Positions 1 to 64,000 of a stretch of DNA of 64,000 nt are shown here, one piece after another. The notes under the pieces were generated by a model. It made no database searches, had not been told where the DNA came from, and saw only the letters and a program-made list of their open reading frames with translations. This DNA is from a bacterium. Its GTDB lineage: Bacteria; B130-G9. The stretch is taken from the NCBI GenBank assembly GCA_035527515.1, contig DATLAJ010000114.1, forward strand, positions 7,994 through 71,993, written 5' to 3'. A program made the translations under genes and the position numbers. How positions within the stretch are numbered: position 1 is the first letter of the stretch; every line of letters starts with the position of its first letter.

Positions 1-806
1 CGGCAGAAGAAGTCCTGCTTGTTGTTCTGATAGCCGGTTATGACGCCCCATTCGGGCACGTTCACGATATCGATGGCGACGACCGGCAAGCCCTTGTCTA
101 TGCTCTCGATGGTCTTCTGCCTCATCTGCGCCTCGTCCAGAGCGTTTGGCATATTCTGAAATGCCGTCTTCATGAAATAGTTTTCACTTCCACGGCCAAG
201 CGTGCGAAGCAGAACCTCCGCACAGTCGAAGCCGCAGCCCGGGTCCGGCGAGCTCGGGCACCAGTTGTCGAAAAACTGTATCCTGAAAGCCGTGCCTGAG
301 ATACCCATCAGATACTTGTAGTCATATTGCTCGCCATAATGGGCCAGGACCCGCCGAACACATGCCACGAAGCTGATCAGCTCACCGCTTTCCCAGGACA
401 GCGGCTCGATACCCTCGATGACCTTCGCATCAGGCATTCTGTGAACTCGCGCTATCACTTTCAGATAAACACCCAGTTTGCCGGGCTGCACCGTCATGTC
501 TATCAGCTTCTCTCCACGCCTAATGACGAGCTTGATCTCCGGCTCGGATGCCGCAGCAATCGCCTCTCTCAGCTCAGCCGGCGTCTCAACCCTCTTGCCG
601 TCGTACTCAACGATAACATCTCCCGGTGCGATGCCGAGCCTCTGCGCCTGGCTGCCCTCAAGCAGCCTCTCCACGTGAATCTCCCGTTCCACGGACTTCG
701 CCGTAGCGCCCGACAACTGCGCTTTCTGAAGATGTGTTCCGGAGCAGGCACACAGGGCACCAGCAATGACAATCAACGCCAACAGAACAAGTGATCCCCT
801 TCTCAT
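1..806 (-). CDS. lipoprotein with PDZ domain and C-terminal BtrH_N/DUF4872-like domain; 3' end truncated by window edge
   Basis: Minus-strand ATG at 806-804. Translation begins MRRGSLVLLALIVIAGALCACSG (signal peptide plus lipobox), then a PDZ-like block GDVIVEYDGKRVETPAELREAI. The C-terminal block YDYKYLMGISGTAF...LPVVAIDIVNVPEWGVITGY is shared with CDS 34706-35686. It is absent from the supplied track because it runs off the window; the listed + ORF 327-794 is its antisense shadow. Confidence 0.7.
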   Translation of the reverse strand, partial: MRRGSLVLLALIVIAGALCACSGTHLQKAQLSGATAKSVEREIHVERLLEGSQAQRLGIAPGDVIVEYDGKRVETPAELREAIAAASEPEIKLVIRRGEKLIDMTVQPGKLGVYLKVIARVHRMPDAKVIEGIEPLSWESGELISFVACVRRVLAHYGEQYDYKYLMGISGTAFRIQFFDNWCPSSPDPGCGFDCAEVLLRTLGRGSENYFMKTAFQNMPNALDEAQMRQKTIESIDKGLPVVAIDIVNVPEWGVITGYQNNKQDFFC

Positions 807-1095
807 GAGCTAGCCTCCCTCAGAATGTTGTTCAAAATGACACCTTAAATCATAGCCTCATGTAAACTCTCGCGGCGCATTTCAAAAAATCATTGTATCC
901 GAATCCGAGCTCTCGTTTCAAGTGCTACCTCCCCATAGACAGCCGGACATGACAGAGTGTGACCAAACCCCAATGGCCGTTTGAGAATCGGGCGGTTCCG
1001 TGTTATTCTTCTCTGGGTTGGTTTTCTGGGTATTGCTGCGCTTCAATTATAGGGCACAGCGCAGATAACGCTAACCCCAGAAAAGGGAGCGGGAC

Positions 1096-3129
1096 ATGAG
1101 AACAGCATTTGTATGTGTCATCCTTGCGGCCTTTACCTTGCTGCCGTTGGCAGCGACCGCGGCCCCTACAATCACGATCTACACGGACGCCGACACGTAT
1201 CAGTCCGGCGACACGATTGAGGTGAGCCTTTCGGCTGAGAATGACGGTGAAGGGATGGCCGTTGACCTATATGTGGGAATCATCTTGCCAGACGGGGACA
1301 TCTGGTCCACGCAATACGATGGCTGGAGGCATCTCATCGAGCCGTGGGTCCCGGATATCTACGTGCCCGCCTGGTTCGAGATGGGAACTACCCCGTTTTG
1401 GACCTTCAACCTGCCGTGCGAAGTACCACCTGTAGGAGATGCAGGCGATTATGCCTTTGCTGCGCTCTTAACCTACCCAGGCACATTCACCTATGTGAGC
1501 ACGGCCAGCCTGACCCCGTTCACAGTGAATGCGACAGGATCGCATTACTATGTCAACGGCTCGACAGGTGACGACTCCAGCAAGGGATCGTTCGGCTCTC
1601 CCTGGAAAACGATAGCCCACGCCCTGGCGTCGGTTGAGGGCTCCGAGGACAATCCCGTGACGATTCATATCGTCCATGGCACCTATGCCACCTCAACCAA
1701 TGGCGAGACGTTCCCCCTCAACATGAGTAGTCATGTATCCCTTACAGGTGATGGCCCTAGCACCACGACTCTGGACGCGGAGGGCTCGGCCTACCACGTC
1801 ATCTACTGCGATGGTGCAAACAACCTCACCATAGAGAATGTCACAATAACTGGTGGCAATGCTAATGGCAGTTCATACCCGGATTGGAGTGGCGGCGGGA
1901 TATTCTGCTATAAGAGTTCGCCGACGATCGCAAACAGCACGATCTCAAACAACACTACTGACACCGGCGGCGGGGGGATTTACTGCTCGGACAGTTCGCC
2001 CATCATCTCAAACAACACGATCTCGGGCAACTCGGCCGACTACACCGGCGGCGGGATATGCTGCTGGGGTGGTTCACCGATGATCGAGAACAACACGGTT
2101 TCGGGCAACACTGTTTCGGCCGGCGACGGCGGCGGGATATACTGCTACGGAAGTTCGCCGACCATCAAGAACAATACGATCACGGGCAACAGAACCAGCG
2201 GCTCCTACACCTATGGCGGCGGGATATACTGCGAGGGCGGTTCGCCGACCATCAAGAACAACACGATCACAGGTAACAGTGCCAACCTCTGGGGCGGCGG
2301 GATATACTGCTCTAACAGTTCGCCGACGATTGAAAACAACATAATCACGGACAACAGTGCTTACTGCGGCGGCGGGATATGCTGCGAGAACGATTCGCCG
2401 ACTATCTCAAACAATACGATCACGGGCAATAGTGCCGACCGCGGCGGCGGGATAGCCTGCTATTGGTACAGTTCGCCGATGATTGAGAACAACACAATCA
2501 CGGATAACAGTGCCTACCGCGGCGGCGGGATATTCTGCTACGAGAACAGTTCGCCGATGATTGAGAACAACACAATCACAGGCAACAGTGCCAACTGGTT
2601 CGGCGGCGGGATATACTGCTATAAATGTTCGCCGAGTATCTCAAACAACACAATCACGGGCAACACTGCCGACGACGATGGTGGTGGAATATACTGCTAT
2701 AAAAGTTCGCCGAGGATTGAAAACAACACGATCATTAGCAACTCGGCCTCTTGGGGCGGCGGGATATGCTGCGAGCACTACAGTGCGCCGGTCATCTTCG
2801 ACTGCATCATCTGGGGCAACGGTGACGACCTTTATGACTGCTCGGCAACCTACTGCTGCATTGAGGGCGAGGATGCGGGCGAGGGTAACATCCACGACGA
2901 CCCGATGTTCGTTACAGGTCCCCTGGGGAAATACTATTTGCACCCGGATAGTCTGTGCATAGACGCCGGGCGCATATCGGTTAGCGCCGCGGGCCTTTCT
3001 GACCGGACCACCCAGGCGGACGGCACGCCCGACACGGGGATCGTGGATATGGGCTACCATTATCCTCCCTTAACGCAGTTGGCAGTTGGCAGTTGGCAGT
3101 TGGCCCTGACACAGGAGGCTGTCCTATAA
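1096..3129 (+). CDS. secreted right-handed parallel beta-helix repeat protein (pectin-lyase fold/DUF1565-like) with N-terminal ~115-aa accessory domain
   Basis: Signal peptide MRTAFVCVILAAFTLLPLAATAA. About 15 tandem 22-26 aa coils of the form SSPTIxNNTITGNSAxxGGGIYC, a conserved YHYP motif near the C-terminus, and the capping motif DPMFV...YYLHPDSLCIDAG. RBS aaaagggagcggg lies upstream. Confidence 0.8.
   Translation: MRTAFVCVILAAFTLLPLAATAAPTITIYTDADTYQSGDTIEVSLSAENDGEGMAVDLYVGIILPDGDIWSTQYDGWRHLIEPWVPDIYVPAWFEMGTTPFWTFNLPCEVPPVGDAGDYAFAALLTYPGTFTYVSTASLTPFTVNATGSHYYVNGSTGDDSSKGSFGSPWKTIAHALASVEGSEDNPVTIHIVHGTYATSTNGETFPLNMSSHVSLTGDGPSTTTLDAEGSAYHVIYCDGANNLTIENVTITGGNANGSSYPDWSGGGIFCYKSSPTIANSTISNNTTDTGGGGIYCSDSSPIISNNTISGNSADYTGGGICCWGGSPMIENNTVSGNTVSAGDGGGIYCYGSSPTIKNNTITGNRTSGSYTYGGGIYCEGGSPTIKNNTITGNSANLWGGGIYCSNSSPTIENNIITDNSAYCGGGICCENDSPTISNNTITGNSADRGGGIACYWYSSPMIENNTITDNSAYRGGGIFCYENSSPMIENNTITGNSANWFGGGIYCYKCSPSISNNTITGNTADDDGGGIYCYKSSPRIENNTIISNSASWGGGICCEHYSAPVIFDCIIWGNGDDLYDCSATYCCIEGEDAGEGNIHDDPMFVTGPLGKYYLHPDSLCIDAGRISVSAAGLSDRTTQADGTPDTGIVDMGYHYPPLTQLAVGSWQLALTQEAVL
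3082..3104. repeat. short tandem heptad repeat (GTTGGCA x3) at 3' end of CDS 1096-3129
   Basis: gcagttggcagttggcagttggcc is read directly in the sequence. It encodes the atypical tail QLAVGSWQLAL, which is absent from the paralogs. Confidence 0.6.
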
Positions 3130-3272
3130 GTGCATCTGCATGGAAGAATCCCTGTGTTGAAGGATGCCTGACCCTGGATGTAGGGGCGGTTCACGAACCG
3201 CCCGACCTCAGCGCCACAACAGATTGTGGGCGATTCGTGAATCGCCCCTACAAAAAACACGCCTGGCTCCTT
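3128..3272. repeat. ~145-bp structured repeat element, copy A (inverted partner at 11132-11279); contains a nested 74-bp palindrome
   Basis: About 95% identical to the reverse complement of 11132-11279. The core is tgtaggggcggttcacgaaccgccc...gggcgattcgtgaatcgcccctaca, with outer arms TGTAGGGGCG/CGCCCCTACA and two 9-bp-stem hairpins. The track ORFs 3060-3260(-) and 11073-11279(+) give near-identical peptides (MFFVGAIHESPTICCGAEVGR...) only because they translate the repeat. Confidence 0.75.
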
Positions 3273-3396
3273 TATTGGACAGCCTCACCGGTCAAGGGGA
3301 CGAAGAGGCGGCAGGGGGGCAATACACCTGCAACTTACAACCTACGGCTGATTTCATCCTTCATCCTTCCGCCTTCATCCTTGCTTGCGACCTGGT

Positions 3397-3425
3397 TTGC
3401 ACAGTTGAGCAGGGGGCGATATGAT
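3397..3425 (+). promoter_or_regulatory. sigma70-like promoter TTGCAC-17-TATGAT upstream of TPR lipoprotein gene
   Basis: ttgcac at 3397-3402, a 17-nt spacer, tatgat at 3420-3425. The gene RBS gggaggcgga lies at 3481-3490. Confidence 0.35.
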
Positions 3426-3491
3426 AAGGTTGAGGCAGGGACATGAGTGGTTTGGGCAGAGTGCAGCGGAGTAAATAAAAGGGAGGCGGAG

Positions 3492-5387
3492 ATGACAAGC
3501 GTTATGAGGAGGCACACGGCTTTGGCGGCGATCGTTGCGATTGCTCTCGTTGGGGTCTTATTGGGTTGCGCAGCAAGGATGGCCGATAGCCAGTGGAAGA
3601 AGGGGATGTCCGCCGAGAGCAAAGGTCGTATCGACGATGCTATCCGGTATTACAGCAAGGCAATAGAGCTGAATCCTGAGCACAAGACAGCATATCGGAT
3701 GCGGGGCACACTCTACTTGATGGAGAAGAAGGAGTATGACCTTGCCATAGCGGACCTCTCGAAAGCTCTCGAGATCGATCCTTCGGACGTGGATTGTCTC
3801 ATCAACCGAGGCGTCGCATATCGCAAGAAAGGAGAGTATGGCAAATCTATTGCCGATCTGACCAGGGCGATTGAACTCAAGCCCGATTCGTTTCACGCCT
3901 ACCAGGCACGGGCAAACGCCTTAAGACGCATGGAGCGATATGACGAGGCGATTGCGGATTACGATGAGGCGATAGAGCTTAAGCCTCGTAGTGCGAAGGC
4001 CTTTTTGAATCGAGGTGTGGCCTATCACAAGAAGGGTGATTTTGAGCATGAGATCAGAGACTACTCCAGCGCCCTTCAGATCGACCCCCAATACCTGACA
4101 GCGCTTGATAATCGGGGTTTGGCCTACACTAGTACAGGTCAACTGGACGACGCCATTGCTGACTACTCCAGGATAATCTCGATAGACCCGCAGCGTGCGA
4201 CGGCATACATGGGTAGCGCCTGGGCGATGTGCCTGTCGGGCAAGTTCGAGGACGCGCTGGTTGACGCCAGCAAGGCGATAGAGCTCGATCCGCAGGACCC
4301 TGACGCCCTAGACACGAGGGGCTACGCCTATGCCGGTCTTGGCCACCACGAGAAGGCCATAGCCGACTATGATAAGGCAATTGACTTAAAGCCGGACCTC
4401 GTCAGCGCGCGCATTCACAGGGCAGAGAGTCTCGCAGCGATCGGGAAGTTCGACGCCGGTCTCCTCGATGCCAATAAAGCGATCGAGCTCGATGCCGAAA
4501 GCGCCCACGCTTACGACGCCAGAGGCAACGTTTATGCTGAGATGGGCCAATACAAAGAGGCGCTTGCGGATTACGACAAGGCGATAGCGCTCAAGCCGGG
4601 CTACGCGGAGGCGTTCTTTCACCGGGCCAAGCTTCATTATGCGCACGCCCTCCTTGACAAGGCACTCGCCGACTACGCCGGGGCGATCGCGCTTGACCCG
4701 CACAGAGCGGACTTTTTTCTGGCCCGCGGGCCCCTTTACGAGGACCGGGAAATGTTTGGGGCTGCAATCGCGGATTACACGAGCGCAATAGCCGCCGAAC
4801 CAACTTGCTCAGAAGCGTATCTCAGGCGAGGGTTCGTCTATTTCACACAGGGAAAGTTCAAACGCGCCGTCGCGGATTACAACGTTGCGATACAGATCGA
4901 TCCCCAATGTGACCAGTGTTACATGGGCCGTGCCCAGGCCTGCGCCTCGCTGCGCCTCAACGACGAGGCGATCAGGAGTTGCGACAAGGCTATCGAGATC
5001 AGCCCGGGCAGTTGGGAGGCGTTCCAGCTGCGTGGCTCGTGTCATCTGGAGAAGGGGGAGTTTGCGGCGACGGTCTCAGACTGCGGCAGGGCAATCGAGC
5101 TTAACCCTCAGTGCAGCGAGGCATACAACAATCGAGGGTTCGCCAGGGCCGCTCTGGGGCAAGTGAAGGAATCGCTCGAGGACTACGGATGTGCGGTAGA
5201 GTTGAACCCGACGTTCGCTGATGCCTACTTCAACATGGCCACGGTTTATGAGGCGATCGGGGAAATTGATCAGGCTATTCGGGCCTATAAGCTGTTTGTT
5301 CGATATGCGCCTCCAGAGCGCAGCGGGAGCGTTCGGAACGCCAGAATAAAGGTCCTGGAACTGGCGAGGCGCAAGGGTCGGGAGTAA
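3492..5387 (+). CDS. tetratricopeptide-repeat lipoprotein
   Basis: Start refined to ATG 3492 (MTSVMRRHTALAAIVAIALVGVLLGC, lipobox LLGC) with a good RBS; the track's 3447 start adds 15 unlikely residues. It has more than 14 canonical TPR units (AIxxYxKAIELxP... repeated). Confidence 0.8.
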   Translation: MTSVMRRHTALAAIVAIALVGVLLGCAARMADSQWKKGMSAESKGRIDDAIRYYSKAIELNPEHKTAYRMRGTLYLMEKKEYDLAIADLSKALEIDPSDVDCLINRGVAYRKKGEYGKSIADLTRAIELKPDSFHAYQARANALRRMERYDEAIADYDEAIELKPRSAKAFLNRGVAYHKKGDFEHEIRDYSSALQIDPQYLTALDNRGLAYTSTGQLDDAIADYSRIISIDPQRATAYMGSAWAMCLSGKFEDALVDASKAIELDPQDPDALDTRGYAYAGLGHHEKAIADYDKAIDLKPDLVSARIHRAESLAAIGKFDAGLLDANKAIELDAESAHAYDARGNVYAEMGQYKEALADYDKAIALKPGYAEAFFHRAKLHYAHALLDKALADYAGAIALDPHRADFFLARGPLYEDREMFGAAIADYTSAIAAEPTCSEAYLRRGFVYFTQGKFKRAVADYNVAIQIDPQCDQCYMGRAQACASLRLNDEAIRSCDKAIEISPGSWEAFQLRGSCHLEKGEFAATVSDCGRAIELNPQCSEAYNNRGFARAALGQVKESLEDYGCAVELNPTFADAYFNMATVYEAIGEIDQAIRAYKLFVRYAPPERSGSVRNARIKVLELARRKGRE

Positions 5388-5442
5388 CTCGCTGGCGCTA
5401 CAAGATGCACGAAATCGCACTCACATGAATCCTATGCTATTA

Positions 5443-6564
5443 TCAGAACGCCCCACTAGAAGGGTGCTCCGCCGATTCTTTTGGTGAGTTGTCCCGGACC
5501 GCGGCGACATGTTTCTCAAGGTAGGCAAGCGTCTTCAGCGCTAGGATGAGGCCCATTGCAAGAATGATGAGGATTAAAAAACTGTATTTGAACGGAATGA
5601 GAACCGTTATGAAAGCGATAACGCCGAGGTATGCTGAGACAAAGTAGATAAGGACAACGGCCTGTCGCTGGGAGAGGCCAAGCGTAAGGAGCCTGTGATG
5701 TAGGTGCTCGCGGTCGGCCTTGAAGGGGTGAGTTCCGCGAAAGAGCCTTCTGAGAAAGGCGAGTCCCGTGTCCATCAGCGGAACCGCCATTGAGGTGATT
5801 GGGACGAGCAGGGCGACAGCGACGGTGCTCTTGGACGCTCCGAGCAGGGACATGGCCGCAAAGATGAAGCCGAGGCACATACTTCCCGTATCGCCCATGA
5901 AGATGCTTGCGGGAAAGAAGTTGAATTTGAGGAAGCCGAGGACGGCGCCTGCGACCGCGACGGAGAGCAAGCCGATCTGATAATCACCCCTGTAAATTGT
6001 AACGGACATCAAAGTCAGCGACGCTATGAAGACGACGCCCGCTGCGAGACCGTCGAGTCCATCGATTAGGTTCACCGAGTTAGTCAAACCGACAACCCAA
6101 AGCACGGTGAGCATCACTCCGACGGCAGCGGGGACGGCGATTGAGCCGGTCTGCGAAAGCGGAGAGGTGAACTTCTCTATGCCGAACCCGTAGAGAATGA
6201 GCACGATTGATGCGATAATCTGCCCCACGAGTTTCAAGGTAGGTCGCAAACCCTTGATGTCGTCGTAGATGCCCACACCCATCACGATGAGGCATCCGAT
6301 GAACATGCCGGTCAGCTTGCGTGCGAGCGCGTTGCTGGGATCAGGGCACAGCTGAAGGCCGAGCAGCGCCGAGATGCCAAACGCGGCGATTATCGCGATG
6401 CCGCCGAGCGACGGGATAGGTTTTGAATGGACCTTTCTATGGCTAGGAAAGTCCATGGCGCCAATGCGCCTCGCCAGCGCCCTGACAATGGGCGTGAGCA
6501 CGAGAGAGACGGCGACGCCGGTCGCAAAGACCGCTGCGTATGTCAGTAAGAGGGTCATTAGCAT
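5443..6564 (-). CDS. UDP-GlcNAc/MurNAc:undecaprenyl-phosphate sugar-1-phosphate transferase (GT4 MraY/WecA family)
   Basis: Polytopic membrane protein with the family hallmark NSVNLIDGLDGLAAG and the DD.xG / GDTGS motifs (FMGDTGSMCLG). Confidence 0.8.
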   Translation of the reverse strand: MLMTLLLTYAAVFATGVAVSLVLTPIVRALARRIGAMDFPSHRKVHSKPIPSLGGIAIIAAFGISALLGLQLCPDPSNALARKLTGMFIGCLIVMGVGIYDDIKGLRPTLKLVGQIIASIVLILYGFGIEKFTSPLSQTGSIAVPAAVGVMLTVLWVVGLTNSVNLIDGLDGLAAGVVFIASLTLMSVTIYRGDYQIGLLSVAVAGAVLGFLKFNFFPASIFMGDTGSMCLGFIFAAMSLLGASKSTVAVALLVPITSMAVPLMDTGLAFLRRLFRGTHPFKADREHLHHRLLTLGLSQRQAVVLIYFVSAYLGVIAFITVLIPFKYSFLILIILAMGLILALKTLAYLEKHVAAVRDNSPKESAEHPSSGAF

Positions 6565-6622
6565 GTCCCTCGATACGCTTTCGAGTCGGTGGGTTCAGAA
6601 GCAGAATCAGGATATGTCCTGT

Positions 6623-7975
6623 TCATTGGAGCTCGGTCCAGACTTGCTCCGGCCTGCCAAGAAGGATCCTGTCGATGGCCTCCTTGCCCTGCATAAACGA
6701 GTGATCGGTGTTGCCTATCTCGTAGCGCCAGCCGCCAAATCTGCCCCTCGACAGGATATTGTGTGATTCAAGGAACTCGAGCACCGTCCTGAGATTCTGG
6801 TTCCTGTCAAGCGTCGGGACGGGATAGGAGTGGCTCAGTTTGATGACTTTTGTGCTGACTAGGCCGTCAACATCTTGAGTCGCAATGAGGCCGGCGGCGA
6901 TGAGCCCATCGAGCGCGCTTTCAACGGCGCTGCGAGCGACATTATCGAGCTCGTGTGGTTGGCAGGAGACCTCGCAGACGAGGGAGTGGTGGTCTGCATC
7001 GGGGACGTTGTTCGGGGAGTAGTTTGAGAAATAGGTAACGCGGTAGAAGGGTGAATTGTCCTCCGGAAAATACATCCAGCACTTGTCGCTTGGACATGGG
7101 TTCCGGAAGCCCAGACCGACCATGACACCCGCGGTGGTCCCGAGCCTTGAGGCGGCGTCCCGCACAGCGTCAGGCGCGACTCGAGTAATCGCTGCGAGCT
7201 CGTCCAGAGGTACGCTGGTCAGCAGGGCGTCAAAAGTGGTTCGCACGCCGTTTTCAAACTCGAGCGTCCTCGAGTTGAGGTCCAGAGCGATGAGGCGATG
7301 GTTCAAATGGAGGTGTTCTTTGACGTGCTGTCGGTAGCCCTCGAACATGGCCCCGGTGCCGCCATTCAGTGGGAACCTGAACTTGCTGTTGGGACCCCAG
7401 CCCACATCGTCTTTCTGAAGGACAACGTTGCCAAGTACCCTCTCGAAATCGATGACGCTGACGCGCTCCGCTATCCAGTCTTTCGACATTCTCTCCAACG
7501 GAAACTTCCAGGCCATGTTGTTGTAGGGGACCATGAAATGCCTCGCAATGCCTCTTCCGAAGACTGCGTCGATCCATTCACGGAAGTTAGAGGAACGATG
7601 GCTGTCTCGGGACGCCTCGAACAGGCCGACTAGGCACTCGAGGACGATTTCTTTCGGCAGGTAGCGGATGTTGTTCTGGAACGGATATGGAACCCACTTG
7701 TCGTAGATTCTTATGAAGCTTCGCCGCTCGTGAGAGAGGTAATCGTCGCCCAGAACGCTGTCAACGTAGCGGTCGAAGTAGTCGTAGTGGGAGAACACAA
7801 CGTGGCCGCCGACGTCCCAGACGAAGCCCTTGTCATCCGTGAAAGACGCCGCCAGGCCGCCTAGGTAACCGTTCTGCTCGTAGATGTCCCAGCTCTCGTG
7901 GCCCAGCTCGTTGAGCCGGTAGGCGGCGCCGATGCCCGTCGGCCCCGCGCCAACGATTACGATCTTTTTGCTCAA
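6623..7975 (-). CDS. FAD/NAD(P)-binding oxidoreductase (UDP-galactopyranose mutase/amine-oxidase-like fold)
   Basis: N-terminal Rossmann motif KIVIVGAGPTGIGAAY, then E(x)NGYLGGLAASF. TTG start at 7975. The specific substrate was not determinable from sequence. Confidence 0.6.
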   Translation of the reverse strand: MSKKIVIVGAGPTGIGAAYRLNELGHESWDIYEQNGYLGGLAASFTDDKGFVWDVGGHVVFSHYDYFDRYVDSVLGDDYLSHERRSFIRIYDKWVPYPFQNNIRYLPKEIVLECLVGLFEASRDSHRSSNFREWIDAVFGRGIARHFMVPYNNMAWKFPLERMSKDWIAERVSVIDFERVLGNVVLQKDDVGWGPNSKFRFPLNGGTGAMFEGYRQHVKEHLHLNHRLIALDLNSRTLEFENGVRTTFDALLTSVPLDELAAITRVAPDAVRDAASRLGTTAGVMVGLGFRNPCPSDKCWMYFPEDNSPFYRVTYFSNYSPNNVPDADHHSLVCEVSCQPHELDNVARSAVESALDGLIAAGLIATQDVDGLVSTKVIKLSHSYPVPTLDRNQNLRTVLEFLESHNILSRGRFGGWRYEIGNTDHSFMQGKEAIDRILLGRPEQVWTELQ

Positions 7976-8146
7976 CTATTCGTCCTTGTTTGCAGGTGGG
8001 CGGCGAAATGCCTCGCGCATCTTCGACATTATTTCGATTTTCTCGGCAAAAGGAAGCCTAGACAGCTGCTTCCTTACTTTGTCTCTCTCCTCACTGAAGA
8101 CTTTCCAGAATTGCTGTGAGTCTTTGATATAGAGGAGTTTCTTCAC
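7976..8146 (-). CDS. small basic ORF (56 aa), stop codon directly abutting the TTG start of the downstream oxidoreductase
   Basis: Minus-strand GTG start at 8146. Translation is VKKLLYIKDSQQFWKVFSEERDKVRKQLSRLPFAEKIEIMSKMREAFRRPPANKDE. It is below the 60-aa track cutoff, has a GAGG-like RBS 9 nt upstream and clean lysine-rich composition. Confidence 0.3.
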   Translation of the reverse strand: MKKLLYIKDSQQFWKVFSEERDKVRKQLSRLPFAEKIEIMSKMREAFRRPPANKDE

Positions 8147-8411
8147 TGTCGAACCTCTTCACTTCTGTCTTGCGTCAATAGCGCTCATACTCGGGGCTAA
8201 CTGTATCAGGTTTTCCGGGCGTGTCAGCAGATCATTTTGGGGTGTTGTCTAAATCTCACACGCTGCCATTCTATCAGAACAAGCAAAAACGGTGTCTAAA
8301 CGGCCAGTTTAGTCTGAATCTGCTCTCTCCCTTGGGAGTCTCCCTTGGGAGAGAGCTCATTCAAGTAACTTCGAAGACGTCCGAGGCGCCGGCTAATCCG
8401 TCGGTTTTTTT

Positions 8412-9419
8412 CTAGCTCTGCGCCAGCAAAGATGTGATCGCGGCCAGAACGACAATATCGTTTGCTGAACAGCCCCGCGAGAGATCGTTCACCGGTGCAC
8501 CCAGCCCCTGCGCAATCGGGCCGAACGCCTCCGCGCCGCCGAGGCGCTGAACCAGTTTGTAACTGATGTTAGCTGCGTTGAGATCGGGGAAGATGAGGAC
8601 GTTGGCGTGGCCAGCGACCGTGCTGCCGGGCGCCTTCTTGGCTCCGACTTTCTCGACAATGGCGGCGTCAGCCTGAAGCTCGCCGTCGATGGCAAGGTCT
8701 GGCGCCTTCTCCTGAGCGAGCTTCGTCGCCTCGATGACCTTATCGACCGTTGGATGCTTGGCGCTTCCCTTGGTTGAGAAGGAGAGCATCGCGACCACTG
8801 GTTCGACGCCGATGAGAGCCTTGTATGTGCTCGCCGAGGAGACGGCTATGTCCGCCAGCTGCTCTGCTGTGGGGTCAGGCACAAACGCCGGGTCAGAGAA
8901 GATGAGTATCTTGTCCTCGCCGCACGAGGATTTGGGCACCACCATGATCATGGAGCTCGAGACCACCTTGCAGCCCGCCCGTGTGCCAACCACATGGATT
9001 GCGGCTCTCAGGACGCTGCCTGTGCTGTGACATGCGCCGGTTACCATTCCGTCCGCCATGCCCTTCCTGATCATCATCGCGCCGAAGTAAAGGCTGCCAA
9101 GCTCAGCACTCGTCAGAAGACCTCTCGCCTCATCAGGCGTCATGCCCTTGGCCTTCCGAATCTCATAGAGCGCGTTCCCGAAATCCTCGATCTTGTCGCT
9201 CTTCATAAAATCAAATATCTCGACCCCGCTGAAGTTCAGGTTCTGCTTCCGGGCCTCGGCCAATATCTCGTCCTTCGGGCCGAGGATTGTAACGCCGCAT
9301 ATCTCCTCCTTGACAAGAGTAGCGGCCGCCTCGACCATTCGCGGGTCAGGCCCCTCGCCGAGAACGATCTGCATCTTCCTCGCGCGTGCTCGCCTTTTCA
9401 GCTGTTCAACCAAATCCAT
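8412..9419 (-). CDS. pta: phosphate acetyltransferase
   Basis: Full-length match to the PTA_PTB family: MVTGACHSTGSVLR, VAMLSFSTKGSAKHP, DGELQADAA, FPDLNAANISYKLVQRLG, PVNDLSRGCS. Confidence 0.9.
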   Translation of the reverse strand: MDLVEQLKRRARARKMQIVLGEGPDPRMVEAAATLVKEEICGVTILGPKDEILAEARKQNLNFSGVEIFDFMKSDKIEDFGNALYEIRKAKGMTPDEARGLLTSAELGSLYFGAMMIRKGMADGMVTGACHSTGSVLRAAIHVVGTRAGCKVVSSSMIMVVPKSSCGEDKILIFSDPAFVPDPTAEQLADIAVSSASTYKALIGVEPVVAMLSFSTKGSAKHPTVDKVIEATKLAQEKAPDLAIDGELQADAAIVEKVGAKKAPGSTVAGHANVLIFPDLNAANISYKLVQRLGGAEAFGPIAQGLGAPVNDLSRGCSANDIVVLAAITSLLAQS

Positions 9420-9453
9420 CTGTGTCCTCCTAAGTATTCATACATAAACAACG

Positions 9454-10473
9454 CTATCTTCTCTCAACGTACTGCTTCTCGTAATATCTAGCGAGGCGCT
9501 GCTTGATCTTCCGCCACCACTCAGGGTGACTCTCATACCACAGAACCGTCTCCCTAATCCCATCCTCGAACTCGACCTTCGGCGCCCAATTGAACATATT
9601 CCGCAACTTGTCGCTGTTGACCGCGTGCCTAAGGACGTGCCCTGGCCTGTCAACGACGAACTCGATGAGCTCCTTCGGCTTGCTGAGCGCTTTGAGTATG
9701 TGGTCGCACATCTGAAGAATCGTAACCTCATGCCCCGAGCTCACGTTGAACACCTCGCCGAAGCAGTCGGCCTTAAGTATTAGAAGCTCCAGAGCGCGGC
9801 AATGGTCCAGCACGTGTATCCAGTCTCGCTTGTTTTGGCCAGTGCCATAGACCGGCAGCGGCCTGTCCTCGATGGCGTTAGTCGTAAACAGCGGAACCAT
9901 TTTCTCCGGCAGCTGGAACGGGCCATAGTTGTTAGAACAGCGCGAGACCAAGACGGGGACCTTGTGCGTCGCCCAGTAGGAATACGCTAGCCTGTCCGCG
10001 CCGGCTTTCGACGCCGCATAAGGGCTCTTGGGCATCAGCGGGTCGCTCTCCAGGCACGGCCTGCCGTGCGCCTCGCCATAGACCTCGTCGGTTGAGATGT
10101 GGATGAATTTCTGAAGGCCGTGGACCTTGGCGCAGTCGAGAAGGACAAATGTCCCGAACACGTCAGTGGTGACGAAGTCGCCGGCGTCCATTACGGACCT
10201 ATCGACGTGCGTCTCGGCCGCGAAGTGCACGATTATATCCGCCCATTTGACCAGCGGATCGACCAGCGCCCTGTCAGCGACATCGCCCTTCACGAAGCGG
10301 TAGTTGGGCTGGCCTTCGACGTCGCTTACGTTCTCGAGATTGCCGGCGTATGTCAGCTTGTCCAGGTTGCACACATACCAATCCGGATGATTAGACATTA
10401 TGTAGCGGATGAAGTTCGAGCCGATGAACCCAGCGCCGCCGGTTACCAGCAGCTTCAAGCCTTCTTGAGACAT
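9454..10473 (-). CDS. rfbB: dTDP-glucose 4,6-dehydratase
   Basis: LLVTGGAGFIGSNFIRY...NLDKLTYAGNLENV and the YSASKAGAD catalytic YxxxK motif (here YAASKAGAD). Length 339 aa. Confidence 0.9.
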   Translation of the reverse strand: MSQEGLKLLVTGGAGFIGSNFIRYIMSNHPDWYVCNLDKLTYAGNLENVSDVEGQPNYRFVKGDVADRALVDPLVKWADIIVHFAAETHVDRSVMDAGDFVTTDVFGTFVLLDCAKVHGLQKFIHISTDEVYGEAHGRPCLESDPLMPKSPYAASKAGADRLAYSYWATHKVPVLVSRCSNNYGPFQLPEKMVPLFTTNAIEDRPLPVYGTGQNKRDWIHVLDHCRALELLILKADCFGEVFNVSSGHEVTILQMCDHILKALSKPKELIEFVVDRPGHVLRHAVNSDKLRNMFNWAPKVEFEDGIRETVLWYESHPEWWRKIKQRLARYYEKQYVERR

Positions 10474-10946
10474 TATCGGTCCTTTCTCGCCCAGTCGTAA
10501 GGTATCTTGGAGCCGTGCGCCGGCAGGCGGTATTCGTCCGGGTTCTCATAGTTATACACCTTGTCAGGGATGTTAATTATGATGCCCTCCTTCTCGCTGA
10601 TGCACATGAATCCATGATACACGCCCCGTGGGATGACAAGCAGAATCGGGTTGTGCTCACCCATGAAGAACTCATTGATCTCTCCTTTTGTGGGCGAATC
10701 CTCACGATCGTCGTATAGCACCACCTTCATCATCCCTGAAACCGCCGCGAAGTGATCGCTCTGATGTTTGTGGTAGTGCCAGGCCTTCACGACGCCCGGA
10801 TAGCCTGTGGTCATGTATGCCTGGCCGAAGTTCGCAAAAAACTCCTCGCCATCATCACTCCTGAGTATCTCCATCAGCCGCCCTCGCTCGTCGGGCATCA
10901 CCTTCAACTTCTTAACCTTAACGCCATCGATCACAATGACCTCCAT
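10473..10946 (-). CDS. rfbC: dTDP-4-dehydrorhamnose 3,5-epimerase (RmlC-like cupin)
   Basis: Start refined to ATG 10946 (MEVIVIDGVKV...); the upstream 41 codons of track ORF 10473-11069 are low-complexity. Motifs PDERGRLMEILR, KAWHYHKHQSDHF and RGVYHGF are present. The 1-nt overlap with rfbB indicates an operon. Confidence 0.85.
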   Translation of the reverse strand: MEVIVIDGVKVKKLKVMPDERGRLMEILRSDDGEEFFANFGQAYMTTGYPGVVKAWHYHKHQSDHFAAVSGMMKVVLYDDREDSPTKGEINEFFMGEHNPILLVIPRGVYHGFMCISEKEGIIINIPDKVYNYENPDEYRLPAHGSKIPYDWARKDR

Positions 10947-11050
10947 ATCTTTATCTGTGCCCAAATACAGTAGCACAGAAGATTCGCAACACGACACGCT
11001 ATTGTCAAACAGTCTTTGTGAGAGGAAGGGGCGCTCCCCGACCCAGGGCG

Positions 11051-11125
11051 GCCTCATCGCACGGCGCAAGCGGTGGCGATGCGAGAGACTATCATTGCCC
11101 TAGCCCCCATCTTCGGAGGTTGTCC
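11051..11125. repeat. degenerate copy (X1) of two-hairpin repeat family X
   Basis: cctcatcgcacggcgcaagcggtggcgatgc...cccccatcttcggagg resembles 22289-22397. The first hairpin is intact and the second is decayed. Confidence 0.5.
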
Positions 11126-11131
11126 AATGAA

Positions 11132-11279
11132 GGGGCCAGGCGTGTTTTTTGTAGGGGCGATTCACGAATCACCCACAATATGTTGTGGCGCTGAGGTCGG
11201 GCGGGACGTGAACCGCCCCTACATCCAGGGCCAGGCATCCTTCAACACAGGGATTCTTCCATGCAGATGCACTTACTAG
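11132..11279. repeat. ~147-bp structured repeat element, copy B (inverted partner of 3128-3272)
   Basis: The reverse complement aligns with 3128-3272 at about 95% identity, including the nested palindrome tgtaggggcgattcacgaatcacccacaatatgttgtggcgctgaggtcgggcgggacgtgaaccgcccctaca. Confidence 0.75.
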
Positions 11280-11623
11280 ACAGCCTCTCTAGTTGGGTGG
11301 TAGCCGATATCCATCTGGTTATCTGGAAAGGAGGGAGTATGGCGTCAAACGCCTCTGGCGTACGTGTCTTGGCGGTCAGGGCGAGCGCGGGCAGTCCGGG
11401 TGTTAGAACTGATCCCGAAATAGTAACCTTGGCCGGGAGGCTCCGGGTCTTGATAGAGCTGAAAGCTGGGAATAAATGCGAGATGGCCAACACTATTCCC
11501 TGTCCGAATAGTCTTGCGGGCGTTGAGATTATATTTTAGCCTTTGAGCCGGGTGTTCTGTTATACTGATAAGTTACAAAGTCGGTGTGCTCTAGTAGCCT
11601 TCAAGTTTGAGGAGTTAAGATAG

Positions 11624-13315
11624 ATGTTTGTTCTGGGCGTAAACGAGTGTTTTCACGATAATTCTTCTGCCCTTGTGCGCGACGGCGAGCTCGTCTGCTC
11701 CATAGAGGACGAGCGCCTCGACCGGATCAAGCACACGCCAGGCCTCTGCTGGGGCGGGGAGCCGCCGTACGGCTCTATCGACTGGTGTTTGAACGAGGCG
11801 CACGTCAAGCCAGAGGAGATCGACGCTGTCGCCTACTCGGTCGATATGAACGCCTATCTGGCCCTGGAACAGCTGACCAAGAGCATCATCTTCAGCTACA
11901 AGAAGATGTCGCTCAAGAACATTCTCAAGCTGCGTTTCGGCCAGAAAGACCTTAACGCGGGTTTCTTGCAGGGGCTGAGCTACGGTTACTTCGTCAAGCG
12001 CAAGAGGTTTTTGAGAGAGATGAGGGGCAAGTTCCCGAACGCCCGATTCTTCGACGTGAAGCACCACTTGGCGCATGCTGCGAGCGCGTTTCGGCTGTCT
12101 GGTTTTGACAAGGCGAATATCATCGTTGTGGATGGTCTTGGTGAGCGTTATTCGACGTCGCTTTATGTTGGCGAGGGTAACGTGATCTCCAGGCCGTTTA
12201 AGCAGTACACTTACACGCAGTCGCTTGGGGCTATGTATAAGAACATCACGTTCTATCTAGGTTTTGGCTATTTCCAGGAAGGCAAGACGATGGGCCTCTC
12301 CGCCTACGGACAGTTCGACGAGAAGTTCGCCAACGTCGTCAATGTTAGCGACGGAGGATACAAGGTTGACCTGAATGCCATCAAGAGGCTGGGGAAATAC
12401 GCCAGATATGATGGGGAGCTCTTGAAGATTCATAAAGACATCGCGATGACGCTTCAGACCCAGCTTGAGCGCATCGGAGTGGCGCTGGCGAAGACGCTTT
12501 ACGAGCGGACAGGCTACCGCAATCTCTGCCTCGGCGGGGGCGTAGCTCTCAACTGTTGCATGAACTCGGCGATCTTGAACTCGCCCTACGTTGACCATAT
12601 CTACGTTCAACCGGCAGCGATGGACAACGGGACGGCGCTTGGGGCGGCGATGGAGGGCTATGCTCGGATGGGCTTTGAGAGCAAATCCCACATGCCGCAC
12701 GTCTATTGGGGGCCGGAGTTCAAAAACAGCGAGATCGAGGCGGAGATCGTTCGCGCTGGCCTGCGATATCGGAGGTCTGAGGACATCTGCAAGGAGGTTG
12801 CGCGGCTCTTGGTTGACCAGAAGATAGTTGGGTGGTTTCAGGGGAGGATGGAGATCGGGCCTCGGGCGTTGGGCGCGCGGAGCATATTGGCGGACCCCAG
12901 GTCGCCCGAGATGAAGGATAAGGTGAACGTTATCAAGATGCGTGAGCTTTGGCGTCCGCTTGCGCCCTCGATACTGGAGGAGAGGGTGGGCGAGTGGTTT
13001 GAGAACGCCTATCCAAGCCCGTTTATGAACCTGAACCTGTTTTTCAAGGACGCCGTCAAGGACAAGGTCCCCTCCGTTGTGCACACAGATGGCTCCGCGC
13101 GCGTTCAGACCGTTAGCAGGCACACAAACCCCCTCTATCACAGGCTGATAGCGGAGTTCGAGGAGCTGACTGGCGTTCCGATAGTGCTCAACACGTCTTT
13201 CAACACGAAGGGCGAGCCGATCGTATGCACGCCAGCCGAGGGGCTCAGGACGTTCAAGGTAACGGGTATGGATTATCTGGCCATCGGCGATTTCATCGTT
13301 GAGGGAGGCGGATAG
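11624..13315 (+). CDS. carbamoyltransferase (NodU/CmcH family)
   Basis: N-terminus MFVLGVNECFHDNSSALVRDGELVCSIEDERLDRIKHTPG and the C-terminal block PIVLNTSFNTKGEPIV. Length 563 aa is typical of the family. Confidence 0.85.
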   Translation: MFVLGVNECFHDNSSALVRDGELVCSIEDERLDRIKHTPGLCWGGEPPYGSIDWCLNEAHVKPEEIDAVAYSVDMNAYLALEQLTKSIIFSYKKMSLKNILKLRFGQKDLNAGFLQGLSYGYFVKRKRFLREMRGKFPNARFFDVKHHLAHAASAFRLSGFDKANIIVVDGLGERYSTSLYVGEGNVISRPFKQYTYTQSLGAMYKNITFYLGFGYFQEGKTMGLSAYGQFDEKFANVVNVSDGGYKVDLNAIKRLGKYARYDGELLKIHKDIAMTLQTQLERIGVALAKTLYERTGYRNLCLGGGVALNCCMNSAILNSPYVDHIYVQPAAMDNGTALGAAMEGYARMGFESKSHMPHVYWGPEFKNSEIEAEIVRAGLRYRRSEDICKEVARLLVDQKIVGWFQGRMEIGPRALGARSILADPRSPEMKDKVNVIKMRELWRPLAPSILEERVGEWFENAYPSPFMNLNLFFKDAVKDKVPSVVHTDGSARVQTVSRHTNPLYHRLIAEFEELTGVPIVLNTSFNTKGEPIVCTPAEGLRTFKVTGMDYLAIGDFIVEGGG

Positions 13316-13317
13316 AA

Positions 13318-13800
13318 ATGAGAAAGAAGGCCAACAGAAGCGTTCTGACCATGGCGATTACTATGGTCGTGGTTGTCCTGTTCGTCTGGCACTTCAATCG
13401 CAGGTTCGAGCAGATCAAGCAAAGGGCCAGGCCCAGCGTTCAGCCGTCTTCAGCGGCAGAACAGGTCGAGAGCCCGGCGCCGAGCTCCGAGCAGGCCAGT
13501 CTGACCAAGCCTGGTCAGGCAAAGCGCCCCATACTTGGCTGCTTCTGCGCGGAGTGGCGCTACGGCTGCGACGAGATGAGAGAGCTTCTGGACAAGATGA
13601 AGGCTCGGTTCGGCGAGAGGCTTCAGGTTCGCATGATCGACCCAGCTGACGATCCTGATCTGGCCAAACAGTTTAGGATCAACAACTTGCCGACTTTCAT
13701 TGTGTTCGACGCGCGCGGCAAGCTCGTTCTGCGGAGCGAGGGAGCGATGACGGAGGAGGATCTGCTCGCAGCGCTCGGTCGGGCTGGGCTTGGCGATTGA
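13318..13800 (+). CDS. membrane-anchored thioredoxin-like protein (atypical CxxxxxxC site)
   Basis: N-terminal TM helix, then CFCAEWRYGC in the position of the Trx WCGPC motif and the Trx-fold signature NNLPTFIVFDARGKLV. Start 3 nt after the carbamoyltransferase stop. Confidence 0.55.
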   Translation: MRKKANRSVLTMAITMVVVVLFVWHFNRRFEQIKQRARPSVQPSSAAEQVESPAPSSEQASLTKPGQAKRPILGCFCAEWRYGCDEMRELLDKMKARFGERLQVRMIDPADDPDLAKQFRINNLPTFIVFDARGKLVLRSEGAMTEEDLLAALGRAGLGD

Positions 13801-16800
13801 GGGAATGACCTTGAAAAGCTTATTCATATTCGTTGCCATACTGCTGCTTTCAGTGTGCTCAGTGAACGAGCTCCGGGGTGAAGAGCCGTCCGCGCTCGAC
13901 GAGAAATCGTGGACGTTCGTCGTTTACATGAGCGCCGACAACAGCCTCTCCAGCACCGCGCCCGTGGACCTCAATGAGATCGAGGGAGCGATCGAATCGG
14001 TCGATGCGAATGTGGTAATCCTGATCGACCAATTCAGCAACGCGGACACACGCGCCTACCGGGCGCGATACGATCCTGCCGGACCGCAGAACAGCGCTAT
14101 TGTCTCGGACGAAGTCCCGCTGGGCGACATCGAAAGCGGCTGGGACGGCCTGACTGAGCTAGACCTCGCCAACCCAGATACATTGCTTGCTTTCTCCAAG
14201 TGGGCGGTCGCGAACTACCCGGCCGATCATTTCGGACTTGTCCTTTGGGACCATGGGGACGGCTGGAGGAAGAAGCTCGCTCCGAGCAAACCGCGGAAAG
14301 ACATCTGCTACGATGGCTATGCCTCTATGGACATGCTGGAGCTCAAGTCCGCGCTCGCAGCACTGAAGCAGGAGACCGGCGTGACCTTCGACCTTGTCGG
14401 GATGGACGCCTGCCTGATGGGGATGGTCGAGGTCGCATACCAGATCAAGGACCTGTGTAAGGTGGTGGTGGCCTCCGAAGAAACGGTTCCCTGGGACGGC
14501 TGGGACTACGGCTTCCTGAGCGAGATCGAGCCCGGCTCAGACCTCACACCCAAGGAGCTTGCCATGCATATCGTCAACTACTTCTATAACTCGTACACCG
14601 ACGGCAAGTCAGACCCGGACGACGAATCATACGTGGTGCTCTCCGCTATTGACGAGGCGAAGTTCGACGACGGCTTCCTGTCCTCCCTTGGCAGCCTCGC
14701 CCAGCTGCTCATTGGCTCGATGGAGCACAGCAAGAGTAAGGTTTACGATGCCTACCTCTCGAGCTACAGGATGGAAGATTACTGGTATTACGTTGATCTC
14801 AAGGACTTCATGCTTGCACTGAGCGCTCAGAACATCTCCGAGGCAATATCTGCCGCGGCGCAGCAGGTTGCCTCGAGGCACGACGACGTAGTCTATTACC
14901 ACCGCTCTGGGGCGGGCCTTCCTTACTGCTATGGACTATCGATCTACTTCGAGTCGGAAGAATATAGCTACGACGAGCGCTACGACGGTAACCAGGGCTT
15001 CCTGGACTTTACTGCCGACACGCTTTGGGATGAGGTCCTGAGGTCTTATTACAACCCTGGCTCGGTGTCGCCGCAGATAGACTTCGAGCTGCTGCCGGAC
15101 ACGGAGGATTTCGACGAGGACATCACACTCAGCTGTTTCATCCACTCCGAGCTGCCTCTTGTAGAGGGGGAGGTCCTGGTCTATTACAGGACAGGGAGTG
15201 CGGCTCGGTCCGCTTTTGATTGGACGGCCACCGCTCTGGCGCCCGGCGTCCTGCCCGAACAGTACGTGGCGACTCTCCCCGGTCAGCCTGAGAACACACA
15301 GGTCTTTTACTATCTATACGCCGAGAATATCGCCGGAAGCTACTCAACTAGCCCTGCCGACGCTCCCGACCAGGTGCATAGCTTTTGGGTGCGAACCGAT
15401 TCAGTCCCGCCGTCGATCGAGCACACGCCGCTCGTCAGCCAGCCTGCTGCCCGTGGCTCGTTTCAGGTTACCTGCATCGTTCGCGACAGCGTCGGCGTGG
15501 ACGAGCAGAGCGTCAAGCTTTACTACCACTATTCCAACGAGGACGACGCTTTTGTCCATCTCACGAAGCAGGGCGACTCGACTTACTACGCGGAGATTCC
15601 AGGAGCTGGCCTAGTCCCCGGCGACCGCGTGTCGTATCGCCTCGAGGCATCTGACATCGCCAAGACCCCCAACAGGGCGCTCTTGCCGGAGGCTGGCTAC
15701 TTCAGTTTCTCGATCATACCCTCGCTGGGCTCAGTGCTCCTAATAGACGATGGTTCAGGTGGCTCTGCCGACATCTTTCTTGACGTGCTCGAGGCCGCTG
15801 GATACGTGGTCCACACCCACAACCCAGGCGAGAGCTTGCCCGACCTACCGTTTGACGTTGTGATATATTGCCTCGGCGATGCCTCGGAGCCGCTCCCAGC
15901 ATATTACGAGGGCCTCGTTGAGTACGTGCTCGGCGGTGGGCGGCTCCTGATCGAGTCGGGGGACCTTGCATGGAGCGCTTGCCAGCAGTACCCGTCCAAG
16001 CTCTCTGACCTAAGGCGCTATGTCCTGCACATAGACTCCTGGAAGGCAGACTACGGGGACATACTCATACTCAAAAAGCCCGAGGCGCAGCTTGCGACTG
16101 CGCCGAACGTGCTCGAGGCGACGGTCGGATTTCAGGGCGAGTTTCTCGCCACAAGGGACGTATGCGTCCCTGCGGCCGACGGAAACGTGCTCTACGATTG
16201 GTCGCGGTATTCCCAGCCGGGCTTGATATACTTCGACGAGGATGGGGACGACACAAACGGAGGCCAGATAGTCTATATGACGTTCGCAATTCCTTACGTT
16301 TCAGACGAGCAGGGCGGGCGAGCGCAGTTGATAGAGAACTGCGCCTATTACCTTTCTGACTACGTTCGGGACACCACCCCGCCGGTTCTCGCCGATGTAA
16401 ACCCCCGTACGGGTGCAACCGTGCCGCCGGACACGAGCATATCGTTTTCAGTAGTTGATGGCGACACTGGTGTTGACCAGAGCACAGTGGAACTCTTGGT
16501 CAACGGCTCCGCCGTCTCCACCCAGATCACGCGCCTCGAGAGCGAGCATCGTTTGGCCGTGTCCTATGCCCCGCCCGGTGGCTTTGAGCCGGAGACCTTC
16601 TACCAAATCCAGATATCTGCGTGCGATTTCGCCAGCAATTGCCTGACGGACGATACGCACTGGTTTGAGACAAGCACCGCATCCGCCCGTGCGCCAGTGA
16701 TTCTCGCAGGCGGATTCTTGCAGACGCAGGTGCTGTCCGTCGGCGAGACCCTGAAGGTGGTCGCAATGCCGAAGACGTTTGGCGAGACTAACGCTGTCGA

Positions 16801-17014
16801 ACGTGTTGAGCTTCAGTTTGGGGGAATACATCTGGGCGTGTCTCTGAACGATGATGGTCTCTTGGGAGACGGCGTGGCGGGGGACGGCATATACTCGGCC
16901 GAGCTCGAGGTCCCGACAGGGGTTATCGCTGGACAATACGAGCTTCAGATAGTCGTGTGGGACGCTTTGGGTCTATCTAGCGAGCCGTGGCCGGCGCTAC
17001 ATGTTGCGCCGTAG
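13790..17014 (+). CDS. secreted clostripain-like cysteine peptidase (family C11) with large C-terminal Ig-like/beta-sandwich extensions
   Basis: Signal peptide. Catalytic His block FGLVLWDHGDGW and catalytic Cys block DLVGMDACLMGMVEVAYQ, the C11 hallmark. About 650 aa of repeat-like beta-rich sequence follows. Confidence 0.75.
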   Translation: MAIEGMTLKSLFIFVAILLLSVCSVNELRGEEPSALDEKSWTFVVYMSADNSLSSTAPVDLNEIEGAIESVDANVVILIDQFSNADTRAYRARYDPAGPQNSAIVSDEVPLGDIESGWDGLTELDLANPDTLLAFSKWAVANYPADHFGLVLWDHGDGWRKKLAPSKPRKDICYDGYASMDMLELKSALAALKQETGVTFDLVGMDACLMGMVEVAYQIKDLCKVVVASEETVPWDGWDYGFLSEIEPGSDLTPKELAMHIVNYFYNSYTDGKSDPDDESYVVLSAIDEAKFDDGFLSSLGSLAQLLIGSMEHSKSKVYDAYLSSYRMEDYWYYVDLKDFMLALSAQNISEAISAAAQQVASRHDDVVYYHRSGAGLPYCYGLSIYFESEEYSYDERYDGNQGFLDFTADTLWDEVLRSYYNPGSVSPQIDFELLPDTEDFDEDITLSCFIHSELPLVEGEVLVYYRTGSAARSAFDWTATALAPGVLPEQYVATLPGQPENTQVFYYLYAENIAGSYSTSPADAPDQVHSFWVRTDSVPPSIEHTPLVSQPAARGSFQVTCIVRDSVGVDEQSVKLYYHYSNEDDAFVHLTKQGDSTYYAEIPGAGLVPGDRVSYRLEASDIAKTPNRALLPEAGYFSFSIIPSLGSVLLIDDGSGGSADIFLDVLEAAGYVVHTHNPGESLPDLPFDVVIYCLGDASEPLPAYYEGLVEYVLGGGRLLIESGDLAWSACQQYPSKLSDLRRYVLHIDSWKADYGDILILKKPEAQLATAPNVLEATVGFQGEFLATRDVCVPAADGNVLYDWSRYSQPGLIYFDEDGDDTNGGQIVYMTFAIPYVSDEQGGRAQLIENCAYYLSDYVRDTTPPVLADVNPRTGATVPPDTSISFSVVDGDTGVDQSTVELLVNGSAVSTQITRLESEHRLAVSYAPPGGFEPETFYQIQISACDFASNCLTDDTHWFETSTASARAPVILAGGFLQTQVLSVGETLKVVAMPKTFGETNAVERVELQFGGIHLGVSLNDDGLLGDGVAGDGIYSAELEVPTGVIAGQYELQIVVWDALGLSSEPWPALHVAP

Positions 17015-17118
17015 AGGGCCGGCTGGGGCAGTGGAGGCCGAGGCGCAGGAGAAGACGACGGATGACATCGTGAAGACGATCCTGGACAGCATCGAGGTGC
17101 CGTAGAGGAGGCTATAAG

Positions 17119-17673
17119 GTGGAAACAACAGAAAAAATCGTGGACTCATACTGTCGGTATGTGAAGGGCTGGTTCACAATCCCTAATGTCAAGTGCAAGA
17201 GCCAATACGAGATTGACCTCCTGGCTGTTGATATCTCCGGTCCGGAGGGGATCAAGCGCTACCACATCGAGTGCGGCGTTTCTATCTCAGGCTCCTATTC
17301 AAAGTTGACTGCTAAAGAGTTCTCTCGTGAGGACCTCAAGAAACGCATTCAACAGGCAGGTCAGAGGAGAACAATCGGTTACTTCATTGAGCGGAAATTC
17401 GGTCAGCAAGAGGTGCACGACAAATTGAGGGAATACGGTTTCGGCGCCGATCGGCACAACTATCAGAAGGTTATCGTGACCTGGGGCTGGACAGACGACG
17501 CGAAGCAAGCGGCTGATCGGGAAGACATCATCTTATGGGATTTCCGCCAAGTATTGAGAGAAATCGCGGCTGCTTTCAAGACGCAGAGGACCTATTTCAC
17601 TGATGATACCCTTCGCACTATTCAGCTCTTCGCGAAATCGGTCGATGAGGCGCACAAGGCCGGGCGCGCTTGA
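17119..17673 (+). CDS. hypothetical protein, possible degenerate PD-(D/E)xK nuclease fold
   Basis: GTG start with RBS agaggagg. The YEIDLLAVD...KRYHIECGVS pattern resembles restriction-endonuclease-like cores (e.g. GEIDLIA...FVEVK), but the Lys position is not conserved. Confidence 0.4.
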   Translation: METTEKIVDSYCRYVKGWFTIPNVKCKSQYEIDLLAVDISGPEGIKRYHIECGVSISGSYSKLTAKEFSREDLKKRIQQAGQRRTIGYFIERKFGQQEVHDKLREYGFGADRHNYQKVIVTWGWTDDAKQAADREDIILWDFRQVLREIAAAFKTQRTYFTDDTLRTIQLFAKSVDEAHKAGRA

Positions 17674-17798
17674 CGTAGCGAGGTCACAGCTATAGACTCT
17701 GGGTTGCGATTAGAGCGATTCGCTGACTGCGTGGCTGCATCAGGAAGGACGGCCAAGGTCTAGTCAGATCATTCAGCAAGCGTTAAGGAGATATACCA

Positions 17799-18044
17799 AT
17801 GAAGGCGGTCAAGGGCATTTATGAGAATGGGAAAGTCAGGCTATTAGAAAGCATGCCAAGGAAAGAACAAACTGATGTCATGGTCATTTTTTCTGACGAG
17901 ACTGAGGCGACGGCGCAGCGTGGCGAGATAAGAGCCGATGCCTTGCTGAGGGAACTCGACGCAATAGCGGACAGCATCGAGGGGGAGTTCGACTCGGCTC
18001 AGGACGTGCAGAAGATTCGCAGGGAAAGGGCCGATAGTCTGTGA
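17799..18044 (+). CDS. type II antitoxin (AF2212/DUF104-like, VapB-type partner)
   Basis: 81 aa starting MKAVKGIYENGKVRLLE, typical of the small antitoxins paired with PIN toxins. 4-nt ATGA overlap with the downstream PIN gene. Confidence 0.6.
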   Translation: MKAVKGIYENGKVRLLESMPRKEQTDVMVIFSDETEATAQRGEIRADALLRELDAIADSIEGEFDSAQDVQKIRRERADSL

Positions 18045-18475
18045 AAGAGCTCTGCATTGACGCCAGCGTTGTAGTCAAGTTGGTTCTCAAGGGGGAGATG
18101 CATCGTGCTACAGCACGCCGGCTGTTGAGGGACTGCCTCGTCAACAATATCTCGCTTGTCGCGCCTCATTTGTATGAGTGCGAGGTTGATACAGTTATTC
18201 GTAGGCGAGCATACGAGGGGAGGCTTAGTCTTGCCGATGCAAAGAAGGCGCTCGCTGGATTGGACAGGGTGCCTGTTCAGGTTATGGCGCATCCTGACCT
18301 TCGTGGATGTGCCCGGGAAATCGCGCTGCGCTTCAATCTGCGCTCTGTTTACGACGCAACGTATGCAGCACTTGCTAAACTACAGGGGTGCCAGTTCTGG
18401 ACGGCGGACAAGGCTTTCTACGACGCGGTCAAATCAGGATTGCCGTTCGTGAGATACTTGCCTGATTACCAATGA
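18041..18475 (+). CDS. vapC: PIN-domain ribonuclease toxin VapC
   Basis: LCIDASVVVKLVL start. Acidic residues map to PIN positions (D7, E48-like, D-rich segment, FWTADKAF). Length 144 aa. Confidence 0.75.
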   Translation: MKELCIDASVVVKLVLKGEMHRATARRLLRDCLVNNISLVAPHLYECEVDTVIRRRAYEGRLSLADAKKALAGLDRVPVQVMAHPDLRGCAREIALRFNLRSVYDATYAALAKLQGCQFWTADKAFYDAVKSGLPFVRYLPDYQ

Positions 18476-18514
18476 TGGACGTGAACTGCTGCGAGCACAT
18501 CGTCAGCACGCCGG

Positions 18515-18820
18515 ATGTGCTTCGGGGTAAAGGTGGGATTAGGACAACTAGAATCAGGATACCGTGGTTGCATCTTGGGTGTGGCGATCGGGGTCGCTTT
18601 TGGCGCACCAGTTGAGTTTTTGCGCCTGCACGAGATAAGACAGCAGTTTGGCGAGCGCGGCGTTCAGAATTTCAACAGTTATCGAGGTTTTGCGGCTGGC
18701 TCTTACACCGACTATGCACAGATGACGCTCGCTACTGCGCGGGTGCAGCATGGAATCTTAGATTGTAAGTCCAACCCGTCTCGGCTGGCGCTTAGCTACG
18801 CTTGCGGACGTAGAAGATGA
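18515..18820 (+). pseudogene. N-terminal fragment of ADP-ribosylglycohydrolase (DraG/ARH family), truncated
   Basis: GCILGVAIGVAFGAPVEF...GSYTDYAQMTLA matches the ARH N-terminal signature G.LLG.AVGDALGAPVEF...YTDDTQM, with substitutions at the two metal-binding Asp sites. Only ~100 of ~300 aa are present, and the 3' end runs antisense into the methyltransferase gene. Confidence 0.5.
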
Positions 18821-19751
18821 TGCCGCTGCCCTCCTTGAGCTTCGGCGCAAGCCAGCGTAGTAACTTGCGGACGCCCAGCCGGTAGTAGATAACCTTGAGG
18901 AGACGGCAGATGGGGCACTTGCTGTCGGTTGATGGCGGGAAGACTTGCTCCCTGATGCGCCCGTAGTTGCCGCTCTCGCGCTTCAGCACCCAGAACCCAT
19001 GCTTCTCGAGCATGAGCCGAAGCGTGCTGGGCGTGAAGAAGCACAGGTGTGCGGGCACAGCGTCGGGAGCGATTGCCCCAGGCCGCTTGCCGCTCGCTAT
19101 GGCGTTCAGAACCTTCTCCCAGTGGAAGAGTTCGTAGGGAACCTGAACGACGAGAACGCCGTCATCCTTCAGTATGCGGCGGACGACGTTGAAGGCTGAC
19201 TTGTGGTCATCGAGATGCTCGACGACGTCCAGCATCAGTATCACGTCGAAGAACATCTCTGGGAACTGCGCACGCGCGAGCGGGACGTTCTGGACCTCTA
19301 GCTCCATCACTTGCTGCGCATAGCTCGCCGAGGTCTGCGAGAGCTCCACGCCGTAGGTCTCCCATCCGCGCTTTCGAAAGTAGTCGAGAAGGAGCCCATA
19401 GGCGCAGCCGACCTCAAGTATCCGGCCTCCCTTCTTGAACTGGCTGATAGCGCGGAGCCGCTCGTCGAATATCTCCATGAACGTCTCATGGTACTCGTGA
19501 AACGTCTTGAGGTAATCGGGATAGCCAACGGTTGCGTCCTTGTAGTATCTCTCGTCGTAGATTGCGGCAATGCCTTCCTTGGTGGGTCTCGGGCTTAGGT
19601 AAGTCAGGCCACAGACCCGACATCGTACGACGCCGTAAACCTCCTTCTGAACCGAGAGCAGCCGGGCGTCATCGGTGCCGCATAGCGGGCAGCGGACGTG
19701 TTCAACTTCCCGCATCAAGCTCTCGCGGTCCGCGCTCTTATCCTGTCCCAC
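18792..19751 (-). CDS. class I SAM-dependent methyltransferase with N-terminal zinc-ribbon
   Basis: CPLCGTDD...CRVCGL zinc ribbon. SAM-binding motif I ILEVGCAYGLLLD, post I VELS and motif II ILMLDVVEHL. Confidence 0.75.
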   Translation of the reverse strand: MGQDKSADRESLMREVEHVRCPLCGTDDARLLSVQKEVYGVVRCRVCGLTYLSPRPTKEGIAAIYDERYYKDATVGYPDYLKTFHEYHETFMEIFDERLRAISQFKKGGRILEVGCAYGLLLDYFRKRGWETYGVELSQTSASYAQQVMELEVQNVPLARAQFPEMFFDVILMLDVVEHLDDHKSAFNVVRRILKDDGVLVVQVPYELFHWEKVLNAIASGKRPGAIAPDAVPAHLCFFTPSTLRLMLEKHGFWVLKRESGNYGRIREQVFPPSTDSKCPICRLLKVIYYRLGVRKLLRWLAPKLKEGSGIIFYVRKRS

Positions 19752-21157
19752 GCTCTCACCACGAAAAATGAAGCGAATGCAACCATGTAGGGTTCAATGG
19801 GCAGCCTGTACCGAGGCTCAGCGGTTGTCAACACATGCACCGAGACGAAGAGTAACACGACGGCGATGAGCACCCACTTCTGCCTGGAGAGTCTTGATGA
19901 TCTCCTGAAAGACAGCACGAAACCGACTACGAAAAGCGGCAGAATCAGGCCGTAGGAAAGAAGCCTCGCAACAGTTACTAGCGCCGAGGTGCGCGTGCGG
20001 CCAAGCACCCTGAAAAACTCGATGAAGCGCACCAAACAGAGTCGTGCGTAAAGCCCAGGGTTAGCGAGTATGAACTGCTTGGCGAGGTTGACGTATTTGG
20101 CATTGCGCTGGGCCTCATCCTCGTCCGGCGCAAACCGTGGGAACCGCACCGTCTCGGGACGGTTCACTGAAAACGGTGGCTTGCCGATGAGCCACTCGTA
20201 GGCGCGAGCCTCCTTCTCCTCGTTGTAGAATCGCTCATTGAAGCGATAGTTGTTCCGTTCCCAGAGATTCCAGCTCTTCGTTGGCATGATCACAACGCGT
20301 CCGAATATATCATAGTTCCTGACGACCCAGGGCACGAGGCAGAGGCCGATTGCCACCAGCAAAACCAGCGTCTCCTTGAGCCTGAAATCGCCTCGCCGCG
20401 GCCAGAGAATCGCCACGATGCCGACCGGAAGCATCCCCGCCATAGTCGATTTGGTCAGAAATCCGAGCGTCCAGACCGCGCCTGCAAGCGCGGCAAGCCA
20501 CAACTGGGGCCGTTCCCTGAAGCGAATGATCAAGTTGATGAATGCAGCGAAGAGGAACAGAAACAGCGTCTCGGTGAGCACCACGCCAGAAAAATAGATA
20601 AGCGCCGGATAGACCGCGAGAACCAACAGCGCAAGGAGAGCGGCTCTCTTTCCAAAGATGCCTCTTGCCACGTCGAACACGAGCCAGCAGGTTGCCACGC
20701 CCAGAAGCGCCATGATGAGACGATAGACGAGGAGGTTGCCGGGGCCAAGGAGGTAGTAGGAGAGGGCGAGAATAAGCGGGTTCAGTGGGGGGACGGTAAC
20801 CTGCGGTATCCCCGGACGGACTAGGCCCCAAAGCCCGCCGAGCTCGCGATACAGCTCGAACTTCTTCTTGACCCACTCCGGCTGACCGTCCGGCGGATAT
20901 AGGAGGTCCGCGGATATCGAGAGGCCCCGTCCAGCGAGGAAGCTCCGCGCAAGCGAATCGTGCAGAAGCTGGTCCGGTCCGGGGATGAATTCGTTCGATG
21001 GCAGAGCTATGACGAACCCCACCCTCAGGACCAAGGCGAGAAGCAGCAGCAAGAATTGTCCACGAAGAACACGAAGGGCCACGAAGCGACGCCAACAGCG
21101 CACAGACGAGCTCTTATCAATCAACTTTGAATCTGGAACCTTGAACCTGGAGCTCAT
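19715..21157 (-). CDS. GT-C fold membrane glycosyltransferase (GT39/ArnT/PMT-like)
   Basis: Start refined to ATG 21157 (MSSRFKVPD...), overlapping the upstream radical SAM stop by 4 nt (ATGA). It has more than 10 predicted TM helices and an ArnT/PMT-like N-terminal region with a periplasmic loop (ArnT/PMT-like DE-like acidic loop). Confidence 0.65.
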   Translation of the reverse strand: MSSRFKVPDSKLIDKSSSVRCWRRFVALRVLRGQFLLLLLALVLRVGFVIALPSNEFIPGPDQLLHDSLARSFLAGRGLSISADLLYPPDGQPEWVKKKFELYRELGGLWGLVRPGIPQVTVPPLNPLILALSYYLLGPGNLLVYRLIMALLGVATCWLVFDVARGIFGKRAALLALLVLAVYPALIYFSGVVLTETLFLFLFAAFINLIIRFRERPQLWLAALAGAVWTLGFLTKSTMAGMLPVGIVAILWPRRGDFRLKETLVLLVAIGLCLVPWVVRNYDIFGRVVIMPTKSWNLWERNNYRFNERFYNEEKEARAYEWLIGKPPFSVNRPETVRFPRFAPDEDEAQRNAKYVNLAKQFILANPGLYARLCLVRFIEFFRVLGRTRTSALVTVARLLSYGLILPLFVVGFVLSFRRSSRLSRQKWVLIAVVLLFVSVHVLTTAEPRYRLPIEPYMVAFASFFVVRAWDRIRARTARA

Positions 21158-22197
21158 CTTATGAATGACAGTATCCGTTCTAGCAGCACTCGGCTGTCTC
21201 GCACAAGATATGACGTATCCCGCCAGCACCCATAAATGCAGCCCCGGCACGGCCTGACAAGCTCGGCAACCTTTCGGCTGTATTCCTTGGAACCGAAGAA
21301 CGTCAAAAAATCGTCGTCGAGCACGTTACAGAATGGCTCAATCTCATCGCACGGCGAGAGCGACCCGTCCGGAAAGACCACGAAGTAGAGCCATCCAGCG
21401 TCGCACGCGAAGCTATAGTCCCCCGTCTTTAACGCCTCTCTTGAAGCCTCGAGGAACTTCATTGAGGCGCCCACGCGCTTGCCTCGCCGCTTCATCTCGA
21501 TCACCGCGTCGTACGCCTCATCGATGAGTGGGGCGTCATCCCGCCCGAAGGTCATCTCCTCGGCATAGCTGCGGATGAGGTTCTCCTGCTTGTCTGACGG
21601 GAGCAGATGCACTGGCACAAGGCTCGAATACGCGCCAAGCCCATCGACAAACTCGACGATCTGAGGCAGCTCTTTGATATTCTGCCTCGAGACGACAGTG
21701 TTGACGACGTTGACCGAGTTGGGCAGCCGCTTGACGACGTGCCTGATGGTGCTCACGGCGGAATCCCACAGGCCGTTGGAGCCACATATTTCGTCCTGCT
21801 TTGCAGCGTCGAGCGTGTCGAGTGAGACGGTAAAATGCTCTGCGCCAGCATCTATCACGGCATCGATCCGCGCAGGCGTTACGGTCTTGGCTCCCGTCGT
21901 CTGGACGCGAACCGCGATGCCCGCCTCAGTGAACGCCCTCGTAATCTGGGGCAACTCCTCGCGCACGAAGGGCTCGCCACCGGTGAAGACGACGTTCGGC
22001 ACACCGATTCTGCGCAAGCGGCTTGCGATCTTGGCGACGCTCTCGACCGGCGGCTCCTCGGCCACGTTGCCGTATTTCCATATTGAGCACATCTTGCACT
22101 TGAAGAGGCACCGGCGTGTTATGTAGTAGTGCACGTAGAACGGCTTGTGCAGCAGTTTTGACTTGAGAACGTCAGAGAATATCTTGAGTTTTCGCAT
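21154..22197 (-). CDS. radical SAM / SPASM-domain protein
   Basis: CxxxCxxC site RRCLFKCKMCSIW and the glycine-rich FTGGEPF. The C-terminal Cys-rich SPASM-like region is CDAGWLYFVVFPDGSLSPCDEI...CRGCIYGCW. Confidence 0.8.
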   Translation of the reverse strand: MRKLKIFSDVLKSKLLHKPFYVHYYITRRCLFKCKMCSIWKYGNVAEEPPVESVAKIASRLRRIGVPNVVFTGGEPFVREELPQITRAFTEAGIAVRVQTTGAKTVTPARIDAVIDAGAEHFTVSLDTLDAAKQDEICGSNGLWDSAVSTIRHVVKRLPNSVNVVNTVVSRQNIKELPQIVEFVDGLGAYSSLVPVHLLPSDKQENLIRSYAEEMTFGRDDAPLIDEAYDAVIEMKRRGKRVGASMKFLEASREALKTGDYSFACDAGWLYFVVFPDGSLSPCDEIEPFCNVLDDDFLTFFGSKEYSRKVAELVRPCRGCIYGCWRDTSYLVRDSRVLLERILSFIR

Positions 22198-22288
22198 GTC
22201 CCGGCTCTATGGCTTTCGACTAAAATCAGTTAGCAGCCTTAATCTATAGCCCCGGCTGGGCATGGTCAATGGGGATGAGAGAGAGAGG

Positions 22289-22397
22289 CCACATCATCGC
22301 CCGGCGCAAGCGGTGGCGATGCAGCCGGCTACCATTTTGATTAACCCCCATCTTCAGATGGGGGATGTGCGGCACACAAAGACCTCGCCTCTATCCC
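22289..22397. repeat. repeat family X copy X2: two-hairpin element
   Basis: Hairpin 1 is CATCGCCCGGC-gcaa-GCGGtGGCGATG (GNRA loop). Hairpin 2 is CCCCCATC-ttca-GATGGGGG, followed by gtgcggcacac. About 90% identical to 22740-22828. Confidence 0.55.
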
Positions 22398-22627
22398 ATT
22401 CAGATGAGGATTCCGGGAAGGAAGGAGAGGGAGGGGGGCGCCTCGGCCTCCTCAGATCACCCGACTGAAGTCGGGTGCTAATACAATGAGAGCCATCTGT
22501 ATCACCGCGTTAAAACGCAGTGATTAGGCCAGCGGGAGGTGTGGGGCGGGCTTTCTAGCCTGCCTTTCCTTCGCGGAGGTCACGCTGGCTAGCTCATCCA
22601 CCCGGAGTAAGCGGCATGTGAGGGCTA

Positions 22628-22828
22628 CCTCATCGCCCGGCGCAACCGACACTTGAGGCCACATCGCCCGGCGCAACCGACACGCGCGAGCACATCATCG
22701 CCCGGCGCAACCGACACTTGAGGCCACATCGCCCGGCTTCAGCCGAGGCGATGCAGACGGTTACCATTTTCATTAACCCCCATCTTCAGATGGGGGATGT
22801 GCGGCACACCGAGACCTCCCCTCTATCC
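22628..22828. repeat. repeat family X copy X3 with 3.5 tandem ~32-bp sub-repeats (atcgcccggcgcaaccgacac + 10-13 nt) followed by the two-hairpin element
   Basis: The unit catcgcccggcgcaaccgacacttgaggcca recurs at 22630, 22661, 22694 and 22727. Then catcgcccggcttcagccgaggcgatg and cccccatcttcagatggggg are read directly. Confidence 0.55.
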
Positions 22829-22845
22829 TCTTCAATGGACCTCGA

Positions 22846-23199
22846 TCATACAGGCACCCCCTCGCGCCGCAGGTTCAAGAGGATTGGGCTATTCAGCGAT
22901 GAATAATTGTCCTCAGAAACAGGATAGACCGACATCAAGACGTTGTGCTCAAGATTCAGATCGGCAACAATATCTATCATCCTGTCGATCTCATCGAGCG
23001 GGCTAACCTCGCCTCTTGAAACAACTGCCAAGTCGATGTCGGAGACCCCGGTCGCATCGCGCCCACGCGGCTGCTGCCACATAAGAATGGACGGGCGGAG
23101 ACAGGCCCCGCAAGCCACCCAGTGACGCGGCCACGAATGAACATCAACGGACGCGCTGCAACCCCCGCAAGGGGGTACGACGGGTAGCCGTGCGTGCAA
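22846..23199 (-). pseudogene. nucleotidyltransferase (MNT/KNTase-type, toxin-antitoxin-like) remnant lacking the normal N-terminal helix
   Basis: RGRDATGVSDIDLAVV...LDEIDRMIDIVADL...ILLNLRREGVPV matches the minimal NTase signature (GS.ARG....SDIDL.V). The preceding in-frame 37 residues (MHARLPVVPPCGGCSAS...) are unlike any NTase N-terminus. No HEPN partner follows; repeat X3 lies there instead. Confidence 0.45.
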
Positions 23200-23447
23200 C
23201 GCAACGGAAACGGAGAGGAGGGATTGGGTCCTCGGTCTCCTCGCACCGTCAGGCTGCGCCTGCGGCTACCAGTGGTATGCTCTTGCGGGCAAATGTTATT
23301 CGCCGTTATTTAGGGGCTGCCTGAACACGCCCAGCGGAGATGTCATTCTCGCGTGCGATCGCGACTTGCGTTTCTGCCTCATCGGTGGCAACAATGCCAG
23401 AGTATAGATTGATTTGGAGATGAGCACTTCTGCGGGAGGGTGTTTCG

Positions 23448-24476
23448 GTGAAGAAGTCATTTTTTATGCTGCTGATCTTGCTGCTGTGTATTGCGTCGGT
23501 CGTGGTGGGGATAATGCTCTTGCGAAAGGAGAGCGCTCGTCCCCGGATGAGCGCGCTAGACCGTCTGGCAAGCACATTTGAGAGGAGATTTGCCAAGTTT
23601 GAGCCCAGAAGAGGGCCGAGCGTGGGCCTTGTCCGCATCTTTGGCGCGATAACGTTCACGGAGTCTCAGGGCATGTTCGAGGCCTACCCACGAGGCGCGC
23701 TGCGGACTATCCGTGCGATTAGACAGCTCAGGGAAAACCCCAGCGTGAAGGCGATCGTAATCGAGATCAATAGCCCCGGCGGGACGGTGGGAAGCGTTCA
23801 AGAGATATGCCACGAGATAAAGATGGCTCAGAAGGCGGGCAAGAAGGTGATCGCTTCCGTCGCCGACATGGCTTTCTCGGGCGGCTACTACATCGCGTCG
23901 GCCTGCGACAAGATCGTGGCCAACCCTGGCTCGTTGACGGGCAGCATCGGCGTGATCATCGTCGGGGCGGACTTGCAGAAGCTGTTCGACATCATCGGTA
24001 TCAAGTTCAACGTGCTCAAGAGCGGAGAGCATAAGGACATACTTGCCTACTGGCGAGACATGACTGACGAGGAGCGTAATCTGCTCCAGACGCTTGTCAT
24101 GGACTGCTACCAGCAGTTCGTAACCGCTGTCTCGGAGGGCCGAAACATCCCGATAGAGAAGCTGCTGCCGCTTGCTGACGGGCGCATCTTCTCGGGCACG
24201 CAGGCGCTTGACAATCAGCTTATCGACAGCCTCGGCACGCTCGATGACGCGATCAACCTCGCCGCCGAGCTCGCTGAGATCAAGGGCAAGCCAAGTATCA
24301 TTAGGCCCACGATCGAGCCATTTGAGCGGTTCTTCAAGTTTATCGACGCCAAGTTCGGAAAGACCCCATCGCTCAAGGACATGGTGATGGGCGAGTGCGA
24401 CTCTCCGATACAGTATCGGGCCAACATCGGCTCTGCCCAGGCGGCATTTGCCTATCCGACTAATAGCCAACAGTAG
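23448..24476 (+). CDS. sppA: signal peptide peptidase SppA (S49, 36K type)
   Basis: N-terminal TM helix, AIVIEINSPGGTVGS, the catalytic Ser block VADMAFSGGYYIA, and the Lys region KSGEHKD. Confidence 0.85.
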   Translation: MKKSFFMLLILLLCIASVVVGIMLLRKESARPRMSALDRLASTFERRFAKFEPRRGPSVGLVRIFGAITFTESQGMFEAYPRGALRTIRAIRQLRENPSVKAIVIEINSPGGTVGSVQEICHEIKMAQKAGKKVIASVADMAFSGGYYIASACDKIVANPGSLTGSIGVIIVGADLQKLFDIIGIKFNVLKSGEHKDILAYWRDMTDEERNLLQTLVMDCYQQFVTAVSEGRNIPIEKLLPLADGRIFSGTQALDNQLIDSLGTLDDAINLAAELAEIKGKPSIIRPTIEPFERFFKFIDAKFGKTPSLKDMVMGECDSPIQYRANIGSAQAAFAYPTNSQQ

Positions 24477-24486
24477 GAGGTATGCG

Positions 24487-25134
24487 ATGCAAAGTGAATT
24501 CGCGCTGCCCTACGATAATATGAGTCCGCTGGAGAAGCCTGAGGGGGCGCTTACGATACTCTACAACCAGCTGGTCTCGCCCAAGAAAGCCGTTCAAGCG
24601 CTCTCCGAGAGAAGGCCCTACTGGCTTGCGTTCTTCGTCATAGTTCTCTCCGTGTTGAGCAGAATGACAGCTGGACTTCTCTCGCCATCCAGTCCCCTTG
24701 TATTCGGCGCTGGCTCGCTGTTTGCGCTGCTCTGCATAGCACAGTTTTTCATTACAGTCATCTTCGCGATCGCAGCCGCGAGCATCTATCATTTCGCCGC
24801 TACAAACGAGTTCAAACTCGGCGACGTCAGGGTGCTCTTCTTGCTGATCGCGGTCTGCTTTCTGCCGGGCATATTCTTCGCCCCGATTACACTTCTGGTT
24901 TATGGACTCCCGTCGGCCGCTGCGACCGCGGTCTGGACATTGTGTGCCATTGGGCTGTGGGTGTGGAGCTTTGTCTTGCAGATAATTGCCGTCAAAAATT
25001 ATTATGAGATTTCTGGCGGAAGGTCGTTCTTTGCCGTTATCTTGCCATTCATCCTGGTGGGAGCTCTGGGAGCCGCGGTATTCGTTCTGATGTTCGCCTA
25101 TTTAGTCGGGACAATTAGAGGGCTTGTAGGGTAG
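24487..25134 (+). CDS. Yip1-family polytopic membrane protein
   Basis: Start refined to ATG 24487, after the sppA stop. The N-terminus ILYNQLVSPKKAVQAL is followed by 5 TM helices, the Yip1/DUF1282 architecture. Confidence 0.5.
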   Translation: MQSEFALPYDNMSPLEKPEGALTILYNQLVSPKKAVQALSERRPYWLAFFVIVLSVLSRMTAGLLSPSSPLVFGAGSLFALLCIAQFFITVIFAIAAASIYHFAATNEFKLGDVRVLFLLIAVCFLPGIFFAPITLLVYGLPSAAATAVWTLCAIGLWVWSFVLQIIAVKNYYEISGGRSFFAVILPFILVGALGAAVFVLMFAYLVGTIRGLVG

Positions 25135-25151
25135 CGGGGTCCCGACGCGCG

Positions 25152-25643
25152 TTGCCCAGTAAAGTCCCTGCGCTCTTCTCAGACAGGCACAGGTGGCTCA
25201 AGATCGGCCTGCCCGGCGCCTTGCTGCTCGCGATGTGCATCTATTCTGCCACCGCCGGCCCAAAGCGCATGCCGAGATTCGCGGACTACCTGAGGGACCC
25301 TTCTCGGTTCGACGGGACAAGCCTCCTAGTTCAGTTCACCCAGATCAAGCGCTACGACGGCCCCAACAGATTCACCGTGCAGGACATCTGGGGCAACAGG
25401 ATCGAGGTTGCTGGAACCATACCGCCCGGGCAGAGCGGCTGTTTCATCTCGTTCGAGGCCCTTTTCAAAAAGCCCGGCTACCTGGTTCTGGGCAAGAAAT
25501 GGCACATCTATAGCTCGGACACCTTGAAGCTCATCGTCTCCGCAGTCGCCCTCGTCGGCGTGGCCCTGTTCTTCCTACGCCGTTTCAGGTTCAATCCGCG
25601 CCGGCTTCGTTTCGAGGAGAGGCGGCAATGCCAGACCTCTTGA
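25152..25643 (+). CDS. hypothetical membrane protein
   Basis: N-terminal and C-terminal hydrophobic helices with no recognisable motif. Tightly packed between neighbours, the next gene overlapping its 3' end by 16 nt. Confidence 0.4.
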   Translation: MPSKVPALFSDRHRWLKIGLPGALLLAMCIYSATAGPKRMPRFADYLRDPSRFDGTSLLVQFTQIKRYDGPNRFTVQDIWGNRIEVAGTIPPGQSGCFISFEALFKKPGYLVLGKKWHIYSSDTLKLIVSAVALVGVALFFLRRFRFNPRRLRFEERRQCQTS

Positions 25644-26089
25644 CCCATGCCCTTGTGGGCTACTTCACGACGCGGCCGAGTCGCTACCGCGAGCTGTTTT
25701 TCGTCGGGCTCATCCTGCCAGACCTGCTCGGCCGGCTGCCTATGGTTTTCTACAAGAAGTCCTATTGGTTCATCAGTCCAGGACACACCCCCATGGGTGT
25801 TGTGCTCGGCGCATATCTGATAACCTTTCTCTTTGAGCCGCCAATCAGAACCACGGTTTTCAGGAACCTCCTAGTCGGCGCCTCGGTCCACATTTTCCTG
25901 GACATGCTTCAGCGGCATCTCACCTCTGCCTACTTCTGGTTTTTCCCGTTTACGTGGAAGACGTTCGAGATTCCTCTTTTTTGGCCTGACAAATCGATAT
26001 ATGCTATCCCCTTCGTTCTGGCGGCCATCGGTGTGGTTTACCTGGTGCGGCGGAAGCTCGCGAAGTCGCGCGCCTCAAAGAGCGGGTAG
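25628..26089 (+). CDS. membrane-bound metal-dependent hydrolase-like protein (DUF457/YdjM-like)
   Basis: MPDLLTHALVGYF start and His-rich TM segments (HIFLDMLQRH) are typical of the family. Confidence 0.5.
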   Translation: MPDLLTHALVGYFTTRPSRYRELFFVGLILPDLLGRLPMVFYKKSYWFISPGHTPMGVVLGAYLITFLFEPPIRTTVFRNLLVGASVHIFLDMLQRHLTSAYFWFFPFTWKTFEIPLFWPDKSIYAIPFVLAAIGVVYLVRRKLAKSRASKSG

Positions 26090-26249
26090 GTAGAATTGGG
26101 CGGCGATACTGCGGTCTTGTCAAAAGATGAGCGCCGGCTTGAAATGCGTTCCCTATTGGGAGAATATGAGTCGCGATAGGTAGGCCATGATCGCGACGGC
26201 ACCTGTCACAACTTGTTCGTGCTGGGGATGCTATGAGCTTTAGGAGGAG

Positions 26250-27860
26250 ATGAGAATGTATCGAAAAGCCGGATTCCTGATTGTGTTGGTGTTGCTGGCG
26301 ATGACCGGACCCTCGGCCCTCGCTGAAACGCAAGACTGCAAATGGGATGAGACGCCAGTCTCCTGTGCATCGACCACTTGGTACGACATCGCCCGCGAAG
26401 GCGGCGTCAAGTCGTTCGACGATTTCACAGACGAGGAGATCACGAAGTTTATAGACCAGCGCTACATTGACGGAAAGGTCGAGACAAAGGACTGGTTCGA
26501 TTCGTCGCGCCTCTTCAACTCGGCTTGTTTCTTGGCGGATAGGGAAGAGGATGCTGGAACGCGAGCTAGGCTGCTCATGATCGCGCTCAAGGCCGCTGAG
26601 CAGACGATGACACAGAACCCGGACAACATTGAGATCGGCCTCACCGCGAGCAGAATGGAGCCGGTAGATAAGTGGTTCTGTGGCATAATTTTGAGGTTGA
26701 TCGAAAATCCTGGCACGAGCTTCAAGTATGCCGCCATCCGGCACTACGACACCTACAACTTGCGGCTCGCTTTGGGAGAGAAGAAGGCCGCCAAGGCTGC
26801 CATTGAGGATGCCTACACCTTGTGCCCGAAGGACGTTATCATCCGAAATGCCGTCATCAAGCTGCGGACGGAGATGAAGGACCTCGCCGGCGCGGCTGAT
26901 GTGATCAAAGATGAGGACAAGAGCCCCACGAGCGAGATGTGGGCCATATCGGCCGAGGCGACAAAGGCCCAGCGCATGGGCGACATACATCTGAAAGAGG
27001 GCAAAATTGACGAGTCGCGTTCGGAACTGCTGAAGGCGTGGGACGCGCTTGACCGTCTTCAGAAGAAGAAGGAAGAGCTCGGATTCGCGGGCGTGCCCAT
27101 CGTTGACCTCTCTCGCAACCGCTGTGCTACCAGCCTCGGCCTGATTGCCCTCAAGCAGGGAGATCCTCAGGAGGCGAGGCGCTGGCTGAAGGCATCGCTC
27201 ACGTTCGACATGTTCATGGAGTATAAGGGCTACGACATGCGGCTGGTCGAGAAGGCGGTTTCCGTGCCAGCCTTGAAGCCCGAGTCCATCGATTATCTCA
27301 AGGCGGCGAGCGTCCTCGGAACCGACAAGATGAAGGACGAGGCGTTTGCGATGCTCAAGGCTCTCAGCCCGGGTATCACGAAGAAGGACCTGCCGGACGT
27401 TTCCTTTGAGGCGACCGTCCCCAAGCGGTTAATCAACATCGCCACCAAGTGCGAGGATGCAAGAAAGTTGCTCTCAGAGGGGGACCTGGAGAAAGCCCGA
27501 AAGATGCTTTTGGACGTCTGGGCCCAATATCAGGCGATCATCTCGGACGACAAGCTCGCCAGCATCGCATACAGAGAGGGTGTGGCGTCCATGCGCAACC
27601 ACTGCGCAACGCTGCTTGGCCTGGTCGCGCAGGAGCAAGGCGACCTCTACAAGGCTGTTTATTGGCTCCGAGCGTCAACCGAGGATAGCGAGCAGGGGCA
27701 CCTGCCGAAGGCCTACGACTTGGACCTGGTGGAGAAGCTCAGTTGGGAGCCCTCGCTCAGAGCGGACTGCACTAGATATCTCGAGCTCGCCTCGAAGGCT
27801 AGCGAAGAGCAGACCAGGACGAGGGCGAAGGAGCTTTTGGACAAGCTCAAGAGCAAATAA
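26250..27860 (+). CDS. secreted alpha-helical (TPR-like) hypothetical protein
   Basis: Signal peptide MRMYRKAGFLIVLVLLAMTGPSALA. Repeated blocks CATSLGLIALKQGDPQEARRWLKAS and CATLLGLVAQEQGDLYKAVYWLRAS. The overlapping antisense track ORF 26004-26990 is judged spurious. Confidence 0.6.
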   Translation: MRMYRKAGFLIVLVLLAMTGPSALAETQDCKWDETPVSCASTTWYDIAREGGVKSFDDFTDEEITKFIDQRYIDGKVETKDWFDSSRLFNSACFLADREEDAGTRARLLMIALKAAEQTMTQNPDNIEIGLTASRMEPVDKWFCGIILRLIENPGTSFKYAAIRHYDTYNLRLALGEKKAAKAAIEDAYTLCPKDVIIRNAVIKLRTEMKDLAGAADVIKDEDKSPTSEMWAISAEATKAQRMGDIHLKEGKIDESRSELLKAWDALDRLQKKKEELGFAGVPIVDLSRNRCATSLGLIALKQGDPQEARRWLKASLTFDMFMEYKGYDMRLVEKAVSVPALKPESIDYLKAASVLGTDKMKDEAFAMLKALSPGITKKDLPDVSFEATVPKRLINIATKCEDARKLLSEGDLEKARKMLLDVWAQYQAIISDDKLASIAYREGVASMRNHCATLLGLVAQEQGDLYKAVYWLRASTEDSEQGHLPKAYDLDLVEKLSWEPSLRADCTRYLELASKASEEQTRTRAKELLDKLKSK

Positions 27861-27975
27861 ACGGGACGGCCGGGCTGAACGTCTCAGGTGGCGATCATCA
27901 GGCGCTATAGCTACGAGACCGTTTCAGCCGCGGCGTTTGACAGCGATTGGCCTTCTGATGCACAATTGCCCAGCA

Positions 27976-29061
27976 ATGGCAGATAAGCCCCTTGTCTCCG
28001 TCATCATCGCCAACTGGAACGGGACCTCTCATCTTGAGGAGTGTCTGGCGAGCATCGAGGCCCAGACATACCCAAGTATCGAGACGGTGCTGGTCGATAA
28101 CGCCTCGATTGATGGCTCGGTCGAGCTGATTGGTGCGGACTTCCCCGAAATCAAGTTGATAGAAAACGATGTAAATCGTGGCTATTGTGCAAGCAACAAC
28201 CAGGGGGCGCGCGAGGCGTCCGGCGAGCTGCTCTTTCTGCTCAACAACGACACCATCATCGCGCCAGGCTGCGTTGAGCAGATGGTCAAAGCCCTGCGAG
28301 AGCAGGGCGAGCGCTGCATTGGGTGTTTCCCCAAGGTAGTATTTCATTCCGACCCCCATATCATAAACGCCATTGGCACGACCTGGCACGCCCACTGCCA
28401 CTGGCGCGACGCCCGTGTCGGCCAGATAGACCTGGGCCAGTTCTCACACTCCGAGCGCGTGTTCGGGTCAATCTTCCCGGCGGTCTTGCTCCGGCGAGAT
28501 ATGTTCCTGAAGATTGGCATGTTTGACGAGACGATGTTCTCCTACTGTGAGGATTTCGATCTGTGCTATCGAGCCAACATACTTGGCTACCACTTCGTCA
28601 CCGCCCCTCAAGCGGTCGTCAGGCATAAGTACCGCTCGACAGCAAAGTCTGCGTTTCACGAGAGGTGGCAGCACTATTTCTTCATGCGAAACTACCTTTA
28701 CGTCTTTCTGAAGAACTACTCGCTGAAAAGCCTCATCCGCCATTTCCCCTACGCCTTCTATCGCTACATCGCGAAGTCCGCCGTCGCCTCCATGAAAGGA
28801 CATGACTTCAGGGCGTTTCTGCTTCACGCCCGTGCCGTCGCCTTCGTCCTCGGCAAGCTGCCGAAATTGCTTAGAGCTCGCCGGTTTGTGCAGAAGAACA
28901 GGGCCCGGAGTGATGAGGACGTCTGGAGCTTTTCAAACGTCGAGCACTACAACATATTTCATCATCTAGGCAGGCCAGTTCTAAGCCTGCTGAACGTGCG
29001 AGTCGGCATGACTGGCCTCACCGAGTATCACGTGGGCAATAGGGAGTATCAGGTTGAGTAG
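27976..29061 (+). CDS. family 2 glycosyltransferase
   Basis: Start refined to ATG 27976 (MADKPLVSVIIANWNGTSHLEECL...VLVDNASIDGS). The track's upstream 173 codons are out of frame with the preceding gene and lack protein-like features. The DxD-type motif CEDFDL is present. Confidence 0.8.
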   Translation: MADKPLVSVIIANWNGTSHLEECLASIEAQTYPSIETVLVDNASIDGSVELIGADFPEIKLIENDVNRGYCASNNQGAREASGELLFLLNNDTIIAPGCVEQMVKALREQGERCIGCFPKVVFHSDPHIINAIGTTWHAHCHWRDARVGQIDLGQFSHSERVFGSIFPAVLLRRDMFLKIGMFDETMFSYCEDFDLCYRANILGYHFVTAPQAVVRHKYRSTAKSAFHERWQHYFFMRNYLYVFLKNYSLKSLIRHFPYAFYRYIAKSAVASMKGHDFRAFLLHARAVAFVLGKLPKLLRARRFVQKNRARSDEDVWSFSNVEHYNIFHHLGRPVLSLLNVRVGMTGLTEYHVGNREYQVE

Positions 29062-30658
29062 AAGGCTTTGGTCTCGGCCAACAGTCTGGACAGCGGTCGC
29101 GCTGATACTGCTGGCTCTCGTCGTTTCCTGTGGCTGCTCTCTCACTGGCACTGGCCGGCATTACCGGGCAGGCACGATCACTGTGCTGGAGACGAACGAC
29201 GTTCACAGCCATCTGTTCCCCTGGACATATAAGCCTAAGTCGTCAACAGCAGTCAAGGTCGGCGGGCTTGCGCGCATCGCCACAGTCGTGAGCCAGGTCC
29301 GGGAACGCGAGCGGAACGTTCTGCTGCTCGACGCGGGCGACATTTTCTACCCCTATTCACTCAACCGTTGGCGTGCCCGGCCCGAAATCGGCGCCATGAA
29401 CCTGATCGGCTACGATTGCTCGGCGGTCGGCAATCACGAGTTTGACCTCGGCGACGGGCAGCTTGGCGAGGCGCTGGATCTGGCCGAGTTCCCGTTTTTG
29501 TCTGCGAACATGGACGTCAGCCAGTCTTTGCCGCTTGCCGGAAAGGTCCAAAGCTACGTAATCAAGAGCGTGGGCGGTCACACAGTCGGCATATTCGGCC
29601 TCATCACGCCTAATCTGCACGATATTTCCAGCCCCAGTAAGCAGGTGAAGGTTGACAGCGATCTCGTGGCCAAGGTCGTAGAGATGGTCTCATACCTGAG
29701 GCCAAGGGCCGACCTGGTGTTTGCTCTGACGCACATCGGCCTTCGTCAGGATGTCAAGCTCGCCCGTTCCGTCAGCGGCATCGACGTCATCTTCGGCGGC
29801 CACTCACACGACGCGCTAGAAAAGCCGATCGAAGTTACGAATCCGGCCGGAAAACGGACGCTGATTGTCCAGTCCGGTTGCTACGGCAGGTTCGTCGGCA
29901 AGCTTCAACTTGAGTGCTCCCCTGATGGCATCGCGTCATATCAATGGTCGCTTCTGAACGTAGATGAGAGCGTCGAGGACGATGTGCGAGTAGCGTCCTT
30001 CCTCGAGCCGTTTCGGCCCGCCGACGAGGAGCAGGTCGGCATCATAGAGGCCGATCTCAAGCTCTTCGGAGCGGAGCTTCTGGCCACGGATTCAACAGTC
30101 GGCACCCTTGTCTGCGACGCCATTGCGGAGCAATTCCCAACCGCGGCCGTCGTCGCCGTGAACTCGGGCGGCATCCGAGGGGATTTTCAGCCAGCAGGCC
30201 CGATAACCAGGTCCCGAATTGACGAGATACTGCCATTTCGCAACCAGATCGTGCTTGTCTGGGTCTCAGGCTCGGAGCTCGAATCGATGCTCGAGCGCTC
30301 TGTCCAGGCGCTGCCACGGCCGAGCGGTGGGTTCCTTCAACTAAGTGGGCTTGAGGTTACGGTTCGGCTCGCCAGGCGGCCCGTGTTGGTCGGGAGGGAA
30401 GGCAAGCCCGTCAGGCCGGGGGAGAGAATCGTGAGCGTGTCGGTAGGTGGCAAGCCGCTGGACGAGCGTGAGAACTACCTCATTGCCACGATCGACTACC
30501 TCGCTGGGGGCGGCGACGGCTACATGGAGCTCGCTCGGGCCAAGAATCGCATCCTGACGGGCAAGACCCTGAACGACATTCTGGCAGACTACATAAAATC
30601 GCACTCCCCGCTTCATCCGAGGCGCCGGAGAGCCTACCGATTTGTATGGGATGAGTAA
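29054..30658 (+). CDS. bifunctional metallophosphatase/5'-nucleotidase (UshA-like) lipoprotein
   Basis: Lipobox LVVSCGCS. Metallophosphoesterase motifs ETNDVHSHL, LLLDAGDIFYP, AVGNHEFD and GGHSHD, plus the C-terminal 5'-nucleotidase domain. Confidence 0.8.
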   Translation: MSRRLWSRPTVWTAVALILLALVVSCGCSLTGTGRHYRAGTITVLETNDVHSHLFPWTYKPKSSTAVKVGGLARIATVVSQVRERERNVLLLDAGDIFYPYSLNRWRARPEIGAMNLIGYDCSAVGNHEFDLGDGQLGEALDLAEFPFLSANMDVSQSLPLAGKVQSYVIKSVGGHTVGIFGLITPNLHDISSPSKQVKVDSDLVAKVVEMVSYLRPRADLVFALTHIGLRQDVKLARSVSGIDVIFGGHSHDALEKPIEVTNPAGKRTLIVQSGCYGRFVGKLQLECSPDGIASYQWSLLNVDESVEDDVRVASFLEPFRPADEEQVGIIEADLKLFGAELLATDSTVGTLVCDAIAEQFPTAAVVAVNSGGIRGDFQPAGPITRSRIDEILPFRNQIVLVWVSGSELESMLERSVQALPRPSGGFLQLSGLEVTVRLARRPVLVGREGKPVRPGERIVSVSVGGKPLDERENYLIATIDYLAGGGDGYMELARAKNRILTGKTLNDILADYIKSHSPLHPRRRRAYRFVWDE

Positions 30659-30670
30659 CAGGAGTCGCAA

Positions 30671-31969
30671 GTGCTAGAGAGCTACTTCCGACTGAAGGAG
30701 AACAACACCACGGTCAAGACCGAGATTACGGCCGGCTTGGTTACGTTCATGACAATGGCCTACATCGTGTTCGTCAATCCGACCATACTATCCGACCCCC
30801 ATGGCGCTGGGATGAGTTTCTCAGGCGTCTTGGTTGCGACCTGCATCGCCTCATTCTTCGCGACCTTGATGATGGCCTTTGTCGCCCGCTATCCGATTGC
30901 ACTTGCGCCCGGCATGGGCCTGAACGCCTATTTCAGCTACATAATCTGCGGGGCAATGGGCGTCCCGTGGCAAATAGCGCTGGGTATCGTGTTCCTGTCG
31001 GGCCTGACCTTCACCATCCTGACCCTGCTCAAGGTGAGAGAGATGCTCGTCGATGCGATTCCCGCAGGTCTGAAGCTCGCCACGGCCGCGGGCATCGGCC
31101 TGTTTATCGCGTTCGTCGGCCTACAACACGCCGGCATCGTCGCCCGGAACCCGAACACTTTCGTTACCTTTGGGGACATTTCCAAGGCGCCGGCCCTCGT
31201 TGCATTGTTCGGCCTTGTTCTGACAGCTATGCTCGTCGCAAGGAAGGTCAAGGGCGGGATTCTCTTCGGCCTGCTCGCAACCGGCGTTGTCGCCGTCATC
31301 TCGGGCATCACGACGTTTGAGGGCGTCATCAGCACGCCGGACTTCAGCTCAGTAATGTTCAAACTCGACATCCTTGGGGCACTCAGTCTCGACTATGTCG
31401 TCCCCATCATCGTCCTTCTGTTTTTCGATATGTTCGACACCATCGGAACGCTCATCGGCGTGAGCGAGCAGTGCGGCTTCGTCAAGAACGACAAGCTGCC
31501 CAGAATCAACCGAGCTTTGCTGTCCGACTCGGTCGGCACCATGGCCGGTGCGGCCTGCGGAACGTCAACGGTAACGAGCTACATCGAGAGCGCCGCAGGC
31601 GTCATCGAGGGCGGCAGGACCGGGCTTGCGTCCGTGATGACCGCGCTTCTATTCCTCGTCGCCATGTTCTTCACGCCTTTAGCAAAAGCGTTCGCAACCG
31701 GCTGCGTTACGGCGCCTGCGCTGATCATAGTCGGCTGCCTAATGATGCAGAACATCAAGAAGATCAGGTGGGAGGACTTCACCGAGGCAATCCCAGCCTT
31801 CCTCACGATCATACTCATGCCGCTAACGTTCAGCATCGCCAACGGACTCGCGCTCGGGTTCATCAGCTATCCCCTCGTCAAAGTGGCGGCCGGCAGGTCA
31901 AAAGAAGTCCACTGGCTGGTCTATGTGTTGGCCGGCATATTCCTTTTGAGGTACATTTTCCTGCATTAG
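30671..31969 (+). CDS. NCS2/AzgA-family purine (adenine/guanine/hypoxanthine) permease
   Basis: GTG start. N-terminus MLESYFRLKENNTTVKTEITAGLVTFMTMAYIVFVNP is the family signature. About 12 TM helices. Confidence 0.8.
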   Translation: MLESYFRLKENNTTVKTEITAGLVTFMTMAYIVFVNPTILSDPHGAGMSFSGVLVATCIASFFATLMMAFVARYPIALAPGMGLNAYFSYIICGAMGVPWQIALGIVFLSGLTFTILTLLKVREMLVDAIPAGLKLATAAGIGLFIAFVGLQHAGIVARNPNTFVTFGDISKAPALVALFGLVLTAMLVARKVKGGILFGLLATGVVAVISGITTFEGVISTPDFSSVMFKLDILGALSLDYVVPIIVLLFFDMFDTIGTLIGVSEQCGFVKNDKLPRINRALLSDSVGTMAGAACGTSTVTSYIESAAGVIEGGRTGLASVMTALLFLVAMFFTPLAKAFATGCVTAPALIIVGCLMMQNIKKIRWEDFTEAIPAFLTIILMPLTFSIANGLALGFISYPLVKVAAGRSKEVHWLVYVLAGIFLLRYIFLH

Positions 31970-32020
31970 CGACCACGCCGGTATCCTCGCGACCCCGAAT
32001 GGGTCGAACAGCCCGTCCAC

Positions 32021-32054
32021 AGGGCTATGTTTAGCCCTTTCAGGGCTATTTTCC
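32021..32054 (+). terminator. rho-independent terminator after permease gene
   Basis: AGGGCTAtgttTAGCCCTttcAGGGCTATTTTCC: alternative 7-bp stems followed by a T-run. Confidence 0.45.
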
Positions 32055-32105
32055 TTTCTTCCTCTGACCCTGATCCGTAGGTTTCACCTACGGCTACTCA
32101 CGTTC

Positions 32106-32173
32106 ATCCCCTTGCGGGGATGCGGGAAGAACGCCGTCAGTTGAGCAGGCCCGGGCACGATTACGAAAACTCA
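32106..32173. repeat. conserved 68-bp upstream element, copy Y1
   Basis: atccccttgcggggatgcgggaagaacgccgtcagttgagcaggcccgggcacgattacgaaaact is about 90% identical to 33844-33910, with the terminal hairpin flipped (ccccTTGCgggg versus ccccGCAAggg). Confidence 0.6.
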
Positions 32174-32187
32174 TCCCAGATGCCAGG

Positions 32188-32216
32188 TTGACACATTCTT
32201 GCCGACTCGCTATAAA
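32188..32216 (+). promoter_or_regulatory. sigma70-like promoter TTGACA-17-TATAAA for B12-binding radical SAM gene
   Basis: Perfect -35 ttgaca (32188-32193), a 17-nt spacer, tataaa (32211-32216), 15 nt downstream of element Y1. Confidence 0.45.
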
Positions 32217-32264
32217 CTGCTCTCGCAAGCACACATCAGAGCACTTAAAGATGAGACTAGACAG

Positions 32265-33704
32265 GTGAAGAATCGCGATATTAGGATACTTTTTGTGAAC
32301 CCCGGCCGGGGTATCTACGACATGCCGCCGTTGGGTGTCTGCTACTTGAGTTCCTATCTTAAAAAGTATGGGACCAACACATACAAGACTGTTCTCGCCG
32401 ATGAATACGCTGGACACAATCCGATCAAGGTGGCGAGACAGTTTGAGCCTGATATTATCGGCTTTTCGAGCGCGACAGCCCAGTATCACAGAGCCACCCG
32501 GCTGGCCAGAAAAATGCGAAGGTTCTCAAATGCACCTCTCGTCATCGGCGGGCTGCATCCGACTGCTCTGCCAGAGCAGGTCATCAAGGAGGGCTTCTTC
32601 GATATCGCTGTCGTCTCCGAGGCGGAGCGCTCCTTCACACACCTGGTCGATGCTCTTGCCGCCTCGGGCTTTGCGCTCGACAGCGGCGTGCTGCGGCAGA
32701 TTCCGGGCATAGCGTTCAGGTCTGACGATGAGATTGTGCTCACTGAGCCGCCGAAGTTCATCGATGACCTCGATACGATCCCCTTCCCAGACAGGTCTCT
32801 GCTCGACCTTACGCACTACCTCCATCGCAACGCCGCTATCCGGAGCATGATCACCAGAAACACGACGCTAATGACGTCGCGAGGCTGTCCGTTTAGGTGC
32901 ATATACTGCATCTCAGTGCATCGGCGCCAGCTTCGCGAACACTCGCCCGAATACGTCATAGAGGAGATGCAGAGCTTGGTTCGGGACTACAACCTTGAGG
33001 GGCTTTGTATAATCGACGACACCTTCATCTTTGACGGGAAGCGGGCCTCGCGCATCGCCGAGCTAATGCTCCAGACAGGAATCGCACGACGGCTCAAGTG
33101 GCCGTGTTACGGACGGGCCAACATCGTCAGCAGGTGCGAGGATTCCTTCATCAACCTCCTCAAGAAGGCGGGCATGGCCCAGATGGAGTTCGGCTTCGAG
33201 AGCGCCTCAAAACGAGTGCTTCAGTTCCTCAAAGGCAAGGGCGTAACCCCTGAAGACAACGAGGCCACGCTCGACCGGCTGGAACGCCTCAATGTCCGGG
33301 CGCTCGCGACATTTCTGACCGGAGTGCCAACCGAGACTGCCGAAGAGAGCAGAATGACCGTGGAGTTCATTCGCCGAAACTTCGAGCGGCTGGCATACTT
33401 TGAGATACTTTATTTGGTCCCGTACCCCGGCACGAGGGTCTGGGAGATGCACCACATGGATGACATCATCTCGCCCAACCTGTGGCAAAACTACAAGATC
33501 GGCCTGAACAAGAGGTTCCCCGTCGATTCAGAGTTCACAAGGAACATCGATTACGAGACTGCCACCAAGGCTGTCAATGAGGTCATGTCGATGATGGTCA
33601 AAAAACAGAAGCTCACGTATAACCTTCGCTTCCTGCGAGACCGGTTGAGGATTGCCCCACTCGACACTGTCAAGAAAGTCGCCGCACATTTCCTTGGCCG
33701 GTAG
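32265..33704 (+). CDS. B12-binding-domain radical SAM protein (class B)
   Basis: GTG 32265 start (VKNRDIRILFVNP...) is preferred over the track's TTG 32199, which would place the promoter inside the gene. It has an N-terminal cobalamin-binding-like domain and a radical SAM CxxxCxxC site SRGCPFRCIYC. Confidence 0.8.
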   Translation: MKNRDIRILFVNPGRGIYDMPPLGVCYLSSYLKKYGTNTYKTVLADEYAGHNPIKVARQFEPDIIGFSSATAQYHRATRLARKMRRFSNAPLVIGGLHPTALPEQVIKEGFFDIAVVSEAERSFTHLVDALAASGFALDSGVLRQIPGIAFRSDDEIVLTEPPKFIDDLDTIPFPDRSLLDLTHYLHRNAAIRSMITRNTTLMTSRGCPFRCIYCISVHRRQLREHSPEYVIEEMQSLVRDYNLEGLCIIDDTFIFDGKRASRIAELMLQTGIARRLKWPCYGRANIVSRCEDSFINLLKKAGMAQMEFGFESASKRVLQFLKGKGVTPEDNEATLDRLERLNVRALATFLTGVPTETAEESRMTVEFIRRNFERLAYFEILYLVPYPGTRVWEMHHMDDIISPNLWQNYKIGLNKRFPVDSEFTRNIDYETATKAVNEVMSMMVKKQKLTYNLRFLRDRLRIAPLDTVKKVAAHFLGR

Positions 33705-33843
33705 CAGCACCGTGCCGAGCTCGACTACCCCAGACAATTCACACAAAGAAGATCGAGAAAACAAGCATGATGAGTTTCCCCATTCTGTCTTGGAATGGTT
33801 CATGGCATCGCTTTCGTTTCACGGGGCTTGATAGGCGCTGCGA

Positions 33844-33910
33844 ATCCCCGCAAGGGCATGCAGGAAGAACGTCGTCAGTCGAGCAGGTCCGGGTACGATT
33901 ACGAAAACTT
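33844..33910. repeat. conserved 68-bp upstream element, copy Y2
   Basis: atccccgcaagggcatgcaggaagaacgtcgtcagtcgagcaggtccgggtacgattacgaaaact lies about 95 nt upstream of nth. Track ORFs 32094-32489(-) and 33739-34323(-) merely translate it. Confidence 0.6.
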
Positions 33911-34005
33911 TCCGCGAGGGGGCACACTTGACTTTTTGCTCGCCCAATCCAAGCTTTTGAGGCATCGGATAGTGTGCTCAATGAGACTTTAACTGGCGAG
34001 GGGCA

Positions 34006-34674
34006 ATGAGCGAGAGCAGCAAAATGAAGGCCGAGCGTCTTGGAGAGGTCTATGCAATCCTTGAGGCGCGATATCCTGACGCGAGGCTGCGGCTCGATTT
34101 CAGAACTCCGCTGGACCTGCTGGTGGCATCCATACTGGCTGCCCGGTGCAGGGACGAAGTTGTCAACAGGACGACCGCGTCGCTGTTTGCGGATTATAGG
34201 ACGGCTAAGGACTACGCGGACGCCGACGTCGAGACGCTCGAGGCGGAGCTCGGTAGCCTTCCCATGTTCAGGCGTAAGGCCCGGAGCATCAAGGCAGCGT
34301 GCGAGTCCCTGGTGGCGGAGCATGGCGGCAAGGTGCCTGCCGATGTCGGTGCGCTGACTGCGCTCAAGGGAGTTGGCCGAAAGACAGCCAACTTGGTGCT
34401 TTCAAACGCCTTCGGCCAGCCTGCAATCGTTGTCGATACTCATGTCTTGCGCATCTGTGAGCGGTTGGATCTTTCGAGCGGAACGGATCGTGACAGAACT
34501 GAACGGGAGCTGATGAGAATGCTGCCAGAGAACAGATGGTCCCATCTGGCGCACATCTTCTCCGATTTTGGGCGCGAGACGTGCAAGGCACAAAACCCCA
34601 GGTGCGCTCTCTGCCCTGTTGCCAAGCTCTGTCCTTACATCAAGAAACGACGAGGGGTTGCGATTGAAACCTGA
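34006..34674 (+). CDS. nth: endonuclease III (DNA glycosylase/AP lyase)
   Basis: HhH-GPD block LPGVGRKTANLVL, catalytic Lys/Asp region DTHVLRI, and the 4Fe-4S cluster CKAQNPRCALCPVAKLC. Confidence 0.85.
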   Translation: MSESSKMKAERLGEVYAILEARYPDARLRLDFRTPLDLLVASILAARCRDEVVNRTTASLFADYRTAKDYADADVETLEAELGSLPMFRRKARSIKAACESLVAEHGGKVPADVGALTALKGVGRKTANLVLSNAFGQPAIVVDTHVLRICERLDLSSGTDRDRTERELMRMLPENRWSHLAHIFSDFGRETCKAQNPRCALCPVAKLCPYIKKRRGVAIET

Positions 34675-34705
34675 AGGGCGATCGGTCGTGCTAGAGCGAG
34701 TGCCT

Positions 34706-35686
34706 ATGATGTCGGTCGACCGGGGCCGTTGCACACTTGTTCTGGCGATTCAGACAGTTCTAAGATACCTTGGGCAGAAGGTTGACTACGACTACTTGAT
34801 GGGTATGTCCGGGGCTGGCTTCCTGTTCTACGTCAACCCCAAGGAGCCGGTTGCGGCCAAATGGTGCGAGGCGATGCGGGAGCGATGGTTGCACATCGTC
34901 TCGGATGCTGTCGGTCTGGAGCTGAGGCTCGTCGATACGGAAGAGACGTTGTTTGCGCGCGACCCCGAGGCACACTTCTATAAGGCATTTGGCAAGGAGG
35001 TCGTGGAGAGCCTCGAGTCGAGGCGGCCGTGTCTTGGGTTCACATGTTTTAAGGGGCCTCAGTGGGACGTAATAGCGGGTTTTTCGGACGGTCGGCTGCT
35101 GTGTCGGAGTATCCACAACAAGACGTCTTCGAGCGGCTTGATTGACCGCATTCAGCCCTATGACCGGAATGAGTTGTGGCCATCCAAGATCATAGTGCTC
35201 GGTCAAGAAAAGAGCGTCCCCCCACGATTGGAGATGATAGCCAAAGCGATCGAGGTTGGTCTGGAGATCGGGCGTGGCATCTGCGACGATGCGGGCAGCG
35301 GGCCGCTTACCGGACCGCTAGCTTTGAGCGCATGGGCTGAGCTTTTGGCGGAGAGAGCATCGGCAAACGACCTTGCGGCGCATGAGCAGTTGCGGAAGAC
35401 GTTGATAGATTCCCGCATCTCTCTGGAACGCTTCCTCAGGTGGGTTGAGACGGAGCTTGGCCGGGAGCTTGGGCCTGACGTGGGGAGAGCCAGAAAGCGC
35501 TTCTCGGAGTCGTTTGAGATGCTGCTCTCGACGGACTTCACGGAGGAGACGATGGCCGATGGTGATTCCTGCGGAAGGGCAGTCCAGCGCATAAGGTCTC
35601 TTCAGGAGATCGAGAGCGAGGCGTTCAGGTATCTTGAGAGCGTCCATGATGGGCTAAATGCCTCCGGGCAGGTGAGCTGCGAATGA
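34706..35686 (+). CDS. BtrH_N/DUF4872-like domain protein (paralog of CDS 1-806 C-terminal region)
   Basis: Start refined to ATG 34706 (MMSVDRGRCTLVLAIQTVLRYLG). The shared blocks DYDYLMGMSGAGFLF and GPQWDVIAGF correspond to YDYKYLMGISGTAF and PEWGVITGY in the first gene. Confidence 0.55.
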   Translation: MMSVDRGRCTLVLAIQTVLRYLGQKVDYDYLMGMSGAGFLFYVNPKEPVAAKWCEAMRERWLHIVSDAVGLELRLVDTEETLFARDPEAHFYKAFGKEVVESLESRRPCLGFTCFKGPQWDVIAGFSDGRLLCRSIHNKTSSSGLIDRIQPYDRNELWPSKIIVLGQEKSVPPRLEMIAKAIEVGLEIGRGICDDAGSGPLTGPLALSAWAELLAERASANDLAAHEQLRKTLIDSRISLERFLRWVETELGRELGPDVGRARKRFSESFEMLLSTDFTEETMADGDSCGRAVQRIRSLQEIESEAFRYLESVHDGLNASGQVSCE

Positions 35687-35782
35687 ACTTTAATGGGCAG
35701 TGCCATGAAGGCCATAAAGCGGGTCCGTCGCAAGGAGCGCTGGCTAGAAGAGGCGCCATGAGTTTCACGTTGGAGGCGCCTG

Positions 35783-36658
35783 ATGCCTGATAGGGACCTT
35801 CCCGCCCTGTCCATCGTCATCCCGGTTCAGGACGAGGCAGATTCTATTGGCTCGGTCATAAGCTCCGTCAAGGCCGCGCTCGATTGCCACGAGGGAGGCT
35901 ACGAGATAGTAGCGGTCGATGACGGCTCTGCTGACAACAGTGCCCAGTTGGCCGAGGATGCCGGGGCGAGGGTCATCTCGCATGGCTTGAGGCGTGGCTA
36001 TGGTGCGGCGCTAAAGACTGGGATCAAGGCGGCCAGGGGACGGACAATCGCGATAATCGATGGGGACGGCACGTATCCGGCGGAGGTGATTCCTGCGCTC
36101 GCACGGGGGCTTGAATCTGCCGACATGGTCGTCGGGGCGAGAGTGCGGGCCGGGGCCTGCGTGCCGATCACGAGGAGGCCGGCCAAATGGCTTCTGACGA
36201 AGCTTGCGGGCTTTCTCTCAGGGGTGAAGATTCCTGACCTCAACTCCGGGCTGCGAGCCTTCAGAAGGGATGTTGCCCTGCCCTATCTGCGGGTCCTGCC
36301 GGACAGGTTCTCATTCACCTCGACCATAACGCTTCTGATGCTCGGGGACGGGAAGTCGGTGGAGTACATGCCCATCGACTATCACAGGCGGGCCGGCAAG
36401 TCCAAGATAGTCCCCAGCGACGCCTTCTCATTCTTGATACTCATCATCAGAACCGTGATGTTCTTCAATCCGCTCAAGTTCTTCCTACCTATTGGGCTCG
36501 TTATATTTCTTGTGGGCGCGGCGAAGTTGTCCACGGACTATCTGATCTATGATAGACTATCATCAACCTCCGTGCTGCTGATACTATCCGCCATCCAGAT
36601 ATGGGGTCTGGGCTTCTTGGCGGAGCTGGCCCTGTTCCTCGAAAGGCGAAGGAAGTAA
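35783..36658 (+). CDS. GT2 polyprenyl-phosphate glycosyltransferase (DPM1/ArnC-like) with C-terminal TM helices
   Basis: LSIVIPVQDEADSIGSVI...YEIVAVDDGSADNS...DGDGTYP, the typical GT2 DxD region. Two C-terminal TM helices as in ArnC/GtrB. Confidence 0.75.
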   Translation: MPDRDLPALSIVIPVQDEADSIGSVISSVKAALDCHEGGYEIVAVDDGSADNSAQLAEDAGARVISHGLRRGYGAALKTGIKAARGRTIAIIDGDGTYPAEVIPALARGLESADMVVGARVRAGACVPITRRPAKWLLTKLAGFLSGVKIPDLNSGLRAFRRDVALPYLRVLPDRFSFTSTITLLMLGDGKSVEYMPIDYHRRAGKSKIVPSDAFSFLILIIRTVMFFNPLKFFLPIGLVIFLVGAAKLSTDYLIYDRLSSTSVLLILSAIQIWGLGFLAELALFLERRRK

Positions 36659-36668
36659 TCCCCTCCCC

Positions 36669-38558
36669 ATGTGTGGTATCTGCGGCATTGTCAAGGACTC
36701 AGGATGCAAGGTTGATCCGGCGCTAATGGATGATATGACCGACCTGATGCGGCATAGAGGGCCGGATGATCGCGGCATCTGGATCAATGCTGCGGGCAAC
36801 GTCGGGCTCGGTGCGAGAAGACTGAGCATAATTGGCCTCTCAAATGGGCACCAACCGATATCGAATGAAGAGGGGACGTGCGTTCTCGTGGCCAACGGAG
36901 AGATCTACAACTACAGGACTCTCAAGAGTGATCTGATAGGCCGGGGCCACAACTTCTCAACTGACACAGACATAGAGGTCATCCTGCACCTCTATGAGGA
37001 GAGAGGTCCAGATTTCGCCGAAGTATTGAACGGCATGTTCGCATTCGCCATCTGGGATGAGAAACGGCATCGACTTGTTCTATGCCGAGACCGCATGGGC
37101 ATCAAACCGCTCTTCTATATGCAATTGACAGACCGCGTCGTCTTTGCATCCGAGATAAAATCGATTATCTGTGACCCGAGCGTTCCGCGGGAACTTGATC
37201 TGCAGGCCATGCACGATTACTTCACTTTTGACTACATCCCCGGAGAACAGACGATCTTCAAGGGGGTCCGAGAGGTCCAGCAGGGATGCATAGCTGTTTT
37301 CGAGCAAGGGGACATGCGAACCACTCGTTATTGGGACCTGTCCTATAATCCCGATGTCGAACCGAAGCCCCTGCATTACTACGAGGAGCGTGTACGGGAG
37401 CTCCTATCCGAAGCGGTTCGCAGACAGCTCATGAGTGAGGTTCCTGTTGGTGTCCTGCTCTCTGGTGGGATGGATTCGAGTGCGATCGCGGCTTACATGG
37501 TTGCACACGCCTCGGAGAGGATTAAGACTTTCTCAATTGGCTTTGAGGACTCTTCATTCAATGAGCTTCCCTATGCCAGAATAGTGGCACAGGAGTTGGG
37601 CACAGAGCACCACGAGATGGTAGTTAGCGCAAAGGATGTCCTCGACGTGCTGCCCTCTCATGTCGGCTTTATAGATGAACCTTACGCGGACGGAGCAGCA
37701 ATTCCGACTTATTACGCCTGCAAGATTGCAAGTGAGAAGGTCACAGTGGTTCTTTCAGGCGAGGGAGGGGACGAGATATTCGCGGGATACGACACACATG
37801 CGGCCTACCGGTTCGCCTCGGCCTTTCGAAAGGTCCCGAAAGCCTTCAGAGAGCACATTCTGCGCCCGTTGATCGACCTTTTACCAGTATCCCATAAGAA
37901 GATCAGTTTTGAATTCAAAGCCAAGAGGTTCATTAGAGGCGTCTCGCTGCCAATTCCCCAGGCGCATCTCTTCTGGCGTATTGTTCTGTCCGAGGCCGAG
38001 AAGCTGAGCCTCTACTCTCCCGCATTGAGAGACGAAAAAGGGCTGGCCACCTCTGACAGGATTTTCGCGCAGCTCTTCGAATCATGTCACGCAGAGGACC
38101 CTCTCAACCGGCTTCTTTACATAGACAGCAAGGTCTTTTTGCCTGACGACCTCTTCGTAAAGAACGACAGGATGAGCATGGCTCATAGCATTGAGGCGCG
38201 GGTGCCTATGACCGATCCAGACCTCGTTTCTTTCCTGAGCAGCGTGCCGGGGAACGTGAAGATAAGGGGCCTTCAGAGGAAGTTCCTACTGCGAAGGGCT
38301 TTGCGAGAGGTTTTTCCGAAAGCGATCGTCAAGAAGAAAAAAGTCGGCTTCGATATGCCGTTCAGCAAATGGCTGAAGCGCGAGTTTTATGACTTCATGA
38401 TGGACGCCTTCAGGACGCAGAAGCTCAGGGAGGCAAACCTTTTCGATTGGGGCTTCGTGGAGAACCTGATCGAGGACCATAGAGCTAATCGCCGCAACAA
38501 TGCTCGCCCACTGTGGGGACTTCTCAATTTTGCAGTTTGGTACGATGCATATATGTAA
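36669..38558 (+). CDS. asnB: asparagine synthase (glutamine-hydrolysing)
   Basis: N-terminal nucleophile MCGICGIV. The PP-loop SGGMDSS (here LSGGMDSSAIAAY) is present. Length 629 aa. Confidence 0.85.
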   Translation: MCGICGIVKDSGCKVDPALMDDMTDLMRHRGPDDRGIWINAAGNVGLGARRLSIIGLSNGHQPISNEEGTCVLVANGEIYNYRTLKSDLIGRGHNFSTDTDIEVILHLYEERGPDFAEVLNGMFAFAIWDEKRHRLVLCRDRMGIKPLFYMQLTDRVVFASEIKSIICDPSVPRELDLQAMHDYFTFDYIPGEQTIFKGVREVQQGCIAVFEQGDMRTTRYWDLSYNPDVEPKPLHYYEERVRELLSEAVRRQLMSEVPVGVLLSGGMDSSAIAAYMVAHASERIKTFSIGFEDSSFNELPYARIVAQELGTEHHEMVVSAKDVLDVLPSHVGFIDEPYADGAAIPTYYACKIASEKVTVVLSGEGGDEIFAGYDTHAAYRFASAFRKVPKAFREHILRPLIDLLPVSHKKISFEFKAKRFIRGVSLPIPQAHLFWRIVLSEAEKLSLYSPALRDEKGLATSDRIFAQLFESCHAEDPLNRLLYIDSKVFLPDDLFVKNDRMSMAHSIEARVPMTDPDLVSFLSSVPGNVKIRGLQRKFLLRRALREVFPKAIVKKKKVGFDMPFSKWLKREFYDFMMDAFRTQKLREANLFDWGFVENLIEDHRANRRNNARPLWGLLNFAVWYDAYM

Positions 38559-38666
38559 GTCCTGCATGCCGTTAAATGTCGAGAGGAAGCTGGCGATAGT
38601 CACGCAAGCCGAGCGGTACAGCCTGTGTGCTCAAGCGAGAGTCTATGCCTACAGTAAAGAGATGAC

Positions 38667-41132
38667 GTGAGGATTTTCTCGGACCTCTCCTCAAGACATC
38701 GTGCGTGGCTGATAGGAATTATAGCGTTGGGCCTCATCGCAAGAGTCGTGTGGATGTTCGCCATGCCCTATTTCGTTCCAGTGACTCAGCAGGCAGACCC
38801 CTCCGAGTACAACCAATTGGCCAAGAACCTCGCCTCGGGAGAGGGCTACCGCTTCGTGGGGATAAAGGAACACCCCATGACGAATCTCGGTGAGCGTCTG
38901 AAGACGCCAACGGCAAGAAGGCCGCCGCTTTATCCGCTGCTCATTTCTCTCGTTTATTCGCTATTTGGCGAGCGATACAGAATCATCTTTCTTCTGCAGT
39001 GTCTGTTCGACGTCGTAACGATGCTCGCCGCCTTCGCGATTGCGAGTCGCCTATTCCAGCGTGCCGAAGTCGCTCTATTGGCAGCCGGCTTCGTCGCATG
39101 CTACCCTCCGTTCTTTCAGCAGAATATCGTCCTAATGAGCGAGAGCCTCGGGACCGTTCTGATGACTCTCTTCTTCCTTGCCCTTATCGTGGCCCTCTCA
39201 AACAACAGGGTCTGGTTATTCGCCTTGTCGGGCCTCCTACTTGGCTCGTGTGCGCTTGTTCGGCCTGATGCGCTTGCCCTTAGTGTGGCCATCCCAATTG
39301 TGCTTCTCTTCGTTCTCAGGAAGGGCAAGCAGAGCTGGAGGCGTGCGGTTTGGTCATCTTTAGCGATACTAGTTTGCTTCTGGCTGGCAATCTCACCATG
39401 GGTCATACGGAACGCTGTGGTGCTGGGCCGTTTCATTCCAGGCACAACGCTAACCGGCCGTGTGATGCTCACCGGCCTTTACATGTCCACGGTCGATCCC
39501 AAATTAGGCATAGCGCCTCTCATGCCTCCGGAGGTTATCGCGCGTGTTAAAGACCTAGACGACATAAGCAAAAATGATGTCCTGGTCCGGGAAGCAGTCA
39601 AATATGCCCTGAAGAACCCGCTCGTATGGCTTAGCGGCGCGCCCGGTAAGATCAACAAGATGTGGCTCAATGCGACTGATTGGTCCTCGCGATACTTCCT
39701 TTACTATCCGACCACAAGCCGTAACCACAATGTCAATTATGCTCTTCTATTCCCTAACCTATTTCTCCTATTCTTCGCCTTCATCGCGGTGTTCCGCTAC
39801 AAGGGCCGCTGGCGGAGACAGGCCGTCCCGATATTCGTCGCTGTCGTCGTGCTGACACTGGCTGAGACCTTTTTGGAGGCGGCGGGGCGACACAGCATGA
39901 AACTAATGCCAGCAATCATGGTTCTGGCTGCCTACGGCCTATATATGACCCTCAAGAGTGACCCCAAAGAAGAGCCCGCTGCCAGAAAAAAACTATGGCT
40001 GTGGGTTGCCACGCTGTCGCTGCCGGTCGTTCTGTTTCTCTGTGGGGAGGCGGTCTTGCGCATCGGTCCCTGGGAGATCGAGCCCGCCTTGCGGCTGGAC
40101 TACGAGACTTTCGTCGCTGGCAATCTAGACCATAAGGGCGCCTTCAAGTATATTTACCAACGGGATAACGACCTCTTCTGGAAAGGCCGACCGAACACCA
40201 ACTGGACGGGAGTCGTCGGACGCGACATACCAGTGTCAATGAATTCCAGGGGCTTCCGCGGCCCGGAATTCACCGCAGAGAAGCCCGCCTCGACATTCCG
40301 AATAGCTTCTCTGGGGGATTCCCGAACATTCGGTTTGGGTGTCTCTGACGAGGACAGCTACTCTCAGAAGCTCGAACGATTGCTCGATGAACAATGTCAA
40401 GGAGATAGAGACGTTGAGGTCCTTAATCTGGGCATAATGGGATATACGTTATTCCAGGGTTGGATATCTCTGAATCTGCACGCGCCTCAGTTCCAACCTG
40501 ATGTCGTGACTTTCGCATTCGGCTTCAACGATGTTCTCCCAGCGGAGCATCCCGATTCGGTCTATTACGCGAACGGCCACAGTTGGTTGGGAAGGTGTAA
40601 GGAGTTCTTGCGGAATAGCAGAGTGTTTCTGCTCTACGAGAAGTTACTGCTCAGGGCCGGTCGTCTCTTCTCGCAGGAGCCGCCGCCTCGTGTTATTGAG
40701 AACTCTGAACAGATGTGCGAGGAGTTCGGGACTGTTCAGCTAGGAGGGATGGTTGTCAAAGACCACAGGGTGGGAGAGACCGAATATCGGGAGCTGCTGG
40801 CCAAATCGGTCGAATTCTGTAAAAGCCGAGGGATCACGCCTCTTGTGATCATCCTGCCTCAGAAGTCGTTAAAGCCCCCGTATGTGAAGGTCCCGAAATA
40901 TCACGGCCTGATGGTCTCCTTCTGCGAGGAGCATCGGGTCCCGTTCGTTGACATGTTCCCTGCCTTCTTTGAATTCACGAATTCAGGGCCCGAGGAAGAC
41001 GCTTTAGACCGTCAGAAGAGGCTTCTATGCTCAATCTGCCATCCGACTGCTTTCGGGCACAGTCTGATAGCGCGGGAGATCGCCAAGAAGCTCGCCGCTC
41101 TCAAGCTCCTGCCGTGCGAACGGCCACAGTAG
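38667..41132 (+). CDS. fusion protein: N-terminal GT-C membrane glycosyltransferase (GT39/ArnT-like) + C-terminal SGNH/GDSL hydrolase domain
   Basis: The N-terminal ~450 aa have more than 10 TM helices with an ArnT-like loop (RRPPLYPLL). The C-terminal region has GDSL block I FRIASLGDSRTFG, block III AFGFNDV, and the catalytic D..H CHPTAFGH. Confidence 0.65.
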   Translation: MRIFSDLSSRHRAWLIGIIALGLIARVVWMFAMPYFVPVTQQADPSEYNQLAKNLASGEGYRFVGIKEHPMTNLGERLKTPTARRPPLYPLLISLVYSLFGERYRIIFLLQCLFDVVTMLAAFAIASRLFQRAEVALLAAGFVACYPPFFQQNIVLMSESLGTVLMTLFFLALIVALSNNRVWLFALSGLLLGSCALVRPDALALSVAIPIVLLFVLRKGKQSWRRAVWSSLAILVCFWLAISPWVIRNAVVLGRFIPGTTLTGRVMLTGLYMSTVDPKLGIAPLMPPEVIARVKDLDDISKNDVLVREAVKYALKNPLVWLSGAPGKINKMWLNATDWSSRYFLYYPTTSRNHNVNYALLFPNLFLLFFAFIAVFRYKGRWRRQAVPIFVAVVVLTLAETFLEAAGRHSMKLMPAIMVLAAYGLYMTLKSDPKEEPAARKKLWLWVATLSLPVVLFLCGEAVLRIGPWEIEPALRLDYETFVAGNLDHKGAFKYIYQRDNDLFWKGRPNTNWTGVVGRDIPVSMNSRGFRGPEFTAEKPASTFRIASLGDSRTFGLGVSDEDSYSQKLERLLDEQCQGDRDVEVLNLGIMGYTLFQGWISLNLHAPQFQPDVVTFAFGFNDVLPAEHPDSVYYANGHSWLGRCKEFLRNSRVFLLYEKLLLRAGRLFSQEPPPRVIENSEQMCEEFGTVQLGGMVVKDHRVGETEYRELLAKSVEFCKSRGITPLVIILPQKSLKPPYVKVPKYHGLMVSFCEEHRVPFVDMFPAFFEFTNSGPEEDALDRQKRLLCSICHPTAFGHSLIAREIAKKLAALKLLPCERPQ

Positions 41133-41189
41133 GGTCGGAAGCCAACACGCAACAACGGCCATCCGCTCTGGTTGCAGCAAAATGTAGCG

Positions 41190-44100
41190 TTATCTCACCG
41201 TGCCAGTGATTGTGAAAGGCACTGAATCGACGGATATGAAGTTGGAGCCTATTGCGCCGGATTCGGCGAGCGCCGCGGCGTAGATGTAAGAGCCCGGCTC
41301 AACGTGCGGGACGCTCAGCTCGAAGACCATCTCAGGCCCGAAGCTGAAGCCCGTGGGCAGAACCCAATCCACAGCCCACGGCCAGAGCCCGAAGCCGAAA
41401 CCCTCCTCGACGAGGCAGATAATTGAGCCATCCGGCAGGATAAAGCCGACGAACGCGTCCACCGTCATCTCGGGACCCTCGTTCACGACTTCAAGATAGG
41501 CCTGCATCAGATCGCCGGCCGCGAACTCGTCCGCGTTCAGCGAGCAGAACACCTCCGCCTCAATCGGCGCCCCCGGAATCGGATAATGGAATCCCATATC
41601 GACAGTCCCGGTGTCGGGCGTCCCGTCAGCCTGAGTCGTCCTGTCGGCCACGCCCGCCTCGTGAGACCATCTGTCGCCTCCATCGATGCAAGGGCTATTC
41701 GGGTGCAGGTAATAGTCCCCGAATGGGCCGGGGACAAACATCGGGTCGCCATAGATATTCCCCTCGCCCTCGTTACCATCCTTGATGCAGCAGTAGCTCG
41801 TGGAGCATCCGGATAGGTCGTCATCATTGCCCCAGATGATGCAGGCTTCAATGGTTGGATTGCCTTCCCTCTCAGAATAGATACCACCGCCTGCGCCGGA
41901 TTCCGCTGCCGAGTTACCAACTATAGTGTTATTAGTGATGCTTGGCGAGCTATGAGAGCTGCAGTATATACCTCCGCCATCGAAACCAAACCGCCCGTAC
42001 ACCTCATTCCCGATAATCAAGTTGTTTGAAATGGTTGGCGAACTGAGTGCGCAGTGTATTCCGCCTCCATGCTTGTCCGCTCTGTTATCGGTGATCGTGT
42101 TGCCCGAGATCGTTGGCGAACTCTGGCTCAGATACATACCGCCGCCGTCGTCCCATACGGAGTTGCTCCTTATTTCGTTTTCCACGATCGTCGGGGAACT
42201 GTGCTCGCAGTAAATGCCTCCACCGTTGCCCCATGAGGAGTTACCCGTTATCGTGTTGGCCTCGATCGTCGGCGAACTATCATTTTCGCAGCAAATACCT
42301 CCACCAATTCCGCCAGCATCGGTGTCATTTGTGCTGATGATGTTGCCGGAGATCAGAGGTGAGCTCTCATCGCAGAGTATGCCTCCGCCGAACGTGCACC
42401 CGTGATTGTTGGCGATCGTGTTATCCATGATTGTCGGCGAGGAGTACTTGCAGCATATCCCTCCACCACCACCAATATCCGTTCCGGGTGGATAAACAAT
42501 GTTATATGTGATGGTGTTACTTGAGATTATGGGGGAGCTCTGCTCACAGTACACCCCGGCGCCGAACTGATATGCCCAGTTGTTTAATATGGTGTTCTGT
42601 TCAATAAGGGGCGAGCTGTCCCCCTCGCAATAGACTCCGCCTCCCGACCCGTACACGTCATTGAAAGAGATGGTGTTATAGAGGATGGTTGGAGAGCTCT
42701 CGACGCAGCAGATGCCGGCGCCGTAGTCGCGCGATGCGTTGTCGCTGATTGTGTTGCTTATGATGTCTGGTGCGCTGTCGCGGCAGTATATGGCACCGCC
42801 GTTGACCGCGTGGTTATCCGTTATTATGTTGCTCTGGATTCGCAAAGAGCTGTTGACGCAATACACTGCCCCGCCGGACTGATCAGCCTCCGACTCACCA
42901 TAGGCCGAGCCGCCGGTCATCGTGAGGTCCTCCACAATGACGTTCTCCACATCAATGCAGCGAATTATATGATAGGCGGAGTACTCCCCGTCGAGAATGG
43001 TTGTGTCGGCGCCGGCGCCTGAGATGGACACGAGGCTTCTCATCGTGAGAGGGTAGATCTCGCCGTTCGTGGTCGCCGAATACGTGCCGGCCGCAACGTG
43101 GATGACCGCCGGACTCGTTTGGGAGACCACGGCTAAACCCAGGGCGCAGCTAATAGTCTTGAACGGTGCGTTGAGGGAGCCATCGCCCAAATCATCGCAG
43201 GCCTGGCCATTCACGTAGAGGTGCTGCGTACCCTCAGCCCAAATCACAAGCCTTTCAGTGGCCGGCTCCGACCACTGAGAATCATCGTCCTGAACCCGCA
43301 ATGAAATAGTTTGCGTGCCTAGCGAAAGACCGGCTGCTGGTTTTTGAAAGCTCTTCTCAGAAGATAAAACGCCGTCCAGGTTGGAACTCCATTGGTAAGC
43401 CTCGATTCCCCCATCCTTGTCGGTGCCATGGCCGCGGAATTCAATTGTGTCCCTGCCGTATATCGCGGGATTCGGCGATATCGAATCGATGTAGGCCACC
43501 GGTCTCGGAAACTGAGCCTCAATGACGAGCTTTTCGGTAGCCGCTTCTGACCAGACGCCCAAATTGTCCCGCACTTTGTAGGAGATGATGTGCGAGCCCA
43601 ATTCCAGCCACGATGCGGGGTAGCTGAAGCGGTTGTTGGTGCTGAGAATCCCTTCGAGGTCGGAGGACCATTCGTGCCTCTGCACGGCCCCGTCAGTATC
43701 GGTCCCGTGCCCGACGAATCGAATCGTGTCCATGTGTTGTGTAGCCGGATTGGGCAATATCGAATCGATATGTGCGATCGGTCGTTCGCCTGCCGGGATA
43801 GGGTAGTGATAGCCCATATCGACCGTGCCGGTGTCCGGGGTGCAGTCGTCCTGCGTCGTCCGGTCGGAGAGCCCGGCCTCTTCTGCCGACATGCTGCCGG
43901 CGTCTATACAAGGACTCTCCGGGTCGAGGTAGTAATCACCAAACGGTCCGGTCGTGAACATCGGATCGCATTCGATATTCCCCTCGCCGGAATAAAGGCC
44001 GTATCCCTGCCAGACGCAGCAATACGTCGGCGTTCCGATGTTATGATTGGTTTGACCTATGAAGATGCAATCCCGGACATCAATGCGGCCATCTTCGTTC

Positions 44101-47100
44101 TCTATTGCATCTGCGCCCCACCCTGAGTAATTCCCCTTAAATGTGCAGTTATCAATTACTGTGCTAAAACCACCAAAACTGCCACAGTATATCCCACCAG
44201 CTTTGCCCCAGCCCACATTGTTGCCAATAATCAGGTTGTTCTCAATAATCGGATTGGCTGCATTGATCCCCGCTCCCTGAGATTGTACCCTGTTGCCACG
44301 TATGATGTTAGCTTCGATAACGATTCTGCTCTCTGCTCCTATAGACGAGATGCCTCCCCCGAATTGAGCATGATTATTCTCAATCACATTGTTTCTGACC
44401 TCAGTGGCGCTATACCTACAGTATATCCCCCCACCGGAACTGAATGACGTCTCACTTGCACCGTTTTCCGTTATTATATTGTCTAGTATTTTGAGATCGC
44501 TGTTGCAGGAATATATGCCGCCGCCGCCGTTTTCTTCATGTTCATAGTCCCAATGACTCCCTGTGCCTCCCGTAATGGTCAATCGTTCAATTGTTGCGCC
44601 GGTCACATTGATACAGTAGAATATATGTCTGGAGTACATCTCTCCGTCGAGAATAGTATTTTCCGCACTATCGCCGACGACGGACACCCAGCTCTTCATG
44701 TTGAGTGGGAAGATCTCGCCGTTGGTCGAGGCAGCGTAGGAGCCGGCCGCGACGTGGATCGTGATCGGATCCGCCTCGGCTCCCCCATAGCGAAGGCTGC
44801 GGTTTATCGTCTTCCAGGGGGAGCCTTCGGACCCGTCATAAGAGTCGTCACCCAGCTGGCCATCGACGTAATAGTGGGAGCCGACCGCCTCGTAGATCTG
44901 AAACGGGCACTGGTCAACGGAGAGGATGCCTAAGGAGCCTGTGCCCGCGCGGGAGACCGCGGTGAGGAACGTATAGCTGCCAGGTGCAGCCTCGGCTGGG
45001 ATAACTAGTTCGAAGACCATCTCAGGCCCTGCGGCGAAGCCAGAAGGCAGGATCAGATCGGAATACCAGGGCCAGATGCCAACTCCGAAACCGTCTTGGG
45101 TGAGCGAGACCATCGAACCGTCCGGCAGCACGATTGCGGCGAAGATGTCCACCACAACATCCGCGCCTCGGTTCTCAACGCTCATAAAGCCCTGCAAGAC
45201 ATCACCCGCCGCGAACTCGTCCGCGTTCAGCGAGCAGAACACCTCCGCCTCAATTGGCACGCCTGGAATCGGATAGTGGTAGCCCATATCGACAGTCCCG
45301 CTGTCGGGCGTCCCGTCAGCTTGCGTCGTCCTATCGGATACGCCCGCCTCCTCCGCCGATTGGCTGCCGGCATCGATGCAGGGGCTGTTGGGGTGCAGGT
45401 AGTAGTCGCCGAACGGGCCGGGAACGAACATCGGGTCATCCGAGATGTTGCCCTCGCCGGTCCAGTTCCTAATGCAGGAATACGTAATAGTGGCGTCACA
45501 GGAGTACATCTCGTGGCCTGGAGTCGCGTTGTCGGCCCAAATAATGCAGTTGCTGATCGTCCCATTGCACCGATAGAGCCCGGCGCCAAAGTCGGCGCGG
45601 TTGCCGGTAATGGTACAGTTGAGGACCGTGGCCTTGCAGACAAACAAGGCTCCGCCGTCCCCTTCTGCCGAGTTGTTTGAGATGATGCAATCCTCGATCA
45701 GACCATGGCAACGTGCAAGCCCGCCTCCGCCAACATCGGTGTCCGCCCCGGCATAGGTCCAGTTGTCATCAATCGTGCAGCCCGCGATCCTGCCGCTGCA
45801 TTGATAGAATCCGCCCCCATCGAACAAGGCGCCGTTGCCGATTATCTCGCAGGATATGATCTCACCGTGACAACCCGCTAGCCCTCCGCCGTCGTGCCCG
45901 GTGTTAATGAAGACGCTGCAGCGTTGTATGATGCCCTGGCAGCCGTAAAGACCTCCACCGTACTCGCCGGCGCAGTTATTGCTGATCGCGCACTCTGTGA
46001 TAAGGCCGTCGCACGCTGCGATACCGGCGCCGCATTCAGCGGAATTAGATTCTATCGCGCAATTGAGAATCGAGGCCTTCGCGTGATGCGTCCACTTGGA
46101 GGCGCCCCATACTCCTCCCCCATATTCGCTCCAACCGTTGGTAATCGTCATTCCAGCGAGCTGGCAAGTCTCATCCTCTGTGCCATCGAATGCGACAACT
46201 GGCCCCAGTTCTTGTCCATCGATGATCGTAGCGGATACGATGTCGGAATCGCTAGGGTCCGTTGATCTCAGCGTCACATTTCGTCCTCCGAACTGGATGT
46301 TCTCATAATACGTCCCCGGGTGGACGATGACAGTATCGCCATCACGGGCGGCGTCGATGGCTTTCTGGATGCTCTTGAAATCTCCGGACCCGTTTTCCTT
46401 GACCTCGTATGTGATCGGCCTGTCGCTGTGGCATATGAACGAGGTCTGAGAGAGATCGGTGAGCATAGCGCTTGAATCCATCGAGCCGTGCTCATAAACC
46501 GCCGAATAAACCGTATAGTTGCCTTCAAGGGCTGTGTCACTCAATTCGTAGCCGAACGTATCGACAAAAGCACTCTCCGGCCCAAGGGATACGTCGGCAA
46601 TCCAGGGGGTCATATCAGCAGATAGCGATGGGATGAAAAACAGTTGTCCGCCGGGAACTTCGATCGCCGCATAGACGTCAACCTGCCGCTCAGTGTCCGA
46701 GCTTCCCGCGTGGATCGATAGCTTGGCGGTCTCGCCAGTTCCGTAGGTCTGCCTGTCGGCTTCTACATAGACGTAGCAGCCGACAGGGTACTCATAGGCC
46801 CCCATGTCAACAATCCGGTTGGCTATTCTCGGACCACCCTCAACGTCCCTGAGGCCTGCGACATAAGAATTACTTCCCGTGTCAATGCACGGCGAATAAG
46901 CGGAAAGATGGTAATCGCCGTCAACAGCATCGACGAACAGCGAGTCGTCGGAGATGTTGCCCGCGCCCGAAGCCTCCCAATGGCCAATGCAGCTGTTGAA
47001 CGATGTGAACGATGAGTCATCTGGGTAAACATCGGGGCCTTCAGGGGCCCAGTTACCCCAGACGATGCTGTTGAATATCTTCCCGCTAAACTCGTAAATC

Positions 47101-47840
47101 CCCCCTCCTTCCTCGGCCAAGTTGCCAGCTATGGTGCAGTTCCTGATTGTGGGCGATCTCTCGTAACTCCAAATCGCACCCCCCTCTGGCGCGGAGTTAT
47201 CGCAGATGAGGCAGTTGGCAAATAGGCCATCGCAGGCGCGAATCGCACCACCATACGCGCCGATATTGCCGGAGATGACGCAACGAACGATCTCACCCCG
47301 ACAATCATAGAGGGCCCCACCGCCTGATGCCTGATTCCCGGCAATCCAGCAGCCCTTGATTCGACCGTCGCAGCCACAAAACCCGCCACCCGAACTTGCA
47401 GTGTTGCCGTAGATGATACAATTGTAGATCGAAGCCATTGAATGGGGTCCATCCTCCAATCCGCCGAATATCCCACCGCCATTGGTCGCTGAGCCGTTTG
47501 TCATCGTAAAACCCGAAAGCAAACACGCCTCGTCCTCCGCGCCCGAGAACTCGACCACTGAGCCGAGCTGCCGACCGTCGATGATCGTCGCCTCAACTAC
47601 GTCCCAATCCTCAGAATCCATCGATCTCAGGACGATATTCTTGCCCTTGAACCCCACGTTCTCATAGTAGGTGCCCGGGTGGACGATGATGGTGTCGCCA
47701 TCCACGGCGGCATCGATCGCGTTCTGAATAACCGTGAAGTCGCCCGTGCCGTCCTGATTGACGTGATACTCGGCCGCAAGTGTGGGATAAGCAAGAAGGA
47801 GAGATAAGCAAAGCACAGTGATTTGAATAAGTGCTTTCAT
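41190..47840 (-). CDS. giant (2216 aa) secreted multi-module beta-helix repeat protein with Ig-like and ~115-aa accessory domains
   Basis: Signal peptide MKALIQITVLCLSLLLAYPTLA. It contains three copies of the module EYHVNQDGTGDFTVIQNAIDAAVDGDTIIVHPGTYYENV + GGG-IYC beta-helix coils + DPMFVPGPFGDYYLHPNSPCIDAG cap, two Ig-like domains (PIAHIDSILPNPA..., PVAYIDSISPNPA...) and two C-terminal copies of the FCSLNADEFAAGD...LPDGS domain. Confidence 0.8.
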   Translation of the reverse strand: MKALIQITVLCLSLLLAYPTLAAEYHVNQDGTGDFTVIQNAIDAAVDGDTIIVHPGTYYENVGFKGKNIVLRSMDSEDWDVVEATIIDGRQLGSVVEFSGAEDEACLLSGFTMTNGSATNGGGIFGGLEDGPHSMASIYNCIIYGNTASSGGGFCGCDGRIKGCWIAGNQASGGGALYDCRGEIVRCVISGNIGAYGGAIRACDGLFANCLICDNSAPEGGAIWSYERSPTIRNCTIAGNLAEEGGGIYEFSGKIFNSIVWGNWAPEGPDVYPDDSSFTSFNSCIGHWEASGAGNISDDSLFVDAVDGDYHLSAYSPCIDTGSNSYVAGLRDVEGGPRIANRIVDMGAYEYPVGCYVYVEADRQTYGTGETAKLSIHAGSSDTERQVDVYAAIEVPGGQLFFIPSLSADMTPWIADVSLGPESAFVDTFGYELSDTALEGNYTVYSAVYEHGSMDSSAMLTDLSQTSFICHSDRPITYEVKENGSGDFKSIQKAIDAARDGDTVIVHPGTYYENIQFGGRNVTLRSTDPSDSDIVSATIIDGQELGPVVAFDGTEDETCQLAGMTITNGWSEYGGGVWGASKWTHHAKASILNCAIESNSAECGAGIAACDGLITECAISNNCAGEYGGGLYGCQGIIQRCSVFINTGHDGGGLAGCHGEIISCEIIGNGALFDGGGFYQCSGRIAGCTIDDNWTYAGADTDVGGGGLARCHGLIEDCIISNNSAEGDGGALFVCKATVLNCTITGNRADFGAGLYRCNGTISNCIIWADNATPGHEMYSCDATITYSCIRNWTGEGNISDDPMFVPGPFGDYYLHPNSPCIDAGSQSAEEAGVSDRTTQADGTPDSGTVDMGYHYPIPGVPIEAEVFCSLNADEFAAGDVLQGFMSVENRGADVVVDIFAAIVLPDGSMVSLTQDGFGVGIWPWYSDLILPSGFAAGPEMVFELVIPAEAAPGSYTFLTAVSRAGTGSLGILSVDQCPFQIYEAVGSHYYVDGQLGDDSYDGSEGSPWKTINRSLRYGGAEADPITIHVAAGSYAASTNGEIFPLNMKSWVSVVGDSAENTILDGEMYSRHIFYCINVTGATIERLTITGGTGSHWDYEHEENGGGGIYSCNSDLKILDNIITENGASETSFSSGGGIYCRYSATEVRNNVIENNHAQFGGGISSIGAESRIVIEANIIRGNRVQSQGAGINAANPIIENNLIIGNNVGWGKAGGIYCGSFGGFSTVIDNCTFKGNYSGWGADAIENEDGRIDVRDCIFIGQTNHNIGTPTYCCVWQGYGLYSGEGNIECDPMFTTGPFGDYYLDPESPCIDAGSMSAEEAGLSDRTTQDDCTPDTGTVDMGYHYPIPAGERPIAHIDSILPNPATQHMDTIRFVGHGTDTDGAVQRHEWSSDLEGILSTNNRFSYPASWLELGSHIISYKVRDNLGVWSEAATEKLVIEAQFPRPVAYIDSISPNPAIYGRDTIEFRGHGTDKDGGIEAYQWSSNLDGVLSSEKSFQKPAAGLSLGTQTISLRVQDDDSQWSEPATERLVIWAEGTQHLYVNGQACDDLGDGSLNAPFKTISCALGLAVVSQTSPAVIHVAAGTYSATTNGEIYPLTMRSLVSISGAGADTTILDGEYSAYHIIRCIDVENVIVEDLTMTGGSAYGESEADQSGGAVYCVNSSLRIQSNIITDNHAVNGGAIYCRDSAPDIISNTISDNASRDYGAGICCVESSPTILYNTISFNDVYGSGGGVYCEGDSSPLIEQNTILNNWAYQFGAGVYCEQSSPIISSNTITYNIVYPPGTDIGGGGGICCKYSSPTIMDNTIANNHGCTFGGGILCDESSPLISGNIISTNDTDAGGIGGGICCENDSSPTIEANTITGNSSWGNGGGIYCEHSSPTIVENEIRSNSVWDDGGGMYLSQSSPTISGNTITDNRADKHGGGIHCALSSPTISNNLIIGNEVYGRFGFDGGGIYCSSHSSPSITNNTIVGNSAAESGAGGGIYSEREGNPTIEACIIWGNDDDLSGCSTSYCCIKDGNEGEGNIYGDPMFVPGPFGDYYLHPNSPCIDGGDRWSHEAGVADRTTQADGTPDTGTVDMGFHYPIPGAPIEAEVFCSLNADEFAAGDLMQAYLEVVNEGPEMTVDAFVGFILPDGSIICLVEEGFGFGLWPWAVDWVLPTGFSFGPEMVFELSVPHVEPGSYIYAAALAESGAIGSNFISVDSVPFTITGTVR

Positions 47841-47875
47841 AGTGAATTGCTCCTATCTCTTAGGTTTGCGTGAAC

Positions 47876-49924
47876 TCAACCGCCACTAATCGTAAACGAA
47901 CTCACTGACGTGCGTAAGAAGGCCTGCTCCCCCGTTTGGGAGACCGCGGCGGCATAAGCGCAGTCTCCTGGGGGAGCATTGCCGGGCACGGTTAGGTCCA
48001 GTATCTTCAGAGGGTCTATGGTGGCGTTGCAGTCAAGAAAGACCGACGTTGCGAAGGGGAAGATGCCGAAATAGGCACCATCCGGCCCAATACAGAGGAC
48101 GCTCCCGTCGGGCAGAATCAACCCTATATAAACGTCCACTACGACTTCAGAGCCATGGTTCTCCACGCTCAGGTATGCTTCGAGGTCATCCCCTGGGCCG
48201 AATTCGTTGTCATTAAGGGAGGTCTGGATGGTCACGGCGAAGATGGGATAGTGGTATCCCATATCGACGGTTCCTTTGTCGGCGCCTCCGTCGCTCCGGG
48301 TGGTGAGCTTGTCCAGGCCGAGGTTCTCGGCCGTGTCGCTGCCGGCGTCGATGCAGGGGCTATCCGCATCCTGACCCGCCGTCAGGGAGGACAGATAGTA
48401 GTCACCCAGTGGCCCAGTTGCGAAGACCGGGTCTTGGCTGATGTTGCCAACGCCGCCTTGCGTCCAGTTTTGAATGCAGCTGTAAGATGGCGTGCAACGG
48501 TCCGGCCCCACTTCCCCTGCATCGCCGTTGCCCCAGATAATGCAGTTGGTGATGGCGCCTGTATGGAAGTAAACGCCGCCGCCGTTTTCTGCTGCCGAGT
48601 TGTGAGCTATTGTGCAGTTCTGGACCATCCCCTGGCAATGGCCCAGGCCACCTCCCGCGTTGTAGTCAGCAACATTATTGATTATCAAACAGTTCTTGAT
48701 CTGTCCGTCGAAGTCGTATATACCGCCTCCACAACCCATGTCTGCGAAGTTGTCCCTGATGACGCAGTCTTCAAGCGTTCCAGAGCAAGAGTCCAAGCCC
48801 GCTCCCATCCACGACACGTTACCGGAAATCGTGCAGCCCTTGATAATTCCATGGCAATCGCAAAGGCCGGAGCCAGTGTTGTTGCTTATTGTGCAGTATT
48901 CTATGTTTCCCACCCATACGTGTATCCCGGCACCGTCCGTGCTAGAGAAGTTTCCTGTCCAGTTATCGTCTATAAGGCAGTTTAGAATGTCTCCTTCACA
49001 ATCATACATCCCCCCTCCTGTAAAAACGGCTGCGTTGCCGGTAATCCGGCTATTGGCGATATTGCCTCTCCATTGGTAAAGACCGCCCCCTGCTCCCTGG
49101 ATGCCGTTGTCGCTGATTACACAATTATCGATGCTCCCAGTGCTTTCGGATAGCCCACCCCCGTCTCCGTATTCTGTCCAGTTCGAGAGTATGGAGCACC
49201 GGGCGATCTCTGCACTGCAATCATGGAGACCTCCACCGTCATGGCTCGCGGAGTTCTGTTTAACTGTGCACGCCACCATGCTGCCCTCGAACCTGAAGAG
49301 CCCGCCACCGCTGCCATCCGCCGTGTTTCCGATTATGAGGCAGTTTTCAAGGCTGCCACCAAAACACTCGGCGAGACCTCCGCCCCATCCCGCTGTGTTA
49401 TCCCTGATTGTGCAGTTCTCTATTGTCCCGCTGCACCACATCAGGCCGCCGCCTGACGCGCCAACGGCCCCAGCCGCAGTGTTCTGCGTGATCACGCAGC
49501 CTGTAATCGAGGCTTTCGTATGAGGCGCGTTCCATTTGCGGGCGCCGCAGATTCCACCGCCGTAGCCGTTCTTCCCGTTTGTGATCGTAAAACCCGAAAG
49601 CAAACACGCCTCGTCCTCCGTGCCGTAAAAGGCAACAACTGGGCCGCTCTGGCCGCCATCGATGATAGTGCTCTCGACGCAGCCTGCGTCTTCAGGATCA
49701 ACGGAACAGAGCACGATATTCTTGCCCTCAAAACGGACGTTCTCGTAGTAGGTCCCCGGGTGGACGATAACGATGTCGCCATCAATTGCGACATCGATCG
49801 CGTTCTGAATGACCGTGAAATCGTCGCTCCCGTCCTGATTGACGTGGTACTCCGCCGCAAGGGCCAGAATGCCGATGCAGTGCAGAATAACGAATACAGC
49901 CAGACCTATTGCTAGCATTCTCAT
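47876..49924 (-). CDS. secreted beta-helix repeat protein, paralog of the giant's N-terminal module
   Basis: The first ~75 residues are near-identical to the giant: AAEYHVNQDGSDDFTVIQNAIDVAIDGDIVIVHPGTYYENVRFEGKNIVL. It has beta-helix coils with conserved Cys, the DPVFATGPLGDYYLS cap, and the C-terminal accessory domain IQTSLNDNEFGPGD...LPDGS. Confidence 0.8.
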   Translation of the reverse strand: MRMLAIGLAVFVILHCIGILALAAEYHVNQDGSDDFTVIQNAIDVAIDGDIVIVHPGTYYENVRFEGKNIVLCSVDPEDAGCVESTIIDGGQSGPVVAFYGTEDEACLLSGFTITNGKNGYGGGICGARKWNAPHTKASITGCVITQNTAAGAVGASGGGLMWCSGTIENCTIRDNTAGWGGGLAECFGGSLENCLIIGNTADGSGGGLFRFEGSMVACTVKQNSASHDGGGLHDCSAEIARCSILSNWTEYGDGGGLSESTGSIDNCVISDNGIQGAGGGLYQWRGNIANSRITGNAAVFTGGGMYDCEGDILNCLIDDNWTGNFSSTDGAGIHVWVGNIEYCTISNNTGSGLCDCHGIIKGCTISGNVSWMGAGLDSCSGTLEDCVIRDNFADMGCGGGIYDFDGQIKNCLIINNVADYNAGGGLGHCQGMVQNCTIAHNSAAENGGGVYFHTGAITNCIIWGNGDAGEVGPDRCTPSYSCIQNWTQGGVGNISQDPVFATGPLGDYYLSSLTAGQDADSPCIDAGSDTAENLGLDKLTTRSDGGADKGTVDMGYHYPIFAVTIQTSLNDNEFGPGDDLEAYLSVENHGSEVVVDVYIGLILPDGSVLCIGPDGAYFGIFPFATSVFLDCNATIDPLKILDLTVPGNAPPGDCAYAAAVSQTGEQAFLRTSVSSFTISGG

Positions 49925-50147
49925 GTCCCGATTCTCCTTCTATATTGCTGAGTTCGCCGATCCAACTCCTCTGCCATTAGGTCCATAGATTCTCAAAACC
50001 AGCCAGCTGTTCTATGGGCATACGCCATCTAAAGCCGACGAAACCTAACTTAGCGCACATTTTGACACCAGAAAGATACAAAGAATACAGTAAAACAGAG
50101 ACCAAAACAAGCGCGCCATGTCCAGCGTCCACAGCTGCGACGAGGCT

Positions 50148-51020
50148 TCAGCGTCCTAGATTCTCTGTGTCTCTGTGTCTCTGTGGTGAGATGAGGGACC
50201 GGAAAGTTCTTAAATTGCATTCGTCGTCGCAGCTGTCGTCAACAGGCGTCTCGAGTATGAACGGCAGGTGGGCAAGTTTGGGGTGATTGACGATATTGCG
50301 AAAGCCTTCCATGCCGATATTGCCCATCCCGATGTGGTAGTGCCGGTCAACATGCGAGCCGAGCGCGACCTTCGTGTCGTTGACGTGGACGACCTTGAGC
50401 CGATCGATACCGATGAGACGGTCCAGCTCATCCAGCGTAGACTCGAGCCCGTGTGCGGCTACAACGTCATATCCGGCGGCGAACGCGTGCGCCGTGTCGA
50501 GGCAGACGTATAACCTGTCGGCAGACTTGCAGCGCTCGATGATGCGGGCGAGCTCGGCGACGGTGTGGCCAATAATATGGCCCGAGCCAGCGCTGTTCTC
50601 AAGCAGAAGCGGCGCATCATATTCCTGGCTCAATACCTCGTCGAGACCTCTGGAAACAGTCTTGAGTGCGTCGTCGAGATCGCGGCCGCGGGCGGAGCCG
50701 ATGTGCGTGACGACGAACTGTGCACCGAGATGGTCGGCCCTTTCAAGCGAAGTTTTGACCGCACGCCTGGACCGCCACGCGAGTTTCGGGTCGGGGCTTG
50801 CCAGATTGATCAGATACGGCGTGTGGACGACGACAGCCTCGATGCCATAATCCGAGACGAGGCGGCGGAATGTCTGCGCCTCGCCGTCGTCCAAATCCTT
50901 AACGCGCCATCCTTTGGGGTTCTGCGCGAATATCTGAAGCGCGTTACAGCCCAGCTCGTGCGCCCTCTCAACGGCGTTGTAATACTTGCCAGCAACGGAG
51001 AAGTGCATCCCGACAATCAA
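50148..51020 (-). CDS. nfo: endonuclease IV (AP endonuclease, xylose-isomerase-like TIM barrel)
   Basis: MIVGMHFSVAGKYYNAVERAHELGCNALQIFAQNPKGW, HTPYLINLASPD and HIGS match Nfo metal-binding blocks. Confidence 0.8.
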   Translation of the reverse strand: MIVGMHFSVAGKYYNAVERAHELGCNALQIFAQNPKGWRVKDLDDGEAQTFRRLVSDYGIEAVVVHTPYLINLASPDPKLAWRSRRAVKTSLERADHLGAQFVVTHIGSARGRDLDDALKTVSRGLDEVLSQEYDAPLLLENSAGSGHIIGHTVAELARIIERCKSADRLYVCLDTAHAFAAGYDVVAAHGLESTLDELDRLIGIDRLKVVHVNDTKVALGSHVDRHYHIGMGNIGMEGFRNIVNHPKLAHLPFILETPVDDSCDDECNLRTFRSLISPQRHRDTENLGR

Positions 51021-51074
51021 AGTTCCAGGTCCCTCGCAATCTAAACCATTTGCAATCGATAGCGCTTCTCAATA

Positions 51075-52043
51075 GTGTATTATGATGCACGTATTATTCG
51101 CATCGACATCTTATTAACCCCAGCGAAGGAGGCAAGCGCCATTAACAGGAGAACCTTTCTCAAACTGGGCGGGATATCTACGCTGTGCTCGTTATTTGCG
51201 CCTCGTTTAGTGAGACGGGCAGCGGCGCAGAGTGACCAGCCCAACTATTGGGTGGGGAGCAAGTATTTCATTCAGGACACGGTAGAGACGAGCGATCTGC
51301 CGGAGCGCATCTGGGCCAGGATCAACGGCGCATGGCACGTTTATCCCTCGAGGGAGCTGCCGGAGGCGTTTGTGGACTGGAACCTCAGCTCGAGGGTCGG
51401 GATGCTCCAAGACATGCTGAATGGCGTGATGCCCTCTCACTACGACGGCCCTCACAACGCCGCGGTCGCAACCTATTCGCGATTTGGGCGAGGAGACAGC
51501 GAGTTTCAGGTCAACAACGCGTATAAGGGGATGGGCATGGTGCCCAAACCTGACCGTATCGAGGAGGTCATCGACCGGCTGAAGATGACGGAGGGGCACA
51601 CCTTGAATGCGAAGGTGCAGATACTGATCGACAACTACTCAGACGAGACGATATGGGACAGGAGCAAGCAAGGCTCTCTGGAGCTTTACAGCTCGTCGGC
51701 CTTTGAGACGCACAGCTTCAAGAACCAAATGCGCAACCCCATCTCGACGGTCGCCTTCTTGGATTCCACGTCTTACGAGCTCAGGACGATCACCAGGCTC
51801 TTGCACCACAACGACCCGACTCTTTCAGAAGACGAACGCAACATGTTAGAATACATAAACGCCGTCCATGCCTACTTCCATGGCGGGTCGACCGATAACA
51901 TCGTGGCCGTCTATTACGTCATCGAGGTCTTCGACAACTCCCCTGGCCCATCCCATGCAGGGCACAGAGTTGTTCCGCCGCTAGACAGGTCAAGAGGAGC
52001 CTCGCTGCCTAAAGGCCGGAAGCCTGAGGCGCTCGGCTACTAA
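51075..52043 (+). CDS. Tat-signal hypothetical secreted protein
   Basis: Twin-arginine motif INRRTFLKLGGISTLC near the N-terminus. No recognisable catalytic motif. Confidence 0.5.
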   Translation: MYYDARIIRIDILLTPAKEASAINRRTFLKLGGISTLCSLFAPRLVRRAAAQSDQPNYWVGSKYFIQDTVETSDLPERIWARINGAWHVYPSRELPEAFVDWNLSSRVGMLQDMLNGVMPSHYDGPHNAAVATYSRFGRGDSEFQVNNAYKGMGMVPKPDRIEEVIDRLKMTEGHTLNAKVQILIDNYSDETIWDRSKQGSLELYSSSAFETHSFKNQMRNPISTVAFLDSTSYELRTITRLLHHNDPTLSEDERNMLEYINAVHAYFHGGSTDNIVAVYYVIEVFDNSPGPSHAGHRVVPPLDRSRGASLPKGRKPEALGY

Positions 52044-52068
52044 TCCAAAAGATTCTAAGGAGATAGCA

Positions 52069-53130
52069 ATGTCCAAGATAATCATTGTCGCTTGCTCGAT
52101 TCTCGCAGTGCTGGCCGTTCAGTCGGTCAGCTTGGCGCAGAGTGCGCGAGTGGAGGTTACGACTGACAGTGCCTCGTATTACTTTGGCGATACGGGAGAG
52201 GTCATACTATCTGCGACCAATGGCGATACTGAGCTCGCGGTGGACTTCTACCTCGCGCTGCTCGCGCCGGACGGCGCGCCCTACTTCTTCCCCGGATGGG
52301 GCAACGCCATGCAGCCTGCCATAAGTGGCCTCGTGCTTCCGCCTCACTTCTCGACGGGGCCGTTCGTCTATTTCACGTTCCCGATTCCCGGAGGCAAGCC
52401 GCCCGTCCTCACAGACGGCACGCACGCGTTTGCGGCCGCGTTCATGGCGGCTGGCTCAACTGACCTCACTCAGGGCATAAGCTTCGCCTACTTCGACGTC
52501 TCATCCGAGTCGCAAGGCTGTCCGCCTGGGATGGTGCGCATTCCCGCCGGGCCGTTCGCAATGGGCGACACGTCAGACACGGGCTACAAGGACGAATACC
52601 CGCTCCACGACGTCTATCTCGACTCGTTCTGCATCGACACATACGAATACCCCAACAACGTGGGCGTCGTCCCCAACTCAGGACTCAGCTGGATTGAGGC
52701 CGAGTCGCTGTGCACTCAGCAGGGCAAACGGCTCTGTTCTGAGTCGCAGTGGGAGAAGGCCTGCAAGGGGCCGCTAGGCTCCATCTACCCTTATGGCGAT
52801 TGGTATGATGGCGTCAGATGCTGGACAGAGATGGGCTACAACGACGGCCAGGCAGGCGAATCCGGCGGCCGGAGTCGCTGCACGAACGTCTATGGCGTGT
52901 TCGACATGAGCGGCAACACTTGGGAGTGGGTGAACGACTTCTACGACGCCGAGTATTACAGCTCGTCGCCCGCTGAGAACCCGACGGGACCACCTGTCGG
53001 CGCCACCAGCAAGGTCATGAGAGGAGGCGCTTGGTACCACGGGGGCCTGGCCACACGCTGCTCCTTCCGAGGCGCATACGACCCCGAGCGGGGCCGCTTT
53101 GCCGCGGGCGTCCGCTGCTGCGCCGACTGA
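52069..53130 (+). CDS. secreted formylglycine-generating-enzyme (SUMF1/FGE-sulfatase) domain protein with N-terminal ~115-aa accessory domain
   Basis: Signal peptide. N-terminal VEVTTDSASYYFGDTGEVILSATNGDTELAVDFYLALLAPDG. C-terminal FGE blocks RIPAGPFAMGD, YPNNVGV, GVFDMSGNTWEWVND, RGGAWYH and GFRCC. Confidence 0.75.
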   Translation: MSKIIIVACSILAVLAVQSVSLAQSARVEVTTDSASYYFGDTGEVILSATNGDTELAVDFYLALLAPDGAPYFFPGWGNAMQPAISGLVLPPHFSTGPFVYFTFPIPGGKPPVLTDGTHAFAAAFMAAGSTDLTQGISFAYFDVSSESQGCPPGMVRIPAGPFAMGDTSDTGYKDEYPLHDVYLDSFCIDTYEYPNNVGVVPNSGLSWIEAESLCTQQGKRLCSESQWEKACKGPLGSIYPYGDWYDGVRCWTEMGYNDGQAGESGGRSRCTNVYGVFDMSGNTWEWVNDFYDAEYYSSSPAENPTGPPVGATSKVMRGGAWYHGGLATRCSFRGAYDPERGRFAAGVRCCAD

Positions 53131-53627
53131 GCACGCGCCTTGTTTAGGCGCGGCTCACGAGCCGCCGTTTATCCTGAAGGGGTTACCCCAATAATCAAGT
53201 TGAGCGGAACTGACCCAAATCAGATTGACTTGTGAGGAGGGGGCGAAGGGAGATTTTTGGGGCAGGCCAGGTGGTTTTTCGGGGTGTCAGTCAAAGGATG
53301 GTGTGTCGGTGGGCGCAGATTCGGTGATCTGGGGCAGATGACGCCTGCTTTTGACGCTTCGTCGCATCGAGGTCGAGATCGGATTAAGCCCTAAGGATTT
53401 CAAGTACTATGCTATCGCGGACGGGCTGAAGGAGGTACTGAGCTCCACAATGAAGCCTTGTCGCGATCCAAAGCCGCCTCCCGTCCCCCCAGATGACTAT
53501 CTGCTTCGCGCCAACTGGAGGGGGCTGGCCAATGTGAATACGAAAACTCCTCAAGAAAAAGGATTGACAAGAAAGAGGTACCCAGCTAGCATGACTCTTT
53601 ATAGTTTGTGAGGGTGACCTGCTGGGA

Positions 53628-56093
53628 ATGGTGGATGATGCAAGTGAAGTTATCACGCCTAAACTGCCTCAAAGTTGCGGTTTATGCCGCTTCGCGCTAA
53701 GCAGCTACCAGCTTTCTACAATTGATCCAGTAAAGAGCCAAGGACTGTCCGTGATAAGCAAGAAGGCAGCATACGCCGATGTCACGCAGGCGTGCCGAGG
53801 AATAGCCGATGGTACCATGGTGAAAAAGGCGTGGATGGGGTTTGACCAGTTTATGTCTCTTGCCGATGCGTTAATGGATGGCCTCGTCGTTACAGATTTA
53901 CATGGTGGGATATTAGACGTTAATAGGGCCGCCTCAGAGAAACTATGCGGCGAAGAACAAGATCTCGTTGGTACAAGGCTTACCCGATTCATCACGGTGG
54001 AAGATCTGCCCAGATTCGCCCGTCATTGGCAGGACCTTCTCTCTGACCGACCGCAAATCAGAGTCTCAGAATATCGTGCGCGCCAAAGGGATGGAGATGC
54101 GATTTCGCTAAGTATTGCCCTTTCCATTCTGAGGGATTCTATCGGTCGTCCCAAGAACGTTATCGCCGTACTCAGGGACACCCCACAACGCAAAGTTACT
54201 GAAGACGTCCTTCGAGAAAATGAAGAGAAGTACCGGAGTCTTTTTGAAAACGAATCCGATGCGTTGATAGTTTTTGATGCCGAGACGCAGCGCATCGAAG
54301 AGGCCAACTTAGCCGCTTTGGAGCTGTTCGGCTACAGCGAGGAAGCCTTTTTGGGATTGACGTTTTCGGACATCTCGGCTGAAAAGACCCAAGTGGCGGA
54401 GTCGGTGCAAGAACTCATCAGTGGATTGCCACAGGGCAGATATGTGCCGCTGGGCTACTTCCGAAAGAAAGGCGGCACGATTTTTCCTGGCGAGATACGT
54501 ACCGGTGCTTTTGTCGCTGGTGGAAGGCAAAAGATCATCGGGGTCGTTCGCGATATCTCACAGCGCATGGAGACTGAGGCGTCGCTATCTGAAAGCCGTA
54601 GCGAGTGCCGGGAGCTGGTTGAGAAGATAAGCGATGTGATATACGAGATCGACTTGAATGGCGTGATTAAGTACATCAGCCCGTTAATCGAATCAGTACT
54701 AAACTACACTCCCCAGGAACTTATCGGACGACGCTTCAGCGATTTCGTTCATCCGGATGATCTGCGCCGCGTCGAGAATGGCTTTAGAGAGGCACTTGGC
54801 GGCGATCAGAAACGGAGCGAGTATCGAATGGTAGGAAAGACCAACGAGATTCGCTGGGTCCGTTCTTCCAGCTGGCTCACCAAGAAAGGGAATCAACCAG
54901 TTGGATTGCGCGGAGTACTGATCGATATCACCGAAACCAAACGGATGGAGCGCCGATTTGTGCAGGCCCAGAAGATGGAAGTGTTGGGAACGCTCGCGGG
55001 AGGCATCGCCCATGACTTCAACAACATACTGGCTTGTATCATGGGGTATGCGCAGTTAAGCGTGACTAGAGTGCAGAAAGGAACGATACTGGCGGAGAAC
55101 TTGACTGGTATTCTTAATGGAGCTCTTCGTGCAAAAACTCTGATCGAGCAGATCATATCCTTCGGCCGTCCCGGGAAAGAGGGAAGGCGGCCGGTCTCTA
55201 TGACCCCCATTATCAAGACAACCCTTAAATTCCTGGAGGCTTCTCTGCCAGCCAGTATCGAGATTCGGCAGTACTTAAGAGCAGACCGAGATGTCATCCA
55301 GGCCGACGCCACGCAGATTCAAGAGGTGTTGATGAATCTGTGTGCCAACGCGGCCCAAGCGATGGATGAGGCGGGTGGGACTCTGAAGGTGGGAGTCAGT
55401 AACGTAGAATTGGTGGCCTCGGCCCCTGGTCTGGACCCGGGAATCCGGCCGGGTTCGTATCTGAAGCTGAGCGTGTCCGATACAGGCTGTGGCATCCCGC
55501 CTGAGATACGTGACAAGGTCTTTGATCCATATTTCACTACGAAGGACAAGGACCACGGTACTGGCCTGGGATTACCCAGGGTTCTGGGCATCGTGAAGGA
55601 GCATGATGGCGCTATCCGGATTGAGAGCGAGGTGGGACACGGGACTACGGTGAACGTCTTTTTCCCGCTGTGCAACAAAGAGGTTGTGGAAGCACAACCT
55701 CTGTCCAAAGCGCGCAACATCGGCAAAGAGCGCATCCTCTTGGTTGACGATGAGGAATCGGTCGTCAATCAGGGCAGACAAATGCTGGAGTCTTTAGGTT
55801 GCACTATCGAATCGACCGCCAGCGGCAAAGAAGCCCTGGCGGTGTTTCGTCTGGAGCCGGACCGATTCGACCTGGTCATCACCGACATGACCATGCCGTC
55901 TATGTTGGGCGACAGGTTAGCGCAGGAGCTGATGAGGATTCGCACTGACATTCCGGTCATCCTTTGTGCTGAACACAGCGAGAGGGTCTCTGGGGGAAAG
56001 GCCAAGGATATAGGTGTTCGCGCCTTTATCGTGAAACCCTTCGCCGAACAGGAATTTGCAGAGACCGTTCGGCGAGTGTTGGACGGACGGTGA
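53628..56093 (+). CDS. hybrid sensor histidine kinase (multiple PAS domains, HisKA, HATPase, C-terminal receiver)
   Basis: PAS blocks. H-box HDFNNILACIMGYAQL, G-boxes DTGCGIPPE and GTGLGL, receiver ILLVDDEESV...DLVITDMTMP. The true start may be the in-frame ATG 53817 (MVKKAWMG), because the first 63 codons look non-protein-like. Confidence 0.8.
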   Translation: MVDDASEVITPKLPQSCGLCRFALSSYQLSTIDPVKSQGLSVISKKAAYADVTQACRGIADGTMVKKAWMGFDQFMSLADALMDGLVVTDLHGGILDVNRAASEKLCGEEQDLVGTRLTRFITVEDLPRFARHWQDLLSDRPQIRVSEYRARQRDGDAISLSIALSILRDSIGRPKNVIAVLRDTPQRKVTEDVLRENEEKYRSLFENESDALIVFDAETQRIEEANLAALELFGYSEEAFLGLTFSDISAEKTQVAESVQELISGLPQGRYVPLGYFRKKGGTIFPGEIRTGAFVAGGRQKIIGVVRDISQRMETEASLSESRSECRELVEKISDVIYEIDLNGVIKYISPLIESVLNYTPQELIGRRFSDFVHPDDLRRVENGFREALGGDQKRSEYRMVGKTNEIRWVRSSSWLTKKGNQPVGLRGVLIDITETKRMERRFVQAQKMEVLGTLAGGIAHDFNNILACIMGYAQLSVTRVQKGTILAENLTGILNGALRAKTLIEQIISFGRPGKEGRRPVSMTPIIKTTLKFLEASLPASIEIRQYLRADRDVIQADATQIQEVLMNLCANAAQAMDEAGGTLKVGVSNVELVASAPGLDPGIRPGSYLKLSVSDTGCGIPPEIRDKVFDPYFTTKDKDHGTGLGLPRVLGIVKEHDGAIRIESEVGHGTTVNVFFPLCNKEVVEAQPLSKARNIGKERILLVDDEESVVNQGRQMLESLGCTIESTASGKEALAVFRLEPDRFDLVITDMTMPSMLGDRLAQELMRIRTDIPVILCAEHSERVSGGKAKDIGVRAFIVKPFAEQEFAETVRRVLDGR

Positions 56094-56117
56094 CCATCGG
56101 TTTTGTTTCGAGATGTT

Positions 56118-56132
56118 TGGCACAAGAATTGC
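56118..56132 (+). promoter_or_regulatory. sigma54-type (-24/-12) promoter TGGCAC-N5-TTGC
   Basis: tttggcacaagaattgcg read directly. It matches the consensus TGGCAC-N5-TTGC exactly, lies 25 nt after the hybrid kinase stop, and heads the operon containing an NtrC-family (sigma54-dependent) activator. Confidence 0.5.
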
Positions 56133-56352
56133 GTCGCAAAGCCGGATAGGGTTTATTCTCCTGAGAATGGGCTCAGCGGGCCGAGGGATTGATTTGAGAA
56201 CAAACAAAGGCACCGGAGGCTACTTCGGCGCCGCATTTTTCGCCTTTGGTTTGCGTTCAGACAAGGATTCTGGAGCTGCTGGTTTATGGAAGTGGGTCTA
56301 TGGTGTTAATTCGATAGGTTATGGGAAGGATTCCATATATTGACCGTGGAAT

Positions 56353-56991
56353 ATGACTGAAAAGGCGGACATTAAGAAGTTCTCAAGGTCCTTGATCTAC
56401 GTGCCCATTGTGCATACGCAGGCCGATATGGGTGTTTTAGGCAAATTGATTTGGCGGGCCGGTCTGCACAAGATGGGGGAAACGGTTCTGAAACGCAAGG
56501 CGTCCGCTATAGATCAGATATGGACCACCATAGAAACGACTATCAACCGATTGGACCTGGTTTATGCTAGAGTTCGGCTGTATCAGGATAGTTTGCCTGT
56601 TTGCGGGCGTGAGCTGGAGATCGTTCAGGAACTGGCAGCTTCGGGCAGCCGCAATCATCAGCTTCTTTTGCGTATGATCGAGAAGGGCGCCACCCTCATG
56701 GGAACCGAATCGGGTGAGCTTCTGATCAAGGAATACGAATTGTCCAAACGCATCGTGGATGCAGGCAATGCGTCCAGAACGGCCAAGATGAAAACACATC
56801 CAAAGACATTGGCCGAATCGTTACTCAAAGACCGCGATCGTTATATTGCGCACCGCATCAATCATACCCTTTGTGCGGGAGATACGGGGGTTCTTTTTTT
56901 GGGGATGTTTCACTCACCCGAGCCGTTTCTCGACGGGGATATTCACCTGGCATACCCCATCGAAAAACCTGCCGGGTCTGCGGGGCAGTGA
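56353..56991 (+). CDS. hypothetical protein (first gene of putative sigma54-driven operon)
   Basis: 212-aa ORF with protein-like composition and no recognisable motif. It ends 24 nt before the NtrC-like gene. Confidence 0.5.
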   Translation: MTEKADIKKFSRSLIYVPIVHTQADMGVLGKLIWRAGLHKMGETVLKRKASAIDQIWTTIETTINRLDLVYARVRLYQDSLPVCGRELEIVQELAASGSRNHQLLLRMIEKGATLMGTESGELLIKEYELSKRIVDAGNASRTAKMKTHPKTLAESLLKDRDRYIAHRINHTLCAGDTGVLFLGMFHSPEPFLDGDIHLAYPIEKPAGSAGQ

Positions 56992-57014
56992 GGGGATTAG
57001 AGGGAGCGAAACCC

Positions 57015-58427
57015 ATGGAGAGACTCGATGTCCGGATTTTGATTGTGGATGACGACAGGGACATCTGCCGGATACTTGCAACGCTCATAGAACGTGAGGG
57101 ATTCAAAGCCATTATGGCGAATGATGGCGAGCCGGCGCTGGCGTCCATCCGTTCCGCCTCGCCCGATCTTATGTTACTTGACATGAGAATGCCTAACATG
57201 GATGGCTCAGAGGTGTTGGCGCACGCCAAGGAACTAGACCCCGACCTTCCCGTGGTCATTATCACGGCGTTTGGCGAAATCCACGGCGCGGTCGAAGCGA
57301 TAAAGGCCGGTGCGTACGATTATCTCACCAAGCCCTTTGAGCATGACGATGTGATTCATGTAGTTCACAGAGCGCTTTCAGAGAGAGAACTCAAACGGAA
57401 ACTGAAGAACCTTACCAGCCAGATCAGAAAGGACAGCCCGCTGAGAGAGACGATGGGACCCAGCGAGTCGATCGGCAACCTTATCGCGATGGTCGAGCGA
57501 GTCGCCCGGTCCGATTTTACCGTGGTGATCCAAGGGGAGACAGGGTCTGGAAAAGAGGTTGTGGCCCGGGCCATACACAAGGCCAGTTTGCGTTCCCAAG
57601 GGCCTTTTGTTCCATTGGATTGCGGGGCCATTCCCGATGCGCTACTGGAAAGCGAGCTGTTTGGTTACGAGAAAGGCGCATTTACCGGGGCGGGACAGAG
57701 AAAAGTTGGCAAACTCGTATGCGCCCAGGGTGGGACGCTGTTTTTAGATGAGGTCAGCAACCTGCCACTATCTTCACAAGCGAAACTTCTACGGGTTATT
57801 CAGGAGAAAGAGGTCATGCCGGTGGGCAGCAACAAACCTGCCAAGATAGACGTTCGTCTCCTGACCGCCTCCAACCAGGACCTTAACAGCCTCGCCGAGG
57901 CAGGCGCTTTTCGCAGCGATCTCTTTTTCCGGCTGAAGGAGTTTACCATAAGAGTACCACCCCTGCGGGAGCGGAGAGATGATATACCTTATCTGGCGAA
58001 ACGTTTTCTGGACATCGCCAACGCAGAATTGGACAAGAACGTGAAGGGGTTCTCTGAAGGGGCCCTGGAAACGCTGCTGGATTATCCATGGCCCGGGAAT
58101 GTGCGTGAGTTCCGGTCAACCATCCGCCGCGCGGTTCTCTTAGCCGACGAGATCATCACCAAAGGTCATCTGGATGTCCGGAAGCGATCATATCCGGTGT
58201 CGTGGGACGTAGGGCCTCAAATGAAGAGAGGACTATTAGAGAAGGCCTCCTTGAAGACCATCGTGCGTGAGAGCACGGCGGCAGTGGAAAGAGAGGTTCT
58301 TACCCGAACGTTGCAGTCCACAGGTGGGAACAAGGCCAAAGCAGCGCGGATTCTCAGAATAGACTACAAAACTATCCATACTAAGGTCAAGAAACTGGGT
58401 ATTCAAACCAACAGGAGGTCACCATGA
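57015..58427 (+). CDS. sigma54-dependent response regulator (NtrC family: receiver + AAA+ sigma54-interaction + Fis-type HTH)
   Basis: Start refined to ATG 57015 with RBS gagggattagagggag. Receiver ILIVDDDRDI...DLMLLDMRMP, Walker A GETGSGKE, GAFTGA-type ESELFGYEKGAFTGA, and C-terminal HTH AARILRIDYKTIHTKVKKLGI. Confidence 0.85.
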   Translation: MERLDVRILIVDDDRDICRILATLIEREGFKAIMANDGEPALASIRSASPDLMLLDMRMPNMDGSEVLAHAKELDPDLPVVIITAFGEIHGAVEAIKAGAYDYLTKPFEHDDVIHVVHRALSERELKRKLKNLTSQIRKDSPLRETMGPSESIGNLIAMVERVARSDFTVVIQGETGSGKEVVARAIHKASLRSQGPFVPLDCGAIPDALLESELFGYEKGAFTGAGQRKVGKLVCAQGGTLFLDEVSNLPLSSQAKLLRVIQEKEVMPVGSNKPAKIDVRLLTASNQDLNSLAEAGAFRSDLFFRLKEFTIRVPPLRERRDDIPYLAKRFLDIANAELDKNVKGFSEGALETLLDYPWPGNVREFRSTIRRAVLLADEIITKGHLDVRKRSYPVSWDVGPQMKRGLLEKASLKTIVRESTAAVEREVLTRTLQSTGGNKAKAARILRIDYKTIHTKVKKLGIQTNRRSP

Positions 58428-58924
58428 GTGACAAAAAGAGCGGAGGCGGCTTCGGAGGGATTCTAGGAGGTTTTGCGGACCTGGTAGATAAGCTTGGTGA
58501 GCTTGCGGAAAAGGGGGAGCGGCTCTCTAGAACCGGAGAGATCGATTTCAAACGAAAGGGAAAGGACCTGAAGGGGGTATATGGTTTCTCCGTCAAAGTG
58601 GGTTTGGGAGGGGATGAAGTCAAGATTGAGCCCTTCGGAAACATCCGCAGAGATAAAGAGTCCGGAGAAGCTGTGGTGCAGGAGATTCGCGAGCCCATTG
58701 CGGATGTCTTCGAGGAGAAGGACCATACATTGGTTGTCGTCGAGATGCCGGGTATCAGTGAGGATGATGTGCAAATTGACGTCAAGGACGACCTGCTGAC
58801 GCTATATGCTGAACACGGGGAGAAGAAATACCGCAAGGAAGTCCTGATGCCGAAAAGCTATCCCAAAGAGAAGATGTGTATTTCCTGCAACAACGGCATT
58901 TTAGAGATAAAGTGCGCCCTTTAG
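58424..58924 (+). CDS. Hsp20/alpha-crystallin family small heat-shock protein with Gly-rich N-terminus
   Basis: Alpha-crystallin domain pattern VVVEMPGISEDDVQIDVKDDLLTL...YRKEVLMP...NGILEIK and N-terminal SGGGFGGILGGF. ATGA overlap with the upstream regulator gene. Confidence 0.7.
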   Translation: MSDKKSGGGFGGILGGFADLVDKLGELAEKGERLSRTGEIDFKRKGKDLKGVYGFSVKVGLGGDEVKIEPFGNIRRDKESGEAVVQEIREPIADVFEEKDHTLVVVEMPGISEDDVQIDVKDDLLTLYAEHGEKKYRKEVLMPKSYPKEKMCISCNNGILEIKCAL

Positions 58925-59004
58925 CCGTTTAGGATATCAAGGGACGGTCCCGCGGCCGCCACGGGCCAAGCATACTTCAGGCGAGTGATTGAAGGAGACG
59001 ATGC

Positions 59005-61116
59005 ATGAAAGAGACAGAAGACCTTAAACTGAAAGTTACGGAAGCTCTCGGCAAGGACGTCGGAAGGTGCTTTGCCCGAATGGGCCCGGAAGACATGAAG
59101 CGGCTGGATTTGGCCGTTGGTGACATCGTAGAGATCGAGGTCAAGCGCAAAACCGTCTGTAAGGCCATGCCAGCCTACAAGGAGATTCGCGGCCAGTCCC
59201 GCGTACAGCTCGATGGCCTCACCAGAGAGAACGTCGGCGCCGGCCTGGATGAGTTCGTGCGCATCCGCAAAACGGTCTGTCGTCCTGCGGGGAAAATATC
59301 ACTGGCCCCGACAAGCATCACCCCGACCGAGCGTGATCTGAAGTATATCGGAAGTCTTCTGGACGGCCTCCCAGTCATGGCGGGCGACCGGATCCGGGCC
59401 AATCTGTTTGGCAGCCGGTCGGCCGACTTCAAGGTGCAGCATACAGTCCCAGAAGGCCCTGTTCTCATCAATCCCAGTACCCAGCTTACCATCGTCAAGA
59501 CGAAGGAAGCGGGGTCCGCCAGCCGGGTGACCTACGAGGATATCGGCGGGCTTAAGCCTCAGCTTTTGCGGATACGCGAGATGATCGAGCTGCCGCTGCG
59601 TTATCCGGAGGTTTTCAGACGCCTCGGGATCGACGCCCCCAAGGGGGTGCTGCTGCACGGTCCTCCGGGATGCGGCAAGACCCTCATTGCCCGGGCCATC
59701 GCCCACGAAACCGAAGCCCAGTTCTTTTCCGTCAGCGGCCCGGAAGTTGTGCATAAGTTCTACGGCGAGAGCGAGGCGCATCTGCGTAAGATATTTGATG
59801 AGGCCAGTCGCAAGGGCCCCAGCATCGTCTTTCTCGACGAAATCGACGCCATTGCCCCGCCCAGGGAAAAAGTGGTGGGGGACGTTGAAAAGCGGATGGT
59901 CTCCCAGCTTTTGGCCCTCATGGACGGGCTTAGCAAGCGTCAGAATGTCATCGTTATCGCGGCCACCAATATCCCAAACGCGCTGGACCCAGCCCTGCGG
60001 CGCCCCGGCCGCTTTGACCGGGAGATCACCATCCCGATTCCGGACCGCATCGGCCGATTGGAGATACTGGACATCCACAGCCGCGGCATGCCGCTGGCCC
60101 CGGACGTGGACATGGCGCACTTAGCCGAGATTACGCATGGTTTCGTCGGCGCCGATCTTGAAGCCCTCTGCCGCGAGGCCGCCATGCTCTGTTTGCGACG
60201 GATCATGCCGGATATCGATTTTGGGCTGACATCCATCCCCTATGAGCGGCTCGCGGCCCTAGAAGTCCACATGGACGATTACCGCGCGGCGCTGCGGGAG
60301 GTGGAGCCATCGGCCATTCGAGAGGTCTTCGTCGAGGTCCCGAATGTCCGCTGGGAGGACGTCGGCGGCCTCGACGCGGTTAAGGAGAGTCTGGTGGAAG
60401 CGGTGGAATGGCCCCTGAAATTCTCCCGTCTATTTGATCAGGCCGGGATCAAGCCGCCCAAGGGGATTCTCCTCTCCGGTTCGCCCGGTTGTGGGAAGAC
60501 GCTAATGGCCAAGGCGGTTGCCAATGAAACGCACGTCAACTTTATTGCCGTCAAGGGGCCGGCACTCCTCTCTAAATATGTGGGCGAATCCGAAAGGGCC
60601 GTCCGCGAGGTCTTTCAAAAGGCTAGGCAGGCTGCCCCTTGTATCATTTTCTTTGATGAAATCGATGCCCTGGTTCCGGTTCGAGGCGCCTCATCGGATT
60701 CGCACGTGTCGGAACGGGTGCTCAGTCAAATCCTGACCGAACTTGACGGGATCGAGGAACTCAAGGGGGTCCTGGTGTTGGGCGCGACAAACCGCGCCGA
60801 TATGCTTGACCCGGCGGTGCTGAGGCCCGGACGTTTTGACGAGATTATCGAGATCCCCATGCCGGACAAAAATGGTCGGGAGGAGATCTTGGCGATTCAT
60901 CTGCGCAACAAACCACTGGCAGCGGATATTCGCCTAGATGATCTGGCGGCAAGGACAGAGGGTCTCAGTGGGGCCGAAATTGCCGGCATCTGTTACAAAG
61001 CAGCGATGAGTGCGCTCCGACGCGCTGTGCAGGCCGGATGGGACGCAGGGGCCGACGATCTTCCCGATCTGTGCATTACGGCAGACGATCTGTTTGGCAC
61101 TCTGGAGGCGGTGTGA
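59005..61116 (+). CDS. CDC48/VAT/p97-type double-ring AAA+ ATPase
   Basis: CDC48 N-domain start MKETEDLKLKVTEALGKDVGR...AVGDIVEIEV. D1 Walker A GPPGCGKT and Walker B IVFLDEIDA. D2 Walker A GSPGCGKT and Walker B IIFFDEIDA, plus SRH regions. Length 703 aa. Confidence 0.85.
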   Translation: MKETEDLKLKVTEALGKDVGRCFARMGPEDMKRLDLAVGDIVEIEVKRKTVCKAMPAYKEIRGQSRVQLDGLTRENVGAGLDEFVRIRKTVCRPAGKISLAPTSITPTERDLKYIGSLLDGLPVMAGDRIRANLFGSRSADFKVQHTVPEGPVLINPSTQLTIVKTKEAGSASRVTYEDIGGLKPQLLRIREMIELPLRYPEVFRRLGIDAPKGVLLHGPPGCGKTLIARAIAHETEAQFFSVSGPEVVHKFYGESEAHLRKIFDEASRKGPSIVFLDEIDAIAPPREKVVGDVEKRMVSQLLALMDGLSKRQNVIVIAATNIPNALDPALRRPGRFDREITIPIPDRIGRLEILDIHSRGMPLAPDVDMAHLAEITHGFVGADLEALCREAAMLCLRRIMPDIDFGLTSIPYERLAALEVHMDDYRAALREVEPSAIREVFVEVPNVRWEDVGGLDAVKESLVEAVEWPLKFSRLFDQAGIKPPKGILLSGSPGCGKTLMAKAVANETHVNFIAVKGPALLSKYVGESERAVREVFQKARQAAPCIIFFDEIDALVPVRGASSDSHVSERVLSQILTELDGIEELKGVLVLGATNRADMLDPAVLRPGRFDEIIEIPMPDKNGREEILAIHLRNKPLAADIRLDDLAARTEGLSGAEIAGICYKAAMSALRRAVQAGWDAGADDLPDLCITADDLFGTLEAV

Positions 61117-61976
61117 TGGTTGATAGTAGATGTCCGACCAGTCCGACGTGTCCGACTGGTTCGACAGCGTCGCCGCACGAAGCGCAAGGCTTCTATCTTT
61201 ACGGTTTTGCGCAGGCGGCCAGACTGCCTTTGCTGAAGGTCGCCGGCATGGATGCCCGCTACCCGGTCTCACAATGGACGTGCAAGGACATCGTGGCCGT
61301 GGCCAGCAAGGTGATGGTTGCGGATTTCAGCGGGCAGTCGGCCGAAACGAACCTCAAGGACCTGGCCTGGGTGGGCCCGCGGGCCTGTCGTCACCAGGAA
61401 GTGGTGGAGGCTGTGATGCGGCACTCACCGGTGCTGCCAGCAGGCTTCGGGACGATTTTTGCCTCATCCCAGCGGATGGTGGAATTGTGTGTCCGTCACC
61501 ATGGCGCCATTTCGCGTTTCTTGGGCGAGGTGGATAACAAAGCGGAATGGGCGCTGAAAGGATTCTTGGACAGGGCGCAAGCGCACAGGTCGCTGAATTC
61601 GGAGTTGATGGCCGGTGAGAAGGAGCTTCTCGCATCTGTATCACCGGGTAAGCTCTATTTTATGCAGAGGCAGATGGCGGCCGAGGTTGAGCAGCAATTG
61701 AACCAGAGATTGAAAGCGATCTTGACTGGAATTTGGGAAGACCTGGGGCGGTATGCGGCGCGTTTCTGCGAACGGAAAGTGCTTTCCCGTGATGCCACCG
61801 GCTTGGATGTGGACATGGTTCTGAATTGGGCGTTTCTGCTTTCCAGAGATTCTGAGGAGGTCTTCGCGGCGTGCCTCAACCGAATGAAGGCCGCGCAGGC
61901 GAAGCACGGGCTTCACTTTGAACTCTCCGGGCCGTGGCCCCCTTACAGCTTCTCCCCGACCTTGGAAATGGTGTGA
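61116..61976 (+). CDS. GvpL/GvpF-family (gas-vesicle assembly) protein, paralog 1
   Basis: Start taken at ATG 61116, overlapping the CDC48 stop. Family-like features are GFYLYGFA near the N-terminus, VLPAGFGTIF, EWALKGF, and the C-terminal motif LSGPWPPYSF, the hallmark ending of GvpF/GvpL proteins. Confidence 0.65.
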   Translation: MVDSRCPTSPTCPTGSTASPHEAQGFYLYGFAQAARLPLLKVAGMDARYPVSQWTCKDIVAVASKVMVADFSGQSAETNLKDLAWVGPRACRHQEVVEAVMRHSPVLPAGFGTIFASSQRMVELCVRHHGAISRFLGEVDNKAEWALKGFLDRAQAHRSLNSELMAGEKELLASVSPGKLYFMQRQMAAEVEQQLNQRLKAILTGIWEDLGRYAARFCERKVLSRDATGLDVDMVLNWAFLLSRDSEEVFAACLNRMKAAQAKHGLHFELSGPWPPYSFSPTLEMV

Positions 61977-62000
61977 AAGGTAACGAGGCTTAGCAGGCAG

Positions 62001-62744
62001 ATGAAATACCTCCTTTATTGCATATTTGCTGACGAGAAGAGCTCGCCAGCCGTCCACCTTGCAGGGGTCGACGGCCAACCGATTGTGGTTGTATCGCACA
62101 GTGGTCTCAGCGCCTCGGTCTCACCATGTCTCCATCCAAGCCTCACACCGGATATCACGCGCATTCAGGCTTACCAAAGGATCATCGAACGATTTAACCA
62201 CCACCGCACCATCATCCCGATGCGCTATGGCTGTCTGTTCCCGAACAGGGAAGAGGTCGGGCTGCATTTGGGGCAGCGTGCCCACTACTATTTGTCCCTG
62301 TTAGGTGAGCTCAAGGGCAGCGTGGAGATGGGAATCCGGGTCATGATGTCAGAAGGCCGATTGCCCCTTGAAGAGCTCGAGCGCAAGAGGGAGGCACACC
62401 CGATGTCGAATACTCAATCTCCGTTGTCCGGCAAGCAGTACTTGACGGCACGCAAAGCCCATTATTCCCGTGAGGACCGTAATCTAACGGAAATCGAGCA
62501 CATAATCGCGCAGACCCACACCGCATTTTCTGGGCTCTATGTCCGGTTCAAATCGGAATGTGGGACGACCGAAGTGTCAGCATTGGGCAATCGGGTCCTC
62601 TCCCTCTATTTTCTCGTGCTGCGAGATTCGGTTGAATCGTTTCGGCAAGCGTTCCGGCGTGTCAGCAAGCGAGGGCCCCATAAACTGCTTTTGAGCGGCC
62701 CTTGGCCGCCATACAACTTTGTTACACCCGAGCGCACGAGGTGA
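62001..62744 (+). CDS. GvpL/GvpF-family protein, paralog 2
   Basis: LLYCIF (in the YxYG position), IIPMRYGCLF, and the same C-terminal LLSGPWPPYNF. It sits 24 nt downstream of paralog 1. Confidence 0.65.
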   Translation: MKYLLYCIFADEKSSPAVHLAGVDGQPIVVVSHSGLSASVSPCLHPSLTPDITRIQAYQRIIERFNHHRTIIPMRYGCLFPNREEVGLHLGQRAHYYLSLLGELKGSVEMGIRVMMSEGRLPLEELERKREAHPMSNTQSPLSGKQYLTARKAHYSREDRNLTEIEHIIAQTHTAFSGLYVRFKSECGTTEVSALGNRVLSLYFLVLRDSVESFRQAFRRVSKRGPHKLLLSGPWPPYNFVTPERTR

Positions 62745-62755
62745 CCTGAATCCAC

Positions 62756-64000
62756 ATGACGCCTGAGCCCAATGGTCCTCGGTCAGGGATGCGAAAGGCC
62801 TCTTTGCCGGATTCAACCAAAACCGGAATTGTGCTCGACGGCACCTCCGACTGGCATCAGAAGCTGTATGCCATGCTGCTGGATACGATACCGTCCTCGG
62901 TTCTGATGATCGATCAGAACATGCGTGTCGTGCTTGCCAATCGGAACTTTCTGAAGAAGAGCCGGCGGTCGGTATCCGACACCATCGGTTTCCCGCTGCA
63001 GAATATCTTTCCCGCCGTGATTATCGAGAAGATGGATATCATAGGCCAGATTCGCCAGGTCTTCCGTTCGAGCCAGCCCACCAAAGGGCAGCGGATGTTC
63101 TTTCGATCTCCGGGCGTTTCGATGCGGACTTACTATTACCGTATCGTCCCGTTTGAGTGGCAGGGAAACGTTGAGAATGTAATGCTCTTAATGGATGATG
63201 TAACCGAACAGATCCAATTGAGCGATGAGATTCAACGCGTTCAACGCCATCTGGCGAGTATCTTCGACAGCGCCAGTGACATTATGTTGTCCACTGACAC
63301 CGGCGGAAGGATCCTGTCTTGGAATCCGGCCGCGGAGAGAATCTCCGGGTACAGTTTCACTGAAGTAAAGAACCAGTTTTTTTACAAGTTATGCGCCAAG
63401 GATCATCAGGAGAACGTGAGGAGGATATTCTCCGCGATGAGAACTCGGAGGGATTCGGTCACCGCGGAGTGGAACCTCGTCACGAAAAAGGGGCTCGATA
63501 TCTATGTTTCCTGGGTTTGTTCGCCGATGAAAGACCAACAGTTGGAGACAGCCGGAGTTGTGGTCGTGGGCAGAGATCATACCGAGCACCGCAGAATGGA
63601 AATGCAGCTTCGCCAGTCGCAGAAATTTGCCGCACTGGGCGTGATGGCCGGTGGGATCGCCCATGAGATTCGAAACCCGTTGGCGATCTGTTCTTCGGCC
63701 GCCCAATTCATCTTGGCGGATGACACCTCCCCGGATTTCCGCATCGAATGCGCCAGAAAGATCCACGTGGGGATTGAGAGGGCATCCATTGTTATCGAGA
63801 ATCTGTTAAAATTCGCGCGGCCTTCGGATGGATCGGAAAGGGAGAAGGTCAACCTTCTTGGTATCATCAAAGAGACCATTGCGCTAATTTCCAATCAGAT
63901 CAACATCCAAAAAATCAAGCTCAAATCAGATTTCCCAGCGCAACCGGTATTCATCAACGGCAGTGCCGGTCTGTTGCAGCAGGGGTTCATCAACCTTTTT
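62756..64000 (+). CDS. PAS-domain sensor histidine kinase (3' end beyond window)
   Basis: ATG 62756 opens an ORF that runs to the window edge without a stop. Two PAS-like regions and the HisKA H-box GGIAHEIRNPLA near 63655. It is not in the supplied track because it is truncated. Confidence 0.7.
   Translation, partial: MTPEPNGPRSGMRKASLPDSTKTGIVLDGTSDWHQKLYAMLLDTIPSSVLMIDQNMRVVLANRNFLKKSRRSVSDTIGFPLQNIFPAVIIEKMDIIGQIRQVFRSSQPTKGQRMFFRSPGVSMRTYYYRIVPFEWQGNVENVMLLMDDVTEQIQLSDEIQRVQRHLASIFDSASDIMLSTDTGGRILSWNPAAERISGYSFTEVKNQFFYKLCAKDHQENVRRIFSAMRTRRDSVTAEWNLVTKKGLDIYVSWVCSPMKDQQLETAGVVVVGRDHTEHRRMEMQLRQSQKFAALGVMAGGIAHEIRNPLAICSSAAQFILADDTSPDFRIECARKIHVGIERASIVIENLLKFARPSDGSEREKVNLLGIIKETIALISNQINIQKIKLKSDFPAQPVFINGSAGLLQQGFINLF

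Follow-up and report, generated by a model that had tools for sequence, protein, structure and literature searches.

The locus and its two inverted elements

The window, by which we mean the whole 64,000-nt stretch that was analysed, carries a beta-helix gene followed by a 7.8-kb block with genes for a TPR protein, a wecA-like GT4 protein, an FAD oxidoreductase, pta, and rfbB-like and rfbC-like proteins (Table 1). The first-pass annotation had described a structured element bracketing these genes as an inverted pair, and we confirm that arrangement. The two copies, elements A and B, are longer than the roughly 147 nt initially assigned to them, and slightly less alike than the 95% estimated: they align over 172 nt with 161 identical positions (93.6%) and a longest identical run of about 44 nt, counted by eye in the alignment. 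Copy A had been placed exactly at the stop codon of the beta-helix gene; its start is in fact 12 nt further upstream and in frame, and the gene takes its last four codons (E-A-V-L) and its TAA from the opening 15 nt of the element (GAG GCT GTC CTA TAA). Element B is intergenic, with the divergent rfbC-like gene (- strand) and carbamoyltransferase gene (+ strand) on its two sides.

The 10-nt outer ends are the same boundary in all four 172-nt copies that we recovered (two of them outside the window, see below). The element is asymmetric, so the inverted orientation of A relative to B is genuine. We looked for target-site duplications at the copies and found none, the left and right flanks being CACAG and ACCGG, CTAGA and CGAAG, and GGTTT and TGGAA. 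Each 172-nt copy is, on its own, an imperfect palindrome, a property absent from the first-pass annotation.

Table 1. Features at and around elements A and B (positions in the window).
Feature	Positions	Strand	Remarks
Beta-helix gene (Beta_helix / NosD / DUF1565)	1096-3129	+	C-terminus completed by element A
Element A, REPIN-type palindromic repeat	3115-3286	+	172 nt
Left terminal inverted repeat of A	3115-3124	+	GAGGCTGTCC; pairs with 3277-3286
Left REP unit of A	3180-3203	+	GTAG tag and hairpin GGGCGGTT-CACG-AACCGCCC; G..C stem variant
REP-dimer spacer of A	3204-3227	+	GACCTCAGCGCCACAACAGATTGT; conserved in all copies and in sister lineage AUK292
Right REP unit of A, inverted	3228-3251	-	+ strand GGGCGATT-CGTG-AATCGCCC-CTAC; A..T stem variant
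Right terminal inverted repeat of A	3277-3286	+	GGACAGCCTC
7.8-kb block (TPR, GT4, FAD oxidoreductase, pta, rfbB-like, rfbC-like)	3287-11115		Resident genes, not cargo
Family-X copy, unrelated hairpin repeat	11047-11115	+	Truncated
Element B, opposite-orientation copy	11116-11287	-	172 nt
Right REP unit of B	11151-11174	+	GTAGGGGCGATTCACGAATCACCC read on + strand
Left REP unit of B	11199-11222	-	GTAGGGGCGGTTCACGTCCCGCCC on - strand; stem partly degraded
Probable decayed 3' end of a beta-helix paralogue	11288-11449	-	Assigned from motif, spacing and reading frame

A REP dimer with long arms

The core of each copy consists of two GTAG-tagged REP hairpins placed head to head, which is the architecture of a REPIN or REP dimer. 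It reads GTAG-GGGCGGTTCACGAACCGCCC, a 24-nt spacer, and GGGCGATTCGTGAATCGCCC-CTAC, with arms of 65 nt and 35 nt outside the GTAG feet. In all four REP units of the window GTAG abuts GGGCG..., the stems have 8-9 bp and the loops 2-4 nt, and a left unit of the G..C type is combined with a right unit of the A..T type in the same element. Canonical REPs are palindromes of 20-40 bp with a 5' GT[AG]G at the foot, a stem of 6-13 bp and a small loop, and these units agree with that description. The 24-nt core has zero matches in any shuffle of the window.

The definitions of GTAG REPs, head-to-head dimers and REPINs given by Bertels & Rainey 2011 (PMC3116915) and Di Nocera et al. 2013 (PMC3733652) fit this doublet. 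The likeness extends to inverted hairpins with the GTAG feet outside, a spacer that falls within the 20-100 bp published for such dimers and is conserved among copies, three G-C pairs at the foot of the stem, a position between genes, most often 3' of one and in some cases overlapping its end, the absence of target-site duplications, and the capacity to fold as two hairpins or one long hairpin. Unlike in classical REPINs, which are shorter, the repeating unit here is 172 nt, with arms past the GTAG feet and an inverted repeat of its own; the copy number is apparently very low (at least 4) compared with tens to hundreds in Pseudomonas or E. coli; and the host is Candidatus Coatesbacteria, where we found no cognate RAYT gene in the window or in the fetched loci of this organism. 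The REP-plus-stem-loop “double inverted repeat” and TIR families of P. putida and P. fluorescens (Di Nocera et al. 2013, PMC3733652) also have REPs fused to an unrelated palindromic flank, the whole behaving as a longer inverted-repeat unit that is itself repeated; their arm sequences are unrelated to those described here, and their REP units are degenerate where ours are intact. With DDE-type MITEs the element shares terminal inverted repeats, small size and lack of coding capacity, but it has no target-site duplication and no related IS.

A small dispersed family

The two dimers in 64 kb are joined by two more in the same metagenome (L103 and L104), which are again 172 nt long, with identical ends and no indels. 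L103 has the GC content of the window and a tetranucleotide correlation with it of r = 0.93. Element A is identical to B at 161 positions out of 172, to L103 at 159 and to L104 at 160 (92-93%, against 94% for B); A is as close to the copies elsewhere as to B, so that these two do not stand out as a pair. The spacer differs at 1-3 positions among the four copies, and the sister lineage AUK292 has a version of about 133 nt with the same ends and spacer. L103 and L104 lie 3' of PMT-like membrane-protein genes, with different neighbours on the far side.

At least four copies of identical length and ends occur in at least three flank contexts, of which only about three are independent, as L103 and L104 have their flanks in common and resemble a segmental duplicate. 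Given these common flanks, and with a beta-helix DMGYH motif ahead of both A and B (see below), duplication in place of transposition may account for part of the copy number. No differences separate the assemblies of this population (100% identity). The loci of relatives (L107-L114) lack the REP and the element, and synteny there also differs; since an empty-site allele of A or B was not recovered, we infer mobility from the structure of the family.

The same REP in other phyla and beside RAYT-like genes

The same REP doublet is present at about 95 loci in at least seven phylum-level groups (Bacillota, Pseudomonadota, Chloroflexota, Desulfobacterota, Vampirovibrio, Wirthbacteria and Coatesbacteria), with the GTAG tag kept and compensatory changes in the stem. 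Its 24-nt REP, GTAGGGGCG(A/G)TTCACGAA(T/C)CGCCC, is nearly invariant across these groups. Among the 90 distinct doublets in GTDB genomes, the variable stem position covaries, G occurring with C in 9/9 cases and A with T in 80/81, and a GTA...TAC flank, which was outside the doublet search pattern, accompanies 80. Elsewhere, a genome has 4-6 or more strict matches. Oscillospiraceae SIG692 has a parallel unit of about 150 nt with its own terminal inverted repeat, AAATTAGGATTTRTCG.

In four genomes (from Gallionella, Desulfuromonadales, Clostridia and Desulfobacteraceae) the doublet flanks genes for RAYT-like Y1 transposases (Y1_Tnp / REP_Tyr_transpos-like ORFs) and also sits inside them, in frame, after the HUH motif. 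At L076 the doublets are 19 nt and 10 nt from the ends of the RAYT-like ORF, and L084, L082 and L030 have a similar arrangement. These ORFs carry the motifs NH[FI]H, WQ and Y-I-x-(N/D)-NP, are 32-50% identical to each other, and score 60-66 bits with NCBIfam REP_Tyr_transpos, which is below the curated cut-off of 80. Over the 95 loci no gene family recurs generally beside the doublet, RAYT-like ORFs being present in 4-5 loci only. The element has no BLAST match among the plasmids and phages searched, a pattern scan of viral contigs also found none, and a search of literature full text for the REP sequence found no paper.

Quentin et al. 2018 (PMC6006769) give a REP in frame in the gene after the HUH motif, together with flanking REPs, as the signature of TnpA-Y1 subclass 2.4, which corresponds to the RAYT group 4 of Bertels et al. 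2017 (PMC5581495) and its “canonical long” REPs. Elsewhere, the RAYTs that accompany this REP show the features of subclass 2.4 / group 4, and not those of the single-copy, vertically inherited groups 2 or 3, which argues that the element works like a REPIN and belongs with the less studied group-4 REPs. Patchy cross-phylum spread and low-abundance flanking repeats are further likenesses to this group. Two features are unlike it: the RAYT association here comes from other phyla only and not from the source genome, and a single REP is near-invariant over all those groups with transposases so diverged. According to the literature, each tnpA-REP has its own REP family.

Beta-helix sequences beside both elements

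The beta-helix gene that ends in element A is without the C-terminal domain of about 110 aa that its paralogues have after DMGYHYP. At element B, the putative relic of a paralogue reads DPEPPGQGYYF ... PDNQMDIGYHP-TREAV-stop, contains one internal stop, and runs into the element much where the intact gene meets A. Element B follows the DMGYH-type motif at a distance of 12 nt and element A at 57 nt, and at both elements the frame closes with EAV(L)-stop. Translation of the window in all six frames gives only seven occurrences of D[MI]GYH(Y)P, of which the six outside the relic are all in beta-helix genes, and the relic keeps DP....G.YY[FL] about 35 residues upstream of the motif. These correspondences favour a segmental duplication, in which A and B remain from the copying of a beta-helix 3' end with its downstream hairpin and are not independent insertions. 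The coding relic, however, has diverged almost beyond DNA alignment while the elements are 94% identical, and L103 and L104, equally close to A, are in an unrelated gene context; a duplication of equal age therefore fails unless gene conversion or selection is invoked. We regard such an origin of the pair as improbable, and note that it is partly compatible with a REPIN, which could predate the duplication.

On its other side, element B abuts a hairpin repeat of an unrelated family, family X, whose full copies are at about 22287-22400 and 22719-22830. The degenerate family-X hairpin that the first-pass annotation saw next to B is indeed there, and its sequence breaks off within the loop of the second hairpin, exactly where the element ends. 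We searched for the missing half, whose discovery would point to a simple insertion or to inversion between A and B, and found no significant match beside A or beyond the relic at B. A match of the right flank of B (GGCTACCA) to family X was judged to be chance.

The block between the elements

Recombination between A and B could flip the 7.8-kb block if they acted as sites of an invertible segment, and phase variation of this kind would suit the genes in between, which are surface- and glycan-related. The true inverted orientation, the length of 172 nt, the 94% identity and the long identical run all agree with it, and contigs from some assemblers end at the repeats. Those breaks, however, are accounted for by shared k-mers and the hairpin; L007 and L002 have a 2-nt overlap inside element A, at window positions 3273-3274. 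The orientation test comprises three junction-spanning assemblies (ERZ27256828, Ga0307378_10001443 and Ga0307379_10007045), with places that have the same neighbours collapsed into one, and the contigs all have one and the same arrangement. Our search for orientation variants through contigs that encode the TPR and rfbC-like proteins returned the reference arrangement or block-only contigs alone. Pfam scans of the larger ORFs, together with the gene calls, bear out the first annotation that the window has no recombinase (tyrosine or serine) and no transposase. The locus resembles an inverton in that an inverted pair flanks genes, and differs in having no recombinase, a single orientation in these assemblies, and a block far larger than typical that includes housekeeping genes (pta). 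With A as similar to the other copies as to B, inversion is very unlikely.

We give hardly any credence to the 8-kb block being cargo carried between two copies of a mobile element, as in a composite transposon. This reading can appeal to the break of synteny with the closest relative (92% identity) near element B, and to the TPR gene beside A, which lacks close homologues anywhere (the search for an empty A site through its homologues gave no orthologue above 42% identity). However, synteny with that relative, where MutS adjoins the carbamoyltransferase gene, resumes only at about 11516 and not at the edge of the element. The order rfbC-rfbB-pta-oxidoreductase-GT4 is a conserved cluster in a 67%-identity relative (L114) that is without the repeat, and two relatives at 73% identity also have the oxidoreductase-GT4 pair. 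The elements themselves are non-autonomous 172-nt units, with neither a transposase nor a target-site duplication. We see no indication that A and B delimit an 8-kb block that is invertible or mobile.

Folding and a possible role in RNA

As RNA, copy A (3105-3295, the element with 10 nt on each side) folds with a free energy of -87.7 kcal/mol (z = -7.3), and for the 172-nt element as single-stranded DNA the value is -43.5 kcal/mol (z = -6.9). Terminator and promoter scans show no intrinsic terminator or U-tract at either copy, on both strands. Rfam has 0 matches in the whole window at the gathering score, and on the element at an E-value threshold it reports chance-level matches only (E > 1). 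The first-pass annotation had allowed that the pair might be a chance duplication of a terminator-like sequence; this is wrong, the core being a recognisable GTAG-REP dimer with no U-tract terminator. A cis-acting hairpin at transcript ends (a terminator or mRNA stabiliser), selected for that role and not for mobility, is scarcely credible as the identity of the element in spite of the very stable fold, the location of A, L103 and L104 directly 3' of genes, and literature reports that place REPs mostly downstream of ORFs, with G-U pairing, since besides having no terminator-like site and no Rfam family, B is in a divergent promoter region and such a role would be a secondary use of a REPIN. 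Roles of this kind at transcript ends are reported for some REPs, and the copies described here may have effects on transcripts as well.

Interpretation

Elements A and B are very probably members of a small dispersed family of REPIN-type repeats, of the kind moved by RAYTs, in Candidatus Coatesbacteria, and the block between them resident DNA. The first-pass annotation had proposed an invertible segment, a composite insertion or a pair of MITEs; the MITE-like repeat survives from that list, and the pair, the inversion and the composite give way to a dispersed family in which A is no closer to B than to other copies. The family is ordinary REPIN-type, and what is new is limited to the host phylum and to the long-armed form.

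We picture the element as a non-autonomous 172-bp repeat, with a GTAG-REP dimer core, lineage-specific arms and a 10-nt terminal inverted repeat. As single-stranded DNA, for instance in the lagging-strand template, it would fold as two REP hairpins or as one end-to-end hairpin. The genome would encode, at another place, a RAYT (TnpA-REP, HUH/Y1, subclass 2.4 / group 4) that recognises the GTAG foot and stem and cuts and rejoins single strands, so that the whole unit is copied or moved without target-site duplications. We know of no documented RAYT cleavage at ends as distant as 65 or 35 nt beyond the GTAG feet. Element A is at the 3' end of the beta-helix gene, overlapping and completing it, and B at the 3' end of the probable decayed paralogue, abutting the truncated hairpin repeat; their opposite orientation is one of two equally likely outcomes.

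A further suggestion, which we make tentatively and consider doubtful, is that this REP belongs to a horizontally spreading, self-seeding REPtron lineage. It would connect a REP that is near-invariant over at least seven phylum-level groups, group-4 RAYTs diverged to 32-50% identity, and a REP in frame inside the RAYT gene; some hosts (Coatesbacteria, Oscillospiraceae) would have longer “armed” units, 150-172 nt in length and with inverted repeats at the ends, and B would be a REPIN-associated rearrangement junction, with truncated family X on one side and the beta-helix relic on the other.

For the annotation of similar loci, inverted copies of a self-complementary dispersed repeat call for a check of family-wide similarity before they are called invertons or composite transposons. 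The biological value is modest. The range of GTAG REPs and REPINs now includes the candidate phylum Coatesbacteria, and a long-armed 172-nt form that completes the reading frame of a gene is documented. The REP also adds a data point on how RAYT-REP systems of group 4 / subclass 2.4 spread: a single REP sequence is conserved in many phyla, with no match on the plasmids, phages and viral contigs searched.

Two copies of a 172-nt palindrome

The first-pass annotation had described an inverted pair of repeats of about 147 bp, and a gapless comparison bears out the pair and extends both copies: the limits it had given, 3128-3272 and 11132-11279, miss both ends of a 172-nt element (see the table below). 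The arms of copies A and B are 94% complementary and lie 7,829 nt apart, and by direct count the copies agree at 161/172 bases with 0 indels. Each copy is an imperfect palindrome in which GAGGCTGTCC at one end pairs with GGACAGCCTC at the other, and in which the core consists of GTAG-GGGCGGTTCACGAACCGCCC, a 24-nt spacer, and then GGGCGATTCGTGAATCGCCC-CTAC. The left arm is longer by about 30 nt, so that the element is asymmetric and A and B are truly opposite in orientation. The RNA fold of copy A extended by 10 nt per side (3105-3295) has an energy of -87.7 kcal/mol (z = -7.3), and the single-stranded DNA fold of the 172-nt element has -43.5 kcal/mol (z = -6.9); the element closes end to end in both. 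No Rfam family matches the element, and a terminator-like hairpin with a T-run was found at the copies on neither strand.

Positions of the repeats and associated features (window coordinates unless a retrieved locus is named)
Feature	Locus	Position	Strand	Remark
Element A	window	3115-3286	+	172 nt, gapless comparison
Element B	window	11116-11287	-	172 nt, gapless comparison
bh1, beta-helix gene	window	1096-3129		
GTTGGCA array	window	3078-3111		four units
Giant bh1 paralogue	window	41190-47840		2216 aa
Giant bh1 paralogue	window	47876-49924		682 aa
TPR protein	window	3492-5387		beside A
Putative beta-helix relic	window	11288-11449	-	outer side of B
Family-X repeat	window	11047-11115		block side of B
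Family-X repeat	window	22287-22400		
Family-X repeat	window	22719-22830		
Tandem CATCGCCCGGCGCAACCGACAC	window	22627-22737		three copies
66-nt direct repeat	window	32106-32171		
66-nt direct repeat	window	33844-33909		
B12-binding radical-SAM gene	window	32199-33704		
RAYT-like ORF	L030	239-847		
RAYT-like ORF	L076	640-1206		
RAYT-like ORF	L082	6401-6925		
RAYT-like ORF	L084	140-691		

Copy A overlaps the end of the beta-helix gene bh1, its first base lying 12 nt ahead of the stop codon and not precisely at it as had been proposed. Because position 3115 is in frame, element A supplies the last codons of the gene, E-A-V-L and the stop (GAG GCT GTC CTA TAA). The gene ends about 20 codons past a DMGYHYP motif; its two giant paralogues have a further C-terminal domain of about 110 aa, and bh1 appears to have been truncated by element A or by an associated event. 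The codons just before A are a fourfold GTTGGCA array of 28 nt, which is not a multiple of 3, and gain or loss of a single unit would put bh1 out of frame: of the two alternative frames, one stops immediately (TGA) and the second runs on through the entire element (ORF 3093-3446). The number of units is the same in all assemblies.

The core is a widespread REP doublet

We scanned 185,579 species genomes with the pattern GGGGCGRTTCACG-N25-55-CGTGAAYCGCCCC, and found 95 loci. Going by their record titles, the hosts are Clostridia, Gallionella and Nitrosomonadales, Chloroflexia and Anaerolineae, Desulfobacteraceae and Desulfuromonadales, Vampirovibrio, Wirthbacteria, and the MAG AUK292. A GTA...TAC flank, left unconstrained by the search pattern, is present in 80 of the 90 distinct doublets. 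The one variable stem position is compensatory among these 90, with G opposite C in 9/9 cases and A opposite T in 80/81. The spacers, 25-55 nt long, differ between genomes. GTAG-tagged hairpin repeats (REPs) are described in PMC3733652 as forming head-to-head dimers with spacers of 20-100 bp, dimers also known as REPINs (PMC3116915); the doublet core matches this description. A single 24-nt REP is nearly invariant in at least seven phylum-level groups, and the associated transposases are mutually only 32-50% identical. The 172-nt element had no match in the plasmids and phages searched, nor did the doublet pattern in viral contigs.

The repeated unit varies in length. In Anaerosolibacter it is the bare dimer. 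In the Oscillospiraceae lineage SIG692 (four loci, L015, L023, L059 and L079), a repeat of about 150 nt is built around the dimer and has a terminal inverted repeat of its own, AAATTAGGATTTRTCG; this unit is an "armed REPIN", an independent parallel to the 172-nt unit of Coatesbacteria. The nearest precedent for such long-armed units is the REP-plus-stem-loop "double inverted repeats" of Pseudomonas (PMC3733652).

RAYT-like transposases beside the doublets

When the ORFs of all 95 loci were clustered, there was no generally recurring neighbour save one ORF family, of 175-203 aa, found in four genomes of different lineages (RAYT-like ORFs in the table). These ORFs match Pfam Y1_Tnp, two of the four above the cut-off, and the best NCBIfam match of the two submitted is REP_Tyr_transpos at 60-66 bits, below its cut-off of 80. 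Their sequences, read by eye, show NH[FLI]H, WQ and Y-[IM]-x-[ND]-N-P (three of the four). REP doublets flank the ORFs (the gaps in L076 are 19 and 10 nt), and a REP or a whole doublet also lies in frame directly after the HUH motif (VGAIHESP / RAIRESPL). Both the in-frame REP after the HUH motif and the flanking REPs have already been described for TnpA-Y1 subclass 2.4 (PMC6006769). Neither the window nor any fetched locus of the source organism has a RAYT-like gene.

Further copies in the metagenome and in a sister lineage

Searching metagenomes for the spacer sequence turned up two more full-length copies, L103 and L104, in sample 3300031566. They are exactly 172 nt each, have the same ends as A and B, and each is located 3' of a gene for a PMT-like membrane protein, the two genes being paralogues; on the far side, the neighbouring gene is OsmC-like for one copy and PSP1-like for the other. 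The GC content of L103 is that of the window, and its tetranucleotide correlation with it (r = 0.93) is like that of known Coatesbacteria relatives. Identities over 172 positions are 161 for A-B, 159 for A-L103, 160 for A-L104, 156 for B-L103 and 171 for L103-L104, and A is therefore no nearer to B than to copies elsewhere. The regions L103 ~10409-12070 and L104 ~143-2527 are a duplicated segment that includes the 3' end of the PMT-like gene and the element, the element being 99% identical and the adjoining coding DNA 78-98% in 100-nt windows; this could reflect a recent duplication event, the presence of two strains, or an element that has been homogenised. AUK292, whose oxidoreductase orthologue is 73% identical, has a version of about 133 nt with the same ends and spacer and with the left-arm insert missing. 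There is no target-site duplication at any of the copies.

History of the A/B pair

Translated, the minus strand on the outer side of B gives DPEPPGQGYYF ... PDNQMDIGYHP-TREAV-stop. In all six frames of the window there are only seven occurrences of the motif D[IMLV]G[YAF][HYE], of which the six outside this stretch are all at the ends of beta-helix modules; here, its spacing to the G.YY motif is that of intact beta-helix genes. From these translated motifs we infer that this stretch is the decayed 3' end of a beta-helix paralogue, probably ending in the element as the intact gene does at A. The relic is almost unalignable as DNA and the elements are 94% identical, so that one old duplication cannot account for the pair; independent insertion, gene conversion or selection are the explanations that remain.

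The hairpin of family X noted beside B is indeed present, and the point at which it is cut, within the second hairpin's loop, coincides exactly with the end of the element; the missing half was sought beside A and B and not found. This second repeat family, unrelated to the element, has the hairpins CATCGCC..GGCGATG and CCCCCATCT-TCAG-AGATGGGGG. The tandem CATCGCCCGGCGCAACCGACAC copies lie in a 1.2-kb non-coding stretch after a radical-SAM gene; neither family X nor this stretch matches any Rfam family. Of the two copies of the 66-nt direct repeat (85% identical), one precedes the B12-binding radical-SAM gene and the second precedes the ORFs that follow this gene, so that the repeat may serve both as leader or promoter; its Rfam hits are at chance level.

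That A and B are the ends of an invertible segment we regard as very improbable. The locus, part of ENA ERZ27256828 contig k141_1321282, is 100% identical in JGI 3300031565/66 and in the Logan assemblies of SRR8554511, SRR8554512 and SRR8554643, and gene order is the same in every contig spanning a repeat junction, although these assemblies, all from one sample set, do not represent independent populations. Against inversion, the window's larger ORFs, scanned with Pfam, gave no recombinase or transposase, in agreement with the first-pass annotation. Several contigs break off within the repeats or close to them (the last base of L007 is 3274 and the first of L002 is 3273; L003 and L004 both begin at 11213; L117 spans only 3353-11159); such breaks are the usual product of k-mer assemblers at a repeated hairpin, and are uninformative on orientation. 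Contigs of two assemblers (L002, L003) end at 18604, and three Logan contigs begin at 3353, where the sequence is of low complexity and rich in CATCCTT; further repeats, or variation between strains, may lie at these points.

A composite insertion is likewise very improbable. The bracketed block is resident DNA. Its genes are as named before, with Pfam giving TPR, Glycos_transf_4, an FAD amine-oxidase-like oxidoreductase, PTA_PTB, rfbB-like and rfbC-like. The order rfbC-rfbB-pta-oxidoreductase-GT4 is kept in L114, from a 67%-identity relative, and the oxidoreductase-GT4 pair in two 73%-identity relatives; the relatives' loci L107-L114 have no REP. The best homologue of the adjacent carbamoyltransferase, 92% identical, is named Candidatus Coatesbacteria; this relative has MutS upstream of the carbamoyltransferase, and homology with the window begins only at ~11516. 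In a collection of 5.8 billion proteins, no homologue of the TPR protein exceeds 42% identity, and the neighbours of its gene have orthologues at 67-88%; the gene is lineage-specific or very fast-evolving.

Interpretation

A and B are two members of a low-copy REPIN-type family, and we consider it quite likely that the family is worked by a trans-acting group-4 RAYT, which would act on the folded single strand of the element. The kind of element is already known; its host phylum and its long-armed, frame-completing form are mildly interesting, as is the persistence of one near-invariant REP over many phyla despite the divergence among the transposases.

Follow-up and report, generated by a model that had tools for sequence, protein, structure and literature searches.

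A conserved operon of a radical SAM enzyme, a GT-C glycosyltransferase and a Zn-ribbon methyltransferase as a candidate sugar-tailoring module for envelope glycosylation

The three genes located between positions 18792 and 22197 of the window (the whole stretch of 64,000 nucleotides that was analysed) form a conserved operon that, on balance, probably encodes a module for envelope glycosylation, which would depend on a lipid carrier (polyprenyl-phosphate sugar) and include two tailoring enzymes of the cytoplasm. The best reading is that of an Arn/Gtr-like module in which the sugar would undergo radical and methyl tailoring; we infer its substrate, the type of reaction, the acceptor and the order of the steps. 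This reading is based on the conservation of the trio and its promoter, the identity of the glycosyltransferase, the neighbours of the radical SAM (rSAM) family, the GT2 fusions within that family, the BlsE-like fold and the relatives of the methyltransferase. Counted against it are the absence of donor genes from the operon, the restriction of the orthologous trio to one lineage, a sister clade in which no GT-C adjoins the rSAM gene, the strong fold matches to RiPP maturases, and the lack of a Pfam assignment for most of the polytopic membrane proteins near family members. Three ORFs, all on the minus strand and confirmed as real genes, fill precisely the region 18792 to 22197, and the three enzyme classes that an earlier note had claimed for them were recovered with Pfam:

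18792..19715, minus strand: class I SAM-dependent methyltransferase, 307 aa, HUT03976.1 (Methyltransf_23, 91.1 bits)
19715..21157, minus strand: GT-C membrane glycosyltransferase, PMT_2 / GT39-GT83-like (PMT_2, 64.5 bits)
21154..22197, minus strand: radical SAM enzyme, 347 aa, HUT03978.1 (Radical_SAM, 80.6 bits)
22241..22269, minus strand: sigma-70-like promoter, TTGACC-17 nt-TAGATT, found by consensus scan about 45 nt 5' of the rSAM start codon

The genes are tightly packed downstream of this single promoter. TTGAC and TATAGATT are invariant across the six aligned loci of the clade, and the remaining upstream region is unalignable. It had been proposed that both gene junctions are ATGA overlaps. 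At the rSAM/GT-C junction (...AAG ATG AGC...), the ATG at 21157 and the rSAM stop codon form a 4-nt ATGA overlap; however, NCBI (HUT03977.1) places the GT-C start at a GTG at 21103, 18 codons past the ATG chosen by other gene callers, and residues 1–18 are disordered in the AlphaFold model, so that this overlap is plausible but not certain. The GT-C/methyltransferase junction (GCT TGA TGC) is instead a TGATG overlap of 1 nt, and the ATG start of the methyltransferase is backed by N-termini conserved across all orthologues. Short overlaps of this type are common in bacterial operons; they may be taken as support, though unremarkable, for co-transcription. Two other loci (L004 and L062) are equally tight, with 1-nt and 4-nt overlaps, and the intergenic gaps of L001 are of approx. 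40 nt.

The trio in its exact form, in which the GT-C and the methyltransferase are both orthologues, was found only in the window's own lineage, which is uncultivated (seven Coatesbacteria-like loci), with identities of 73–94% for the rSAM enzyme, 56–86% for the GT-C and 67–75% for the methyltransferase; L001 keeps the trio although both of its flanks differ. The conservation of the gene neighbourhood holds within this lineage, but beyond it the orthologous GT-C and methyltransferase do not accompany the rSAM enzyme. In the nearest sister clade (approx. 50% identity) the rSAM gene is flanked by those for a MurC-like ligase on one side and a PilT-like ATPase on the other, and no GT-C adjoins it. 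This arrangement, the lack of any GT2 donor synthase, flippase or NDP-sugar gene inside the operon, and the occurrence of methyltransferase relatives (42–50% identity) without an rSAM enzyme, would fit a GT-C that transfers an ordinary sugar to an envelope acceptor, while the rSAM enzyme and the methyltransferase act on the acceptor or on another molecule, with a regulatory or physiological link rather than a single pathway. We regard this as rather unlikely, given that the coupling and the single conserved promoter persist over the seven loci, one of them with different flanks; that distant clades assemble the rSAM, methyltransferase and glycosyltransferase classes independently, with non-orthologous methyltransferases and glycosyltransferases; and that GT2-rSAM fusions are known in the family. 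Moreover, the rSAM enzyme and the methyltransferase are soluble cytoplasmic proteins, whereas the active site of GT-C enzymes faces outward, which makes a shared periplasmic acceptor unlikely.

The GT-C has 480 residues when read from the ATG, or 462 from the GTG of NCBI, and about 11–12 TM helices; its invariant residues are D62 (first external loop), E196, P276-W277..R280-N281 and R449. It misses every curated model. Nevertheless, the significant fold matches of its AlphaFold model (pLDDT 84) are GT-C enzymes only, i.e., ArnT (5f15/5ezm), STT3/AglB, ALG9, Pmt4 and AftB, with undecaprenyl phosphate-bound ArnT at the top and Emb also among them. Together with the PMT_2 assignment, this supports the view that it is a glycosyltransferase of the lipid-carrier type. 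The view that the trio is not a standard LPS/EPS cassette was also sustained, since it matches neither a curated family nor a standard LPS/EPS model. No rSAM plus GT-C system was found described in the literature searched.

The rSAM enzyme has its CX3CX2C motif at C30/C34/C37, in a core that starts at approx. residue 20; its C-terminal domain is twitch/SPASM-like and contains five invariant cysteines (C265, C283, C317, C320 and C324). Its previous description as a SPASM enzyme was correct regarding the radical SAM class; however, the Pfam SPASM score (20.3 bits) is below the cut-off of 21.5, and the SPASM motif has seven cysteines and the twitch four, so that, judged from the sequence, "SPASM/twitch-like" is the accurate wording. 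No NCBIfam family was reached at its cut-off (all scores of at most 86 bits versus cut-offs of at least 231), and there was no match to the anSME, PqqE or mycofactocin models; hence the enzyme does not group with anaerobic sulfatase-maturating or cofactor enzymes, a placement that the earlier note had named, together with a trio not kept as a unit, as refuting its proposal. The best solved fold match of the AlphaFold model (pLDDT 92) is BlsE (7vob; TM-scores 0.72/0.76, E=3e-14, full length, 344 columns), and Viperin, DesII and AbmM also rank high, all of them sugar or nucleotide enzymes; anSME appears only at rank 37. The RiPP maturases SuiB, PqqE, SkfB and CteB are likewise strong matches, so that structure alone does not separate a sugar from a peptide substrate.

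These maturases, being among the top fold matches, would speak for the glycosylated RiPP suggested previously, or for a cofactor pathway modelled on mycofactocin, in which the rSAM enzyme would crosslink or modify a ribosomal peptide that is then glycosylated and methylated. The mycofactocin pathway has the same three enzyme classes, i.e., MftC (rSAM), MftF (glycosyltransferase) and MftM (methyltransferase), and weak NCBIfam matches to MftC (47.5 bits) and MftM (20.7 bits) were obtained, far under the respective cut-offs of 265 and 200. Such a pathway is very improbable here. A leader ORF would not fit into the approx. 45 nt that separate the conserved promoter from the rSAM start; no conserved small ORF was found up- or downstream of the operon in six loci, and thus no precursor gene lies directly 5'; and the RRE/PqqD domain is absent from the rSAM enzyme and every neighbour. 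Neither a protease nor an exporter is present, the glycosyltransferase, as a GT-C, faces the periplasm and takes its sugar from lipid-linked donors whereas MftF is a cytoplasmic GT2, and the neighbours throughout the rSAM family are glycan genes. The formation of C-C or thioether bonds is left without support, and of the substrates formerly considered (peptide, protein or lipid) the peptide is disfavoured; the evidence points to a sugar destined for an envelope glycoconjugate.

The rSAM family is large and unnamed, with approx. 1,465 clusters at 50% identity in bacteria and archaea. ArnC/PgfS-type polyprenyl-phosphate sugar synthases and GT-C-type membrane proteins recur beside its members, as do class I methyltransferases, NDP-sugar enzymes and B12-binding rSAM proteins (B12-rSAMs). 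Among 55 loci from many phyla, 33 contain B12-rSAMs, about 18 have small GT2s, 12 encode a PRK07208/UGM-like flavoprotein, and several include SDR NDP-sugar enzymes. At 35 of 62 loci there are large polytopic membrane proteins, often immediately adjoining; most of the 38 that were scanned have no Pfam assignment, and 11 are recognisable as PMT_2, YfhO, GT87, PTPS_related or DUF6798. A distant clade (29–33% identity) shows the order SDR, ArnC/PgfS-type GT2, class I methyltransferase, rSAM, unknown, GT-C, and its GT2 aligns over the full length with the PgfS and ArnC models; an archaeal locus has the order PMT_2, AglJ-like GT2, rSAM. An N-terminal GT2 domain is fused to 10 of the 27 multidomain members.

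The methyltransferase has an N-terminal four-cysteine Zn-ribbon (CPLC-x19-CRVC), kept in all clade orthologues, and a basic C-terminal tail. The genes of its relatives (42–50% identity) overlap that of a sugar-1-phosphate nucleotidyltransferase in the same operon and are followed by that of a GmhA-like SIS_2 isomerase, with PMT_2 nearby. The methyltransferase itself also matches CMAS, UbiG and CFA synthase weakly, which would agree with a modification of membrane lipids, where the target of the rSAM enzyme would be an isoprenoid or acyl chain (like that of Tes/GDGT-MAS or HpnH), the methyltransferase would modify the lipid in the manner of CFA synthase or UbiG, and the head-group sugar would come from the GT-C. 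In the same direction, GDGT-MAS is the best PDB sequence match of the rSAM family profile (E=1.6e-22), and next to family members there are B12-rSAMs similar to HpnJ, HpnR and ladderane enzymes, phytoene-desaturase-type flavoproteins and, at a single locus, a type III PKS with ECH. This alternative is nonetheless unlikely, since the match to GDGT-MAS is confined to the generic rSAM core (positions 20–207) and its fold match is poor (TM-scores 0.52/0.37); the operon and its conserved flanks have no isoprenoid or fatty-acid genes; the fusions and adjacencies of the family involve GT2, ArnC-like and SDR sugar enzymes; and NDP-sugar genes adjoin the methyltransferase relatives.

According to the sugar-tailoring reading, the sugar would be synthesised elsewhere, in the form of an NDP-sugar or with undecaprenyl phosphate already attached through an ArnC/GtrB-type GT2. 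The rSAM enzyme would modify it at the cytoplasmic side, where the 5'-deoxyadenosyl radical would take a hydrogen from a sugar carbon. C265/C283/C317/C320 may ligate a single auxiliary Fe-S cluster, C324 could be a further ligand or an H-donor, and the outcome could be oxidation, epimerisation, deoxygenation or decarboxylation, as with BtrN, BlsE and DesII. The Zn-ribbon methyltransferase would then methylate the sugar and, after flipping, the GT-C would take it off the lipid carrier and attach it to an acceptor in the periplasm or further out; candidates for the acceptor are a protein, lipid A/LPS or another glycan. Other genes of the window that bear on this scheme are:

32199..33704, plus strand: B12-binding radical SAM protein (Pfam B12-binding plus Radical_SAM)
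35783..36658, plus strand: polyprenyl-phosphate hexose synthase-type GT2, AglJ/DPM/ArnC-like (Pfam and NCBIfam matches)
36669-38558: AsnB, downstream of this GT2
38667-41132: second PMT_2-GDSL fusion, downstream of AsnB

The GT2 is the nearest ArnC/AglJ-like one, 14 kb from the trio, on the opposite strand and beside another GT-C; it could supply the donor, but is unlinked to the trio, and its more probable partner is the GT-C next to it. The B12-rSAM protein is similar to the one adjoining the rSAM gene in L028 (phmmer E=1.7e-82), and its subfamily flanks the rSAM family in 33 other loci. In the window it is unlinked, 10 kb away, and a functional tie to the trio in this genome is putative.

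Among known systems, mycofactocin clusters the same three enzyme classes; nevertheless, the window lacks MftA, B, D and E, and the mycofactocin glycosyltransferase is a GT2 instead of a GT-C. BlsE, the cytosylglucuronate decarboxylase of blasticidin S (PDB 7vob; PMC3715490), is small like the window rSAM (approx. 330–350 aa) and acts on a sugar nucleoside. The two share 22% identity, the NCBIfam BlsE model gives 51.5 bits versus a cut-off of 400, and BlsE belongs to a nucleoside antibiotic cluster whereas the window rSAM belongs to an envelope GT-C operon. The twitch/SPASM dehydrogenases BtrN and anSME have in common with the window enzyme a cysteine-rich C-terminal auxiliary-cluster domain; anSME is absent among the 25 NCBIfam matches listed for it, and its vicinity contains no sulfatase gene. 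The substrate that BtrN oxidises is carbohydrate-like, and the C-x17-C ... C-x2-C of the window rSAM may resemble the four-cysteine twitch arrangement of BtrN. Redox epimerisation of a sugar on polyprenyl-phosphate followed by GT-C transfer has a precedent in DprE1/DprE2 with the Emb/Aft GT-C enzymes; AftB and Emb, of this decaprenyl-phosphate arabinose route, are fold matches of the window GT-C, but the tailoring by DprE1/DprE2 is flavin/NADH-dependent rather than radical, and these proteins have no sequence kinship to the window rSAM or methyltransferase.

The three-component systems of extracytoplasmic glycosylation (GtrA/GtrB/GtrC, CsbB-YfhO, PgfS-PgfM and the pentofuranose systems of PMC11127046) follow the logic of a GT2 polyprenyl-P-sugar synthase, a flippase and a GT-C, and PgfS/ArnC-type GT2, GtrA, YfhO and PMT_2 genes adjoin members of the rSAM family. 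These systems are not known to include rSAM/SAM-methyltransferase tailoring, and in the window a GT2 and a flippase are missing from the operon. In the Arn pathway (ArnA/B/C/D/T; lipid A 4-amino-arabinose) there is neither an rSAM enzyme nor a methyltransferase, the window operon lacks homologues of ArnA/B/C/D, and its GT-C is only 16–17% identical to ArnT. Nevertheless, the Arn-like layout is found in distant clades of the rSAM family, as cassettes that run from an SDR and an ArnC-like GT2 to a GT-C. In the Arn pathway the sugar is tailored in the cytoplasm before and after carrier loading, ArnA/B acting on the nucleotide sugar and ArnD on the lipid-linked sugar, and the pathway ends, as is proposed for the operon, in an ArnT-type GT-C that takes the sugar from undecaprenyl phosphate.

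The deposited records of the three genes carry only generic product names, and the closest named relatives of their proteins are found in 'Candidatus Coatesbacteria'. The genes form one operon on the minus strand, and the product of each scores above the cut-off of its Pfam family:

22197-21154, minus strand: ORF1, protein of the radical SAM superfamily, 347 aa (HUT03978.1; Radical_SAM, PF04055, 80.6 bits versus a cut-off of 29.5)
21157-19715, minus strand: ORF2, polytopic membrane protein with the GT-C fold, PMT_2 type (GT39/GT83-like), 480 aa (HUT03977.1; PF13231, 64.5 bits versus 26.1)
19715-18792, minus strand: ORF3, class I methyltransferase with an N-terminal zinc ribbon (CPLC...CRVC), 307 aa (HUT03976.1; Methyltransf_23, PF13489, 91.1 bits versus 27)

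An ATGA overlap had been described in the earlier note for both junctions. This is what is found between the stop codon of the radical SAM gene and the ATG of ORF2, whereas the stop codon of ORF2 and the ATG of ORF3 form TGATG, with an overlap of 1 base. The first overlap is probable rather than certain, given that the NCBI record of ORF2 starts at a GTG 18 codons further in, versus the ATG used by three other sources, and that residues 1-18 of ORF2 are disordered in the predicted model. Alignment of the 380 nt that precede the radical SAM gene in the window and in five related loci showed that conservation is limited to TTGAC(C/G)-spacer-TATAGATT, invariant in 6/6 loci and ending approx. 45 nt before the start codon; a consensus promoter scan gave the same site (TTGACC-17-TAGATT, 22269-22241). 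Therefore, the transcription unit begins at the radical SAM gene, and there is no space for a leader or precursor ORF.

This bears on the earlier proposal that the product could be a glycosylated RiPP, a pathway recognized by a precursor peptide gene near the maturase and by an RRE (PqqD-like) domain, carried either by the maturase itself or by a protein that partners it. All ORFs of at least 20 aa in 22190-23450, as well as the upstream alignment of six loci, were searched for a small substrate gene immediately 5' of the operon, and no conserved small ORF was found; only the promoter, directly upstream of the radical SAM gene, is conserved. The RRE model PF05402 has no match in the radical SAM protein, whose core begins around residue 20, and no PqqD-like neighbor was found in the clade loci. 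Mycofactocin, whose pathway also includes a glycosyltransferase, was rejected as well, since MftC scored 47.5 bits versus 265 and MftM 20.7 versus 200; genes similar to mftA, mftB, mftD or mftE were not found near the trio, and MftF is of the GT2 type, in contrast with the GT-C enzyme of the window. A RiPP or mycofactocin-like pathway thus fails on a precursor near the operon, the RRE, the model scores and the type of glycosyltransferase, and we consider it extremely improbable.

The spacer that separates the promoter from the divergently oriented SppA gene measures 1.25 kb in the window and contains repeats and a degenerate ORF, versus approx. 335 bp in two loci of the same lineage (L004 and L062), which lack the repeat insertion. 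A 108-nt element is present in two direct copies (88% identical; 22295-22402 and 22727-22834), each with a perfect hairpin CCCCCATCTTCAGATGGGGG; its 35-nt core is absent from the rest of the 64 kb. Between these repeats, and partly overlapping the start of the second, a CATCGCCCGGCGCAACCGACAC-bearing unit occurs in three tandem copies every 31-34 nt (22627-22737). This unit has no Rfam match, and Rfam and tRNA scans of the whole window found no features. The ORF at 22846-23199 on the minus strand is probably a decayed gene: its C-terminal part, read by eye only, resembles a minimal nucleotidyltransferase (MNT-type antitoxin; ...GVSDIDLAVV...), its N-terminus is aberrant, and it has no Pfam match at an E value of 0.01 or better. 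Downstream of the trio, a truncated gene converges on the 3' end of the methyltransferase gene, next to a VapBC-like pair:

17799-18475, plus strand: small VapB-like ORF that overlaps the gene of a VapC-like (PIN-domain) toxin
18515-18820, plus strand: ADP-ribosylglycohydrolase fragment of 101 aa, covering no more than positions 1-61 of the model

The three orthologues are present in the same order in four loci of the lineage of the window (L001, L004, L009 and L062), and two others (L007 and L008) agree as far as their contigs extend. Across this clade, identity to the window is 73-94% for the radical SAM protein, 56-86% for the GT-C enzyme and 67-75% for the methyltransferase. The flanks of L001 are entirely different, which argues that the trio travels as a unit. 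Outside the lineage, the identity of the GT-C enzyme falls abruptly to 30% or less, amid generic ArnT/PMT_2-like proteins. In the sister clade (approx. 50% identity; L002, 7001-9168, and the contig of protein P0011) the radical SAM gene lies between genes for a MurC-like Mur ligase and a PilT-like ATPase, the start of the latter overlapping its stop codon, and has no adjacent GT-C gene. From these results it follows that the exact trio is lineage-specific: the three genes keep together within the lineage of the window but not beyond it. L002 also has a GT9 heptosyltransferase gene 2 kb downstream of the radical SAM gene.

The radical SAM protein carries the motif C30-x3-C34-x2-C37 (CX3CX2C), invariant in 21 sequences, and its AlphaFold model (pLDDT 92) shows an alternating beta/alpha core. 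The earlier note had called it a SPASM enzyme, a class defined by seven cysteines, in the arrangement CX9-15GX4C - gap - CX2CX5CX3C - gap - C, together with a PF13186 match above threshold. This assignment did not hold, since PF13186 gave 20.3 bits versus a cut-off of 21.5, and five C-terminal cysteines are invariant versus the seven required. Beyond the three cluster cysteines, the invariant residues are C265, G278, C283, C317, C320 and C324, of which the first three form C265-x12-G278-x4-C283, the second cysteine block is CX2CX3C (C317/C320/C324), and the trailing cysteine is absent. Twitch domains of the BtrN/MoaA type have an abridged C-terminal beta-hairpin followed by a helix, and a single auxiliary [4Fe-4S] cluster. 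In the predicted model, the C-terminal domain shows a hairpin (E271-274/E279-281) and then helices; this, and the C...G-x4-C plus C-x2-C pattern, which resembles the single-cluster arrangement of BtrN, would be compatible with a twitch domain. The best solved fold match over the full length, the blasticidin S cytosylglucuronate decarboxylase BlsE (TM-scores 0.72/0.76, 22% identity), falls in the twitch-type size class. It is followed by the RiPP maturases SuiB, PqqE, SkfB and CteB, and then by viperin, DesII, GDGT-MAS, anSME, MoaA and AbmM. Because these matches are mixed, the predicted structure only slightly favors a small-molecule or sugar enzyme.

No NCBIfam model approached its cut-off with the radical SAM protein. 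The best NCBIfam match was TIGR04053 (86 bits versus 395), with PqqE, NirJ, MoaA, AhbD and MftC lower; these cofactor enzymes were rejected, since the matches cover only the core and reach at most 86 bits versus cut-offs of at least 231. The anaerobic sulfatase-maturating enzymes (anSME) are absent from the 25 NCBIfam matches listed, their structures appear in the fold search from rank 37 downwards, and no sulfatase gene, the partner expected of such an enzyme and marked by a C/S-x-P-x-R motif, was found in the neighborhoods of seven clade loci. Grouping with anSME or well-known cofactor pathways, which would have counted against the earlier reading, was not seen among these matches. The Tes/GDGT-MAS lipid synthase gave the best PDB sequence match, but over the core only and with a poor fold match, and was discarded as a specific identity. 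Amphipathic-helix analysis of the termini of the radical SAM protein and the methyltransferase gave weak signals only. A lipid-directed pathway, which would accommodate the sequence match to a lipid synthase, is in our opinion distinctly unlikely. For distant loci an analogy with the hopanoid proteins HpnH/I/J/K is suggestive, drawn from a locus (L063) where a radical SAM gene, a GT2 gene, a B12-like radical SAM gene and ydjC occur; it was not retained, as an HpnH match and squalene and hopene genes are all absent.

A simple hydropathy count gives ORF2 at least eight strong hydrophobic segments, and its model (pLDDT 84) has approx. 11-12 long helices. All the significant PDB fold matches of this model are GT-C enzymes, with ArnT bound to undecaprenyl phosphate in first place, followed by STT3/AglB, ALG9, Pmt4, AftB and Emb. 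Residue D62 lies in the first external loop, where the catalytic acid is usually placed, and is shared by all 19 sequences aligned, with identities as low as 23%. ORF2 does not appear to be ArnT proper: the ArnT model is not among its NCBIfam matches, the best of which is Agl23 (35.5 bits versus 126), no arn genes were found in the operon, and a PDB sequence search gave no match at an E value below 0.9. From its family, ORF2 would be expected to use a polyprenyl-phosphate-sugar as donor.

The methyltransferase shows the invariant residues L100, G103 and G107 in the motif LEVGCAYG, and also D163-V164..E166-H167. A TcaB9/TylC3-type NDP-sugar C-methyltransferase was rejected, since PF08421 and PF08484 were both unmatched at an E value of 0.01 or better and no TcaB9-like chain was among the PDB sequence matches; the likeness, which we take to be limited to the general layout of zinc ribbon and methyltransferase, is a lead only. 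Approximately 45 cluster relatives, for example in 'Candidatus Aegiribacteria', are 42-50% identical. In two loci of these relatives, the gene overlaps one for a sugar-1-phosphate nucleotidyltransferase, followed by a GmhA-like SIS_2 isomerase gene, and a PMT_2 and methyltransferase pair lies 2-4 kb away. The nucleotidyltransferase and GmhA-like neighbors tie this methyltransferase to nucleotide-sugar metabolism, possibly of the heptose type.

Enzymes of the GT-C fold work at the outer face of the membrane, with donors that are linked to polyprenyl phosphate. Neither the radical SAM protein nor the methyltransferase has a transmembrane segment, and both need SAM and, for the radical reaction, reductant from the cytoplasm; the simplest scheme is therefore one in which a sugar is tailored in the cytoplasm. 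In this scheme, the two enzymes would modify a nucleotide sugar, or else a sugar that has been loaded onto the lipid carrier, the latter a mode of tailoring for which ArnD and DprE1/E2 are precedents. The radical SAM enzyme would abstract a hydrogen atom, leading to oxidation, epimerization, deoxygenation or decarboxylation, and the tailored sugar would be flipped and then transferred by the GT-C enzyme to an acceptor in the envelope. We lean, if only modestly, towards this reading of the trio, in which the reaction, the sugar, the order of the steps and the acceptor are what we infer; what the data show are the identities of the genes, the operon and its conservation, and the linkage of the family to glycosylation genes, fusions included. 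That the radical SAM enzyme and the methyltransferase act on something other than the transferred sugar seems unlikely.

The radical SAM protein belongs to a large family. A word-indexed search returned only approx. 26 full-length relatives, and a pattern scan in which each species was represented by one genome gave 55 loci. With an exhaustive profile search, the number of representatives (50% identity clusters) reached 1,465 at an E value of 1e-30 or better. The 55 loci come from Thermodesulfobacteriota and other delta-type bacteria, the PVC group, Omnitrophota, Nitrospina, Latescibacterota and Chloroflexota, and from archaea (Nanoarchaeota, Woesearchaeota and Methanosarcinales). ORFs within 6 kb of the radical SAM gene were called in all loci and clustered, and representatives were annotated; GT-C-like neighbors were sought by transmembrane-segment count and Pfam scan, local phmmer being too insensitive. 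Throughout the family the gene is linked to glycosylation genes. B12-binding radical SAM proteins lie beside it in 33 loci (73 proteins), small GT2 glycosyltransferases in approx. 18, a PRK07208-type flavoprotein, related to UDP-galactopyranose mutase and amine oxidases, in 12, and class I methyltransferases in at least 12; SDR NDP-sugar epimerase/dehydratases are also recurrent, and GtrA was found in one locus (L006). Large polytopic membrane proteins are present in 35/62 loci, often abutting the radical SAM gene. Recognizable GT-C-type families account for 11 of the 38 scanned (six PMT_2, two YfhO and one each of GT87, PTPS_related and DUF6798), and for most of the others no Pfam match was found.

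A neighbor-joining tree and the gene maps distinguished three types of context. The first comprises the clade of the window with its sister and archaeal relatives; in one of the compared loci (L003) the order is PMT_2, AglJ-like GT2, radical SAM, two B12-binding radical SAM proteins and, further on, a UGM-like flavoprotein and an SDR. The second is a B12-rich clade with the typical order B12, GT2, B12, FAD, B12, radical SAM and a GT-C-like protein of approx. 1,050 aa. In the third, with 29-33% identity, the order is SDR, GT2, methyltransferase, radical SAM, unknown and GT-C. The GT2 proteins of this third type match the PgfS and ArnC models over their whole length, which indicates that they are polyprenyl-phosphate sugar synthases; its methyltransferases are only 16-24% identical to that of the window and lack the zinc ribbon, which means that the same enzyme classes were assembled independently. 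The only cultured organism found to carry a family member, Pelagicoccus mobilis KCTC 13126, belongs here (NZ_JAENIL010000027.1; L048, 7947-11270), with a cassette of radical SAM, class I methyltransferase and PgfS/ArnC-type GT2 genes, and with an SDR and a membrane protein of nine transmembrane segments downstream.

The linkage extends to gene fusions. Among the 150 best family representatives, 27 are multidomain fusions, all with at least one extra radical SAM domain (26 with a SPASM match), 10 with an N-terminal GT2 and one with a B12 domain. P0191, P0193, P0204, P0237 and others are giant proteins of 700-1,900 aa in which an N-terminal GT2 and/or B12 domain is combined with two to four radical SAM/SPASM modules, the final module being of the family of the window.

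Radical SAM enzymes inside a glycan cluster that contains GT-C genes were also seen in L063 (6339-15317), an O-antigen-like cluster holding a relative approx. 29% identical to the GT-C enzyme of the window, together with a Wzm/Wzt ABC transporter, two B12-binding radical SAM proteins, a YdjC deacetylase, another PMT_2 protein, GT9, GT2 and a Bac_transf priming transferase. Further genes of these kinds, unlinked to the trio, are present in the window itself; the following list also includes a gene with a clostripain-type peptidase domain:

6623-7975, minus strand: PRK07208 flavoprotein
13790-17014, plus strand: secreted-looking protein of 1,074 aa with an N-terminal Peptidase_C11 (clostripain) domain, followed by a long C-terminal extension without Pfam matches
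27457-29061, plus strand: membrane GT2
32199-33704, plus strand: B12-binding radical SAM protein (E=1.7e-82 to the partner type in locus L028)
35783-36658, plus strand: AglJ/DPM/ArnC-like GT2, with AsnB next and then a PMT_2-GDSL fusion that ends at 41132

The last three belong to a second glycan-related set on the plus strand (27457-41132), which also includes a 5'-nucleotidase, a xanthine/uracil permease and an unknown protein of 372 aa; within it, the AglJ/DPM-like GT2, the asparagine synthase and the PMT_2-GDSL lipase fusion (821 aa) seem to make up a lipid-carrier glycosylation cassette of their own.

For the window, the gain is modest: three genes with generic names are now better annotated, and the RiPP hypothesis is removed. 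Its operon is a lineage-specific member, and the wider radical SAM family is the more valuable lead. This unnamed family, spread over bacteria of many phyla and over DPANN and Methanosarcinales archaea and often accompanied by B12-binding radical SAM proteins, may carry out radical chemistry on sugars on, or bound for, a polyprenyl-phosphate carrier before GT-C transfer, an undescribed class of pathway that we put forward tentatively, as a possibility somewhat short of probable. The products of such a pathway could be envelope sugars of uncommon structure, such as C-methylated, branched, deoxygenated, epimerized or ring-contracted ones. With approx. 1,465 clusters, no curated name or characterized member, and glycosyltransferases fused or adjacent in many uncultivated phyla, the family is a defined target in the search for radical reactions that modify sugars in new ways and for envelope glycans of uncommon structure. 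Pelagicoccus mobilis, as a cultured carrier, makes the hypothesis testable and is a possible experimental model.

Literature searches on radical SAM enzymes with GT-C or undecaprenyl glycosylation, and on Coatesbacteria, found no combined system; the closest report describes three-component pentofuranose systems that are free of radical SAM enzymes (PMC11127046). We rate the trio as a probable lipid-carrier/GT-C glycosylation system with radical tailoring, and not as categorically new. If this reading is right, the Arn, Gtr, Pgf and Emb/Aft systems, which combine GT-C enzymes and undecaprenyl phosphate, gain a relative in which the sugar is tailored by a radical SAM enzyme.

Follow-up and report, generated by a model that had tools for sequence, protein, structure and literature searches.

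Extragenic two-hairpin repeats of an uncultured bacterial lineage as probable REP/BIME-like modules of an IS200-related Y1 transposase clade

The window, that is, the whole 64-kb stretch of DNA analyzed here, is the extent to which the genome of its organism was sampled, and it carries four copies of a two-hairpin module at two loci. The second locus, which holds all but one of the copies as well as a tandem array, is neighbored by a radical SAM gene, a decayed nucleotidyltransferase gene and sppA. The basic module (~85 nt) consists of a GC-rich hairpin 1, a conserved linker of ~22 nt, an unpaired tag of the form YTAR (TTAA, CTAA or CTAG) and hairpin 2, an 8-bp stem with a TTCA loop. Some modules stand alone, whereas others are paired head to head in inverted doublets with a CT/GA-rich center between them; partial and tandem combinations also exist, as at the related loci L003, L027, L053 and L139. 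The features in the window are the following:

11050-11117, plus strand: module A (nhmmer E = 7e-12 against the unit model, model positions 9-76)
22287-22372, plus strand: module B, forward type (repeat alignment, nhmmer and folding)
22373-22452, plus strand: doublet center, composed of a CT-rich tract, the small hairpin ATCCCA-TTCAGAT-GAGGAT and the GA-rich tract GGGAAGGAAGGAGAGGGAGG
~22453-22535, minus strand: inverted diverged module (nhmmer module match at 22509-22455, minus strand, E = 3e-7)
22631-22737, plus strand: tandem array, 3.4 units of 31-34 nt (TRF period 31, 84% matches)
22720-22839, plus strand: module C, forward type, in which the TTCA loop is ancestral (match to positions 7-126 of the unit model, nhmmer E = 1e-32)

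The three forward copies listed in an initial annotation of this DNA are all present, with A being truncated, and a fourth, inverted and diverged copy had been missed. Module A (match from 11047-11096 onward) retains the GCAA variant of hairpin 1 (11055-11081), the linker, the tag CTAG and the 5' arm of hairpin 2 with the start of its loop (11104-11114), within which it breaks off. Hairpin 1 of module B reads CATCGCC-CGGC-GCAA-GCGG-T-GGCGATG (22295-22321) and is followed by the linker (..GGCTACCATTTTGA), the tag TTAA (22341-22344) and hairpin 2, CCCCCATC-TTCA-GATGGGGG (22345-22364). Module C comprises hairpin 1 (22727-22753), the tag TTAA (22773-22776), hairpin 2 (22777-22796) and the beginning of a CT-rich center, with no inverted partner downstream. 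It shares 88% identity with module B over 108 nt (22727-22834 versus 22295-22402) and 96% identity, also over 108 nt, with the related locus L018. The hairpin-2 20-mer CCCCCATCTTCAGATGGGGG occurs twice in the window, at 22345 and 22777, with 0 occurrences expected from 100 dinucleotide-preserving shuffles, and there are 6 occurrences of CATCGCCCGGCGCAA, allowing up to 2 mismatches, versus 0.42 expected.

Read on the plus strand, the inverted module contains CACCCGAC-TGAA-GTCGGGTG (22458-22477) and ATCACCGCG-TTAAAA-CGCAGTGAT (22501-22524). On the minus strand, it displays a hairpin-1-like ATCACTGCG-TTTTAA-CGCGGTGAT (22501-22524), the linker ACAGATGGCTCTCATTGTAT, the tag TTAG and a hairpin-2-like CACCCGAC-TTCA-GTCGGGTG (22458-22477), which is a perfect 8-bp hairpin. 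Local alignment of module B with the reverse complement of the inverted copy scored 50 (17 +/- 3 for shuffles), and the forward and inverted module types align across hairpin 1, linker, tag and hairpin 2. Module B, the central CT/GA-rich hairpin and the inverted copy together form one quasi-palindromic doublet of ~250 nt (22287-22546; nhmmer E = 2e-68). The parts of the doublet center are jointly able to form a hairpin 3 and are kept in 17 full units.

To survey the repeat beyond the window, we scanned 185,579 species genomes with the hairpin-2 20-mer and recovered 55 loci. The module is dispersed: complete copies were found in 17 or more stretches of CBDVDH01, 13 or more of CAYZPW01 and 3 of a Coatesbacteria metagenome-assembled genome (MAG), and searches with the nhmmer unit model yielded inexact copies in addition to the carriers of the exact 20-mer. 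The repeat sites are extragenic and fill intergenic gaps. The copies had been described as uniformly promoter-proximal, but 17 of the 22 classifiable sites in relatives lie between co-directional genes, 3 between convergent and 2 between divergent ones, as judged from crude gene calls. Nor are modules B and C simply located in a divergent promoter region, as had been suggested; they lie downstream of the decayed nucleotidyltransferase gene, which is on the minus strand. All-against-all BLASTP of the flanking ORFs detected no recurrent neighbor gene other than that of a Y1 transposase (see below), the matches corresponding to spurious ORFs across the repeat or to unrelated SUMF1-like, LRR-Roc and radical SAM genes. 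The generation of spurious ORFs is one practical consequence of these repeats; another is that they break metagenome assemblies, and where the window's organism was assembled elsewhere, contigs end within module B.

No pair of empty and filled sites was found among the loci compared, and copies common to two related genomes look orthologous, so that turnover may be slow. One CBDVDH01 subfamily is framed by the ~45-bp inverted repeats of another element, which is of GTAG type, and some of the spread may accordingly be piggy-backed on that element. A literature search with the hairpin sequences returned no papers.

Hairpin 2 is preserved through compensatory change. Across 40 modules, 98.4% of its cells are paired and 4 of the 8 pairs are altered on both sides, which was matched by no shuffle or slid register. 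The hairpin 1 variants, by contrast, had been taken for a covariation-like pattern in which the loop differs and the stem is kept. The GCAA/TTCA difference is in fact a 9-nt patch, TTCAGCCGA replaced by GCAAGCGGT, that weakens the inner stem, and the GCAA form is confined, among all loci compared, to DNA of this genome. The loop swap is a lineage-specific patch rather than covariation.

Such conservation could also be expected if the ~250-nt unit, or each two-hairpin module, were a structured non-coding RNA, namely, a multi-copy small RNA or a cis-regulatory leader, for example a GGA-rich CsrA/RsmA sponge, with the DNA repeats existing because the RNA is needed at many loci. The stems are maintained by two-sided substitutions, and the region folds well, with RNA z-scores of -2.2 and -2.0 for the two strands and a DNA z-score of -3.8 (22280-22550). 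The sequence includes a GGA-rich tract and, on its minus strand, weakly resembles RsmY (19 bits, E = 0.024), and REPs of other bacteria are known to act post-transcriptionally, at the RNA level (PMC3733652). However, the RsmY match is far under the gathering score of 57; it was the best hit in an E-value search of 22150-22900 with Rfam, which returned nothing real, and Rfam 15 at the gathering score produced no matches in the whole window or in 8 related loci. Moreover, the sequence upstream of the unit is not conserved, no hairpin is followed by a T-run or T-rich terminator, and the repeat is tightly associated with a gene for a DNA transposase. Because each unit includes the module in both orientations, no single strand is favored; given that, in addition, unit orientation relative to the flanking genes is mixed (~8 same and 6 opposite, at non-orthologous sites), a strand-specific role is unlikely. 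We therefore consider an RNA function of the repeat unlikely.

The transposase association emerged from 6 of the 55 loci (L003, L016, L048, L038, L012 and L031), in which the hairpin is close to a gene for a 147-aa Y1 (HUH, single-tyrosine) transposase of the family PF01797 (E = 9e-28). These loci belong to several phyla and include the element's own lineage. At the own-lineage loci with examined flanks (L003, L059, L139, L141 and L142), the modules begin ~10-45 nt from the Y1 stop codon and are one-sided, downstream of the gene, with an inverted-repeat z-score of 0.1 for the flanks of L059; at L144, from the same lineage, a partial unit lies upstream of the Y1 gene. This arrangement differs from the symmetric one in most other members of the Y1 clade, as exemplified by L016, where the gene is located between inverted modules on both sides.

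For clade-wide statistics, we used 80 metagenome loci encoding this Y1 clade. The flanks are mutually inverted repeats (z > 4) for 50 of 65 Y1 genes, and the density of perfect hairpins is 20-fold higher in the 300 nt next to the gene (3.9 per kb) than beyond 800 nt (0.19 per kb). TTCA, TTTA, TGAA, TAAA or TTAA loops close 162 of the 176 hairpins near Y1, and at least one hairpin with a TTYA, TRAA or TTAA loop lies within 300 nt of the gene in 59 of the 80 loci. The loops are mainly TTYA upstream of the gene and mainly TRAA downstream, and TAA or TAG stands at the outer foot of many of them. Members with flanking tagged hairpins come from Acidobacteriota, Ignavibacteriota, Bacteroidota and uncultured lineages, among them one repeat-carrying Coatesbacteria MAG, and dispersed hairpin copies are present in several of these groups. 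Of the two proposals of the initial annotation, a functional RNA or a protein-recognized hairpin, it is the latter that holds, in a REP-like form: hairpins of the hairpin-2 type consistently flank genes of this one Y1 clade. The 64-kb window contains no Y1 gene, none was retrieved from the window's own organism, and the closest homologs looked up all came from other samples; hence, the link to the transposase rests on relatives.

To classify the transposase, we aligned six of the Y1 proteins (141-162 aa). Invariant positions are D55-H56-x-H58, W96 and Y116-I117-x-x-Q120-x-x-H123-H124, with WA in place of WQ in the L003 protein. These motifs fit TnpA-Y1 subclass 1.2 (HuH DH[VI]H, W(Q), Y---Q--HH, ~148 aa), the published hallmarks of which are DH[IV]H, WQ, Y---Q--HH, a length of ~148 aa and a specific C-terminal tail (Quentin et al. 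2018, PMC6006769). The same survey describes the subclass as low-copy, not IS-like, mostly found in Cyanobacteria and Bacteroidetes, and scored 'REP: no'. The hairpins within 300 nt and the inverted-repeat flanks reported above contradict this description of the subclass, not the membership of our proteins in it. IS200 Group 3 of Bertels, which has no duplicates and abundant flanking 16-mers (PMC5581495), is similar by description and may correspond to the present clade. Classical RAYTs do not include the Y1 protein: it scores 27 bits, and the set of proteins 22-37 bits, against the NCBIfam model REP_Tyr_transpos (NF047646; cut-off 80) and 74-78 bits against the IS200/IS605 model (NF033573; cut-off 55), the closest solved structures are ISDra2 TnpA (best), IS608 and related TnpA, and a PDB search produced no match to the Escherichia coli RAYT at E <= 1.

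The modules might, then, be remnants or miniatures of ordinary autonomous IS200/IS605 elements, that is, fragments of left and right ends, rather than a REP-like system with a resident domesticated transposase. A pass of the IS200/IS605 model with 76 bits versus 55, the structural neighbors just listed and two Y1 paralogs in one sample (ERZ26661670; 82% identity across the 76% of the query that aligned) would all fit such an origin. However, none of the Y1 genes examined is adjacent to tnpB, and the Y1 flanks in most of the clade are inverted repeats, whereas left-end and right-end hairpins of IS200/IS605 are on the same strand (PMC6006769). Furthermore, the loci examined contain more than 15 modules for every Y1 gene, and Y---Q--HH combined with ~148 aa denotes a subclass that is low-copy and not IS-like (PMC6006769). 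L003 and L059 share a syntenic rnfA-Y1 junction (84% identity of the proteins), which points to a gene fixed in the chromosome and would fit vertical inheritance, although ERZ26661670 holds the two paralogs mentioned above. An origin from ordinary insertion sequences thus appears decidedly improbable.

The tandem array, annotated initially as 3.5 units of ~32 bp, is indeed a repeat of this kind, and, as had been recognized, it reuses the 5' part of hairpin 1: each unit consists of GGCCACATC(ATC)GCCCGGCGCAA, equivalent to the first ~23 nt of the module, followed by CCGACAC and a short linker. A function in its own right, as iterons bound by a replication or partition protein, as a degenerate CRISPR-like array or as an RNA array of a type III toxin-antitoxin system, could be envisaged from the regular spacing of 31-34 nt and the conserved 22-nt core, each copy of which can form a small CGG-CGCAA-CCG hairpin. 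However, the units are just the 5' part of the adjacent module, the array is present in this window alone among all related loci compared, and two of its three linkers are identical because a 65-nt super-unit has been duplicated (22627-22672 versus 22692-22737, 98% identity). No cas, rep, par or toxin genes are adjacent to it. CRISPR arrays have repeats of 23-50 nt, unique spacers of similar length and, usually, cas genes nearby, whereas here a core of ~22 nt alternates with linkers of 9-12 nt, which, as noted from the start, fall below spacer size. An independent function of the array is therefore very improbable. Of the likeness to iteron or REP arrays, the iteron half is not sustained, the array being unique to the window, and the REP half holds for the dispersed extragenic palindromic repeat. 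The array is instead a local duplication of the 5' end of the module, arising through slippage or aborted processing.

Several further candidates were rejected. A small peptide starting at the ATG in the conserved ..AATGAGAGCC.. is incompatible with the compensatory stem changes, which alter the encoded residues. In one relative, this ATG is used as a gene start after truncation of the element. A self-cleaving ribozyme or circular RNA, considered in view of X-Y-X partial duplications, had no ribozyme matches, and the 'Y' half is an inverted 'X'; hairpin clusters in Ignavibacteria and Psychroflexus, reminiscent of integron attC sites, are several separate hairpins and not one R''-L''/L'-R' bulged hairpin. 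A terminal-inverted-repeat MITE was dismissed in that the ~45-bp inverted repeats are limited to the CBDVDH01 subfamily mentioned above and derive from the GTAG-type element, and a promoter or terminator role in that the only promoter-like site is on the minus strand (22269-22241), between module B and the radical SAM start codon.

Most probably, the repeats are REP/BIME-like, non-autonomous mobile DNA modules, defined by the YTAR tag, the 8-bp stem and the TTCA loop, that are mobilized on single-stranded DNA by an IS200-related Y1 enzyme. Hairpin 2 with its tag would be the putative recognition site, and the enzyme would belong to the Y---Q--HH clade (TnpA-Y1 subclass 1.2) and be encoded elsewhere in the genome. 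By analogy with IS608 and ISDra2 TnpA and with E. coli TnpA-REP, it may act at the replication fork, binding the hairpin folded from single-stranded DNA and then cleaving and rejoining DNA beside the hairpin, thereby spreading or rearranging the modules. Dispersal in multiple copies, inverted doublets, substitutions that keep the stem and physical proximity to the Y1 gene are all demonstrated; mobility of the modules is the presumed part, and effects on neighboring genes, through RNA stability or local DNA structure, are possible.

More tentatively, and with somewhat less than an even chance of being correct, the subclass 1.2 Y1 could be the hub of a widespread, multi-phylum REP-like system, in which the window element would be a member from an uncultured lineage, with relatives including the Coatesbacteria MAG. 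The signature of this system would comprise the YTAR tag, an 8-bp stem that differs in sequence between lineages but retains its pairing, TTCA or TTTA as the loop, and an additional inner hairpin. If so, a Y1 transposase would have been domesticated a second time and independently, along with a repeat population of its own, or would be partway towards that state, and this would bear on whether such domestication happened once or repeatedly. The tag, stem and TTCA loop amount to a testable recognition code for an enzyme family without an assigned function. The element itself is of a known kind, but is tied to a transposase subgroup scored REP-free in the main survey.

Modular intergenic repeats with strong secondary structure and reiterable sub-modules are also familiar from BOX elements of Streptococcus pneumoniae, ERIC and Correia elements. 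None of these has a known cognate Y1 transposase or is known to be related in sequence to the present module. Similarity to the IS200/IS605 elements IS608 and ISDra2, which move by peel-and-paste, extends to the fold family and, as a model borrowed here, would extend to recognition of a hairpin with a short adjacent guide or tag; the system described here differs in the absence of tnpB, the inverted hairpin flanks and the large excess of non-coding modules over the gene. With subclass 1.2, it shares motifs, the length of ~148 aa and, possibly, low copy number.

The closest parallel is provided by REP/BIME/REPIN and RAYT of E. coli and Pseudomonas (PMC3116915, PMC3479197, PMC6006769), the textbook case of a transposase kept by the host along with a non-coding repeat population. 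In both, short palindromes, of 20-40 nt in REPs, lie outside genes, bear an unpaired tag at the foot of the hairpin, are dispersed in tens of copies and are frequently arranged in inverted doublets and mosaic clusters; both include two related, oppositely oriented hairpin subtypes, comparable to the Y and Z REPs of E. coli, and the same hairpins flank a small Y1 HUH gene in a REPtron-like manner. The differences lie in the tag, which is TTAA, CTAA or CTAG rather than the canonical 5' GT[AG]G, absent from our modules (GTAG precedes the same hairpin only in Thermoanaerobaculia relatives), in the composition of the module from two hairpins and a conserved 22-nt linker, in the conservation of the TTCA loop across phyla and in copy numbers of tens rather than hundreds per genome. 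Furthermore, the transposase is of class 1 (IS200-like, Y---Q--HH) and not, as RAYTs are, of class 2 (Y---NP). REP/RAYT systems have been characterized, mostly in Proteobacteria, almost exclusively for class 2 Y1 and hairpins tagged GTAG, whereas the trail from this locus ends at a class 1, IS200-like Y1 clade that has the same lifestyle but another tag, and whose loop is conserved in several phyla.

The repeated two-hairpin element reported by the initial annotation was recovered in the window: across 108 nt, copy B (22295-22402) matches copy C (22727-22834) at 88% identity, and an incomplete third copy covers 11047-11096 and continues past it. The hairpin-2 20-mer CCCCCATCTTCAGATGGGGG has 2 exact occurrences in the window (0 expected from shuffles), and the 5' half of hairpin 1 was observed 6 times in the window versus 0.42 expected. 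The three copies originally counted hold, but an inverted partner of B had been overlooked, bringing the window total to four modules:

11050-11117, plus strand: module A, ending prematurely within the hairpin-2 loop
22287-22372, plus strand: module B
about 22453-22535, minus strand: inverted partner of module B, diverged
22720-22839, plus strand: module C

A 20-mer scan with one genome per species returned 55 loci, and the context seen in the window recurred in CBDVDH01 and CAYZPW01, both related uncultured genomes, as well as in one Coatesbacteria MAG. Alignment of related loci showed that conservation extends over ~250 nt, the element being larger and more symmetric than first described. 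This unit starts with hairpin 1, a linker, hairpin 2 and a CT-rich/GA-rich central hairpin, followed by hairpins CACCCGAC-TGAA-GTCGGGTG and ATCACCGCG-TTGAAA-CGCGGTGAT. Read in reverse complement, the final two hairpins together with their intervening sequence correspond to the first module in diverged form (alignment score 50 versus 17 +/- 3 for shuffles), and nhmmer at the module level yielded matches on both strands. Thus, the basic module is ~85 nt long and comprises hairpin 1, a conserved ~22-nt linker, a YTAR tag and hairpin 2. At other loci, modules occur in every combination, from single units through inverted-then-forward pairs to tandem runs, a mosaic behaviour shared with BIME/REPIN-type repeats.

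Among 40 modules of both types, in which the forward copies had been chosen by exact match, so that hairpin-2 variation stems from inverted and inexact copies, 98.4% of hairpin-2 cells are paired and 4 of 8 pairs show changes on both sides (for example, CCCCCATC/GATGGGGG, CACCCGAC/GTCGGGTG and CCCCCGAA/TTCGGGGG), values unmatched by any shuffle or slid register. The GCAA versus TTCA difference in the hairpin-1 loop, initially taken as covariation-like, proved to belong to a 9-nt patch, which harms the inner stem as well and, among all loci compared, is confined to the window organism's own sequences.

Module B, the 31-nt tandem array and module C are flanked by a radical SAM gene and by the 3' end of a minus-strand nucleotidyltransferase gene that has decayed, and the sole promoter-like site at this locus is on the minus strand (22269-22241), between module B and the radical SAM start codon. 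The nucleotidyltransferase (MNT-antitoxin-like) gene, 22846-23246 on the minus strand, appears split by a frameshift near 23060 (..LCGSSRVG.. in one frame, ..RDATGVSDIDLAVV.. in another), has no Pfam match and is not called in the ENA record. A 44-nt imperfect inverted repeat (23164-23207/23246-23289; 70% complementary, 38 nt apart) sits in the untranslated stretch separating it from sppA. The window is contained in ENA ERZ27256828 contig k141_1321282, and two Logan contigs from its organism have their first bases (positions 1-40) within hairpin 1 of module B, at 126 nt upstream of the radical SAM gene; assemblies made independently thus stop at this point, as expected of an assembly-breaking repeat. 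In related loci, according to crude ORF calls, the elements nearly fill the intergenic gaps, and no recurrent protein family was found among the flanking genes. The suggestion that all copies are promoter-proximal was not supported by the comparison with relatives: of 22 sites that could be classified by the same calls, 17 have co-directional neighbours, 3 convergent and 2 divergent ones.

The reading of the modules or the unit as a structured RNA is disfavoured, since the architecture carries both orientations, orientation relative to flanking genes is mixed, a conserved promoter or terminator is lacking, and there was no Rfam match in the window, in the region at permissive settings or in eight related loci. 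RNA-level side effects, as for REPs generally, are possible.

In a Thermoanaerobaculia locus (L016), two inverted hairpin copies bracket an ORF for a 155-aa Y1 transposase, a single-tyrosine HUH enzyme (PF01797, E 9e-28). With this protein as tblastn query, Y1 homologues were found near the hairpin in 6 of the 55 loci, from several phyla; none was found within the 64-kb window. Nor was a Y1 gene found for the window's own organism, the closest homologues looked up all coming from other samples. One of the six loci, L003, is from the genome richest in the window's repeat family; here, a GA-rich tract begins no more than about 10 nt past the Y1 stop codon, and an inverted module and then a forward module come after it. 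L059, L139 and L141 share this layout, L142 has a forward module about 22 nt downstream of the stop codon, and in L144 a partial unit lies on the upstream side of the gene. In L139 (ENA ERZ26661670 NODE_12, 3336-4110), the whole unit is repeated 2.5 times in tandem (period 293 nt) after a second Y1 paralogue, which shares 82% identity with the L003 query across the 76% of it that aligned; these units have a different hairpin-2 variant, CCCCCGAA-TTCA-TTCGGGGG.

The six Y1 proteins (141-162 aa) share the motifs DHxH, W and YIxxQxxHH, pass the NCBIfam IS200/IS605 model and fail that for RAYT, the class serving classical REPs; their nearest solved relatives are TnpA of ISDra2 and IS608. Such features match TnpA-Y1 subclass 1.2, which is described as low in copy number and unlike an IS, coming mostly from cyanobacteria and Bacteroidetes, and is listed without REPs (Quentin et al. 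2018, PMC6006769). A group resembling RAYTs, 'IS200 Group 3', with no duplicates and abundant flanking 16-mers (Bertels et al. 2017, PMC5581495), may be the same clade.

Scanning metagenomes with the alignment of the six proteins gave 80 loci, 65 of them with both flanks available; in 50 of the 65, the flanks are mutually inverted repeats (z > 4). The density of perfect hairpins (4-nt loop, stem of 7 bp or more) is 3.9 per kb up to 300 nt from the Y1 gene versus 0.19 per kb beyond 800 nt. Within 300 nt, 162 of 176 have TTCA, TTTA, TGAA, TAAA or TTAA loops, TTYA mostly upstream and TRAA mostly downstream of the gene. Many of the hairpins near Y1 genes have an outer foot TAA or TAG, and many Y1 loci contain an inner hairpin of the AAACCGT-TTCA-ACGGTTT type. 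Across lineages, tag and loop are kept while stem sequences vary; TTAA-CCCCCATC-TTCA-GATGGGGG in the window is typical of this pattern. In L019 (Ignavibacteriaceae JAHBUO01, 1843-3163) and L012, seven same-orientation hairpin-2-type hairpins recur every ~190-240 nt, with a Y1 gene nearby on the same 469-kb contig; these clusters resemble cassette arrays, and integron attC sites were considered as a candidate reading.

Several observations speak against the modules being an ordinary IS200/IS605 insertion sequence or its miniature derivative: the flanks are inverted, tnpB is absent, modules greatly outnumber Y1 genes, rnfA-Y1 is syntenic and the protein has the subclass-1.2 motifs.

The reported tandem array was confirmed by Tandem Repeats Finder (22631-22737, period 31, 3.4 copies). 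In it, the first ~23 nt of the module are joined to an unrelated 8-12 nt. The array includes a duplicated 65-nt block and was not found in any related locus examined; we read it as a local duplication with no sign of a function of its own. Neither the neighbouring genes nor conservation support an iteron, CRISPR or toxin-antitoxin array.

The window also contains a GTAG-tagged canonical REP family, with inverted doublets (TGTAG-GGGCGGTT-CACG-AACCGCCC ... GGGCGATT-CGTG-AATCGCCC-CTACA) at 3179-3252 and at 11150-11225, the latter 33 nt from module A, which suggests that a classical REP/RAYT system is present in the genome as well. In CBDVDH01, one 250-nt unit (L039) lies between ~45-bp inverted repeats starting GTAGGGGCG..GGTCTCAGACC; comparison of about 70 nt on each side revealed a matching right-hand arm in L013, L032 and L037 and a partial left arm in L013 and L032. 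These arms are halves of a GTAG-type REP; thus, the YTAR and GTAG families are nested and may spread together. Elsewhere, a 66-nt direct repeat (32106-32171 and 33844-33909; 85% identical) opens with a small hairpin, ATCCCC-TTGC-GGGGAT, and its two copies each sit a short way upstream of a long plus-strand ORF, where a common leader or regulatory role is possible. The 78-nt periodic repeats at 1891-2778 (ORF 1096-3129) and the repeated blocks at 41190-51020, within very large minus-strand ORFs (41190-47840 and 47876-49924), appear to be coding repeats unrelated to the hairpin modules.

Taken together, the repeat family is dispersed, extragenic, palindromic and modular, its stems are conserved through compensatory change, and it is associated, physically and statistically, with one Y1 transposase clade. 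If it works like IS608/ISDra2 TnpA and E. coli TnpA-REP, the enzyme would recognise the tag and hairpin 2 on single-stranded DNA, and would cleave and rejoin adjacent to hairpin 2, so that modules spread or rearrange. As a kind, REP-like elements with a Y1 transposase serving them were already known, and the hairpin sequences had no matches in the searchable literature. Bertels' Group 3 may partly anticipate the hairpin-transposase association. What is new is that the enzyme clade belongs to class 1 (Y---Q--HH), previously reported as REP-less, that each module has two hairpins, and that the tag is YTAR with a conserved loop, whereas classical REPs carry GTAG.
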